The position numbers and the translations under genes are program-made. Source: Octopus vulgaris (lineage: Eukaryota). From it: a DNA stretch of 64,000 nt. Shown here one piece after another: positions 1-64,000 of the stretch (position 1 is its first letter; each line of letters starts with the position of its first letter). The notes below the pieces were generated by a model. That model searched no databases and was not told the origin of the DNA. It saw only the letters and a program-made list of their open reading frames with translations. Location: contig OX597822.1 in assembly GCA_951406725.2 (NCBI GenBank), positions 60,946,001 to 61,010,000 of the forward strand, written 5' to 3'.

Positions 1-2322
1 CAAAGGTCGTGCTTCACCACTTCATCCCAGGTCTACCTCTTCCACAGGTTCCCTCAACTGCTAGGGTGTGACACTTTTTCACACAGCTATCCTCATCCAT
101 TCTTGCCACATGACCATACCAGCGCAGTCGTCTCTCTTGCACACCACATCTAATGCTTCTTAGGTCCAACTTTTCTCTCAAGGTACTTACACTGTTGAGT
201 ATGCACACTGACATTACACATCCAACGGATCGTACTGGCTTCATTCCTTGCGAGCTTACACATGTCCTCGGCAGTCACAACCCATGTTTCACTGCCATGT
301 AGCATGGCTGTTTGTACACAAGTATCATACAGTCTACTTTTTACTCTGAGCGAGAGGCCCTTTGTCACTAGCAGAGGTAAGAGCTCTCTGAACTTTGCCC
401 AAGCTATTCTTATTCTAGCAGCTACACTTTCAGCGCACCCTCCTCCACTACTGACTTGGTCACCTAGGTAATGGAAGATATCAACTACTTCTAGTTTTTC
501 TCCCTGGAACGTGGCGGAAATTTGGTCTCTGCGCATTTTCAGTGTTTATTGCTCCCGAGCATCTGCCACATACAAAAACTATCTTCCCAGTTAGCGTTCC
601 TTTGATAATACTGCACCTCTTGTGTCCATAGCTTACACTGGGTACACCTTATAGAGTTTCTACCTACGCCTCTACTACAGATCGCGCAGGGTCATCTACC
701 TGAAGGGATTTGTGGTTTGCCTGCCTTCCTACTTATTAGGACTTTGGTTTTAGCTAGGTTGATTCTAAGGCCCTTCGATTCTAATCCTTGTTTCCACACT
801 TGAAACTTCTCCTCCAGTTCTGATAGTGACTCAGCAATTAGAGCAAGGTCGTCAGCATAGAGGAGCTCCCAGGGGCATCCTGTCTTGAATTCCTCCGTTA
901 TTGTCTGGAGGACTATAGGAGGGGGCTGAGGACTGAACCTTGGTGGACCCGTACCACTACCCTGAATTCTTCAGTGTATTCGTTGCCAACCCTCACCTTA
1001 CTTACAGCGTCCATGTACATGGCTTGCATAGCTCTCACTAACCATTCAATGATCCCTAGTTTCCTCATTGACCACCAGATAAGGGATCGGGGGAACCCTG
1101 TCGAAGGCTTTCTCCATGTCAACGAAAGCCAGGTACAGGGGCTTATCTTTGGCTTGGTATTTCTCCTGCAGCTGTCTTACCAGAAATATGGCATCAGTGG
1201 TGCTTTTCCCTGGCACAAAACCAAACTGCATCTCATCCAAGCTGACTCTCTCCCTAATCAGTTGGGCTATGATCCTCTCCGTAACTTTTATTACCTGATC
1301 CAACAGCTTGATACCTCTGTAATTATTTGTATCTAAAGCGTCACCTTTACCTTTGTAGCAGTTGACTATTATGCTGCTACACCAGTCATTGGGTATGACT
1401 CCTTCATGTCTCACCTGGTTAACTATACTGGTGACTAGGCTATAGCCGACACTGCCAGATATTTTGAGCATCTCTGCAGTGATTCCTGATGGGCCTGGGG
1501 CTTTCCCTGTCTTCATACTTCTAATTGCCTTATCTACCAAGGTACTGTCAACTCGGATAGCTGGTCCCTCAGTTGGGTCGACATTCGGCAGACTCTCTTT
1601 CTCCCATTCATTTTCTTTATTCAGCAACCTTTCATAATGGCATCTCCAAACCTCTCTCTTTGCATCCTCATTTAGCGCAAGTGAACCATCATCCATGCGA
1701 ACACATTTCTCTCCTACCACATCACGATTCTCTCTCACACACTGTCTTGTAACACGAAATACCTCAAGTCTTTAGTCCTCACTGCACAGAACATTGGCAA
1801 ATTTTTTCCTGCTTCCCCTCTGGCTAAATAAACCTGCCTCCTAGCTTCCCTTCTGACAGTCTGATACACTTCCCTGCTACCACCATTCTTCCAGTCCTTC
1901 CAAGCGTGCTTCTTTTGTCTAACAGCCTTGTCAACAACATTGTTGTACTACCACGTTATTTGGGGTCAAGAGGGGACTTTGCACCATCCACAGATTTGGT
2001 TGGTGGCCGGCCCTTAACAGGTTGTCTCGTAGGAACCTCCAGTTGTCTTCTATACCATGTGAAGCTATATCCCCTTCTATTCCGTCAAAGACTTCGAGTA
2101 ATATGTCTCTAAATCTCTGTCCATTTGCAGGATCTTTAAGTCTCCGGACCCTTCTTCTCCTTGCTGGTCGTCTTCTGGGCATCCATTTAGCCCTGATCCT
2201 GAAGTCACTAACTACCAGTCTATGTTGTGGGGTACATTCTTCGCCTGGGAAGGTTTTGGCATTTATAAGCAGCCGTCTTTCCCTTTCTCTGGTGAGGATG
2301 TAGTCAATCTGACTAGTGTGTC
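1..2322 (-). mobile_element. RTE-clade LINE (PHD-finger family), 5'-truncated, frameshifted; 3' end lies outside the window
   Basis: Minus-strand ORF fragments give the APE end (SQIDYIL...PQHRLVV), RT motifs (KAPGPSGI, NYRGIKLL, QFGFVPGKSTTDAIF, FVDMEKAFD, HQGSVLSPLL, LLYADD) and the RTE C-terminus (RLRWYGHVARM, GRGRP). Near-identical to copies at 40927-43003, 59066-60638 and 61285-64000. The 5' end abuts (AT)n. Confidence 0.95.
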
Positions 2323-2342
2323 ATATATATATATATATATAT

Positions 2343-2640
2343 AAATGGAGTTTAACACAGGTATAATTCAAATACTTTTACTTCCGGCACATGTTTCAAA
2401 GATTTCATTGATATTATTTAATCCCCTATTATCATTCTAAAAGTAAATGTACGACTTTCAAAAATAATTACACTAAAAATAAGTTATCTAAAAGAATTTC
2501 TATCCATTACTCAACATTTAGGGATAGGAATAAACGTAACAGTACAGGGCTCAGTAAATTAATTTGGGATCTAAAAGACCACAATGAACAATTTAATTTA
2601 GAATGGTTGATTCTCTCAATCTCGATATCCGATTAATGAC
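2343..2640 (+). mobile_element. Penelope-like element (PLE) fragment with GIY-YIG endonuclease remnant
   Basis: 2478-2636 translates NKLSKRISIHYSTFRDRNKRNSTGLSKLIWDLKDHNEQFNLEWLI, resembling the PLE GIY-YIG C-terminal half (R..H..F....NST.LSK.IW.LK.....W.I). Confidence 0.75.
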
Positions 2641-3669
2641 TAATTTTGATAATTTCTTCTCTCTAACGAGATGGTGCATAAATGTATCAGGAACAGAATC
2701 AGGTGGAATTCTGCTTCAAGCACCCCATAGAACCCTTCATAACATTTTTCTTTTTTGAATTTTCAGAAAATTTTTATTGATTCGTATTCTACACACATGT
2801 ATTCATAAGACTATGAAAATAAACCCCAAACATTTTTTGCGTGTGATTTAAGGGCTATTTAGCTGTTGTTATGGTTTTTTTTTTTGCATATCTCACAACC
2901 ACCTGTTACCCTCCTCATTTGTTCGTCACTGACGTATTGATGTTTGTCAATATCTTTTTTCCCACAAACACATTTAACGATCCTGTAGCAAGCATATTCA
3001 GTTTGGCTCTTTACCCACATTTTGGCTCATCACGTGATGGTTGAGTTCCTCTAGCTTTATGCGAGCTGTCCACCTTATCATATGACTAGCCAAGCGCGCT
3101 ACCCTCAGTTATATAGGGGGAACTGTTCCCATTATTTCCTCAGTGAGGTGGGTTTTGCATGATCGAGTACGGATCTTCGGCAGAGGGCAAGCTTATTTTC
3201 ACAGGTATCCTTTGATGCAGACGTTGTTCATGTCCTCCAACTGAAGTTGTCTCATAGGTGTTTTTCCTGTTCTATCCAGCATACATCATCATCATTATGT
3301 ACTATCTGCTTGTTAAACCATTGTGTATATATTCTGACCATTCCTTCAATGTATATCTCCGCAGGTTTAACACTTTTTAACGAGTTGAATAAATCGTCGC
3401 ACTTAATCTTGGTTTCTTCGTTCTTCTTCCTTTATCTACACACATAGCGTTACTCAAACCAACAATATTTATCAACCACAACCTTCAGCCATTAAAACTG
3501 ATGACCGCCAACATGATACTAACTGTTTCCAGCTACAAATTTCATTTTACTACCACTTTGCTTTTTCATTGGCGAAATTCTCTACATCTTTGAATTACTT
3601 GTCGCTCTATATGGTAAGAACTTCACTCTACAGCCTGCTAGAGATGTTTCTACATGGAGAATCTCATGG

Positions 3670-4150
3670 TTAAAGTTTTTTTAAACCATTTTCCGTCTCT
3701 CGTGTAGCATTTCTTGTTTTGATCCACTCCCGTGCCAAATTCGTTCTTTATCTGCTTTTCGCGTCACTTTTCAATTAGGCCATTTTTTGGTTTCAACTAC
3801 TGTTGTGAATTTTTGCCTCTCCGTGAAAAGTCATTCTCACGGCAGGAGAATCTGGAATCTTGGATCTTCTTTTCAATTGCACGACACCTTTTCATCCCGC
3901 ATTCTTGGTCACTCATCTTGAGCTCCGTTTGTCAGAGATTACAAGGAGTTAAAATCTCTAATTCGGATTCGGCAATTTGCTTCCTTTTTCTCTCACCATG
4001 ACATTCGTCTTGTGCCAAAATTCGAAATCAATATTAACATCGTTGAATATCATTTTAGTTAGCACTGAAGATTTTTGGGAGCATTTTTAACGCCTTACTA
4101 CAGCCATATTTTTTTCGGGTGCATTATACAGATCTACTTCTACGTTTTTG
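3670..4150. promoter_or_regulatory. CpG-retaining non-repeat segment, candidate promoter/first exon of the ZNF gene
   Basis: Visibly more CG dinucleotides than the flanking AT-rich DNA, no recognisable repeat, upstream of the ZNF splice acceptor. Inference only. Confidence 0.25.
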
Positions 4151-5394
4151 AATTATTTTGATGGACGATGTGCCTGAAAGATGATTAATTTTAAAAATGC
4201 AAAAAGAATTAAACATTATTATCAATGATAAATGCGGTATTGAATGTGAAAGTGATAGTGTTGGTGATAATAAAGATAATGACGAAGAGTGAATTATAGA
4301 GAGAGTTACTTCCCCTAACACTAAGTGTTAAACGCTCCCAAATATTTTTGATCACTCCCTGCTTATTATTCGTTACACATCTGATAGCCAGATCCAGTCT
4401 ACAAATGACATTTATGAGATCGAATTAAATATAAATAGTTGATAATTGTGCAATTACTATAGCATTCTTTACTATGTTAACCTGTAAGATCTTGACGTTT
4501 TCATGAAGCTGTTATCCAATCTGTTGTCGAACGTGTATTGTGAGAGCTTCCTTAAAGGGTCTATATTAATGTGTAAGTATCATTTATATGTAAACATTGT
4601 TGTATACGTATCCTTGTCTGTATATCTATTTTTGTTCAGCAAATGAAAGAAAGTGAAAAAAAAAAGTTTTACGAAAGTAAGAATATTGCCTTATTTCATC
4701 GTTTCGTTTTCCATTCGACACTCCATTCCTATTTTCCCTATTCCGTACATTTTTATATCAACAGAAAAAGAAAGATGTGGTGTAACTCGCATTGCGTAAT
4801 CTCGTATTTACAGTTGTACAGTATTCTGTATGGGATCTATTATTCTGTTCTTACAGAAACTCTGAACAATTTTAATAATTTTAAAACTAAAATTATGATA
4901 TTTATTGAGATAAAGTGTGGTTAAGTTGATGGGTAGGTGAAGCAACTGTTGTGCAGTAGAAACAAAGAATCTGGTGAGGATAAGGCTGGTAGCTTGTGAT
5001 AGCCTCATATATGAACGTGAGGACATCGCATTTGTTGTCTGCTCCATACAACTGTAGGGGAATAATACATTGTCAGCAGAAACCTGTTTCTTGTTGATCT
5101 AGGGTATATACAAGAACATGACCAATAAACCTTATTTATAGGCAATAAACCAAAATGACAGTTATACGGAAGTTACTGATAAAATACATCATTGGAACTG
5201 AAAACTGAAATAATGCTAGTATAATTCTTAAATTGTTCTATAAATACTGGTGTGTTCAACATGTTCCAACTTACCTCCTTGTGAGATAACTTGGAAAGTT
5301 TAAACTTAGGTCACAAAATTTACTTTTTCTCGGGAATTTCTCTTAACCTCTGCATGTTTACTGAGTTCCTTGTACACGTTGCATATCTATAAAA

Positions 5395-7031
5395 TGTTTC
5401 AGTCATTTGACTGTGGCTATGCTAGGGCACCGCTTTGACAAGTTTTAGTCGAACAAATTAACCCTAGGACATTTTTGAAGCCTAGTACTTATTCTATCGG
5501 TCGTTTTGCTGAACTGCTAAGTTACAGGGATGTAAATACATCACCACCAGTTGTCAAATGATAGTGGGGGACAAACACAGACCCCCACTTCCATAGATAG
5601 ATATATGTCTACAAAATCCTCTCACAAGACTTCAGTTGACTTGAAGCTAGAGTACAAAACATTTGCCAAAGGTGCCATGCAGTAAAACTGAACCCGGAAC
5701 CATGTGGTTGAGAAGCAAGATTCTTGATTTTTGGGAAATTGGCCATAAAGGCCTTACATAGAGGGGACAAAAAAACAAAACGAATGAAAAGATGGAATGA
5801 AGCCACTCAGCTCCACCTCTGAGCAACTTCATTGAACCTGTTAATACATTTTTTAAAAACTTTTTTTGAAAACAATTTAATCACCTTTTTTTCAAAATGT
5901 CTATATTGTGCTTTTTTAGAATATCCACATACCCTATGTGCTCTGGCATTGTGCTGGTGTCTATATTCTTTACCCACCACTTGCAGTCCAGATTTTCCAC
6001 ATACTCCTGTAATCTCCACACGTACTCCGTGTCTGTGAAGAAGTAGAGAAAGTTCTTGGGCAGACTCTTTACTTCCATATCTACCTTTACTGCTCCATCC
6101 CACAAGTCCACCTCATCAAACATTTCTTCATTATGCCCATTATTACATTTTTCTTCACAGGGCGGGGGTGGATAAGTTTGTGGATCCTGTGTGTTTGTAC
6201 TTGTTTTTATGTCAGACAGGGCATGGGGAGGGTTGGTGTATGTAGGGAGTGGTTGGGGCAGAGAGGGTGTGGATAGGAAGCTTAGATGGGTTGGGGGTCA
6301 TCCTTTACCACATGCATCTTCCTCCTTTTTCTTCTCTTCTTCCTTGCTATTTCACAGTTGGTATTTGTCTTCTCTTCTTCGATGCTGGTACTCTGTAGTG
6401 CTATATCTATTTCCTTTTCATCCATACTAACCCTGGAAGCACTCTTCCTATGGTAAATGGGCAGAAGAACTACCTCATTCGTTTTCAGCGATGTTGCTGA
6501 GTGCAGCCTGGCAGTAGCTGCATCCCGAAACAGCACCTCTACCGTTCCAAATTTTCTACCTCTGTCGAGGTGGGTAATTCCCTGCCAGATTGGTTCGAGC
6601 GCCTTTTCCATTTGAGCTCTTGACATAACTTCTATTTTCCCGGCCGCTATCGAGTGTGTTCTATAAATTATAGTTCTCTCATTCTTCTCCTCTAACACCT
6701 CCTTGGGGGAAAAAAATTCTCACGCTGTTCCCTTCCTTTTTAAGCATATAATAGAACCTGCTCAAATCTTCCAGGTTTACTTCTAATTCTTTAAAATTCC
6801 CCTCTGATTCACTATTCATCTCGTTGAAGTACTCCACCAATCCCTCCTCAGATGAATCACATTCTGGGGAAGAACACCTCAAATTCTCCCAACTTCTCGT
6901 TCAACGTCCCTCCATCACAAGAAGAAAAACGTCGCACAGCCAAACAACACGTCTACCTCGTACGAAATCAACAAACCTAATGGATCCTGGGTAATCAGAA
7001 GCAAGCTTTTTACCTCACAGCCACACTTGCA
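5395..7031 (-). mobile_element. tRNA-derived SINE (family A, OR/CORE-like), split by a 1.27-kb insertion
   Basis: Body at 5395-5725 and head remnant at 6997-7031 (agaagcaagctttttacctcacagccacacttgc) match the intact copies at 52925-53352 and 55480-55885. Confidence 0.85.
5726..6996 (-). mobile_element. ORF1-only (HAL1-like) non-autonomous retroelement, copy 1, degenerate
   Basis: Bounded by TSD agaagcaag(a/c)tt(c/t)tt at 5711-5725 and 6997-7011. ORF pieces 6679-6882, 6282-6698 and 5881-6123 are homologous to the element at ~44880-46860. No RT or endonuclease coding capacity. Confidence 0.75.
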
Positions 7032-7309
7032 AACATGAAAATAAATATTTCTACCAAAATAAATAATTTTTAAAAAAAATAATATACTTTGGTGTTACAC
7101 CTTAATACACGCAACTGTTTCTCTTATTTTTCTTTGTACATTTTTGTTGTTTACTATCTATTAATTCAACTATTTAAATTTACTGTTGTGTCTGAGGAGA
7201 ATCATTTTCTTTTTGTGCCTTATAATTTAACACACTCACCGGTAAAATTTCTACTTATATCCTTCTTTATTTTTCTAAAATTTCCGTTGCGTCTTGCAAC
7301 CTATTCACA

Positions 7310-7560
7310 CTGCGTTCCTTTTTGTTTGTGCGCATGGTGTGTGTATGCATGTATTTATGTATGTATGTGTGTACATTTGTATGTATGTATTTTGCATATT
7401 CATGTGTTTGTGTGTGTGTACCTCTATCTCCTTGTGTATGCATATCTGAGTGTGTTTTGCAACTATGTGCCGTGTTTGTATGTATGAATGTGTATCTCCA
7501 TATGTGTGGACGTGAGCCTCCATATGTGTCCTTGTGTGAAGTACAGTGTGTGTATATATG
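7310..7560. repeat. Degenerate (TG/TA)n low-complexity tract
   Basis: Visible in the sequence; explains the spurious Y/V/C/M-rich ORFs. Confidence 0.9.
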
Positions 7561-7795
7561 GTCATTTAAATTTATTTTCTCTCCTAAAGTATCAGTTAAT
7601 ATCCAAGATTAATTTCTTTCTCTCCATCAGCTATGCTATTAGAAGAGGCATGGATGGGGCACACACAGCATCCCTTTCTCAAGAAATGGAGAGTGTTGAG
7701 TGAACAAGGATAACAACCACTTTTCATAGAAGAGCTGGTATCATACTGGAACAATCCAAGGACAGGCAGATGTACAGTTTGGCTCCAAACATATA

Positions 7796-8318
7796 CCATA
7801 AATCCTTGAGTATAGTCTGTCCTTGAGTATAAAACGTGGGGGATTTTTAATGGGCTGTACTTCCGAAAAACCTAAACCTTATGTATAATACACACCTCTT
7901 CTCTAACTTGAGTCGTGTGTAATTAAGCCAGCAACACCTAATCGAACAAACACTTCTGCGCATGTGTAATACAAAAATGGTGATGTTCTTAACTGTTATA
8001 TGGGAATGTAAATATGTTTGCAAATTGTTTTTGTTACATGTTATTCTGTGTTCTGAATACTTTTATTTTAATAAATGTTGCTTACTGCAAGTTATGGATG
8101 ATTCTTTTATGACTTCATTGCTTTCAGGCTTAGCTTAAGGTATTTTCGCACCTGACATCACAAAATGCGTCTGAATAAATGTTGCCAGACAGCAAATAGA
8201 GACTCGGACATTGCTTAGAAACTATTTTTTCATTTTTAACCTCGTATATAGTATGCACTAGGGATTTCGACCTTTAAATTTTGGGAAAAAAATGCGGATT
8301 ATACTCGAGGATTTACAG
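7796..8318. mobile_element. pogo/Tc2-like MITE
   Basis: Imperfect TIRs ccataaatccttgagtatagtctg and cggattatactcgaggatttacag; TA on both flanks (7794-7795, 8319-8320); no ORF. Confidence 0.8.
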
Positions 8319-8540
8319 TAGATAAAATATTTGTATATGAGTGTGTGTCAGTCTGTGTTTCAAAAGTACCAAAATAATATACCTCCAATCAAATCACATC
8401 CACCAGATGAATAATCTATTCACAATGATAGAGAAAGTTATGAAAAAATAGTTATATTTATCTAATAGAAGACTTATATTGCTTCAGCTTACTTATTCCT
8501 CTGTTGAATCTTTGCTTTTAACGTAATTTTTATCATATAC

Positions 8541-8559
8541 TGTTTCTCTATTATTTCAG
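8541..8559 (+). promoter_or_regulatory. Putative 3' splice acceptor of the ZNF coding exon
   Basis: tgtttctctattatttcag| lies 344 nt upstream of the ATG at 8904. Confidence 0.55.
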
Positions 8560-8882
8560 AATACTGGGTGATACTGGATTGACAGAATTTTACTTCAGAT
8601 GTATCATCAAACTAAATGAAGTTGTAAAGAGCTGTTATAACATTTAAATGTAAATCTTAGGCTGAATTACTAGGAAATATTTTCCCCGGGTGAGATTATT
8701 AGCAAAATGTCTCATTATTTGGAATGTGTATAAAATTATTTTGCCTACAAATTAAACATGGATTGCAAAGAAGTTTGCTGCATCAAATGACTTTAACAGG
8801 ATCATAGTTGATGAACGTGCAGCAGTAAATATGTTATCTTGAAATAAAATACAAATCAAAAAGAAGAAAAATATCCTTATAG

Positions 8883-9683
<801 letters not shown>

Positions 9684-10115
9684 TATCTGTAGTAAATTAT
9701 TCTCCCATACTTAACTACACATTTATATCCATACAGAGGAGTTACTGTATTAGTATCAAATGTCATCCTGTTCGAAAATATAAATTTTATCGTAAAAATG
9801 TATTCACACAAGAAAGTAGATATGACAGCATGTGTTAATATGCTCCCAACACTATTGTATAAGACCATAAATATATTTAAATTATTGGCGAGAAAGCATT
9901 ATGATATTTTTAATAAATGCAGTCATTTGAAATATATATATATATATATATGCAAATAAGAAAATGGAAGAACAAATTCATTTCGAACATCAACTTACAG
10001 ATAGTACCATTTCATATTATTTATTAATTATATAAATAGGAACATGAAAATCGAACAAAACAATATACATCAATATACAAATTAATAATACCATAAGAAT
10101 AATATAAATAAACTG

Positions 10116-10240
10116 CTCCTTACAGCTGTTTCAGCCCATAGATAAAAGCATCTCATTCTGCCTATATTAGTCAAATGTATTTAGGTAATAAGCAGTTGAA
10201 AATGAGGTACTTATATATATCTCAAGGCTTCATCAGAGAT
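10116..10240 (-). ncRNA. Type-I hammerhead ribozyme with long stem II, in a PLE terminal-repeat fragment (~9952-10310)
   Basis: Minus strand reads UCU-CUGAUGA-AGCC...(~90-nt hairpin)...GGCU-GAAAC-AGCU-GUA|AGG. Core intact; stem I only about 3 bp. Confidence 0.75.
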
Positions 10241-10451
10241 TATAAAGTACAATCATAAAAATATAAATATAAATATGAAACACCCTCATAACCCCTATCT
10301 TACTTTGTACTATATATGTATATATATATAATTGAGATTCAGATGAATTAGGTCCTTAAGTTGAGGCACTAAAAATTAGTGCACTATTATCCTTGCAATT
10401 TCAAAATAAGGTGAATAAAATCAAAATAAGCAACAGGATATCCAGAGGTGG

Positions 10452-10537
10452 TGCAATACAATCGTTTCAAGTGGCTCCATTTAATTGAACAATGCAATCA
10501 TTACATCAATTTAAATGCAGGGCTATACTCAGCTGCA
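10452..10537 (-). ncRNA. Hammerhead relic with a 3-nt core deletion
   Basis: UGCAG-CUGA(---)G...GAAAC-GAUU-GUA|UUGCA; 5-bp stem I intact but CUGAUGA reduced to CUGA. Confidence 0.55.
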
Positions 10538-10606
10538 TAAATAAATGAATAGAATTAATTTAGTCAGTCAGACACATTTGTATAATTTTACTTAAATCCT
10601 CTAAGA

Positions 10607-10768
10607 GGGTAAAAAGACAGGCAAAGTCCATGCTGTTTTCACTTCAGCTTAGAAGCTACTAAGACATCAGGTAAAAAGAAACTTGTTAGGGTTCTAGTTT
10701 GTCACTGATGTCTTAGTAGCTTCTAAGCTGAAGTGAAAACAGCATGGATTTTGTCTGTCTTCTTACCC
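10607..10768. repeat. 64-bp inverted repeat with 34-nt spacer
   Basis: Arms at 10607-10670 and 10705-10768, 3 mismatches. Confidence 0.95.
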
Positions 10769-11208
10769 GGTACAAGGGCCTGGCTGGTGGTACTGGCAAC
10801 GGCCATGCTCAAATGGTGTTTTTTTATGTGCTACCTGCACAGGAGCCAGTCCTGCTCTGGCACTGGCAACGACCTCGCTTTTTCATGTGCCAGTAATGAT
10901 TTGATAATACATATATATACATATATAATGTATGTATGTGTGTGTATTGCATCTTACATATTTCCAGAATCTAGAAAAGATACTGATTCATTTGACATTG
11001 ACAATAAAGAGCTGAGAAATATATTCCATTACATGATTAGGGAACATATTTTATATGCATGTGTGAAATTTTATTTTGTACCATTAAGTGAATGATTCTG
11101 TTTTTAATAAAATCTATACTATATAATTTTATCTTTTCTTTATTGATAGTTTAGCTTAATTTCCAAGTGTCATTGCAACCTTAAACTTAATACATATATA
11201 TATATATA

Positions 11209-11718
11209 CTAGCAGTATCGCCCGGCGTTGCTCGGGTTTGTAAGGGAAATAACTATATAAGCATTTTTAGAGAGTTACTTCCCTTATAGATGCCAATTCG
11301 GGCTTTCTTAGCCATTTCTGTTTTGGTGTCTTCAAGCCATGAAGTCATTGTTCTAAAAGAACGCTGTTCTCCTTGACAACGCTTTACGACGTTGATTTCC
11401 TTACACTCCCTTCCCCACAGCTTCACGAGGGAGGGAAGAAGAGGGAGAAGCAAACAGGTGCAGGTGTAACCATGGACGCTAACTCCGCCGCCATCGACAC
11501 GAAAAATTATGCATTAAAATGGAATAAAAAATTATGTTAAATTATTTTTAAAATCGTAGACTCATCGTAGCGCGCGCTATTACTCAGACGGGCTCGATAT
11601 GAATCCCGACTATAAGATACCCGAATTTGGTTAAACTGCACCGCAAAATGTGGGAGTAGTTAGGAATCTAAATCGAAGGGGACAGACACTCACACAACTA
11701 CAGTTTTATATATATAGA
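11209..11718 (-). mobile_element. Non-autonomous Helitron
   Basis: On the minus strand it starts A^TC(TA)n and ends CTAG^T, with the subterminal hairpin CCCGAGCAACGCCGGG (11221-11236). Confidence 0.85.
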
Positions 11719-11748
11719 TATATATAAAAACATGATGCAAAGGATTTA

Positions 11749-11836
11749 GTGGTACATATGTTTCTGGGTTTTATTAGACAGTTTATATCAATGCATAATT
11801 GATGTAGCATGTATGTCAATAGCCTTCTTCAGCCGC
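11749..11836 (-). ncRNA. Type-I hammerhead ribozyme (inverted copy)
   Basis: GCGG-CUGAAGA-AGGCU...CCA-GAAAC-AUAU-GUA|CCAC; one stem I mismatch. Confidence 0.7.
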
Positions 11837-11980
11837 GCACAATTACTACTCCAAGGACGTATTACATTATAAGTAATTACCTTTGCAATCACCTTTTATT
11901 TTTACCTTCATTTCATTTTAATCTTTATTCGAATACTTTTACTTTTATTTTATTTTTATTTTTACTTCTATTTTCTTATA

Positions 11981-12012
<32 letters not shown>

Positions 12013-12630
12013 CTATTATACTTTTTTACTTTCATGTTTTTTTACTTCCTGTTTTTTTACTTTCAGCTTTTTTACTTTCATGTCTATCTTCTTTTTGTTC
12101 ATTATAATTTCTTAATCTCCATTCATTCTAGCTAGTGCTCAATTTAATGTCCCCTATTTTTATTTATTTTTAAAATTTTTATTTTTTTAATTTTTATTTT
12201 TATTTTTGTTTTTATCCCTTCTCTAATTTTTGTCATTTTTTCTTTCCTTTCTTTTCTTTCTTTTCTGATTTACCTGTACACATCTTTAACTTGCTAATTA
12301 CTCACTTATAATTTATTTACAATGGTTTATAACCATCAAACCACTCTGAGACAGACATTTAGAATATGTAGGTTCCTTTTTGCATGTGTGCAGGAATGAA
12401 TCTTCGGATGCATATGTGTGGAGACCTCTATACTTCGTGAGTTATACGTACCCCTGCATAGAAGTATATGCCTGCGAAGGTGCACACACATTAGCGCACG
12501 TGCGTGTAGATGCGAGCACGAGCATATATGTGCATATGAGTATGTCCATGTGTGTGCGAGTAGTGGTGGGCGTATATACATGTTTGTATGAATGTGTACG
12601 CAGGTACGTATATGTATTTGTTTGTATATA

Positions 12631-12683
<53 letters not shown>

Positions 12684-13911
12684 GAGTGTAGGTATGTACG
12701 CTTGTGGGTGTGTGAGTGTAGATATATGTGTATGCGTATGTAGACTTGTATGTGCATTTCTAGTTCCTCCTTGTCCGAGTTCATGGAGGTGCGCATGCAC
12801 GTGCGTAGACATTCGGATGGATATACCTGTTTCTGTGCATATGCATATATGCATATCTGTATATGCATAGGGATTTACTTCCTTATGTATGTGTGTATGT
12901 ACATGTATGTGTATACGTACATATGTGCATGGGTTCTTGTACCCAACTACATGCGCTTTTTTCCGTATGTATGTGTATATTGAGATTTTTATGTATGTGC
13001 GCATATACGTACACAAGTGTGTAGATGTGCGGGCTCGATATATGTACGTGTGAGTATGTATTTGTATGTATACAGGTACGTCTGCAGAGGCGTGTAAGTG
13101 TATATGTATTTATGTATTTAGTTTGTGCGGGTTTAGGTATCTGTACGTAGCGGGACGTATGTATATGCGTATCCCTGTCGATACTTCCACACGGGAGTAT
13201 GTATGTATATATACGTGTGGATGTGTATATGTATGCATGCATGTACGTGTGTACATGTTGACTGTTAGTAACACAGTCCCAGACAATTTATGAGAAAGTA
13301 GATAAACTATTTAGCCACAAACCAACTTGGAGCAGACAACTTATATTGACCATCCACTTGGTCCCCAGATAATTAAGTTAATTTATGACACCCACCAGTA
13401 CATCCTTAAGCTTCACCAACTTCCGGCCACCCTTTTTATTTCTTTACCCCTTTATATTTCTTTATCCCTTTATATTTTATTTTTATTTTTTATCCTTATT
13501 TTTCGTCTTTATTTTTTTCGCTTCTTTATCTTTATTTATTTATATTCCCATGTTTTTTCACGTCCTTTTGTATTTATATATCTATATATTTATATACTTA
13601 TATACTTTTTATATTTTTATTTTTTATATTTTTTTAAATTTAAATTTTTACTCTTTTACTACATTTTGCACCTACTACTCTCCCTCTTTGTGATCCCTAA
13701 CTCATTAAAGATTCACCCCCCTCCAACTCCTTCCCTCTTTATCTCAACATCCAACCTCCTCATTCTACATGGAGTGAAAAACGGGATGGACGTTTTGTTT
13801 TTGTTTTGGTGCCTCGCTCTGTTGTATACTATGAGGATTTGCATCCCCAACGTAAATCGTCTTTTTCCCAAACTTATAATGTAATACATGTCCTTGGAGT
13901 AGTAATTGCAT

Positions 13912-13999
13912 GCGGCTGAAGAAGGCTATTGACATACATATTACATCAATTATGCATTGATATAAACTGTCTAATAAAAGCCAGAAACATATGTACCGC
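13912..13999 (+). ncRNA. Type-I hammerhead ribozyme with extended stem II
   Basis: GCGG-CUGAAGA-A-GGCU...AGCC-A-GAAAC-AUAU-GUA|CCGC; stem I GCGG/CCGC; predicted cleavage after 13995. Confidence 0.8.
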
Positions 14000-14104
14000 T
14001 AAATCCTTTGCATCATGTTTTTCTTTTGATAAATATACTCTATCACCTACACCACTAACTGGCATATACAGGTGCTTACAATTATCAAGTATTCACCCTG
14101 AATT

Positions 14105-14141
<37 letters not shown>

Positions 14142-14432
14142 AAACAAGTAATACTATATTTGAATCATCCTTATAGATGGCCTAGTGCTCATTCTGCATG
14201 CTAATATAGGCTGGATACATCCTTCATACAAGATCTCACTACATTTTCTCATCTCAGGACGCTCAGAGCCCTGACTTTGATTGCATTACTATCCATGAAC
14301 TTTCTCAATAAATGGGAATTTAAATAAAGCTGATTTACTCTTAAATTATTATGCTATACGTTTATGAAGAGCATACAAGTAAAAGTTTTACTGACACAAT
14401 CATATATACAAATACATATACACATATACATA

Positions 14433-15692
14433 CAAGGGGGTACCCAAGAGAAACCGGAATTTTGCAATATTATTTTATTCCCTTAGCTTTATATGTTTAC
14501 ACTTTTATTCCCTTCCAAGTATTCTCCATTTGAAGCAATGCATCAGTCCAGATACGTTTTCCACTGTTCAAAGCAGTCCTGGAATCTTGCGAAGTGATGC
14601 CTTTTAACACCACCATCGTTTTTCTTCACCTTTTCCACAGCTGCAAACTGTTTCCATTTGAGGGAACAAAAAAAAAGTGACAGGGAGCAAGATCAGGTGA
14701 ATAGGGAGGGCAGGTAAGCAGAGTCATGCCATCTTTGGTCAAAAACTGTCTCTCACTCAAGGAGGTGTGTGCTGGTACTTTGTGATGAAACCACCACTCT
14801 CCACTTTGTCACTGGTTGGGACATTTTTGCCTCGCTGCATCTCATGCTTCAGAACTACCAAGTAAAATGTCTGGTTAACAGTTTGACCAGGAGGAGCAAA
14901 TTCTGGGTGGACAATCCCTGTCACATTGATGAAACAAATCAGCATCATCTTGACACTGGACTTCATTTGACACACTTTTGGGGGGCATGGTGAATTTGAA
15001 TGCTTCCATTGACTTGATTGCTGCTTCGTTTCTGGGTTGCAGCCATAGCAGCAGCTTTTGTCAACGGTGATGACCTCCAAAAACAAGGTTTGGATCCACT
15101 TTCAACTGTTCTTTCAGTTTGTGACATGCATTTAATCATGACTGCTTTTGATCTGTGAGCAAGTGAGGCACAAATTTTGTTGCAACGCTTTTCATTTGCA
15201 ATTCCTCACTCAAAATTCATTGGCAGGAGCTCTAGGACACCAGTCATATCAACGAGTTTGGCAACTGTTCTCCAAGATCAATTCATGAATTTTCGTGATG
15301 TTTTCATTTGTTCATACAGGCACCCTGTATGAGGTTGGTTTTCAAGCAACAAGTGACCATTCCTAAAGTGTGAAAATCACTCATAAATGTTTTGCTCCTG
15401 GCAGTGTCTTTGTAAGCTGTTTGAAGCATGACAGCTGTTTTGGTCACTGTTTTCCCCAGGAGAAAACAGAAGCATGCTGTTCCTTCATTTAGACAGCCAT
15501 CACAAAGATCAGCAGACAGGAGAAGCACTGCAAAAAAAGATGCACCACGTCACAGTATGACTTCACCTGATGCTGCTAGTTGGCAGACTAATACCCAAGG
15601 GTCACATCAGATGGCTTCTAGTGGTGGAAACCTGACCTACAATGGGCTTGTCCTACGGAGAACATTTCTGGTTACTTTTGGGTACCTTCTTG
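14433..15692 (-). mobile_element. Full-length degenerate mariner transposon
   Basis: TIRs caagggggtacccaagagaaaccggaat and atttctggttacttttgggtaccttcttg with TA flanks; ~1.26 kb; transposase remnants ITVDKSCCYGCNPETKQQSSQW (cf. ITGDETW.Y.YDPETKQQS.QW) and GQTVNQTFY. Confidence 0.9.
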
Positions 15693-15709
15693 TATGTGTG
15701 TTTGTGTAC

Positions 15710-15965
15710 TCTCTATTCTTTAATTCGTTTCAGTCATTTGACTGCGGCCATGCTGGAGCACCACCTTTAGTTGAACAAATCAACCCCAGGACTTATGCTT
15801 TGTAAGCCTAGTACTTATTCTATCAGTCTCTTTTGCCGAACCACTAAGTTACAGAGATGTAAACACACCAGCATTGGTTGTCAAGCGATGCTGGGGGGGA
15901 CACAGACACACAAAAATATACAAACACATACATATATATATATATACATATATATGTGTGTGTGT
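15710..15965 (-). mobile_element. SINE family A, 3' portion
   Basis: tttcagtcatttgactgcggccatgctggagcaccacc... identical in pattern to the copies at 52925 and 55480. Confidence 0.85.
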
Positions 15966-16340
15966 GCATGCAATTAGCTAAGAGCTCATTCTTTTTAGTT
16001 AAGTTAATACTGGTTAGTAAGATTTCTACAGCTTTCTATATGCACAAACACCTTCATGTCTTTGATCCCCATATCATTTCACTGTGCTTAAAACATCCCA
16101 ACCAATTTTAGATTTGACATTCCATAGTTATTTTGGCAATGGCATTGAATGTTTTTAATTTGGCATGAGAAGATTGCTTGTGCAAAGAATATCTGATTTA
16201 AAAAAAGTTGGATGTAAATCTTGTATATTACTTAATTCCAATTTTTCTGAGAAGGTACTCTTTAACAGGACATTCATTAGCCAGTTTATAATTACACCTA
16301 GTTCTAGTATTTTTCATATTAAGCTGGCTATTAGTTTCAG

Positions 16341-16578
16341 TGTGAAGGTGCATGGCTTAATGGTTAGGGTGTCAGCATCATGATTGTAAAGATTGTGATT
16401 TTGATTCCTGAACCAGGCGATGTGTTGTGTTCTTGAGCAAAACACTTCAATTCACGTTGCTCTAGTCCACTCAGCTGGCAAAAAGGAGTAACGCTGGGGA
16501 ACACATACGCCATTGAAACCAGGAAACCGGGCTCATGAGCCTGGCTAGGCTTTAAAAGGGCCCATTTATTTTATTATT
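16341..16578 (+). mobile_element. tRNA-derived SINE (family C)
   Basis: A-box-like tggcttaatggttag; TSD tattagttt(c/t)ag at 16329-16340 and 16579-16590; paralog at 54498-54756. Confidence 0.85.
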
Positions 16579-18170
16579 TATTAGTTTTAGCATACTTCAT
16601 ATTAAACTAACTATTGCTAGACAATATCTGACATGAGATGGCTGAAGTAGAGTATTCAGCCTTTGATGTCATTAAACAACCAATCCCAATTTGTCAGGAT
16701 TCACAGCACAGGTTTTACTATTCATCTTTTTGGTTACTGAAAACATGGTTTTCAAGACCTTCGTTTGGGTTATTTTTCTGTGTCACAATATCAATCTTGT
16801 ATGCCAATCTGTCACAAGGTTACCCATGGGTTGGAGCAACATAAAAGGAAGTGTTTTGCTAAAGAACACAATGCACAGTTAGTCTGGGAAGCGAAACCAT
16901 GATCTTTTGATCACGAGTGCAACACCCTAACCATTAAACCATGTGCCTTCACAAGGTGCATAAATAAGGTATTTTTACCTATACTAGATAAAGTGGGTGT
17001 TATTATATATCTTAGTTATTAATACTAGACTTGTGGCTTTTGTAACTGTTATTAGCTTGATTAGTTTACCTTACCAGCATCTATACCTCTTGTTTTAAAT
17101 GAACGAGTTCTAAACTCATTGTTTCCATTTATGTTATTCTTCATATTTGATGTAAACGCTTATTATTATTATTATTCTTATCCTTACTACCTCTGTGAGC
17201 AAAAAAAAAAAAAAAAAGAGAGAGAGAGAAAGATTAGAAAGTAGTTTGAGGCCTCACTGGAAGTGTATTGATAACACAATTCTGGAAATTTATGAAACTT
17301 CAAATCTTTTTGAAAATTTGGGTGTCTGGAGCTGAATTTCTATTTTTTTCACTTTTCAGGCCCAAAACATGAAAATTGATATAATTTGAGTCAAATGACA
17401 ATTGGAAGCATTCATTGAAAGTGTATTGATCAGACAATTATGACAAGGACTGTAGAGGATATCACTGAGCTACACTACAGGACAATTACTTTAGGTTACT
17501 TTTTAGCTCACTTTTCTACTTGATGTTGATTAAAGATTCTTTACAATAAATTATTTTGTACATACTTAACATTGTAAATGTAATTTTTCAAAATTCTGAC
17601 TATTTTAATAATAATAAAACCATACTTCATTTATGTCTTAGTAAATAATAATAAGGAACCAATTATAAACAAAATAATGATTAAAATAAGCGAGTATATC
17701 ACACAAGTTTAGCAACCGCGAGTTTTGCAACGTCAAAAACCTAAAATGTCGCTTAAAGTAATCACCCTTGAAGTTGCAGATCACGCGCTAAACTAGCGCC
17801 AAAGAAAGTTATAAGATAACTAATTCAGTGAAAGACACTGATTTATAGCCATGCATATTCGACGTTCTACTCTTTCAACCAGTCCCCTACTCATTCTTAA
17901 CTGAATAATAATGATGCCGGCGACATCATTATTCGTTTAAGCGACATATAAGAGAGCGATTGAAAACGAAAAAAAATGAAGTCGGGATTGTACAAAAATA
18001 ACCTAATCTACATTAGTGAACTTTGCATTCCGACGACAAACTTGTCGGACAAGTTTAGACAACTAGACATGTTAAATAATTGTTTTTATTTTCGCTGATA
18101 CTGACATTTTCTTAAGTACAGAGAATAATCAAAGCGATTCTATGATATGCAAGGTACACAGTCTATTTCT

Positions 18171-18586
18171 TATTTCTTTACTGCCCACAAGGGACTACAC
18201 ATAGAGGGGACAAACCAGGTCAGACAAACGGATTAAGTCGATTATATCGACTCCAGTGCGCCACTGGTATTTACTTAATCGACCCCGAAAGGATGAAAGG
18301 CAAAGTCGACCTCGGCGGGATTAGAACTCAGAACGTAACGGCAGACGAAATACCTATTTCTTTACTACCTACAAGGGGCTAAACACAGAGAGGACAAACA
18401 CGGACAGACAAACGGATTAAGTCGATTATATCGACCCCAGTGCGTAACCGTTACTTAATTTATCAACCTCGAAAGGATGAAAGGCAAATCGACCTCGGCG
18501 GAATCTAAACTCAGAACGTAACGGCAGACGAAATACGGCTACGCATTTCGCCCGGCGTGCTAACGATTCTTCCAGCTCGACGCCTT
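18171..18586 (-). mobile_element. Head-to-tail dimeric SINE (family B, with gcctttcatcctttcggggtcgat central domain)
   Basis: One full monomer plus a 5'-truncated second monomer, inside a single 20-bp TSD aaggtacaca(g/c)tctatttct (18151-18170, 18587-18606). Confidence 0.9.
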
Positions 18587-19894
18587 AAGGTACACACTCT
18601 ATTTCTGCCAAACTAACTACTCGAAGTTATATGAAGAATTATCTTATTCACATGAACATATGTCTTCAGTGAATTTGACTCCAAGGTTTATTAGCTTAAT
18701 TAGAAATGCCTCAACAACTCTACTTTTTTGAATCACAATTCCTCGCTACCTGTCCAGTTACGAGGTTTTCATTCTATTATATTTTACTTAACTTAGTATT
18801 TCTTTTCAGTGTTTCTACGTATACCGTATCAAACTGAAACAGTTTTAACTGACACTGAGAAGAAATCTGTACATATTCTTTAGGTTTATTAGAAATTGCA
18901 TCTCGAGTTAAGATGCACGAAGACATTGCACACTCCTCGCTTGCAATGTCTTCATGTATCTAACAGGAAAAGCTTCCGTTTACTCTTTTTTTTTCTCACC
19001 TTACTAAATATAACTACGATGAAATTAAACCTAGTGGGTATTAAGAGGTGTGGATTATCTTAAATGCGGTACAAAAAGAAAAAGCTACATATTTAAGTGA
19101 TGGAAGGAAGGATTTGAAGACATGGTATCGGCCATTATCTGCAAGTCGAGCAAACGTCTCCAAATACTAACGCAAAGAGTTACCTACCTTATACTGATAG
19201 TGCAGCTAGAGTTGTGTCAGCTAGAGTTGTGTCCCCTTGAATATAACTGCAAAAAAGAAATGCATGATATAGCTTAACTTCTTAGTATTCAATCCGGCCT
19301 TATCCGATCCAAATATTCCGTCAGTTTTTTGTTCAAACTGGCCAAATCTAGCTTTTCACGCCAACTCTACATTGTCAATCTAAAAACAAACAGTCCATAT
19401 TATTGAAATCTCAAAATAATTATCGAGTCGTTTTTATTAATTCAGATTTGTTGATCGTGTATCTGATCCCATTTTCTTAAGTTTATATTTCTCTTTCTCC
19501 TCTATAAACCTACATATAATTTTCAATAATATAACCCTTTGATAATTTTAAAACGCGCTCTCCTGGTTATCTAAATTTATTTAATACCTTAATTGTCAAA
19601 TTAAATTTCACGCTTATTCCAGTAATGGTGTTTATTATCTACCAAGAAATATAATTGGTATTTTCTGCAAGTCATGCTGCTTCAATAACCGTGGCATACC
19701 TCAACAAAAAATAGTTTCAAACGTGGCATTAGTATATAAAACTGCTTTCCATTGTTAAGAGTAATGAAATTTTGAGTGGATATATGTGATTTCCACTGGT
19801 AAGGATGTTTTGTTATCATGGTTTGGTTGCTAATTATAGAAATTGTAAATTACATAATTGTCTGACTCCTGTCGGACCAGAGCAGGACATTTAC

Positions 19895-20065
19895 ATGCAA
19901 AAATGATACAGACAAGTTCTTTTCTATATTTTTTTTCATAGGTAATTTGACTTTCTTAAAGTATCAAGAGAATGTAACAGACAATATTAGAATTTATTAT
20001 GCATACTTTGGACATGTCATTGGTGACAAAGACAAAATATGGATGGCATGTATAGGTTGCAATCT
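19895..20065 (+). mobile_element. Chapaev-like transposase N-terminal relic
   Basis: Translates ...GNLTFLKYQENVTDNIRIYYAYFGHVIGDKDKIW, resembling the YxAYFG..xGDQDKxW motif recalled from Chapaev3 transposases. Confidence 0.5.
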
Positions 20066-20289
20066 TCATGAGATATTATATACTATAAAAAATTCTTAGG
20101 GATTTGCTGTGTTCCTTACCAAAATCATTCCAATGAAACATGAATCTCAGATCTTGCTCTCTCTCTCTCTCCCTTCTAGGATATGTTCTAATCTTTTGAA
20201 ACATACTACATGAGTGTGTACCATTCCAAAGAAGGCTCACCCCCTCTGGTCTTGCCAATTATTTTCTTATCAGGCTCACATTCATGACA

Positions 20290-20600
20290 CAAATTATGAA
20301 TATCGCTCTGTTTGACAAGATCAAGATTGAAGAAATCCTTTGATATACTGGTCTGCCTCCTATGATGGAAAACATCATTGAGAGAAATTTATGTTAATTG
20401 GAACACATACACAGGACAGACAACAGCAGACTTCCCAGATAATTCCTTTTTTCCCCCAACTATGTAAGGGGAAATGAAACCATGGAAGACTTAGGCAGAG
20501 ATATTCAAAGCAACTGCAGAAAAAAATATGAAGTGGAAAGGAATTGATCATAATGAATGGCAAACTCAAGCAAAAAACTGACCAGTATGGAGAAAGCTTA
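20290..20600 (+). mobile_element. Old RTE LINE C-terminal fragment
   Basis: Disrupted translation EEIL..GLP...IERNL..LEHIHRTDNSRLPR...HGRL resembles the RTE ORF2 C-terminus. Confidence 0.55.
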
Positions 20601-21095
20601 TTGAGTCATGCCAAAGCCATGAAGTCATAGTTGCAATGACTGCAGATCAAATGACAGGCTAGGCTCACTTACAACAGTCCATATGTGATAGAAACTTATT
20701 AATAGTAACCTTCTCCGATACCTTGAATCCCTCTGCAGATTTTTAACTATTAGTATCATACAGATAAAGTCAAATTTATTGGAAAGCTACTCTTCTATCT
20801 CACTCACTTGTGGGCCCTCAATCTTATGAGGTTTAGTGAAAACAATGTTGTTGCACTTAACTCTTGGTCCCAACAAAACATTTGCCGTTTGCTTGCAATT
20901 CAATTCAAAACTGCACACACTCGTTATAGGGGTTCTCTGAATCTGTCTCTTTCTACTCCACTAAGCTCAACACCACATATACATATATACCAGCTACAAA
21001 AGAATCCCCTGTCAAAACTGCCTGCTTATGACTTCCATATATCCCTCATCTCTTGTATTGGTGTCTTTCTATAAGGAAACACCATTGTGTACGTA

Positions 21096-21126
<31 letters not shown>

Positions 21127-21480
21127 ACGTGCACACACATACACATGCATCTGTCTTTATATTTGACCCACATCCACGCACACACTATTTCAGAACAGGA
21201 TTTGTTTTGTTTACTACCCCATAATGTAGAAGTTGGGCAAAAGAGACCTTTAGAATAAGTAGTAGACTTAAATAAGTACAAGGGGTGATTTCTTTGACTA
21301 AACCCTTCAAGTTGTTGTTCCAGCATGGCTACACTCCAATAAATGAAACAAGCATAAGAGTAAGCCAGTACAAAGTGCATTTAAATTAAATAAGTTCACT
21401 CAATTTTGTCTTTGGTTATTCTGAAAACTAAACATTTATTGGAAATATTAGCAGTGAACAAAATATATATGTCAGTTCAT

Positions 21481-21484
<4 letters not shown>

Positions 21485-21521
<37 letters not shown>

Positions 21522-21737
21522 ACTCTGTAAAATTCCACTCACACATTCATCTTTATACATTTCCACCCTCTTTATTTCTTAAAGTAATCCAATACTATTT
21601 TCTGTCTGTCTCTGTCTCTCTCTGTCTGTCTCACTCTCTTTCTTTACACACATACATACATACATACATACGTACATACAATCAAAATAGGCATTAAAGT
21701 TGTAGATTTACATTTGTTAAATGACAAAGGATTTGTC

Positions 21738-21772
<35 letters not shown>

Positions 21773-21941
21773 TACATACACAGATATACGTATATATGTA
21801 CATACATACATGCAACATTGATGCATGCATACACCTATGCATGCATACACTCATGCATGCATTCATGTAAGCACGCATTCATGCATGAATGCATGTATGC
21901 ATGCATACATACATACATACATACATACATACATACATACA

Positions 21942-21973
<32 letters not shown>

Positions 21974-21990
21974 CTCACACACACACATAG
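21485..21990. repeat. Microsatellite cluster (TA)n, (CA)n, (CATA)n, (CATG)n
   Basis: Visible in the sequence. Confidence 0.95.
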
Positions 21991-22529
21991 TAGAGCACCT
22001 GATCACTATATACAATAAGTTCATTATTTTTTTTAAAACATTCAAGAATACTGGAGAGAAAACGGATAACATAAAGAGAGTTGAAGAGGGTGGGTAATGC
22101 TTATATCATTTTCAATTTATAAAATGAAACACAACTACATGAATAAATGTATGCACATGTGTGTTTGTATGTTTAAATACATGCATGTATCCTCCTTCCC
22201 ATATATATATATGTATGTAACAATAAGATATTTCTGTGTGTAGGTTACCAGGGTAGTAATTCAGTACTGAGTTGATTTGGATCAAATGAAAGAAAATTTA
22301 TTGTGATTTTAATTGAAAAATATTTCTTTATCATTAACAAAGTATGGTGTGTTACTGCTATGAACAACGGAGCAGGTATATGAACAGTTGCTGGCTTTGG
22401 GCCAAAAAAAAAATACAGGGATCAGTTAATTATGATTTTATTCAACATATTCCACTTTCAAATTCGCACACTTATTGCAGCAATCCTTCAGTTTTTCTAA
22501 GTCCTGTAAAAAAAAACTCAAAAGGTTGA

Positions 22530-22785
22530 GAAGACCTGTCAAGTCAAGTGAGATCGTAGTTGCAGCCAATGCTGGTGTTTCATAACTGGCACCCATGCGG
22601 GTGGCATATAAAAAGCACCCACTACATTCTTGGAGTGGCTGATGTTAGGAAGGGCATCTAGTTGTAGAAACCATGCCAAATCAGATTGGAATCTGGTGCA
22701 ACTCCCAAGCTTACCACTTTTCAGTCACACAGTCCAACCCATGCCAGCATTGAAAACTGATGTTAAATGATATTAATGATGATAA
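22530..22785 (+). mobile_element. Old RTE 3'-tail fragment
   Basis: aaaagcacccactaca...aggaagggcatc...gtccaacccatgccagcat..., homologous to the 3' UTR of the PHD-RTE family. Confidence 0.75.
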
Positions 22786-23365
22786 TATGTGTGTGTGTGT
22801 ATACACACAAGTGAATAATAATTTATATAACTCTGTATAAACGTTTGTATGTGGACAGACAAACAGACAGATAGATAGATATGCAACCCTAACCCTAACC
22901 AAGTACTTGACTGGTACTTTATTTTATCAACCCTGAAAGGATGAAAGCAATATCTGAACTCAAAATGTAAAGAAGCAGAAGAAGCCGCTAAGATTTTATC
23001 CAATGTCCCAATGACCCTACCATCTCACCCCTTTTTGGCAAACAATCCTTTTTTACCAAAGGTACAGGGCCTAAAATTTGTGGGGAGGGTGCTAGTTGAT
23101 TACATTGACCTCAGTGCTCAACTGATACTTATTTTATCGACCCCAAAAAGGATGAAGGACAAAGTTGACCTCGGCGGATTTTGAACTCAGAATGTAAAGC
23201 TGAAAGAATTTCTACAAAGCAGTTTGCTTGGCACTCTAATGATTCTGCCAGCTTGCTGTAAATAATAAATAATGATTTGAAAGGTTTAAGTAGAATAAAT
23301 AAATAAATAATAAGCTTTTAAAAATTGACAAGAAATGTGAGCAGAAAAGAGAAGAGAGATATATT

Positions 23366-23590
23366 TATTTCTTTATTGCCTACAAGGGGCTAAACACAGA
23401 GGGGACAAACAAAGGGATTAAGTCGATTGCATTGACCCCAGTGCGTAACTGGTACTTAATTAATTGACCCCGAAAGGATGAAAGGTAAAGTCGACCTTGG
23501 CAAAATTCAAACTCAGAATGTAACAACAGACGAAATACTGCTAAGCATTTCACCCAGCGTGCTAACATTTCTGTCAGCTCGTCGCCTTAT
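23366..23590 (-). mobile_element. SINE family B monomer
   Basis: TSD gaagagagatatatt at 23351-23365 and 23591-23605. Confidence 0.9.
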
Positions 23591-23844
23591 GAAGAGAGAT
23601 ATATTAGAACAAAAAAGAGAGGAGTGGAGAGAGAGAGAATGATATATAAAGGAAATAAAAACTGAAATTCACACTTAAGTGGGGAGTTAAAAGTTAGTAA
23701 AGGTTTTACCAATAAAGGGATTTAATAGTTGTGATGTAATGGTGATAACATTAATAACAGCAATAGCAATGGTAGTAGTTGTAGTGGTAAGTTTTCTAAT
23801 TGTGCTATACACACAATAATATATATACATGTATATATTTTTTT

Positions 23845-24196
23845 CTTTCTATTCGTTTCAGTTGTCCGGCTGTGGCCATGCTGGAGCAGTGCCTCTTAGT
23901 CAAAGAAATCGATCACAGGACTTATTCTTTGCAAGCCTGATACTTACTCTATCGGTCTCTTTTTGCCGAACCAGTAAGTTATGAGGACGTAAACTCACCA
24001 ACATCAGTTGTCAAGTGATGGTGGAGGGGACAAACACACACACACACACACACACACATACAATGGGCTTCTTTCAGTTTCCGTCTACCAGATCCACTCA
24101 CAAGGCTATAGTAGAAGACACTTGACCAAGGTGCCACTGAACCTGGAACCATGTGGTTGGTAAGCAAGCTTCTTACCACACAGCCACTCCAGTGCC
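23845..24196 (-). mobile_element. SINE family A
   Basis: Matches the 52925-53352 copy; internal (CA)n. Confidence 0.85.
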
Positions 24197-24206
24197 TATA
24201 TATATA

Positions 24207-24518
24207 TGTGGAGGCGCAATGGCCCAGTGGTTATGGCAGCGGACTCGTGGTCGTAGGATCACGGTTTCAATTCCCAGAGCAGGCATTGTGAGTGTTTATT
24301 GAGCGAAAACACCTAAAACTCCACGAGGCTCTGGCAGGGGGTGGTGGCAATCCCTGTTGTACTCTTTCGCCGCAACTTTCTCTCACTCTTTCTTTTGTAG
24401 GCCTGCTCACTTAGCCAGCAGGATGGTGTCATTTGAAGGCTAAAACAATGCGAAGTGCATTGTGACCAGCTGTGTGTAGCAACATCTGATAGCCTGGTTG
24501 GTCATGTGATCACGTGAT
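24207..24518 (+). mobile_element. tRNA-derived SINE (family D)
   Basis: Head ggaggcgcaatggcccagtggtta... with B-box-like ggtttcaattccc; non-coding body ending gtgatcacgtgat. Confidence 0.65.
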
Positions 24519-24519
24519 A

Positions 24520-25009
24520 TCATTGACAGAGCGGCTAACCGGCTTCCGTGCCAGTGGCACTCAAAGGGCTCCATTCGAGCGTGATCATTACCAACGTTGC
24601 CTTACTGGCACTTGTGCCTGTGCTAGTAGGGTGCCAAGAGCACCATCCAAGCGTAATCATTGCCAGAGCAACCAACTGGCTTCTGTGCCAGTGGCACGTA
24701 AAAGGGCACCATTCGAGCGTGATCGTTACCGAAGTCACCTTACTGGCACCTGTGCAGGGGGCATGTGTAAAAGGATTCGAGCAAGGTTGTTGCCAGTACC
24801 GCCTGACTGACCCCCGTGCCGGTGGCACATAAAAAGCACCCACTACACTCTCAGAGTGGTTGGCATTAGGAAGGGCATCCAGCTGTAGAAACTCTGTCAA
24901 ATCAACCTTGGAGCCTGGTGCAGCCATCTGGTTCGCCAGCCCTCAGTCAAAATCGTCCAACCCATGCTAGCATGGAAAGCAGACGTTAAACGATGATGAT
25001 GATGATGAT
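24520..25009 (+). mobile_element. RTE 3'-UTR/tail with ~60-bp repeats and (GAT)n
   Basis: Repeated gtggcac.taaaa..cacc units, conserved tail, (GAT)n running into (TA)n. Confidence 0.85.
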
Positions 25010-25067
25010 ATATATATATGTATGTATGTATATATACAAGTATGTATTTATATGTACTTATATACAT

Positions 25068-25098
<31 letters not shown>

Positions 25099-26019
25099 CA
25101 TGCAGAGAAAGTGAGAGAGAGGGAGAGATAAAGAAAGAGCAAGAAGCGTTTTAAGGCCATTGTTCCTGCTAATTCAACAGTTAAACTTGTGTGTCTTATA
25201 TAATGCTAGCTGACAAGCATTATCTACAGTTCCGGCTGATAGTGAGCAACCAGAACAAGGTGCATCATTAATTGAACCTATTCTGCCTGACTTGCTACAC
25301 AGTATGTCTGTCCTCGCTCCTCTTGGTATATCACTCCTAAACTGCATTCCCCATTATATTGAATTAAAGTAAAATATCAAAGTAAATATTTAGGCTTGAC
25401 AAGCAATACACATTCTGCAGAACTGTGATGTAACTGATATTTCTGAAATGAAATAAAGCACTGATAAGTTTTGTTTATCTAGCTATATTTTAAATTAGGA
25501 CAGTGAATTAGGAGAATCATTAGTGCTGGACAAGATGTCAGCTGGTGTCTGAGTTCAAATCCTATTGAGGTTAACATTGCTTTTCATCCTTCCAGAATTG
25601 ATAAAATAAATTACCAGAACAGTACAGTGGTTGAATGAATCCATTCAAAATCGGTGGCCTTGTTTCTAAAATTAGAAATCTGGTTAGTTATTAGAAACGC
25701 TATTTTACTTGTAACTGTATACAACTATTATCACTATTATTATTCAAAAGCTATGTCTAGTATTTCAACTAAGTTTCTTTGGTATTTAGGGTAAGAAATC
25801 TCTTAAGAAAATTCACGAGACTTTTATAATGGACATCTAGGTTAGCACACAGTTCAACATTGTAAAAGAGTGTAAATAAATTGTACTAAAAATGAAAGTA
25901 AAATACAATAAAAACTAGAAGTAATGACAGAAATATCCCAACATTTCATAAAAATGTTTGATATTTGACATGCTGACTTCCTATTTGGGTCTCGGCAACC
26001 TCTGAACTCATGAAGTTGT

Positions 26020-26516
26020 CATGCTGTGACTGCAAAGACCCGACAAATGAAATGAGTTCATGGCTCGCAGGACAACCTGCTATGCTAACCTTGGATCGTA
26101 GAGTGACCCGCTGTGTCTGAGGAGACCTACTGAGTCAAGTATGTCAACACCAACATCAAAATAAAAATCAAATGGAAATTGTAGTTAAGATACCTGTACC
26201 GGTGACATGTAAAAAGCACCATCCAAACGTGGCTGATGCCAGTGCCGCCTGACTGGCTTCCATGTCGGTGACACATAAACAGCACCATCCGATTGTGGCC
26301 GTTTGCCAGCCTCCTCTTGCCTTTGTGCCGGTGGCATGTAAAAAGCACCCACTACACTCACGGAGTGGTTGGCATTAGGAAGGGCATCCAGCTGTAGAAA
26401 CACTGCCAGATCAGACTGGAGCCTGGCGCAGTCTTCTGGCTTCCCAGACCCTGGTCGAACTGTCCAACCCATGCTAGCATGGAAAACAGACGTTAAACGA
26501 TGATGATGATGATGAT
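26020..26516 (+). mobile_element. RTE 3' end
   Basis: Last ORF2 codons (HAVTAKTRQ), 3' UTR repeats and (GAT)n tail. Confidence 0.85.
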
Positions 26517-27074
26517 TATATATTATATATATATGTGCTATACATTACTTATGTCATATACATTGCTTACATGAAATTATGGGATGTCACTGTTGTCACC
26601 ACCAGTTTTATTGCAATTTACTTTAATTTTTTTAGGACAATTTACTTTTACTGTTTTTTTAAAGATGGTAAACTGTGTGTTGACTTGTCTCTAATGGGAC
26701 CATACAAGTGAATGAGTAATACAAAAAAGCTATTGATAAAACTGTTGGAAAATAGAGGAGTGAATTCATTCATAAAAGAAAAAAAATTTTAAATGTTATC
26801 ACAAGATCACAAATTTATGAGATTTACTACCTACTTGTTATCAAAGAGGTTGAAGCAAATAAAAAGATTACAATTATTTTCTTTCAAAATTAACTTTCAC
26901 TCTCACAGAAGTGCCAATTTGACTACAGTTTCTAGTAGATTGAGTGACCATGTAGGAGCTCTCACATAGACTCATGCTAATTGTTGCTTTAACAAAGTGT
27001 GTTGTATAAAATGTGATGACTGTTTTAATGATTTTTTTTGAAATACTTCAAGTTTACTATATATATCTTGTATC

Positions 27075-27640
27075 TTTTATCTTTCACTTGTTTCAGTCAT
27101 CAGACTGTGGCCATGCTGGGGCACCATCTTGAAGAGTTTTTAGTCAAATGAATTGAACCCATTAATTACTTATTAAAGCCTGGTACTTATTCTGTCAGTC
27201 TCTTTTGCTAAACTGCTTAGTTACAGGAATGTAAACATACCAACACCAGTTGTCAAGCGATGGTGGGGGACAAACACAGACACAAAGGCAGGCACACACA
27301 CACACATATGACAGGCTTTTTTCAGTTTCTTATTTCTTATTTCTTTATTGCCCACAAGGGGCTAAACATAGAGGGGATAAACAAGGACAGACAAAGGGAT
27401 TAAGTCAATTACATCGATCCCAGTGCATAACTGGTACTTAATTTATTGACCCCGAAAGGATAAAAGGCAAAGTCATCCTCGGCGGAATTTGAACTTAGAA
27501 CGTAATAGCAGACGAAATACTGCTAAGCATTTCGCCCAGCTTGCTAACAGTTTCTGTTGGACAAACCCACTCACAAGGCTTTGGTTAGCACAAGGCTATA
27601 GTAGAAAACACTTATCAAAGGTGCCATGCAGTGGGACTGG
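27075..27640 (-). mobile_element. SINE family A with a nested family-B SINE (~27330-27550)
   Basis: The family A sequence is interrupted at cagtttct, which recurs after the family-B copy. Confidence 0.8.
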
Positions 27641-28070
27641 ACCTGCACAAACCTTTGCCAGTTTGCAGGCAAAGTAATATTTTCCCATAACCAGACAGGG
27701 TTTTCACGGAAAACTAGAAAAGAATAACATCACTTATTGACAGTAACATTTGTTTAGAACTACCATGTGCTGTCAACACACACACATCTATATATATATG
27801 TGTGTAACAGTGTGTGTGTGAGTGTACAACAGGCATTTTTCAGTTTCCATCAGCTTAATCCATTCACAAGCCTTTTCTGTGCCTAGGGCTATAGAAGAAG
27901 ACACTTGCCCAACATGCTGCATAGTGAGACTGAACTTGAAACCACATAACTGGAAAGCAAACTTGTTAACCATAAAGCCATACCTGCATCTTATTTTCAA
28001 CATTTCATTTATTTGTTGGGCAAAGTCACAGAACCCAAATCAATTACACTTTTCAGTCACATCAAGCAAA

Positions 28071-28695
28071 TAATAATAATAATAATAATAATGAAATTAT
28101 TGTATACAGTGCTCAGGTGCACCACAACTTGTCAAAAGTGCATAAAGCATATGCAGTAATGTACAAATGTCTGGGAAGTGAACAGTGTATGAGTCAGATA
28201 CATGCTTGCGTGTGTATGGAGGGAAGAAAATCAGGTGTAGTCTTGGCGAATCTCAGGAAGCATGGAAGTTTTGAAGGATGCAGTGCTCCAACAACTAACA
28301 ACTGATGCTGGCAGTTTGTTCCATACTTCAGCAACTCTTAGCGTGAAAAAATGTTTCCGAAAGTCATGGGAGCTGTGTTGTTTTCTGACTTTGTAAACAT
28401 GTCCACGGGCATTCGACAAGTGGAGTTTGAAAAGGTGCTCAGAGTTATTGTTAGTAAGATGGTTAATAATTTTATGGGTGTCTGCCAACTCAGTTGTCAG
28501 ATGTCAGCGTTTCAATGTATCCATGCCTAGGGAAGTAAGGCATTCAAAATATGGCAAATGCCTGATGGAGGGTATTCTCTTGGTTGCACATCGCTGAATG
28601 GTTTCCAGATGATTAATATCCTGGGCAAGATAGGGATTCCAGATCGGTGATGTAAACTCCAGGTGAGGTCACACCATAGCTATATAAAGCTGCAG
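28071..28695 (-). mobile_element. CR1-group LINE 3' fragment
   Basis: Reverse complement of the 3' part of 38463-40080; (ATT)n tail; KHFFTLRVAEVWNKLP. Confidence 0.92.
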
Positions 28696-28919
28696 AAATG
28701 TGACTATAACTTTGGTATCCCAAATCAGACACTTCCTTTGTTTTCAAGGAACTGATGTCATTCCACTTGATTTGCATCCATTATCATGACCAAGGTCCAC
28801 TGGTTCCTGAATACTGGAAACTTCCAGTTTTGAATGTGCACACTTTATCATGTTGTTGATTAAGCTTTATTAATCTGTTATTTTGTATGCCTTGGCAATC
28901 TAAGAGATAAACAGTAATA

Positions 28920-29302
28920 CCTATGGTGGCACATAAAAAACATCATCCGAGTGTGATCGTTACCAGTGTCACCTTACAGGCACATGTGCCGGTGGCATGT
29001 GAAGAAAACATTCGAGTGAGGTCATTGCCAGTGCCACTGAACTGGCTCCTGTGCAGGTGGCACGTAAAAAATACCATTTGAGCGTGGCCGTTGCCAGTAC
29101 CACCAGCCTGGCCCTCATGCTAGTGGTACATAAAAGCACCCACTACACTCTCGGAGTGGTTGGCGTTAGGAAGGGCATCCAGCTGTAGAAACTCTGCCAG
29201 ATCAAGATTGGAGCCTGGTGCAGGCATCTGGTTCACCAGTCCTCAGTCAAATCGTCCAACCCATGCTAGCATGGAAAGCAGACGTTAAACGACGACGATG
29301 AT
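28920..29302 (+). mobile_element. RTE 3'-UTR/tail
   Basis: Same repeats and tail as 24520-25009. Confidence 0.85.
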
Positions 29303-30852
29303 ATATAAAAGTGTTGCATTTACACTGTACAGATTCACATACACACAGAGGGTGGGTAATGATTATATCATTTTCAATTTATAAAATGAAACACAACTAC
29401 ATGAATAACTAGCCACCTAAGCAAATTGCAATAGATATGTGCATTTCTTCAGAGAAGAAGATATTCCCATTTGATGATAAAGGAAAACTATTGCTCTGTG
29501 TTATCTTAATTCTTTGTCATTTATTTTTGTCAAATTCATATGCTTACAATTAATTCTACTTAGCATTGTTTGACATCATGTTTCATCCCATGTCATGTGT
29601 TGCATGTGGTTTAGGTTTTTAGATATAACAACTAAAGATTTGTAAGTAATAAGCCTTAAGGCTCCTCTGTTAAGCAAATGATTCGTTTCTTTTTTAAATC
29701 TACTATTTGTATAAGCTGAAGGTTTATGGTATTATTTGCAACACATCTTTGAATAAATAACATTCTGTATATCTTACTTAATATAGAAATGCTGTACAAA
29801 ACCTGAAAACTACAGTATTCATCTCAAGAAAACATCTCATATAGATGTATAGGGCTAAAAATCACAGAAGTGTATCCACAGCAGACAAAAAGCATCTAGC
29901 AGTGGTGGTGGAATTGCTAAATATATATTTCTGGATCTTTGAGTGTCATCGTAGCAAGTATCTGCAAACCGTTACATGCTTAGATATATTTAGCTTCTAC
30001 TGATAGACAGAAACAGTGATCAACAAATCACTTTTGTTGCAAATAGCAGGCAGGCCAGGTAAAAATTTATTAGTGCTGGAAGTTGTATTAGTTCAAAACA
30101 GCAATTTGTATATCTTTCTCAACATGGACATACTGTGGATGTACTCAAGAAAGCATTCAGTACTTGCACATTAAGTAAGCTGTACACAGAAAGCTATTTT
30201 GAACTAATAATGAATATCTTTGGATATTTTTAGCAAGTGCATATCACTTGTCAGTCACTGCTAAGATTTATATAAAACTTAAATAAGGCACATATTTGAT
30301 AGATTTGTAATATGTAAAGATGGTTTCAATTATGTTACTAATCTTTATATTTTATTTTTTATTTTTACAGGTTTCTTCAAAAGCATGGTCATGCTCTAAA
30401 TAACTTATACCAAGAACTTTGTTTAAATGTACAACAAACAATAATAATGTGAATGTGTATGAAAAACACTTCCTGAAAATTTATCATTTTATACAGTCCT
30501 AAAAACTCTTAACACTTCAGCTTTGGATCCACTTAAAGCTTTTGAATTTGTGAAATTCATTTTAAATTGTTGACAATGGTCAAGGTGTATGTGCTTATGA
30601 ACAGATGTCTGTTCCACCACACACTCACGCACACAATGAAGTATCACTAAAATGATAATAGCTTAAAACAAGTGTCTACTCCACAAATAAAGCACTGTAA
30701 AACAGCTTGTGAAGTTGTTTGTCTCTAAAATTAAAATTAGGAAAACAGTTATAATTCTGTATGTAAACACCAAGAACTATCTCTCTATTCTCTGAATTTC
30801 CAATCCACTAATATTCTATAGAAAAAGAAAACATTCCATGAATTTCCTTCTG

Positions 30853-31220
30853 ATTGAGTCAAGTACATCAACATCAACATCAAAATAAAAATCAAATGGA
30901 AATTGTTACCCATGCTGGTGGCATGTAAAAAGCACCATCCGATTGTGGCTGATGCCAGCGCCGCCTTGACGGGCTTCCATGCTGGTGGCACATAAAAAGC
31001 ACCAACCAATCATGGCTGTTGCCAGCCTCCCTTGGCACCTGTGCCAGTGGCACATAAAAAGCACCCACTACACTCACGGAGTGGTTGGCATTAGGAAGAG
31101 CATCCAGCTGTAGAAACACTGCCAGATCAGACTGGAGCCTGGTGCAGCCTCCTAGCTTCCCAGACCCCGGTTGAACCATCCAACCCATGCTAGCATGGAA
31201 AACGGACGTTAAAGAATGGT
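30853..31220 (+). mobile_element. RTE 3'-UTR/tail
   Basis: Near-identical to 26130-26500. Confidence 0.85.
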
Positions 31221-32537
31221 GAATTATTTCCAGCCTTAATAAAAAATAAGATGGTCATAGCAGACATACCTATGATCATGGGTTTACCCAATCAATGCTG
31301 ACCTGGAGCTGGACAACTACATCTGTTACACATGTACCAATAGAAGTCATTTAAGGGCTTTCTGCACAAAAAGCTTAAATGAACAAAAATGACAACAACA
31401 CAAGAACAAATCATGAAGGTTGGTGGTCCTAAGATGACACTAAACACCACTAATGAGACAGCAAATAAAACTGTCCTGTCTTCTTGGACAGGAGCAAACC
31501 GTAAGAAACAAGAACTTCCACTTCCAATCACAACCAGTGACAATAAAGGGAGTCACTCACAGTGGTAACAACAGTGAGAACTAAGGGATCAGGAGGCAAC
31601 ACATCATGGCAGTACCACTCCATCTACTTATGACAATCAAAACCAAATGGAGGCAAAGAGGAATGGCAGGCTTATTTGAAAAAATGGGAAAAGACACAAC
31701 AAAAAATTTTAAAAGGAAAGCACTAAAAAGAGTACAAGGATGGGTACATCTGGAGAAATGAAATACTTTCAGCTGCAGAACTAGTTTCTCATGAAACAGA
31801 GGCATTATAGGACTTAATTATTGGGCTTGACTTAAACAGCTGAAACTCTATTCCCTGCAATGCTGCCATGAGCAATATATTATTTGCACCATGTGGAAAA
31901 CATTCCACCAATATTATCCAACTGATATTGGTATTATGTTTACAGTTCACCCAAGACTAGGCCTCCATGCAATGCGTCCCCTACAAAGGTCAAAATTGTT
32001 AGAAAATGTGAAAATTGATTTCTAGATTAAGCACAAGATCTGAAATTTGGAGGATGAGAGCAGTCAGGTAGAGGGAGAGAGAGAGAGAGAGAGTAAAATA
32101 TGTGCTTAAGTGGTACTTGTTTTATTGACTCCAGAACGACAGAAGGCTGTGGCAGTATTTAAAATCAGAATGTGAAGGGTCATAACTCAATAACCCAAGA
32201 GACTTGTCTATCACTCTCCCAATCCTGTCAATTCACTGTTGGTTAAAAGTTCATTTATATTTTTTCCCCTTTGTTTTCTCCCTCACCACATAATTATTTC
32301 TAGTTAGCTTTTCTTAATGAGCTCTGAATCAAATATGATAACACTTAATTACAGTTTTATTACATTTCCTAATTCAAGTATTTTTAGAACTGTACAAGTT
32401 CTAAATATGTTTGAAGTAAACCTAAAGGAATATATATAGGCATTCGTTGGATAATGGTATCACCCACACTCACTTCTTTAGCAATTCATGAATGCATTTC
32501 TTCTATTGTATTTTTTGTCCTTTTCTTTTTCCTTCAT

Positions 32538-34015
32538 CCCTTGTCGTGGTGGAAGAGCTTGTGTATTCCAATGATTCTGAGAGCAATACTGTCTGGAGTC
32601 TTAGCCTCCTGGTTGGGCCGCCCATGGTGGCAAGGTTAAGGATGAGGTCCCAGACTAAACATGACCAAACACCATCATCAAGACCCCAATGGCGGAGCAT
32701 GCGGAAGAGGGCTATCTCAAGTCCCCAAGGATTGACTCAGGCAGGAGAGGGCAACGCCTGGCAGGTAGGTGTGACAAAGGTGGATAGATTCTGGCAGCTC
32801 GCTGCAACCAGGCTCATCAAGACTGTATGTCTCAATTCTTGAGCCGCAATGAAGAAGTTCCTGGCCAAGTGTGTGTGCATGGCTGTCATGCAGTCATGAT
32901 CACCTCAAACAATTTACTCAGTGAAAGGCTTCATCTTTCTAATCTGTCTTAAAATGACCAATGTCAATGGTATCGTGTGCACCAGAGGCAGGTCTGGAAA
33001 GCTGGAAGCCTCTAGTCGATGACTGCACATTGGCAGTGAATCTGAGATGGTCACTCTCCAATGAATAGCCATGGCATTGGAGTTTGGTAGCTAGACTCAT
33101 GACTGGGCTGGCGTCTTTAGTATTACTGCTGCCCACCCCTCAAGAGAAAGCCAAACTCCGGGTGTGCCTAGCCCTCGAGAACCATGCCACTACAGAGAAC
33201 AAACAAAAATACAGCAAGCATCAGTGGAATGCCAGTGAGGAATTCAAGAAGCTCAGAACATCAGTACTTGTTCGCATGAAGCCGGTGAAACCTCCAGGAC
33301 CACACAACATCCCATTTGAGTTTTTCACTCACAGAGGTCCTGAGCTGAGAAATCATCTGATGCTCCTTATCCTCAAGATTTGGGAAAGCAAGACCCCACC
33401 AAATGACTTCTGTGATGCAACTATCATCACCATCTACAAGAAGGGAGAGCAAGAGGATTGCAACAATTATTGGAGCATCTCACTCCTGAGTATTGCAAGT
33501 AAGATCTTCGATCCTACTCAATTGCCTCCGCATCCTCATGGAAGACATTCTTCTTGAGTCCCACTGTGGCTTTCAACCCTCTTGAGACAATCGACATGAT
33601 CTTTTGTGCCCATCAATTCTAGGAGAAGTGTCAGAAACAACGACAGCCTGCAATGTTCGCCTTCTGGGATCTAAAGAAAGCCTTTGACAAGGTCCCCCAT
33701 GCTGCGATGTGGGCCATTCTTGGCTGGTTTGGATATCCGGAGGACTTCATTGCCCTGTTCTGCTCCCTCTATGACAGCATGGCGGGTAGGGCATGCCATC
33801 AAAATACCCTTACAGACCCGTTTCTCATCACTGGGGGTCTTAAGCAAGGATGTGTCCTGGCACCAACCTCTTTCTCTTTGTACATGGCTGCCATGTTCAA
33901 CAAAATCCCACTAGACTCGCCTTCCATCAACATGTGCTATCGCTTGGATGGCGGACTCTTCAATCTCACACGTCTCCATACAAAGATGAGGACTGCCACC
34001 ATCTCAGTCCGTGAA
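32538..34015 (+). mobile_element. RTE-BovB-like LINE: 5' UTR plus internally deleted RT
   Basis: The 5' end ccttgtcgtggtggaagagcttgtgt...cccatggtggcaagg...ccagactaa resembles RTE/BovB 5' ends; RT remnants KPPGPHNIP, NNYWSISLLS, FWDLKKAFD, GLKQGCVLAP. Confidence 0.85.
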
Positions 34016-34395
34016 CACTATCAAGGCTGTAAGATATGACCTGATCATCATGAAAGATAAACTCTCTCAAACTGTGATGGTCTTTGGGTGTGTTTCCAGT
34101 GAAGGTGATGGCATGCCTCTCCACATTGTTGAACAGAGCCTTAGGCTCAATCCAGATGGTTATGTGAAGCTGTTAGAGACTGTGGCCAAACCCTGGCTGG
34201 AGAGATTTGCTGCTGGAAAGCTACATATGTGACAGCAGGATTTGGCTCCTTGTCATACCTCAGGCAAGAGTCAGAAGTGGATGGCAGAGAATTTCTACAA
34301 CTTTACCAGCCCCAATTTCTGGCTTCCTAATTGCCCTAATTCTAATCCCATGGATTATTATGTGTGGAGTGTAGTTGAGAAAGATACCAACTACT
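34015..34395 (+). mobile_element. maT (DD37D)-type transposase fragment
   Basis: VMVFGCVSSEGD...QQDLAPCHTS...NCPNSNPMDYYVWS; homologous to 37916-40810. Confidence 0.75.
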
Positions 34396-34632
34396 TTGGC
34401 CAGCCTAGGGTTATACAGTAGATATTGTTTCATCAACATATTGATAATTGAGGTGTTGTTTGATTAAGATGTATCAGAAATTATAAGTTGGTATAGTTGG
34501 TATAATTATAAGTTGCAGGATAGTGGATAGATGTTATATCTGTGTAGTCATGTGTGTGTGCACATGCATGTTGTATAGTTAATTGTGTGTGTGTTTGTGT
34601 GTATGTATGTAGTTATGTGTGTGTGTATTACG

Positions 34633-34677
<45 letters not shown>

Positions 34678-34699
34678 TTGCTCAAAACAGTTGCATATA

Positions 34700-35399
34700 T
34701 AAGCTGACCAAGACCACAAAAACGAAGATTTACCAGGCATGTGTGCTTAGCACTCTACTATATGGAAGTGAGACTTGGACGCCATACACACGCCAAGAGC
34801 GTCGCCTAAATATCTTTCACCTGTGCTGCCTCCGGAAAATCCTTCGCATTAAATGGCAGAATCATGTCCCCAACAAAAATGTTCTCAAGCAGGAATACCA
34901 AGCATGTTTGCACTCCTCACACAAGGACGTATGAGATGGCTTGGACATGTTAGCCGTATGGAGGATGGCAGAATCCCCAAGGACATACTCTACGGAGAGC
35001 TTGCTAGGGGCACTAGGTCTGTGGGAAGACCGTTCTTACGATATAAGGATGTTTGCAAAAGGGACATGAAGGCTTGCAACATCAATATTAGCAACTGGGA
35101 AGCAGTTGCCAGCAACTGTGGAGATTGGTGACGTACCGTAAAAGAGGGAACACAAAGGAGTGACAGAGAGAGAGAGGAGAAATAGAAAGACAATAAAAGA
35201 CGTCAACAAGAAACTATGACATTACAACCAGCCAGGAAAAGTCTTCGCTACATTTGTGGCACCTGCCAGAGGGAGTGTTTGTCCAGGATAGGACTACACA
35301 GCCACAGCAGGAAATGTATTAGGATATGAAATGTAAAAGCCGGACTAGATTATTTTATGCGCAACTCCATTGTCTCCCGAGAAAAAGGATGCCAACAAT

Positions 35400-35400
<1 letters not shown>
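34700..35400 (+). mobile_element. RTE-BovB-like LINE 3' end
   Basis: YQACVLSTLLYGSETW, RWLGHVSRMEDGRIPKDILYGEL, C-terminal zinc motif CGTCQRECLSRIGLHSHSRKC, and tail ccattgtctcccgaga...ggatgccaacaat. Confidence 0.9.
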
Positions 35401-35452
<52 letters not shown>

Positions 35453-35504
35453 TATATATGTGTGTGTATATATATGAATATATGTGTGTACATACACACA
35501 CAGA

Positions 35505-35535
<31 letters not shown>

Positions 35536-35542
<7 letters not shown>

Positions 35543-37865
35543 TATTAGAGACAAAACCACTATTTTGTAAAACAAACAAGGAAAGACTTAATCAATACAT
35601 AAAATTTTTAAGTAGTGTTGGTTTGCCACGTGGATATAGTTTTTAGTTCCATTTATTCTTTTTCTCCATTCATAATTTTAAATGACGTTTACTTTCCATG
35701 ACGCGTATTCTTTTTTTACATAAGTTATTTCTATGGTAACGTAATTTTGGTTTGATTTTTTTAACGGCTAAGAATTTAATTTCACTTTATAATTTGAAAC
35801 TGACTTGTAAGTATGTATTTTATTTATCCTTATGTCATATTGTTATTTTTGATATTCTGGTTAATTACGATGTATTTAATGTTGTTTTCATAGGAGTGTT
35901 TATGTATATGAGATTGTGTGTGAGTTTTTAGTTGTATAATTTATTTATCTGTATGAGTGTGGGTGTGTAAATATTGTTGTATATATCGAGTTTAGTGAGT
36001 ATGTATATGCGTATATGTGAGGGAGTATATGTATCTGTTGTGTGTGTGTGTTTTGCCTGTGTGTGTGTTTGTGTGTGAATGTGTATATGGGTTTGTTATT
36101 TAGGTTTTGGGATGTATGTGTTAATTTGTCTGTGTGTGGAGGGAGTGGATTTTGGTGTATATTGAGGTTTATAAGTTAGTATAGGTATGTGTATAAGTCG
36201 TGGGTCTGTGGTTTACGTGTGTGTATTTGTGTGTGAATGTTTAGGTTAGGGGGATTGCTATATAGGTTTGTTATAGAGTTTAGCATAGGGAGATTTTATC
36301 GTTATATGTTTTTAAGAGTTTTGGTTTATCATGGTTTTTTTAGGGAATTCGTGGTAATTTGTCTATTTTCGATGTTGGTTGTTTTATTGCATTGTTTCAT
36401 TCATAATTTTTGAGTGGTGTTCGTTTTGCCACGTGAATATTATTTTTTATTCCATTTATTCCATTTCTCCATTCATTAATTTAGAGATGTTCGTTTCCGG
36501 AGCGGTTATACTTTTTATACATATGTTAAGTTCCTTGGTAAAGTAATTTTGTTCGTGTATATGTTGAGGCTTATATGTACTTGTGGGTGTGTGTGAGTGG
36601 GGTGGGTGTTTGTATTTGTTATGGGTGTGTGGTTTACATGTGTGTTTTTGTGTGTGAATGTATAGGTTAAAGGGATTGCTATATAAGTATGTTATAGTGT
36701 TTAGTAAAGGGAGGTTTTATCATTTCTGTTTTGTGAGTTTTAGCTTATCATGGTAGTTTTATAAAAGAATCCATTCATAATTTTTGTGTTTATTTGTCTG
36801 TGTGGGGTTGAGTGGGTTTTTGGAGTATATGTTGAGGTTTATATGTATGTATTGGTATGTGTAAGTGGTGTGAGTATTTGTATATGTCGTGGGTGTGTGG
36901 TTTACGTGTGTGTATTTGTGTGTGAATGTTTAGGTTAGGGGATTGCTATATAGGTATGTTATAGAGTTTAGTAAAGGGAGATTTTATCATTATATGTTTT
37001 TGTGAGTTTTGGTTTATCATGGTAGGTTTGTTAAGGAATTCGTAGTAATTTGTGTATATTTGCGATGTCTGTTGTTTTATTGCATTGTTTCATTCATAAT
37101 TTTTAAGTAGTGTTCGTTTTACCAAGTGAATATAATTTTTAATTCCATTTATTCCATTTCTCCGTTCATAGTTTTGAGTGATGTCCGTTTTCTAGAGCGT
37201 GAATGTGGGTTGTATGTGTGTGTGTGTGGGAGTATGAATAAGTATTGTGTTGAAGTATTTAGCTATTTTATTTATTTATAGTTGCCTAGACGTTTTTATG
37301 TGTATGTATAGGGATATATATATAGGTGTGTGGTTTAGTGTATGTAGTTAGATATGGTTATATATAATTAGGTATATGTGTATGGGTGTATATATAGTTT
37401 ATTATTATATTATTATTATTTTTTTGTTTTGTTTTATATTTTATATTTTATATTTTATATTTTATATTTTATATTTAATTGTTGATAGGTTTATTTTAGT
37501 TTATATATTGTTTATATATTGATTATATATGGATTATATATAGGTTATATATGGATTATATATTTATATTTTTTCATTCATACTTTAATTATTTTAAAAT
37601 TATTATTTGTATATTTTAAAATATTGATATTTTAGATTGAAGTCCACCTGAAGATTGTCGATCAAGACAAGAAACGATTGTAGTGGCGGTTTTTTTGACT
37701 ATTTATTAAAATTTTATGTATTGATTAAGTCTTTCCTTGTTTGTTTTACAAAATAGTGGTTTTGTCTCTAATAATATTTTATAATATTTTACTATAAAAT
37801 TGGATTTAATCCTAAATCTGATTTTTTTCCCTGTAAATTTGGATTTATTCCCTAATATTTATTAT

Positions 37866-37868
<3 letters not shown>
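35536..37868 (+). mobile_element. Non-coding Penelope-like element B with 73-bp inverted termini and a hammerhead
   Basis: 35536-35608 is the reverse complement of 37708-37780. ~90-nt tail to 37868; (TA)n on both sides; G/T-rich interior with internal repeats; no ORF in the track. Confidence 0.8.
37644..37686 (+). ncRNA. Minimal type-I hammerhead ribozyme
   Basis: CCAC-CUGAAGA-UUGUC-GAUCAA-GACAA-GAAAC-GAUU-GUA|GUGG: stems I (4 bp) and II (5 bp) perfect, core intact; predicted cleavage after 37682. Confidence 0.88.
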
Positions 37869-37909
<41 letters not shown>

Positions 37910-37915
37910 TATATA

Positions 37916-40810
37916 CAGGGAGCAGTGCATAAACTGTCATCTAATTTATGCAAAAATTAAAATAACACTGGCACCTCATTTTAACAGATATATTTACCAA
38001 AATTGCATAAAAATATCCTGAAATACTAAGCAGTAAATTTATTCAATAGAATTACCCTTGGCTTCAACCATGGCCTCCAGACAACTTTGGAATGTCCTGC
38101 AGCTCTTCTGGATAGTCTCCGCATTTAAGTTGGTGAATGCTGCCATAATCCTTGCCTTCAGTTCATATTTGGTGTTACAAGGAGTTATGTTGGTCTCTCA
38201 CTCAACTGCATCCCACACATCAAGGGGATTTCAGTCTGGGGAATTAGGTGGCCAGATGTTAGGTGTGATGTGGTTACTTAAATTATCTGACAGCTATGAC
38301 TGGGTTCTCCTGTTTGTGTGGCAAGGTGCAGAGTCTAATACCAGACATAGAGTCTTCCAGCAGCCACCCTCATGACCCAGAGCAACACTTCCTCCTCCAG
38401 GCATTTGATGTAGGCCTCTGTGTCGAGTCTGAGGATGTGTGGGAAGATGAATGGAGGCATAAACGCAATTATGGCTCTCCTGGTCTCGATGGTGTTACAT
38501 ACCTACTTCTCAAACGCGGTGGGTACTTTCTTCTAAGCCAACTTTCTCTATTCTTCCAATTCTGTCTTGACAATGGTGTTACTCCAGAACAGTGGAAAAC
38601 TGCCAGTGTCATCCCTCTGTTCAAAAAAGGCGACCGCACATCGCCTGTCAACTATCGCCCCGTCAGTCTTACCAGCTGCATCGCCAAACTGATGGAATCC
38701 TGTATCAGAGAAACCCTCTGGAACTTCTGGAAGTCTCACAGCCTCATCCAGCCGTCACAATTCAGATTTATTCCTAACTCCAGCTGCTGTAATCAACTCA
38801 TCGAGTTTCTTGAGGATGTTACCCAAATCACTGATTGCGGATCCTGGGTGGATGTTGTTTACCTGGACTTTGCTAAGGCTTTTAACTCTGTGCCACACAA
38901 AAGACTTATGGTGAAGCTTTCTGCGTTGGGTGTAAGAGACGAACTCTATAACTGGTTAAAGTCCTTTATTTTCGGCCGAAAAGAGGTTGTCACAGTTCTA
39001 GGACAGCACTCTGCGCCCTATGAGATGACATCTGGTGTGCCGCAGGGATCTGTTCTTGGCCCCCTTTTATTTGTTGCATATGTTAATGACATAGATGCCA
39101 ACTTAAAGAATGTCACAGTGCTGAAATATGCAGATGACATCAAGATGTACCTCGAAATAAAGAGGTCAAATCCTATACACTATGGATCTCTATTGCAAGC
39201 AGACCTGGACACAATGCAGCAGTGGATCATGGACTGGCAACTCAAGCTGGCTGTGGACAAATGTACCACCATGCATTTTGGGAGGAGAAACCCAGCGTCC
39301 ACCTACTCCCTCCACAACACTAGTCTCAAAAAGTCTTCAAGTGAACGTGACCTGGGTGTTATTGTCAACAGTGATTTGCGTTGGACAAAATACATCGCCA
39401 AAATTGTCAAGAAGGCTGAGGGTGTCTTGGCATCACTCACCAAATCCTTTGTGAGCCGCTCTCCGGCTATCTATCTGCGGCTTTATATAGCTATGGTAAG
39501 ACCTCACCTGGAATTTGCATCACCGGTCTGGAACCCCTATCTTGCCCAGGACATCAATCGTCTGGAAGCTGTTCAGCGACGTGCAACCAAAAGAATACCC
39601 TCCATCAGGCATTTGCCATATTCTGAACGCCTTACTTCCCTGGGCATGGACACATTGAAACTCCGACGTCTGGCAGCTGACCTGGCAGACACCCATAAAA
39701 TTATCAACCATCGCACAAACAATAACACTGAGCACCTCTTCAAACTCCACCCATCTAACACCCGTGGACATATTTACAAAGTCAGAAAACAGCATAGCTC
39801 CCATGACTTCAGGAAACATTTTTTCACGCTGAGAGTTGCTGAAGCGTGGAACAAACTGCTGGCATCGGTTGTTAGTTGTCGGAGCACTGCATCCTTCAAG
39901 ACTTCCATGCTTCCTGAGATTCGCCAACACTACACTTGATTTTCTCCCCTCCATACACACACAAGCATGTTCACTTTCCAGACATTTCTACATTACTGCA
40001 TGTACTTTATATGCACTTTCTGACAAGTTGTGGTGCACCTGAGCACTGTATACAATAATTTCATTATTATTATTATTATTATAATGTCGCCATCACTAGT
40101 GATCACTCTAAACAACATGAGGTTGAATGGATTCTTGATTTTTATCACACTCGGTACATGTTTTGGGGACATGGAAAGCCAACTGTTGCTCTCTGTACTC
40201 ACCATCTGATCCTGGCAGAAAATTTTTTCGTCTGAGAAAAACCAAAGCATTTTCAATTGGAGTGAATGCTTGAGTTTGTTCAAAAGCTTCGTAGCACAGT
40301 TTTTCCTCTTGTCCTCAATGGCTTGGGATAAAAATTGGCCCTTTCTCATCTTGTATGAGGAATACTGAATGTCTTTATGCACTACCTGCCTGATAAGAAA
40401 CTAAGACATTCCCATGCCCCTAGTGATAGACATGATTGACTTGGAGGGATTGTTGTCAGTCATGACCTAGATCTCACCAACAAATTCAGTTCTTTTCTTA
40501 TCAGAACGATCAGATTGAATTTTTCAAGCTGCTGTACCTTTGTAATCACCATTAAGCTCATTCAACTCTTTCCAAATCTTCTGCACTGTCCTGAAATGTT
40601 CGTATTGGAGCTTCCGGCAGGAATGCCAAGCAGTACAGCAGGTCGTTTCCAAATTTTTGGCAGAGTGAATTGCATCATGGAATTTTTTTTTCTCACAGAT
40701 CATGCCCAACTGACTCTACTATACTGTGTAATCAATAAAATCAAAAGCAAACACTGCACATGCACGAAATTTAAATTATAAAATGACAACAATTTACCCA
40801 TCACACTCTG
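37916..40810 (-). mobile_element. maT/DD37D (Tc1-mariner superfamily) transposon split by a CR1 insertion
   Basis: TA flanks and imperfect CAG.G TIRs. The minus-strand transposase reads FFSDEKIF...ITSDGDI, then resumes after the insertion as MPPFIFP...DSAPCHT...WPPNSPD.NPLD. Confidence 0.85.
38463..40080 (+). mobile_element. CR1-group LINE, 5'-truncated, uninterrupted RT ORF
   Basis: ORF to 39939: SPGLDGV, NYRPVSLTS, YLDFAKAFNSVPH, SGVPQGSVLGPLLF, YADDIK, ERDLGV, RPHLEFASPVWNP; (ATT)n tail. Confidence 0.97.
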
Positions 40811-40926
40811 TATACATGCATGAATGCATGCATGCATACATACATACATACATACATACATGCATATATGCATGCATGCATACAGGTAAACAGATATTTC
40901 ATATATATTTATACATACATATACAT

Positions 40927-42998
40927 ATCATCATCATCATCATCATCATCATTTAGCGTCCACTTTCCATGCTAGCATGAGTTGGACGGTTCAACTGGGG
41001 TCTGTGAAGCCAGAAGGCTGCATCAGGCCCAGTCTGATCTGGCAGTGTTTCTATGGCTGGATGCCCTTCCTAACGCCAACCACTCCGTGAGTGTAGTGGG
41101 TGCTTTTTACGTGCCATTCGCACAGGTGCCAGATGGAGCTGGCAAACGGCCACAGACGGATGGTGCTTTTTACGTGCCACCGGCACGGGGGCCAGGCGAG
41201 GCTGCCAACGGCCACGATTGGATGGTGCTTTTCATGTGCCACCAGCACGGGGGCCAGGCGAGGCTGGCAACGGCCACGAATGCATGGTCCTTTTACGTGC
41301 CACTGGCACAGGGGCCAGGCGAGGCTGGCAATGGCCACGAATGGATGGTGCTTTTTACGTGCCACTGGCACGGAGGCCAGTCGGGGCGGTGCTGATAACG
41401 GCCACGATCGGATGGTTCACTTACTTGTCACTGGCACTGGTATCACAGCTGCAATTTCCATTGATGTTGATCGACTTCAATTTTGGTTCTGCTTTCAGAT
41501 ATCTGATTTGATTTGGTTTGATTTTGATTTTGATTTTGATTTTCACTTGCCTCAACTCACAAGTGGAGTTTTGTGTCCCAAGAAGGAAAGGTATGTATAA
41601 GTCGACTGGCTACATACCAGGTAGAGGCCATGGGTTATGGTCTCACTAGTCTTGCCGGGTCTTCTCATGCACAGCATACTTCCATAGGTCTCGGTCTCTA
41701 GTCATTTCCTTGGTGAGACCTAAAGTTCGAAGGTCGTGCTTCACTACCTTGTCCCAGCTTTTCCTGGGTCTACCTCTTCCATAAGTTCCCTCAACTGCTA
41801 GGGTGTGGCACTTTTGCACACAACTATCTTCAGCCATTCTCGTCACATGACCATACCAGCACAAACGTATCTCTTGCACACCACAACTGATGCTTCTTAG
41901 GTCCAACTTTTCTCTTAAGGTACTTACACTCTGTCGATTATGAACACTGACATTACACATCCATCGGAGCATACAGGCTTCATTTCTTGCGAGCCTACGC
42001 ATATCCTCAGCAGTCACAGCCCATGTTTCACTACCATATAGCATGGCTGTACGTACACATGCATCATACAGTCTGCTTTTACTCTGAGCGAGAGGCCTTT
42101 TGTCACCAGCAGGGGTAAGAGCTCTCTAAACTTGCCCAAGCTATTCTTACTCTAGCAGTTACACTTTCAGCACACCCACCCCCGCTACTGACTTGGTCAC
42201 CTAGGTAGCGGAAGCTATCAACTACTTCTAGTTTTTCTCCCTGGAACATGGTAGAAGTTGGTCTCTGCACATTTTCAGTGTTTATTGCTCCTGAGCATCT
42301 GCCACAGACAAAAACTATTTTCCTAGTTAGCCTTCCTTTGACATTGCTGCACCTCTTATGTGTCCATAGCTTACACTTGGTGCACCTTATAGAGTTTCTA
42401 CCTATGCCTTTTTTACAGATCGAGCAGGGCCATCTGCATGAAAGCGTTTGTGATTGGTCTACCTTCCTACTTATTAGGACTTTGGTTTTGGCTAGGTTGA
42501 TTCTAAGGCCCTTCGATTCTAAACCTTGCTTCCACACCTGAAACTTCTCCTCCAGTTCTGATAGTGACTCAGCAATTAGAGCAAGGTCATCAGCATAGAG
42601 GAGCTCCCAGGGGCATCCTGTCTTGAATTCCTCCATTATTGCCTGGAGGACTATGATAAATAGGAGGGGACTGAGGACTGAACCTTGGTGGACCCCAACC
42701 TCTACCCGGAATTCTTCACTGTACTCGTTGCCAACCCTCACCTTACTAGCAGCGTCCCTGTACATGGCTCGCACAGCTCTCACTAACCATTCATCTATCC
42801 CTAGTTCCCTCATTGATCACCAGATAAGAGATCGGGGGACCCTGTTGAAGGCTTTCTCCATGTCAACAAAAGCCAGGTACAGGGGCTTATCTTTGGCTAG
42901 GTATTTCTCCTGCAGCTGTCTTACCAGGAATATAGCATCAGTAGTACTTTTCCCTGGCACGAACCCAAACTGCATCTCATCTAAGCTAACTCTCTCTC

Positions 42999-43003
<5 letters not shown>
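40927..43003 (-). mobile_element. RTE LINE (PHD family), 5'-truncated, with full 3' UTR
   Basis: ORFs 42103-42813 and 41646-42044; ~60-bp repeats at 41100-41430; (GAT)n tail at 40927; (TA)n at the 5' junction. Confidence 0.95.
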
Positions 43004-43048
<45 letters not shown>

Positions 43049-43071
43049 TACATATACATATATATATACAT

Positions 43072-43106
<35 letters not shown>

Positions 43107-43108
<2 letters not shown>

Positions 43109-43281
43109 TAAAAAGCACCCACTACACTCACGGAGTGGTTGGCATTAGGAAGGGCATCCAGCTGTAGAAACTTTGCCAGAAAAGACCGGAGCCTGGTGCA
43201 GTCTTTTGGCTTCCCAGATCCCCGGTCGAACCGTCCAACCCATGCTAGCATGGAGAACGGACGTTAAACGATGATGATGAT
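43107..43281 (+). mobile_element. RTE 3' tail
   Basis: Conserved tail plus (GAT)n, embedded in TA/CA microsatellite. Confidence 0.85.
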
Positions 43282-43292
43282 ATATATATATG

Positions 43293-43328
<36 letters not shown>

Positions 43329-43339
43329 ATATATCTATA

Positions 43340-44163
43340 CAGGATGTGTAAGGTATTTGAGGACATACCTTTTTTGGGTCATTGCTGCATTTTTTGCTCA
43401 CTCTGTATAATCTTTCTTTCAGAAAATAATAATGGCAGACCCTAAGTTTACTCCAGAAATTAAGAGGCATGCTCCTATTGTGGTTATAAAAGTCGAAATA
43501 TCTCGATTTTTAAAAGTTGACACATTTTTCGTCTACAAAATTTGTAAGGAGTTAGAGACTGATGATGTAAATGTATCACCAGTATCAAAGCATAAAAAGC
43601 ATTCTACTTCTTACTTCCCTGGGCATGGACACATTGAAACTCTGACGTCTGGCAACTGACTTGGCAGACACCCATAAAATTATCAACCATCACACAAACA
43701 ATAACTCTGAGCATCTCTTCAAACTCCACCCATCTAACACCCGTGGACATATTTACAGCTCCCATGACTTCAGGAAACATTTTTTCACGCTGAGAGTTGC
43801 TGAAGCATGGAACAAGCTGCCGGCATCGGTTGTTAGTTGTCGGAGCACTGCATCCTTCAAAACTTCCATGCTTCCTGAGATTCGCCAACACTACACTTGA
43901 TTTTTCTCCCCTCCATACACACACAAGTATGTATCTAACTCATACACTGTTCACTTTCCAGACATTTCTACATTACTGCACGTACTTTATATGCACTTTC
44001 TGATAAGTTGTGGTGCACCTGAGCACTGTATACAATAATTTCATTATTATTATTATTATATTCTAAACGTTCCAAAATCATCAGAACACCTGAAATTATC
44101 CAGCAAGTTTAACAGACCATTGATTACAATCCCAGAAAGTCCATGAGGTCAATTGCAAAAGAT
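43340..44163 (+). mobile_element. maT-type transposon 5' fragment containing a CR1 3' fragment (43607-44059)
   Basis: MADPKFTPEIKRH...SKHKKHS resumes after the insertion as KRSKIIRTPE...NPRKSMRSIAKD; the CR1 piece is flanked by attcta (43601-43606, 44060-44065). Confidence 0.8.
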
Positions 44164-44169
44164 GTATGT

Positions 44170-44385
44170 ATGTATTTGTATGTCTGTGTTTGTCCCCTCA
44201 CCAATGCTTGACAGCTGATGTTGGTGTGTTTTTGTTCTTGTAACTTAGCAGGTTGACAAAAGTGATCAATAGAATAAGTATTAGGCTTACAAAGAATAAG
44301 TTCTGGTATTGGTTTGTTTGACTAAAGGTGGTGCTCCAGCATGGCCACAATCAAACGACTGAAACAAATAAAAGGATCAAAGAAT
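44170..44385 (+). mobile_element. SINE family A 3' part
   Basis: ...ggtggtgctccagcatggccacaatcaaacgactgaaacaa. Confidence 0.8.
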
Positions 44386-44559
44386 GTGTGTGTGTGGGGG
44401 GGGGGGAGGATCAGGAGAGAGATATTTTTTTTTCTAATCTTATTTATTTCTACCCATACCTTTCTGTGTGATTATATATCAGAATGCATATAATAATATT
44501 ATATTATAGTCTATCATTACCTTCTTGCAGGTATGACACCTAAAATTTTAGCTAAAAAT

Positions 44560-44870
44560 CATACATATATAGGTTTGACAGAGAATACAATTAAGAAACA
44601 TGTCATGGACCACTTACTTTTAGGAATAGACAGAAATCTAATTCTAATGGATTAAGTAAATTTAGAGTAAAGATTATTTGCCAAAATAACGTGGCAGTCG
44701 AATATTACTGTTATTTATCCCCAGGAAACATTGACTCCAGCTGGGTATATGATGCACTATCTGTGTCCTTATATTTTCGAACTAGGGAGTTTAGCATCCC
44801 CACTCCAGCACAAAATATCTATATCATGATTTCTGGGTTATCTTCCTTCATCAGCACAGAATAACTGTTC
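44560..44870. mobile_element. PLE remnants: GIY-YIG fragment (+) and degenerate hammerhead (-, 44817-44861)
   Basis: YIGLTENTIKKH...SNSNGLSK on the plus strand; the minus strand reads CUGAUGA-AGG...CC-A-GAAA-UCAUGA-UA with a weak stem I. Confidence 0.55.
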
Positions 44871-44879
44871 AGCCAGAGG

Positions 44880-46860
44880 TTTATTCTTTATTCTAGGCAC
44901 ATGGCCCATACACATAGGGGACATACATAGACATGCAGGGGACAAGCAACAAGTGAAAATGAATATAGTACAATGATATGAGATGACTATCTCAGTCCCG
45001 CTCTGAGACAAAACCATGACCTCCTTTTTTCTTTCAAGCCTATTTTCAACAAAAGCGTTTTTATAAAATTAAATCAAATGTTCTTACCATCTTTTCCTTT
45101 TTTTTTTTTGTTCCTTTTTGTATCGTTCTTTTTCTTAAGCTAACACATATTCAATTAAAGTTAATACCGTATAAATCCAGTAATTTATAATAGTCTATTT
45201 CGTCTGGTACCTCATTTGTGTTGAACACCATTTTCCTGCATTCCGCACTTTCTTTACAGTCTCTAACTACTTTCATTCTGCATTCCGGTACCAATGCGCC
45301 TAAAACCATTTTTCATTTTCTCATTCCCCTCATGTCCATCTCTCCACACCCTTCCACTGTACCAACCCATCCACCACATCCCCCCTTACACCCTTCAATA
45401 AAGCACAAACAAAACAAGTGGGAAGGTCGTCTTGCGGTTCCTTGTATGACTGCTGTTCCCCTTCTCCTTATGTCAGAGGGGAATGGGTCGGTTCGGTGTC
45501 TGCAGGGGAATAGGTGGGTTCAGTGTCTGCAGGGAGAGGGTGGGGTTGATAGGACAAGGGTGTGGTGGGCACAGGGTGTGGCCCACTTAAGCTGTCCTTC
45601 CTCCCCCTCCTCTGCCTTCCTCCCATATCCTTTCATCCATCCTTGTCACTTCCTTCTTCTATCCCTTCTGGTTCCCTCTCTGCCCCTTCCTGGGTTGGCT
45701 CATCTTTCAGAGGAAGTCTGCTCTAATGTGGTCTTTATGACCACATTTATAGCAGCGAGGGAGTCTGCCCTCTACCCACACTTTCATCACCGCCTCTTCA
45801 ACCGCCACTGCTTCCATGAGCAACTCCAAGTTTTCCACCCTACTCTGCATTATTAGTTCCAAGATTACACCGTGCCAACTAGTGGCTTGGAGTGCGATGA
45901 CCTTTTCCTAGCTTCCTAGTAGCACAGCCGCCACTACCCAAGCCACGTCTATTTCAGGGGGGGACTCCCTACACCCCGACTTTGGAAGTTCCTCCTCCAA
46001 GGCACATGGGTAGAAAGGTCACCCTTTCCGCCTTCATCGACTTTGTTGAGTTTTCTCTCACTTTCACCTTGTTCCCAAAACACACCTCGACAGTGCCATA
46101 TTGGCTTCCTCTCGCAAGACATTACGTCTTGCCAGACAGGCCCCAATGCCCTTTCAACTTCATCCATCTGTTCATTCTGTAATCCCCTCTCCTTGACAGA
46201 ACAGACCCTGTATACAATCTTCCTTTCTTCCACTTCACTCAGCACTTTCTGTGGTGGTGACAACTTCACGTCACCACCTTCCCTTTCTAGCACTTTTTCA
46301 TAATTTTTCAAAGTTTTGAGGCCCACTTCCCTTCCTGGCACTTCTGCCACTTTCACAGAAGCTTTCTCCTTCATAGCTCTGTCCATCCGCATTACAGCCT
46401 CCACCAGCTCCCCCTCAGACGACGACAGTTCCGAACATGACACCTCTGACCCACTCACATCCGAACAAGCCTCCGCCATCCCTCCTCAAACTGTTGCGGG
46501 GGAGGGGGGGGAACGGCTTCCCCCACAAAAAATCCCTGCAACGCCACACAAAAATAAAACAATAACCTATTTCTTTACTACCCACAAGGGGCTAAACACA
46601 GAGGGGATAAACAAGGACAGACAAACGGATTAAGTCAATTATATCGACCCCAGTGCGTAACTGGTACTTATTTAATCGACCCCAAAAGGATGAAAGGCAA
46701 AGTCAACCTTGGCGGAATTTGAACCCAGAACGTAGTAGCAGACGAAATACCACTAAGCATTTCGCCCGGCGTGCTAACGATTCTGCCAGCTCACTGCCTT
46801 ATAATAAAACAATAAAACAATAACCGACGCTAACACACGGAATGAACCCACATAACCTTG
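44880..46860 (-). mobile_element. ORF1-only (HAL1-like) retroelement, copy 2, degenerate, with CCHC knuckle
   Basis: Frameshifted ORF from 46479: acidic/Ser N-terminus, ERKIVYRVCS..ERALGPVWQD..YGTVEVCF..FLPM..GVPPEID..VWVEGRLPRCYKCGHKDHIRAD, then a C-terminal domain ending NTNEVPDEIDYYKLLDLYGINF. No RT. 5' boundary approximate. Confidence 0.75.
46568..46800 (-). mobile_element. SINE family B inserted in the 5' UTR of the ORF1-only element
   Basis: TSD aataaaacaataacc at 46553-46567 and 46811-46825. Confidence 0.9.
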
Positions 46861-47680
46861 GCAGTAGCAAACTATCAATAAAAAACAAAAAAGCCAGCTA
46901 AATTCTTGTTTGAAATATATAGTTTTCAAAGTGACACACGGTCACTGATCTAATGGAATAGAAAATTTCTATTTGTAAATCTCTCAATGAGAGACATTCA
47001 GTAACAGTATTTTAGAGGAAAGATTATTTGCCAACATAACGTGGCAGTCATCACTTTGAAAGCTATTTGCAAATAGAAATTTTTCTATTTTAGTCTTTTA
47101 TTTTATATGTATCGTTTTATGCTAGTCTTAAGGTGGCTGAATATTTATTTAAAGCAGTATTTTTTAGGTAGATACACTTTATGTAACTAACCTATACTTG
47201 TTTTTCAGGCAACATTATATCATACCACAAAACTAATAAACTGAAGTACTACAGGGTGCAAAGTTCACCAGGAATTTAAACAATGATACTGTTTTAGGCT
47301 CAGGTAGTTTCATACAAAGTGGTGAAATGACAACTTATAACACACACACACATACACAGACACACACACATGTGTACATGTACAAACCTATTATTATTGG
47401 AGCAACAATATATGCACCAACTTATCTGGAGCAAAGTATGGCTAAACTTTGGTTCTTGGAGAGAGTGCCCAACTCGTTAATTCATACACTACAAATGATT
47501 ACGAAATCTGGGACTACAAAAGGCTACAAGACCTTAAGATTTAAAGGATGATTAACAAAACAAGCTGCTTTCTTTTGCAACCTTGTTACCAAGCAGGTGA
47601 CCAGTTAAAATTAACTCTAAATTGAAAAGAGATATAGAACATACATGTATATGTGCATGTGAGTGTTATATATACATATA

Positions 47681-47720
<40 letters not shown>

Positions 47721-48189
47721 CAGAGAGAGAGACACACACACACACATACATATACATCATACATGTTATATATCCATCAAACATTTTCTTTCTGCCCACC
47801 TACTCATAGAATAACATCCCATGTGGCAGGCTTGATAATTGCTAGGAAATTTTATCTTAGCATGAAACCAATGGTTGCCTTGTTAATCCACAAATAAAGA
47901 ATATTTATCCACCAATGTTGTTTTGAGTACCCATTCTTGCTGTTCAATATCAGCATACATAAATACATACATACACACATACATACATATATAAATACAT
48001 ACATACATACATACACACATACATACATACATACATACATACATACACACATAAATACATATATAAATACATACATACATACATATATACATAAGTACAT
48101 ACATACACACACACACACATATTTCATTTAAATACATGATTGTGCTCAAATTTTAACTTTTCTATTTTAGATTTTTGCATATTTTCTCA

Positions 48190-48240
<51 letters not shown>

Positions 48241-48896
48241 GATTTGAAACAATAAAGTTCCTAAATTCATACTTGACATTTCCAGACCTTCACAGTCTCA
48301 TATTCAAGAATTAAATACATTTGACATCTGATTTTGTGTTTCGTATTGTAGTTGAATTTAAGTAAACTTTCTTACCAAATCGGTGATGAGATCTTCTTAT
48401 CACTACTCTGATAAATATGGTGAAGTTTACGCTTTACTGAGGAGATTTAATAAGACATTTAAAATTTTATTGTACTTCCTAAAATGACTAAAATGGTATT
48501 AGTCATTGAGCTAATGTTGTCTTTTACCTCCATATTTTTAATTAAAATTAGTGTTATCATTATAAACATTTTAAGAAATTAAAAAATATTCTACATATTT
48601 CAAAAATTAGTGTTAGCATATTTCAATATAACATATATTAACACGAATTTAACTATCAAATATATATCTTAGTTATCTCATAATTGTTTGTTTACAACTT
48701 AAAAGTTTTATCAATAGATGTATAGGTTACTAGTAAGTATTACAATGGCTGCAGAAATGGTTGTCAGATTAAATGACTAACAGCATTCCTGTCACAACAC
48801 TTAATGCTCTAGTTTCAAAATCCTACTGATGTCAACTTTGCCTTTTATTCTCTCTGAGAATTTTGTATAACTTAGTCAGGGGAGTGGAGATGAGCA

Positions 48897-49036
48897 GTGG
48901 TGGTGATGGTGGTGGTGGTGGTGGTGGTGGTGGTGGTGGTGGTGGTGGTGGTGGTGGTGGTGGTGGTGGTGGTGGTGGTGGTTGTGGTGGTGGTTGTGGT
49001 GGTTGTGGTGGTGGTTGTGGTTGTGTTGGTGGTGGT
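48897..49036. repeat. (GGT)n trinucleotide microsatellite
   Basis: Visible in the sequence. Confidence 0.97.
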
Positions 49037-52000
49037 GAGGAGAAGGAGGAGTCCATGAACATTCCAGAACCTTTGAATCTCATGGGAAAATGGAAGGGAG
49101 GTAAAGGTGAAATAAACCATGACTCATGAGTGGCTATTGTTTTTAGCCCTTGGTCAGCATCAATTGAGTAGATCTATGATCAAAGACATCCAAGCCATGA
49201 CTATCCTGTCTTTCTCAAGTGGATAAAAATACTGTAAATTTGTGTTATATAAATCAACATTTAGATTAACCATCATGTCAGAAAAAGTCAGACTATATAA
49301 AAGAGGTTACATTCTGTGAGTTAACCTGCATATCAAAGTCCAGTTTATATGCCAAAGATATCATTATCTCTTCCTAAGCTACCAGAATGTGATTTATGGG
49401 AGGTAGGCTTGGCTTCTATCTCTAGCAGATACAGTGATTATACAGGGATGACCATTGGTTGCCTGTGTTAGAAAGCATCTAATTTCTCTAGATTAGAGAC
49501 AGAATGCTTGGAAGGGAAAAAACTCCTCAAAAGTTAGTCTAAGGGCCAGGTGTTGATGTCAAAACAGGTGATGGATTAGGTCTTCTACTTTATTTGTGTT
49601 GGTTCAATTGACTACACCATTCCCTTAAAAGTCAATGACTATGTACCTGGTCCTTAAATGATTACCTCCACCAAATACCAGACAAACCACCTACACCCAG
49701 ATATGCCTCTGAAAACGATAACTCTCTGCTCGAATGGGCTATGGTACCCAAGAGTTGACTGTGTATCTCTTCCAAGTCATGCTATTAAATTAGACATGGC
49801 ATGGGCCAACTTCGGCTGGAACTTATCTAAGTAAGTAATGTATCAAAATGAAAAGTTATTTAAATTTAAAACAGGACCCATGAAAAAGATGAGCTGTCCC
49901 TAAGGCCTTTTGCTACTAATAACCACATCTATTTTACCCTACTCATGTACTGAAATATGGTCTTCTTCATTAGAATTATGGTCTTCCCAGATCTATACTG
50001 GGCATATTTCATATATTCAAGTTTATAATTTTCAGTTTGACGACTATGTTAATTATATGATTCAACATTATAAAAGTATGCAGGTATTATAAGCAAAAAG
50101 AAAGAAATTCAAGAGGAACTATAATTGAAAAATATCAAATATATGACATTTTTCTTGTTTATATGAATGTATATGCTATGACCTAATCAAAAAGAGCCAG
50201 TGAGTAAGACTATTAGGGGATTTCTGAGACTGCTTGGGTAAATCAATTTCTAGACATTTATTTCCATATAGTGAGTTATTTACACTATGCTTTAGTATAC
50301 ACAAACATACTTTCATACACACAAATAAAGGTTGTGTATGCTTTGTGAGTGGGTTAGGCAGATGAAAACTGAAAGAAGGCTGTTGTGTGTGTGCCAAATG
50401 CCTTTATACTCTGTGTGTGTTAATGTGTGCCTGTGTGCGTGTCAGTGCATCTGTTTTCTTCAGCAATTTTTTGGTTGGTACATCAGATTGTGTTGTCAGT
50501 TTCTCCTATAAACAAATCTCTATATGGAATAAGAGAAAAATAGATTATGTCATTAAATCATCAGAGATTGCATAAGAAATATAAAATCTAATATGACTGG
50601 CCTTTGACAGCACCTGATACCATAAATAAATATATATAAAACTGAGTCAGCAGGATACATTCCAGATTATTTTATATTTAGAATAAAAAACATTTGTAAA
50701 TTTGATATGAATAGTTTAGCACTACTAAAGACAAACAACATAAAAAATTCACGCATTTGATATTATAGAATACTATTCTTTCATAACTGATATCCTACTT
50801 CAAATTGCATTACATTCTACCAACAGCATGGTACCAATTTAGGAATCCGATATTGAGATCATTGTTTGCAAAAAAATCTTTCTTATCTTTGATAATTTAT
50901 CTAGGGTTAAAAAAATCAAGCTGAATTGTTTTATGTTTCCATGTGATCTTATAAAGAGCTGCCTTATGTGAAATTATTGAAATTTGTATTTTGGACAGTT
51001 TGCATAAAAGATTTTCTACCTGATATGGCGGTTTATACAGAAATGGTGGCCTGACGGTCATACATAACATCAATGGCTATGAGCTAAATAGGTTTAGGTA
51101 AGGATCCCCATGCACAAATACTATTTTTAAGAAATTTAATACCCAACATCAGTAGATGTATGTCTTCCTCACTGTCAGATGAAGCTATATTCATTAATAA
51201 TTCTCATTATCATAACAAAGGATAAGGTTGTGAGCTAGCAGAATAGTTGCCATGTTAGGCAAAACACTTAGCAGCAATTCATCCATCTTTACATTCTAAG
51301 TTCAAATTCCACTGAGGTAACTTTGCCATTCATCTTTGTGGGGTTGATAAAATATGTACCAGGCCTTGTGTATGTAACAGAAAATATTATTATAAGAAAT
51401 TACTCTATAATAACACTTTTAAGATAAAATACAGTAAACAACCCATACAAATGTTACCAGCACAATCTAGTTTATAGCTCAAATGTTTGCATCCATACTG
51501 CTAGAAACTTCTTAAACTTAATCTCTCATAATTTTCTGATAAACCATTGATACCATTAGATTCTTTTTTATAGGAATATATGTTGACCTTACTATTCTGG
51601 CATAACCATACAAATAGATTTAGACTATTTCTATTGTAATACTACCATACTTAGTCTTCCTTTCTGAGCATGTGTTACTGTATTTGGAAGCAAATTATGA
51701 GATGATATCATAATACTACAATAACGGGATTAATATAAAGAAAATTTACTATTTTTAATGGGTGTGCAGTGATCCTGTAACACGCCTAGAATATACACCC
51801 CTCCTTATTATCTACAGTGGATTTTAGGCATTATTTGTATATCAATCATATATTTTCTTTTGTTATATCCTCTATAAAAACAGTGGTCAAAATGTCTTAT
51901 GGTAATTAGCTATGTTACCTCATATTTTCAGTTTAGATCTCACCAGAGTCAACTCTAATTTTCATACTTCCATAGTTAATAAAATAAGAATCACTTAAGT

Positions 52001-52736
52001 ACTAAGAATCAATTTTAATCAATAATATACTTTCCCAAAAAAATTTAATGCCTTATGCATATTTTTCAAATTCATTTGTTGGACTCAGTCAATGGATTAT
52101 GGGAATCTGGAGCTTTGCCTTGTAAAGTACAGTCAGTTACATTGACCTCAATTCTTATTCTGTTGAGTTTGAAGGGATAAAAATAGGTCTATGAAAGAAA
52201 TCATTATTATGTAATTTATTTAGTTGGTAAGCCATCAATATTGGTAGTGTCAGAGAAAATGTCTTGTAGTGTTTATTTGGGTTATTTACTTTCTGGGTTC
52301 AAATCATGCTAAGGTAAAATTTTTGTTTTATCTCTCCAGTATTGATAAAACTGAGTACCAGTTGATATTTTCAATTCTCCTCAAAATTGTTCTATGGATA
52401 TGTATATATACACACAAATGCATATATAGAAGCCAATGTATTCACCTTTTCACTAAGACACTTGCTCCTGACTTTCTATCATTATCTTTCATAAACTTCA
52501 GTACTATATCCTACTCAGCTAAGGGACCTTGTTTTGCAAGATGCTTGATGACCCCACCAGTGCTACTTCCATGAAAATCACCTAGTACACTTTGTGAAGT
52601 GGTTGGCATTAGGAAAGGCATCCAACTAGAAACCATACTAAAACAGACATTGGAGCTCAGTATGATCCTCTGGCTTGTCAGTTCATATTCAGCCAGCCAG
52701 CCAATGCCAGTATGGAAAATGGGGCATTAACTGATG

Positions 52737-52792
<56 letters not shown>

Positions 52793-52924
52793 TACACACA
52801 TAAATCTCTAATGTATTTTGAGGAGATATAGCCCCCTTAAAATTGCTGTCTGTGTGTTCAAATCAGAAATTAATGAATAGTATCAATCAAACACCATTTT
52901 TTATGTCATCTATATCTTCACCTT

Positions 52925-53156
52925 TCTTTTATTCTTTTATTTGTTTCAGTCATTTGACTGCGACCATGCTGGAGCACCACCTTTAGTCGAGCAAATCGAC
53001 CCCAGGACTTATTCTTTGTAAGCCTACTACTTATTCTATCGGTCTCTCTTGCCGAAGCACTAAGTGACGGGGGTGTAAACACACCAGCATCGGTTGTCAA
53101 GCGATGTGGGGGGGGGGGGCAAACACAGACACACAAACATATACACACACATATAT

Positions 53157-53191
<35 letters not shown>

Positions 53192-53352
53192 CGACGGGCT
53201 TCTTTCAGTTTCCGTCTACCAAATCCACTCACAAGGCTTTGGTCAGCCCGAAGCTATAGTAGAAGACACTTGCCCAAAGTGCCACGCAGTGGGACTGAAC
53301 CCGGAACTATGTGGTTAGTAAGTAAGCTACTTACCACACAGCCACTCCTGCA
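52925..53352 (-). mobile_element. SINE family A, full length
   Basis: tRNA-like head gcaggagtggctgtgtggtaag...ccgggttcagtccc; internal (TA/CA)n; 3' tail atgactgaaacaa. Confidence 0.9.
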
Positions 53353-54497
53353 CCTAAATAGAAATGCAGAATTTGAAATGTCGGACTTAGTACAGTAACA
53401 ACACAATAGTCTAATTTCTCTAAATTCAGAGGTTTTGAGATTGTGCAATAGTTATTCAAGTTCAGGTATTTATACTGGCAAAGTGCTTCAAGCAAGATTT
53501 ATATCAGGACATAATATTCACAAAGTAGGGCAGAGATTATGTCATGTGGTTTTGTGAGTGAGTATGAAATGATTGCTGTAGAAAAACTGTCATATCACAA
53601 GAAAAAAACCTAAGTTGCAGAAATAAGAATATATAAGTAAAAATTATATTAATTGAAAATTCTGAAGTAATTAAGTTTGAATAGATATTTATCTGCAGAA
53701 AAACTGTAATTTTTTTTTTTAAATGCAATAATGAAAAGATAAAATTTAATAACTTATTACTTTATATTGTTCAATGAAGAAAAAGAAAACTTTACAAAGT
53801 TTATATAGTGAAGTTGCTGTTAAATTCTTTCAGTCTTTGAAAACAAACTCCACCTTCAAGCAGAATTGAAGCAAAATAAATAAATAGATAAACAACAAAT
53901 TTCATAAATAATTATTTATAGTAAATAATTAATTTCTTGTAAAACACTGAGATTTTAGAAAACAACAAGTCTTTGTAGTTGTGAAATAGAGAATTTTTTC
54001 CTCCATATTTCAAAAGTATCATAGCAGAAGGTGGAGCACAAAAATGGAAAACGCACAACATTTTGTTTTATCCCGCCACATATCAAGTTCAAATTATATC
54101 AGGATTTGTCTGCCACCTGCCTCCTCCACCACCACCATCATGTCTATAAAACAATTATCAATATATGTACTGGACTCGATTCAGTCAACTATACTGTACC
54201 CCTACAAATGAATAAACTTGTGCTAATGTGAAAAATCATTAGAGCAGAATAAGTGTATAATCCACAACCTAATCCATTTTATTTAGAGCATAAGAAGGGG
54301 TTAAGTCTTTAATTAAAAAGTAATTTTGTAATTAAAATTTATGGGATATTTTGCCAATATCTGATATAATTTGTAAGTCATGAAATGATTTAATTTTACA
54401 TACTCAATTTGCATAAACAAAATATTTTCAGGAAGTTCCTTCCATATTATTTGTTCTTTTTGGCAAGATTGTGCCAAGAATTACATAATACTTCATA

Positions 54498-54756
54498 AAA
54501 AAAATAAATGCGCCCTTTTAAAGCCTAGCCAGGCTCATGGGCCTGGTTTCCCAGTTTCAATGGCGTATGTGTTCCCCAGCTGGACAGAACGCCAGTCCAT
54601 CGCAGCGTTACTCATTTTTGCCAGCTGAGTGGACTGGAGCAACATGAAATGAAGTGTTTTTCTCAAGAACACAATGCATCGCCCGGTCCAGGAATCGAAA
54701 CCACAATCTTACGATCATGATGCTGATATCCTAACCACTAAGCCAAGTGCCTCCAC
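54498..54756 (-). mobile_element. SINE family C, full length
   Basis: TSD cataatacttcata at 54484-54497 and 54757-54770; B-box ggtttcgattcc. Confidence 0.9.
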
Positions 54757-55339
54757 CATAATACTTCATACAGAGTAAATATTCATAGACGAAATTATAA
54801 AGCAATTACTTTTCTCACCTGAACACATGACAAGAAACTCTATGAAGCAAAGCTGTGACTCATCACTTTCAACTGTATCTATGTATGTTACACATTCATA
54901 TCTATGTGTTTGCGTATGCCAAACTACATCCCCACTCTTGGCACTATTTTGTTAGTGAACAGTACAAACTGTGTGTAAAGTATATAATGTTTCACTACGC
55001 TGAATGTCGTCGTCCGTGTAACATGTAAAGTCAATAAACACATAACATAACAATGGTCTTCATTTGGTTGTCTATCCCATTAGAACCCAAACTACACACA
55101 ACATGGTGGCAGCGGTAAATAATTAATCGGGAACTGTGCCTTTACAACGAAACAGAAACACATAGATATGAATGTGTAACAATGTACATACTACACACAA
55201 ACATATTGATGGTTAAGAAGTTTATTTTACAATCATATGGTTCTAGCTTTAACACTACAGCAGAACACTTTGAGCCTTCAATTGACCAATAATCTGTGAG
55301 TAGAAGAAAGCTGTTAGGAAGCCTATCATCTTTCTCTCG

Positions 55340-55404
<65 letters not shown>

Positions 55405-55479
55405 ATGTGGGGTGATATAACATCACTCTCACTGGAGACACACCCTAATACCATCACAGTTTACTCTTTTACATGTTTG

Positions 55480-55885
55480 TGTACTCTCTATTCTTTAATT
55501 CGTTTCAGTCATTTGACTGTGGCCATGCCGGAGCACCACATTTAGTCGAGCAAATCAACCCCAGGACTTATTCTTTGTAAGCCTAGTACTTATTCTATCG
55601 GTCTCTTATGCTGAACCGCTAACTTACGGGGACATAAACATACCAACATCGGTTATCAAGTGATGTTGGGGGGGACAAAAACAGACACACAAACATATAA
55701 ACACACACACACATATATATATATACAACAGGCTTCTTTCAGTTTCCGTCTACCATATCCACCCACAATCCTTTGGTCAGCCTGAGGCTATAGTAGAAGA
55801 CACTTGCCCAAGGTGCCATGCAGTGGAACTGAACCCAGAACCATGTGGTTGGTAAGCAAGCTACTTACCACACAGCCACTCCTGC
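55480..55885 (-). mobile_element. SINE family A, full length
   Basis: As for 52925-53352. Confidence 0.9.
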
Positions 55886-56020
55886 TTTGGCGGAACTTGG
55901 TTTTCATGAAATACATGTTATATCTTACAGCCTTTATAGTGTTTACAAAGCACTGATGTTCCTGAAAAAAGGTGACATATAAAAAAATAATCAAATTAGC
56001 CCTGAACGTCCTGTGTATGT

Positions 56021-56053
<33 letters not shown>

Positions 56054-56054
<1 letters not shown>

Positions 56055-56974
56055 TTGTGGTCTCATCAATAAGTATCCGGACTGTTGCCATAGTAACAAA
56101 GCTAAAGCATGCAGACTGAAGCTGCTTGGCACGAATTGACCTTGAACTCTTTGGTGCATGCACACAAAGTTTTAACATTGTAGCTCACTTCAACTATTTA
56201 CAGCAGTACTTGGAAGGAAGGTGTGTAGTATGTGATTGTTGCACCGACCATAACAGGAAGTTAAGCAGAAAATCCGAATCAAATTTTGCCAAAAGCTTGG
56301 CGATACCTGCTCAGAGACCTATGCAAAGTTTTCAAACAGTTTTAATCATTCTCAACACAATCAAGGAGATCTTGTGCAACTGAAACCCGTGTGTCTTTTT
56401 GGTCAGCTGAAACCCGTGTGTCTTTTTGGTCAGCTGAAAGCAGTTTTAGCACAAACTTGGTAGACACATATCTTATACCCAATTCTTCAGTGATAATGGA
56501 CTGAACTGAGCTGTAACTAATCTGTACACCCTCTGATAACTTATAGATGGTGATTCAACAATTTTCCCTCACAGCTGCCACACATCTGCAATATTCTTCT
56601 CAGTTCTGCTGATTGCAGGTCTCTCAGAACTTTCGTCAATACCGACATTTTTTTGGCCATCTTGGAAACGCCTGAACCACTTATACACTTGTGTATGGCT
56701 CATATATTCCTCTCCATACACTTTCTACAATTTTGTATAGGCCTCTGAACAGGTATGCCATGACAACTTTCTCTGTCATGGTCAATGTCGACAATCACAC
56801 GCTACACATCTTCCTTCCAAGCACTGCTGTAAACAGCGGAAGTGAACTAAAAAGTTAAAAGTTAGTGCACATGCACAGCAGAGTTCAAGGTCAATCTTTG
56901 CAAAGCAGCTTCACTCTACTTGCTTTAGCTTTGTTACTATGGCAACAGTCCGGATACTTATTGATCAAACCTCG
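56054..56974 (-). mobile_element. Internally deleted mariner-like element with ~110-bp TIRs
   Basis: TIRs at ~56054-56163 and ~56865-56974, TA flanks; minus-strand remnants KVYGEEYMSHTQVYKWFRRFQDG and KFVLKLLSADQK. Confidence 0.85.
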
Positions 56975-56987
56975 TATATATATACTC

Positions 56988-57600
56988 ATAAATGAGGGTG
57001 AAAAATTAGATATTAATTTAATAATACCATCAGTTTCACACCAAGTGGCCTAACACATAAAAACCAGGGAGACAGTACAAATTTATACGTAAATATAAGA
57101 GAGTTAACGTTACGTGGTTAACTCCAGTGCTAGAAATAGCTCCTTATTCTGGTATAGCCACCGAAATTATTTCCACAGAAGAAATAACATTACCTTCAAC
57201 GTAAGGGAAGCGAAATTCAACGAAAAAATAGATTAATGCTGAACAATTGTTTCTTTATGAACATAATATGCAATTATACTCACATATTTGTATATAAGTC
57301 ATCGGCAGCATTTGTCCTCGATACAATTTATCAGACCCTCACGGGCGATAAATACCCATGCGGTCTGATTGATTGCATGCATACTTGTGGTTTAGCTTCC
57401 CGCCAAAAGCATGCTAAGACTCAGTGGAAACCAATACTGCATACAATATTTGCTGCAGCATATTTAATTTATAAATTCATAAATGAGGGTGAAAAATTAG
57501 ATATTAATTTAATAATACCGTTAGTTTGTACTGTCTCTCTGGTTTTTATGTGCTAGGCCACTTAGTGTTAAACTGACGGTATTATTAAATTAATATCTAA
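56988..57600 (-). mobile_element. PLE terminal-repeat array (direct plus inverted copies)
   Basis: 56991-57035 repeats at 57481-57525; ~57524-57600 is the inverse of ~57005-57081; contains a hammerhead. Confidence 0.7.
57235..57312 (-). ncRNA. Type-I hammerhead variant (CCGAUGA core)
   Basis: AAUGCUG-CCGAUGA-...(hairpin)...-GAAAC-AAUU-GUU|CAGCAUU; perfect 7-bp stem I. Confidence 0.72.
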
Positions 57601-58369
57601 TGTTTCACGGGATCGTGGAGAGGCACCATCAGACAGTGAAGGCCATAGAGGAAAGAGGGCACATTTCGCCGCTTGAAGCAGTTTTTTGGTACAACTTGTC
57701 TCCCCAATCCGGACAAGCTGAGGAATCTGTGTTCAAATATGAATGGAGGCACCCGAGCAAAGCACCGGAGGGTCACGAGGAAGAGAAGGGACCCGTTTGC
57801 GTGAAAATATGGGAGGAAGTCTGGGTTAAGCCACCAAAGGCGCGCTGTACATCTCAATAGAGCAGAGGAGCGGTGACGGCGGTCAATTCCAGAAACAACG
57901 TCTCCGTGGATGGAATGCTGCGACATGTCTTGGACCTTCGCAGGATTGTCGCTTCGACGGACGATGATTCTGGAGAGGGGGGGAACGAGGTGCCCAGATT
58001 GAGAAGATCTCGATGCACAAGGCGCCCTCCCAATTGGATAGTGGACTATAACATGGAGCGGAGAGATTGTGATCTTTAAGATCAGTGTGGCGTGTGGGAT
58101 GACGTCAGCAGCTGGGTGCGTTGACTGGAAGTTGGGGCAACCAGAAGGGGCAGCCGTAAGGCGTGCGCAGGGAGCGGCAATTTCGGCCTTTCAAATGAGG
58201 GTCATCGAGGTGTTAAGATGTGTGAAGACATTGCTAAGGTTGGGTAAAGCAGCTGCTATCTTTAGCGTTTGGGTCGGGGCTGTGATGAAGGATCCGTTAC
58301 CACTGAAGGGTCTCTATCAGAGCAAAGAGAAGGTAGGTGCCGTTATATTTGAATCTCACACGCACCACA
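57601..58369 (+). mobile_element. Gypsy-type LTR retrotransposon 3' end: integrase C-terminus, PPT and 3' LTR (58068-58369)
   Basis: GIVERHHQTVK integrase motif; purine tract ggagcggagaga directly before TGTG...CACA. Confidence 0.8.
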
Positions 58370-58574
58370 GTATTATTAATTTGTGGTAAAACATTTTACT
58401 TTTGCCCATATAATACAGTAAATGAATTAATTGCATCACAATTCTTAACATTTATGTAATAAATTTGTTGGGTGCTTTACTAGCAGTATATTGGATATAT
58501 GTTATCCCATGGTGGGTTGCACTCACAACCCCTATCTCAATTTGTAATATATATATATATATATATGAATAATT

Positions 58575-59035
58575 GAGTATGAGAGACATCAGATGTACTG
58601 TGCAAGAGAGAAACCTGTGTTGGTATGGTCATGTGATGCCTATGGATGCGACCAGCTGTGTAAAGAAATGCCAATCTCTAATTTTGGAGGGAACTTGTGG
58701 AAAGGGTAAACCCAAGAAGACATGAGATGAAGTGGTGAAATATGATCTTCAGTTGTTGAACCTCATGGAGGCAATGACAAGGGACTGAAACTTCTGATGG
58801 TTTGCTGTACTTGAAAGGACACATCAAGCTTAGTGAACCACAGTCATTGCCAGTTTCTTGTAAGAAAACTCAGTACTCTCTGTAAAGTGGTTGGTGTTAA
58901 GAAGGGTTTCCAGCTGTAGAATCTAAGCCAAAACAGACAGCTGGAGCCTGGTGCAACTGTCCAGCTTGCCAGTCCTGCTCAAATCATCAAACACATGCTG
59001 GACATTAAATGATGATGATGATGACGATGACAATG
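58575..59035 (+). mobile_element. Older RTE 3' fragment
   Basis: Degenerate CWYGHVM...EGTCGKGKPKKT plus tail and (GAT)n. Confidence 0.8.
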
Positions 59036-59065
<30 letters not shown>

Positions 59066-59070
<5 letters not shown>

Positions 59071-60638
59071 GATGCTCAGGAGAAATAAACACTGGAAATG
59101 TGCAGAGACCAACTTCTACCACGTTCCAGGGAGACAAACTAGAAGTAGTTGATAGCTTCCGCTACCTAGGAGACCAAGTCAGTAGCGGGGGTGGGTGTGC
59201 TGAAAGTGTAACTGCTAGAGTAAGAATAGCCTGGGCAAAGTTTAGAGAGCTCTTACCCCTGCTGGTGACAAAAGGCCTCTCGCTCAGAGTAAAAGGCAGA
59301 CTTTATGATGCATGTGTACGTACAGCCATGCTACATGGTAGTGAAACATGGGCCGTGACTGCTGAGGATATGCGTAAGCTCGCAAGAAATGAAGCCAGTA
59401 TGCTCCGATGGATGTGTAATGTCAGTGTTCATAATCGTCAGAGTGTAAGTACCTTGAGAGAAAAGTTGAACCTAAGAAGCGTCAGTTGTGGTGTGCAAGA
59501 GAGCCGGCTGCGCTGGTATGGTCATATGACGAGAATGGCTGAAGATAGTTGTGTGCAAAAGTGCTACACCCTAGCAGTGGAAGAGGTAGACCCAGGAAAA
59601 CCTGGGACGAAGTGGTGAAGCACGACCTACGAACTTTAGGTCTCACCAAGGAAATGACTAGAGACCGAGACCTATGGAAGTATGCTGTGTGTGAGAAGAC
59701 CCGGCAAGACTAGTCAGGCCATAACCCGTGGCCCCTACCTGGGACGTAGTCAGTCCACCTGTGCATACCTTCCTTCTTGTGACACTTGTGAAGACCTGTT
59801 GAGGCAAGTGAAAATCAAATCAAAAATCAAACAAAATCAAAATAGATGAACATCAAAGGAATTTGTATCTTTGTGGTATAAGTGCCGGTGGCACACAAGA
59901 AAACCATCCGAACGTGGCCGTAGCCAGTACCGCACCGACTGGCCTCCATGCTGTGGGCACGTAACAATCACCATCCAATCGTGGCCGATCGCCAGCCTAA
60001 TCTGGCTCCTGTGTCGGTGGGACATAAAAAAACACCATCCGAGCGTGGTCGTCTGCTAGCCTTGTCTGGCACCTGTGTCGGTGGCACATAAAAACACCAT
60101 CCGAGTGTGGCCGTTCACCAGCCTCGTCTGGCACCTGTGTCGGTGGCACATAAAAACACCATCCGAGCGTGGTCGTCTGCTAGCCTTGTCTGGCACCTGT
60201 GTCGGTGGCACATAAAAACACCATCCGAGCGTGGCCGTTCGCCAGCCTCGTCTGGCACCTGTGTCGGTGGCACATAAAAACACCATCCGAGCGTGGTCGT
60301 CTGCTAGCCTTGTCTGGCACCTGTGTCGGTGGCACATAAAAACACCATCCGAGCGTGGCCGTTTGCCAGCTTCGTCTGGCACCTGTGTCGGTGGCACATA
60401 AAAACACCATCCGAGCGTGGCCGTTCACCAGCCTCGTCTGGCACCTGTGTCGGTGGCACATAAAATCACCCACTACACTCTCGGAGTGGTTGGCATTAGG
60501 AAGGGCATCCAGCTGTAGAAACACTGCCAGATCTGACTGGCCTGGTGCAGCCTTCGGGCTCCCCAGACCCCAGTTGAACCGTCGAACCCATGCTAGCATG
60601 GAAAGCGGACGTTAAATGATGATGATGATGATGATGAT
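59066..60638 (+). mobile_element. RTE LINE (PHD family) 3' part with expanded 62-bp minisatellite
   Basis: ORF 59100-59618; repeat array at ~59880-60470; (GAT)n tail; (TA)n on both sides. Confidence 0.95.
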
Positions 60639-60923
60639 ATATATATAATTATTGTCGAGGAATATGTATATGGAAGAATAGAAAATAAAAGATCTCAATG
60701 GTATGTAAAAATTTCATTTGTTTTGCTCTATGGCTGTTTCCATAGCTTAAGTGCAAACATCATTAACAATATAATTATTACATAGCTAAAAGATAATCAA
60801 TAAAGTTATATGAATGTTTTGAGTAAGTTGTTTTATCTGGAACAGTTTTTGAAATATGGAAATCAGAGTACTGTTTCTTTTATAGATATAACATTCAAAG
60901 AAAATATGAGGAAAAAAAATGAA

Positions 60924-61059
<136 letters not shown>

Positions 61060-61102
61060 CATATATACGTACATAGGTATATACAGACAGACAGATAGAC
61101 AG

Positions 61103-61135
<33 letters not shown>

Positions 61136-61284
61136 TAGATAAATAGATAGACAGACAGATAGATATACAGACATACACACTTTCATATGTCCATACTCAT
61201 GCATATGCATATTCGCATCGTACATATGCATTCACATACACATGTATACAGATATATATGCATGTGTAAGTGAGTATATGTGTG

Positions 61285-64000
61285 TCATCATCATCATCAT
61301 CATCATCGTTTAACGTCCGTTCTCCATACTAGCATGGGTTGGACGGTTCGACCGGGGATCTGGGAAGCCAGAAGGCTGCACCAGGCTCCGGTCTTATCTG
61401 GCAATGTTTCTACAGCTGGATGCCCTTCCTAATGCCAACCACTCCGTGAGTGTAGTGGGTGCTTTTTACGTGCCACCTGCACTGGTGCCAGGCGAGGCTG
61501 GCATCGGCCACGGTCGGATTGGTGCATTTTACGTGCCACCTGCACGGTAGCCAGTCGAGGCGGCACTGGCTTCAGCCACGATTCGGATGGTGCTTTTTAC
61601 GTGCCACCGACACGGAAGCTAGTCGAGGCGGCGCTGGCATCAGCCACGATTCGGATAGTGCTTTTAACGTATCTCCAGTCTAGGGGTCCTGGCATCTGCT
61701 GGGTGCCAGTCATAGGATTGGTTCAATTTCGATTCCGATTTCACTTGCCCCAACAGGTCTTCGCAAGCAAAGGGGGTTGGCATAGGTGCCTGTCGTCGGA
61801 TGAGGTTTGATATCGACTTCGCTTGCCTCAACAGGTCTTTGTGTGTCCAAGGGAGGAAAGGCATGCATAAGTGGGCTGGACTCACTTGTCCTGCCTGGTC
61901 TTTTCACGCACAGCATATTTCCAAAGGTCTCGGTCGCTGGTCATTTCCTCCTAAAGTTCGAAGGTCGTGCTTCACCACTTCGTCCCAGGTTTTCCTGGGT
62001 CTACCTCTTCCACGGGTTCCCTCCACTGCTAGGGATTGGCACTTTTTCACACACCTATCTTCATCCATTCTCGCCACATGACCGTACCAGCGCAATCGTC
62101 TCTCTTGCACACCACAACTGATGCTCCTTAGGTACAACATTTCTCTCAGGGTACTAACGCTCTGTCGAGCATGCACACTGACATTACACATCCATCGGAG
62201 CATACTGGCTTCATTTCTTGCGAGCTTATGCATGTCCTCAGCAGTCACGGCCCATGTTTCACTGCTATGTAGCATGGCTGTTCGTACACATGCATCATAC
62301 AGTCTGCCTTTTACTCTGAGCGAGAGGCCTTTAGTCACCAGCAGAGGTAAGAGCTCCCTAAACTTTGCCCAGGCTATTCTTACTCTAGCCATTACACTTT
62401 CAGCACACCCACCCCCACTACTGACTTGGTCACCAAGATAACGGAAGCAATCAACTACTTCTAGTTTTTCCCCCTGGAAAGTGACGGAAGTTGTTTTCTG
62501 CAGATTTTCAGAGGTTAATGCTCCCGAGCATCTGCCGCATACAAAAACCATCTTCCTAGTTAGCCTTCCTTTGACATTGCTGCACCTCTTATGTGTCCAT
62601 AGCTTACACTTGGTGCATCTTATAGAGTTTCTACCTACACCTTTTCTACAGATCGAGCAGGGCCATCTACCTGAAGGCGTTTGTGATTTGTCTACCTTCC
62701 TACTTATTACGACTTTGGTTTTAGCTAGATTGACTCTAAGGCCCCTCGATTCTAAACCTTGCTTCCACACCTGAAACTTCTCCTCCAGTTCTGATAGTGA
62801 CTCAGCAATTAGAGCAAGGTCATCAGCATAGAGGAGCTCCCAGGGGCATCCTGTCTTGAATTCCTCTGTTATTGCCTGGAGGACTATGATAAATAGGAGG
62901 AGGCTGAGGACTGAGCCATGGTGGACCCCTACCTCTACCCGGAATTCTTCACTGTACTCGTTGCCAACCCTCACCTTACTAGCAGCGTCCCTGTACATGG
63001 CTCGCACAGCTCTCACTAACCATTCATCTATCCCTAGTTTCCTCATTGACCACCAGATGAGGGATCGGGGGACCCTGTTGAAGGCTTTCTCCATGTCAAC
63101 AAAAGGTACAGGGGCTTATCTTTGGCTAGGTATTTCTCCTGCAGCTGCCTTACCAGGAATATAGCATCAGTGGTACTTTTCCCTGGCACGAACCCAAACT
63201 GCATCTCATCTAAACTAACTCTCTCTCTAATTAGTTGGGCTATGACCCTCTCTGTAACCTTCATTACTTGATCCAACAGCTTGATACCTCTGTAATTATT
63301 TGTATCTAGGGCGTCACCTTTACCTTTGTAGCAGTTGACTATTATGCTGCTACACCAGTCATTGGGTATGACTCCTTCGTGTATCACCTGATTAACTATA
63401 CGGGTGACTAGGCTATAGCCGACACTACCAGATATTTTGAGCATCTCTGCAGTGATACCTGATGGGCCTGGGGCTTTCCCTGTCTTCATGCTTCTAATTG
63501 CCTTAACTACCAAGGAACTATCAACTCTGATAGCTGGTCCCTCTGTTGGGTCAACATTCGGCAGACTCTCTTTATCCCATTCATTTTCTTTATTCAGCAA
63601 CCTTTCATAGTGGCATCTCCAAACCTCTCTCTTTGCATCCTCATTTAGCGCAAGTGAACCATCTTCCATGCGAACACACTTCTCTCCTACCACATCACAA
63701 TTCTCTCTCACACACTGTCTTGCAACGCGAAACACCTCCAGTCTTTGGTCCTCACGGCGCAGAACATTGGCAAATTTTTTCTTATCTGCTTCCCCTCTGG
63801 CTAAATACACCAGTCTCCTAGCTTCCCTTTTAGCAGTCTGATACAATTCCCTGCTACCACCATTCTTCCAGTGTTTCCAAGTCTGTCTCTTTTCTCTAAT
63901 AGCCCTGTCTACAACACTGTTCCACCACCACGTAACCTTGGGATGAGAGGGGACTTTGCACCAGCCACAAATCTGGTCAGTGGCTCTCAGCAGGTTGTTC
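61285..64000 (-). mobile_element. RTE LINE (PHD family), young copy continuing beyond the window
   Basis: ORFs 63043-63846 and 61904-63094 are joined by a 4-nt deletion at ~63105 relative to other copies; RT motifs QFGF, DMEKAF, HGSVLS, YADD; (GAT)n tail at 61285. Confidence 0.97.

What the first reader, a model, noticed from the sequence alone, without database searches (positions are those of the whole stretch)
44880..46860. Divergent second ORF1-only family: gag-like knuckle plus a shared unrecognised C-terminal domain
Seen: protein-level homology to copy 1 despite little obvious DNA identity. ERKIVYRVCS aligns with ERTIIYRTHS, ERALGPVWQD with EKALEPIWQG, YGTVEVCF with FGTVEVLF, and the C-terminal W.G...DM...NTNEVPDEIDYYKLLDLYGINF with W.G...DM...DTSTMPEHIGYVDILKKHNIDI. 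This copy retains VEGRLPRCYKCGHKDHIRAD, a CX2CX4HX4C knuckle with the last Cys lost. Again the ORF is followed directly by a short 3' UTR and an AATAAAGAATAAA tail. Inference: two deeply diverged lineages with the same RT-less layout imply a long-lived protein-coding non-autonomous clade under selection, with a new ~80-aa domain.
Basis: partly seen in the sequence, partly recalled or inferred. Interest (0 to 1): 0.75.

Follow-up and report, generated by a model that had tools for sequence, protein, structure and literature searches.

The report
Half-LINE docked beside a hammerhead ribozyme
A decayed copy of an octopus-type jumping gene that kept only its predicted RNA-binding protein sits, like many of its relatives, at one fixed base just in front of a predicted self-cutting RNA motif in another small repeat, and it likely borrowed its copying enzyme from a complete relative found at the same base.

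Summary
This is a broken copy (about 46890-44880, minus strand) of an ORF1-only LINE of the L1 group, probably Tx1. [quoted passage not shown] The CTD is homologous to copy 1's (profile E 1e-28). It has no Pfam match and a predicted generic ferredoxin-like fold. It is not an ORF2 start, and it links by profile to the CTD of autonomous ORF1s, so it is not special to RT-less elements. ORF1-only families are under purifying selection (dN/dS mostly 0.1-0.3). They form one or two deep clades apart from the sampled autonomous ORF1s. The tail joins a 352-nt hammerhead repeat at a fixed base, at the foot of the ribozyme's predicted stem I. Of 27 loci sharing this tail, 17 abut one of three such repeats. 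A full autonomous LINE with a related 5' UTR uses the same base. Copy 1 targets a SINE head instead. ORF1-only LINEs (HAL1, HeT-A, Ag-Sponge) and Tx1 targeting of other repeats are known. My searches found no paper on this combination, but this scan has already reported it on other DNA of this genome.

The parts
46897..47049 (-). Upstream part of the target: positions 196-346 of the 352-nt hammerhead repeat monomer (RZ1). The 5' copy of the target duplication is eroded here.
   Evidence: blastn to monomer L054, 80%; a joint 44880-46897 without the element stands in 4 contigs of run X18
46480..46890 (-). 5' UTR of the ORF1-only element, interrupted by a SINE. In sister copies its first ~90 nt match the 5' UTR of the autonomous RZ1-targeting LINE L310.
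   Evidence: local score 86 and 67 against a shuffle maximum of 33 and 31 for sisters L189 and L110; the window's own UTR was not scored
46560..46803 (-). Later SINE insertion in the 5' UTR, with an apparent 15-nt target duplication
   Evidence: (several copies in the window), sequence
45151..46479 (-). Broken ORF1 (1329 nt): acidic N-terminus, RRM1, RRM2, CCHC knuckle, charged and proline-rich linker, CTD; four frameshifts and four stops
   Evidence: fold of intact kin
45712..45757 (-). CCHC zinc knuckle; the last Cys is lost at a 1-nt deletion
   Evidence: Pfam zf-CCHC E 0.024; 30 of 37 kin match zf-CCHC at E 0.1 or less
45151..45440 (-). C-terminal domain of about 95 aa, predicted ferredoxin-like fold plus one helix, no Pfam family
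44880..45150 (-). 3' UTR and AATAAAGAATAAA tail (44892-44880); this tail type is shared by distant ORF1-only lineages
44661..44879 (-). Downstream part of the target: RZ1 positions 1-234. It holds a degenerate type I hammerhead (core 44854-44848, GAAA 44833-44830, predicted cut after 44822). The insertion base is the foot of the predicted extended stem I.
5790..6990 (-). Copy 1 (outside the finding): another ORF1-only lineage, internally deleted, inserted in a SINE head with an 11-nt target duplication

Best explanation
The stretch is a decayed ORF1-only LINE that sits at a fixed base of a 352-nt hammerhead-bearing repeat, and it was likely copied there by the endonuclease and reverse transcriptase of a complete L1-group (probably Tx1) relative that occupies the same base. 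Steps: (1, shown) dispersed families carry 5' UTR, ORF1, a short 3' UTR and an AATAAAG tail, with no ORF2, and have 11-17-nt target duplications. (2, shown) the 3' junction is the same base in many copies, 25 nt before the hammerhead core. (3, shown) a full ORF1+ORF2 element lies at that base and shares its 5' head with this family. (4, inferred) the partner's ORF2p nicks the site and primes reverse transcription on the half-element's 3' tail, so the partner sets the target. (5, inferred) ORF1-only lineages change target by swapping heads and tails with whichever partner is active, helped by stacking at a shared site. (6, inferred) ORF1p is kept by selection because it coats its own RNA in cis and would co-assemble with the partner's particle; the CTD is likely an accessory RNA-binding or assembly domain inherited from the ORF1 of the whole lineage.
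For: Family: 45 DNA matches; 146 scored protein matches, many with open frames. Tail census: 27 distinct loci (30 rows, 3 duplicates, flanks). 11 run straight into RZ1, 3 into RZ2 and 3 into RZ3. 5 more show a target-like stretch followed by another element, and 5 go elsewhere. Chance per random insertion is about 4e-7 (2460 RZ1 candidates, over 2 x 2.8 Gb; my arithmetic). The exact junction pattern occurs 12 times and the reversed control 0 times. Target duplications on ORF1-only copies: L110, L189, L190, L298, L299, L301, L304, L305, L309, L312. Autonomous elements in hammerhead repeats: L310 in RZ1 and L234-L236 in RZ3 with about 19-nt duplications. ORF2 has APE and RT, its best solved relative is human L1 ORF2p (E 5e-59), and its relatives carry zf-RVT. 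The 5' head is shared with L310 and not with three other families. The same tail and target occur on distant branches of the tree. Selection. Fold.
Against: Trans-mobilisation is inferred only. The W-family tail and the L310 tail match only in short motifs. The tail search query held 21 nt of RZ1, which favours RZ1 hits (it does not favour RZ2 or RZ3). The window copy's own 5' duplication is eroded, and no duplication was found for several loci, some of them 5'-incomplete. Only 12 non-redundant autonomous ORF1 rows were sampled (48 before de-duplication), from searches that score only the best candidates. 55 of 216 cores were unlabelled and dropped, and more were dropped for length, more than 7 X, or 88% redundancy. 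A hidden autonomous parent with a W-like ORF1 is therefore not excluded. The Tx1 assignment rests on recalled traits and the L1-group result, not on an RT tree with references.
Confidence: 0.85

Rival explanations
1. The element uses the ribozyme. It lands in sense orientation at the foot of the hammerhead's stem I, so read-through RNA would be cut about 58 nt after the tail. That would give a defined 3' end carrying target sequence that helps priming, and between two ribozymes a 2-kb ORF1-coding RNA that could be circularised. This adds to the best explanation and does not replace it.
For: In RZ1 and RZ3 the insertion base coincides with the foot of the predicted 80-nt hairpin, and in RZ2 it lies about 5 nt before it, although the three sequences differ. 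All junctions seen are in sense orientation. L110 and L296 have a complete monomer with a hammerhead upstream. Co-transcribed target sequence is reported to strengthen targeting of rDNA elements (PMC4494074 passage).
Against: Related families target (TC)n microsatellites and SINE heads, where there is no ribozyme. The three repeats are homologous, so a conserved position needs no function. Most upstream flanks are partial monomers without a hammerhead. The window's own hammerhead is degenerate (z -1.7). Cleavage was not tested.
Confidence: 0.2
2. The hammerhead repeat is the element's own terminal repeat: a Penelope-like or retrozyme unit that captured an ORF1 and moves by a Penelope RT.
For: Repeat sequence lies on both sides of the ORF, with inverted 5' pieces typical of Penelope-like insertions.
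Against: Most RZ1 copies have no ORF and continue into their own monomer end. The ORF units interrupt the monomer with a tail and a target duplication. Different elements, including full LINEs, use the same base. The uninterrupted junction exists in DNA.
Confidence: 0.05
3. The copies are independent, recent internal deletions of autonomous LINEs, with no selection after ORF2 loss.
For: Some copies do carry private deletions (copy 1, L190's upstream unit). Autonomous sampling is incomplete.
Against: The same stop-to-tail layout recurs in many dispersed copies. ORF1-only rows need only 2 label changes against 11.1 in shuffles. dN/dS between ORF1-only families matches that of autonomous ones (0.08-0.29). 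Young intact ORF1-only families exist.
Confidence: 0.07
4. The stretch is a domesticated host gene, or an LTR or retroviral gag remnant.
For: CCHC knuckle.
Against: The ORF is broken here. There are no LTRs. The core folds as tandem RRMs. Close homologues lie directly upstream of LINE ORF2.
Confidence: 0.02

Closest known systems
HAL1, HeT-A and Ag-Sponge (ORF1-present non-autonomous LINEs of the L1, Jockey and CR1 clades; PMC5786205 passage; PMC5753468 passages)
   Same: 5' part, ORF1 and 3' tail kept; ORF2 absent; presumed trans-mobilisation, and ORF1p presumed to multimerise with the partner's proteins.
   Different: Type I ORF1 (RRM-RRM-CCHC plus an extra CTD), not the L1 coiled-coil type. 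Many coexisting lineages with different site-specific targets. HAL1 is reported to have arisen several times, whereas here the rows fall into one or two deep clades. Not telomeric in the loci seen.
Target-specific Tx1 LINEs: Tx1L in Tx1D, Tx1-Mar and SINEU-3 in Mariner-N4_AMi, Kibi in (TC)n (PMC4494074, passages and section 15)
   Same: Fixed insertion base inside another repeat, tandem stacking around a target duplication, non-autonomous riders sharing the target; a (TC)n-targeting family also occurs here.
   Different: The target is a hammerhead-bearing tandem repeat, and the rider codes for a protein. No hammerhead target is named in the passages read.
Non-LTR retrozymes of animals (PMC7229834 passages; bioRxiv 10.64898/2026.07.22.740005, abstract, introduction and part of methods)
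   Same: The flanking repeat has a 352-nt tandem monomer with a type I hammerhead and a short palindromic stem III, and no ORF was seen.
   Different: Here the repeat is the landing site of a LINE. Cleavage and circles were not tested.
Type I LINE ORF1 (classification as summarised in PMC4120745 passages)
   Same: RRMs immediately upstream of a CCHC knuckle.
   Different: One knuckle instead of the usual three, and an added ferredoxin-like CTD after a long linker.

Membership tests
ORF1-present non-autonomous LINE | ORF1 followed by a 3' UTR and tail, no ORF2, in many dispersed copies | tested here: met
   (113 of 216 cores labelled ORF1-only, 48 autonomous, 55 unknown)
ORF1-present non-autonomous LINE | Target-site duplications of variable length and 5' truncation | tested here: met
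   11-17 nt in sister and related copies; eroded in the window copy; truncated copies L107 and L189 (upstream unit)
ORF1-present non-autonomous LINE | Mobilised in trans by an autonomous partner's ORF2p | not testable with these tools
   inferred from the shared base and 5' head with L310
HAL1 (half-L1) proper | ORF1 of L1 type II (coiled coil, one RRM, CTD; Transposase_22) | tested here: not met
   no such Pfam match among 37 cores; fold is two RRMs plus CCHC
L1 group (partners) | ORF2 with APE endonuclease, RT and C-terminal zinc-binding region, nearest to L1 ORF2p | tested here: met
Tx1 clade (partners) | RT groups with reference Tx1 elements | not tested
   no named Tx1 reference came up; the assignment rests on target specificity and recalled motifs; L1-Tx1 families are listed for Octopus vulgaris (PMC13282606)
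Tx1 clade (partners) | Sequence-specific insertion | tested here: met
Type I LINE ORF1 | At least one RRM immediately upstream of a CCHC knuckle | tested here: met
   model pLDDT 89; 13 Foldseek matches at E 0.001 or less, all tandem-RRM proteins
Non-LTR retrozyme (flank) | Tandem monomer of about 170-400 nt with a type I hammerhead | tested here: met
   352-nt period; core and three stems, with different paired sequences in RZ1, RZ2 and RZ3; 31 descriptor hits against 8-10 in shuffles, 22 of them in these three families; Rfam found no hammerhead
Non-LTR retrozyme (flank) | Self-cleavage and circular RNA | not testable with these tools
   only contigs were available
Penelope-like element with ORF1 cargo | Hammerhead repeats are the element's own termini | tested here: not met
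Known protein family for the CTD | Match to a Pfam model, solved sequence or specific fold relative | tested here: inconclusive
   no Pfam family matched more than 1 of 33 members; no PDB sequence under E 0.25; generic ferredoxin-like matches, best Z 5.6, rmsd 3.2, 68 aligned

The most novel reading that the evidence does not exclude
A LINE lineage, with its ORF1-only riders, that parasitises the hammerhead ribozyme of another mobile element. It inserts at the foot of the ribozyme's stem I so that the host repeat's self-cleavage forms the 3' end of the LINE RNA. Between two ribozymes this would release a protein-coding 2-kb RNA that could circularise.
Probability: 0.2. Interest if true: 0.8.

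Novelty: new variant of a known kind. Interest (0 to 1): 0.5.

Why it matters
ORF1-only LINEs are known from a few cases. Here they form a long-lived radiation under selection whose lineages hold different exact targets (hammerhead repeats, a SINE head, others), apparently by changing helper. This makes two open questions testable with natural, intact, young families: why a non-autonomous LINE keeps its ORF1, and how an APE-type LINE's target is set and switched. It also offers site-specific endonucleases with new targets, and an undescribed ORF1 C-terminal domain. The window copy itself is a dead fossil, and the system was already reported by this scan elsewhere in the genome.

Tried and rejected
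Rfam gave no hammerhead hit, only microsatellite-driven miRNA noise, so I used a descriptor scan. My first reading, a Penelope-like unit with hammerhead terminal repeats (note), was rejected. A reading of the young arrays as one multi-ORF1 LINE was set aside: units have their own tails, target duplications separate them from the autonomous element, and 5 of 12 array loci shown had the E-type ORF2 element downstream. A word-index search with an intact ORF1 found nothing, whereas the profile search found 1163 proteins. ESM Atlas: no usable hit for the CTD; a second query could not be run. Foldseek: no CTD match at E 0.001 or less. CTD profile links from W to A, D and E directly were not significant; only the chain W - copy 1 - C (E 0.003, level with the best control) - E (E 3e-5) connects them, and the D-type CTD stays unlinked. 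Expression: no RNA holder listed; contigs laid on a young array allow no statement. An orthologous insertion in other species was not shown. The HAL1 paper PMC2923044 is not held.

Full report
1. What is at the coordinates. On the minus strand an ORF remnant runs from ATG 46479 to TGA 45151 over three frames. Against four sister copies it has four private frameshifts and a 15-nt in-frame deletion. It is 78-80% identical to them (JC 0.23-0.25), while they are 85-89% identical to each other. With the calibration in PMC13282606 (JC 0.09 about 25 My; part 1 of 3 read) this means tens of millions of years, a rough figure. The host is a 2.8-Gb genome. The named homologues among 10 looked up come from Octopus vulgaris, O. 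sinensis, O. bimaculoides and Argonauta hians (6 named, 4 unnamed).

2. What the protein is. Intact relatives of 443-472 aa occur in this genome. Some stand directly before an ORF2 with APE endonuclease and RT whose nearest solved relative is human L1 ORF2p (E 5e-59). A model from 37 stop-free cores (pLDDT 89) matches tandem-RRM proteins, and 30 of 37 cores hit zf-CCHC. This is a type I LINE ORF1 as defined in PMC4120745 (passages), not a Gag.

3. The C-terminal domain. The CTDs of the window family (W) and of copy 1's family are homologous as profiles (E 6e-6; E 1e-28 after expansion), although the two decayed copies do not align by BLASTP. The CTD is under purifying selection, dN/dS 0.21-0.63 in pairs with dS over 0.6; two close pairs are near 1. 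It folds with pLDDT 80 as beta-alpha-beta-beta-alpha-beta plus a helix. Only generic ferredoxin-like matches were found, and no Pfam or PDB sequence family. It does not match the ORF2 proteins fetched, and autonomous ORF1s end in their own domain before ORF2 starts. The C-type ORF1-only CTD matches the CTD of autonomous E/K ORF1s (P 74%, E 3e-5), including proteins from Argonauta and O. sinensis. The link from C to copy 1 is only E 0.003, level with the best reversed control. So the domain is new as a sequence family, probably lineage-wide, and of a common fold. Its function is inferred (accessory RNA binding or assembly).

4. An old, selected ORF1-only clade. Of 216 cores extracted, 113 were followed by a tail with no ORF2, 48 by ORF2, and 55 could not be labelled. 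After dropping the unlabelled, short, over-broken and over-88%-identical rows, 59 remained. The label needs 2 changes against 11.1 in shuffles. The window copy and copy 1's kin fall in a 37-row ORF1-only clade (89/84, below the starred threshold), and ten C-type rows form a second. One origin is not rejected (p-AU 0.47); the tree has no outgroup. Core dN/dS among ORF1-only families is mostly 0.11-0.3, like that of autonomous pairs (0.08-0.29, 28 cores, only pairs with pS under 0.68 printed). Autonomous sampling is limited to the best-scoring candidates of two searches.

5. The target. The 220 nt after the tail and the 150 nt before the 5' end are two parts of one 352-nt tandem monomer, RZ1, which has about 2460 first-look candidates. 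It holds a minimal type I hammerhead with a palindromic stem III. Two related repeats, RZ2 and RZ3, keep the core with different paired stems, and four intact examples fold at z -2.4 to -3.8. This fits animal non-LTR retrozymes (PMC7229834, passages). Rfam missed it. Among 27 distinct loci with this tail type, 11 continue at the same base into RZ1, 3 into RZ2, 3 into RZ3, 5 into a target-like stretch followed by another element, and 5 elsewhere (the query held 21 nt of RZ1). Ten ORF1-only loci show both junctions with duplications of 11-17 nt. The junction without the element stands in 4 contigs of an independent run. The repeat is therefore the landing site and not part of the element.

6. 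The partner. L310 is a full ORF1+ORF2 element at the same RZ1 base with a 17-nt duplication. L293 and L107 show ORF2-bearing elements stacked with half-elements at this site, and L234-L236 are autonomous elements in RZ3. The first ~90 nt of the W 5' UTR match L310's (score 86 and 67, shuffle maximum 33; no match to three other families), although W and this ORF1 type lie far apart on the tree. Other families target (TC)n or a SINE head; copy 1 is one of the latter. The same target recurs on distant ORF1-only branches. The simplest mechanism is trans-mobilisation by whichever site-specific ORF2p recognises the tail, with heads and tails exchanged between stacked neighbours. This step is inferred.

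7. Does it use the ribozyme? In RZ1 and RZ3 the insertion base is the foot of the predicted extended stem I, and in RZ2 about 5 nt before it, always in sense. That would leave a whole ribozyme right behind the tail. Against this: sister families use ribozyme-free targets, the three repeats are homologous, most upstream flanks lack a second hammerhead, and nothing was assayed. I put it at 0.2.

8. Against what is known. ORF1-present non-autonomous LINEs are listed for the L1, Jockey and CR1 clades (PMC5786205 passage; PMC5753468 passages). Tx1 families targeting other transposons, satellites and microsatellites are described (PMC4494074, passages and section 15). Searches for hammerhead with Tx1 (one unrelated listing), retrozyme with octopus, Tx1 targets with Penelope, octopus Tx1 ORF1, HAL1 with Tx1 and ORF1 classification showed no paper describing a hammerhead-targeting LINE or ORF1-only Tx1 families; most hits were seen as listings only. 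The main text of the O. vulgaris repeat annotation has no occurrence of 'ribozyme', 'non-autonomous' or 'nested'. Its library, Repbase and subscription papers were not seen and may hold these families. PMC11203168 (passages) added nothing. After I had formed this reading, the scan's notes showed the same system on other DNA of this genome, and a similar Tx1 target in another genome.

9. Verdict. It is a new variant of known kinds, whose most surprising trait is the target; interest 0.5.

Noticed in passing
L091-L106, L171-L185 (for example G000:C2:71851285-71865400, C8:32266600-32283600, C14:37734400-37754000): Young head-to-tail arrays of up to about 12 intact or near-intact ORF1-only units (families A, B, C). 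At 5 loci they stand before a 97-100% identical autonomous element, with a 13-nt duplication between. The target itself scores as an ORF1-like fragment by tblastn (33%); earlier notes call it a Helitron, which I did not test.
   Followed up: partly
L262, L265, L268, L270-L275, L278, L280, L281, L286-L288: Young autonomous family inserted in (TC)n microsatellites, like Kibi
   Followed up: partly
window 5790-6990; L065-L088, L142-L166, L253-L260, L279: Two separate ORF1-only lineages insert at one base of a SINE head (tRNA origin recalled, not tested)
   Followed up: partly
window 46560-46803 and other copies (18171-18587, 23366-23590, 27338-27556): This abundant SINE ends in nearly the same tail as ORF1-only families A/B and the E-type autonomous LINE, which suggests a shared partner
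   Followed up: no
L247, L252, L241, L245 (G000:C5:29189500-29206451): Full-length autonomous elements in tandem with a 5.28-kb period at other fixed targets that I did not identify
   Followed up: no
L212 after the tail; L205 and L217 after the tail: A possible fourth hammerhead-like target, and another shared target site that I did not identify
   Followed up: no
array units in L091-L106: Many otherwise identical young ORF1s shift frame at A-runs in the linker before the CTD; assembly error, decay or recoding were not told apart
   Followed up: no
window 8883-9704 (+): C2H2 zinc-finger array of about 8 fingers with an 84-nt period, probably a host KRAB-less zinc-finger exon
   Followed up: no
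window 150-2320, 33069-34934, 38269-39939, 41646-43263, 59037-59618, 61904-63115: Fragments of other LINE reverse transcriptases (RTE-like and CR1-like by recalled motifs)
   Followed up: no
window 24493-24942, 41099-41437, 59956-60470, 61458-61670: Dispersed 62-68-nt tandem repeats of one family
   Followed up: no
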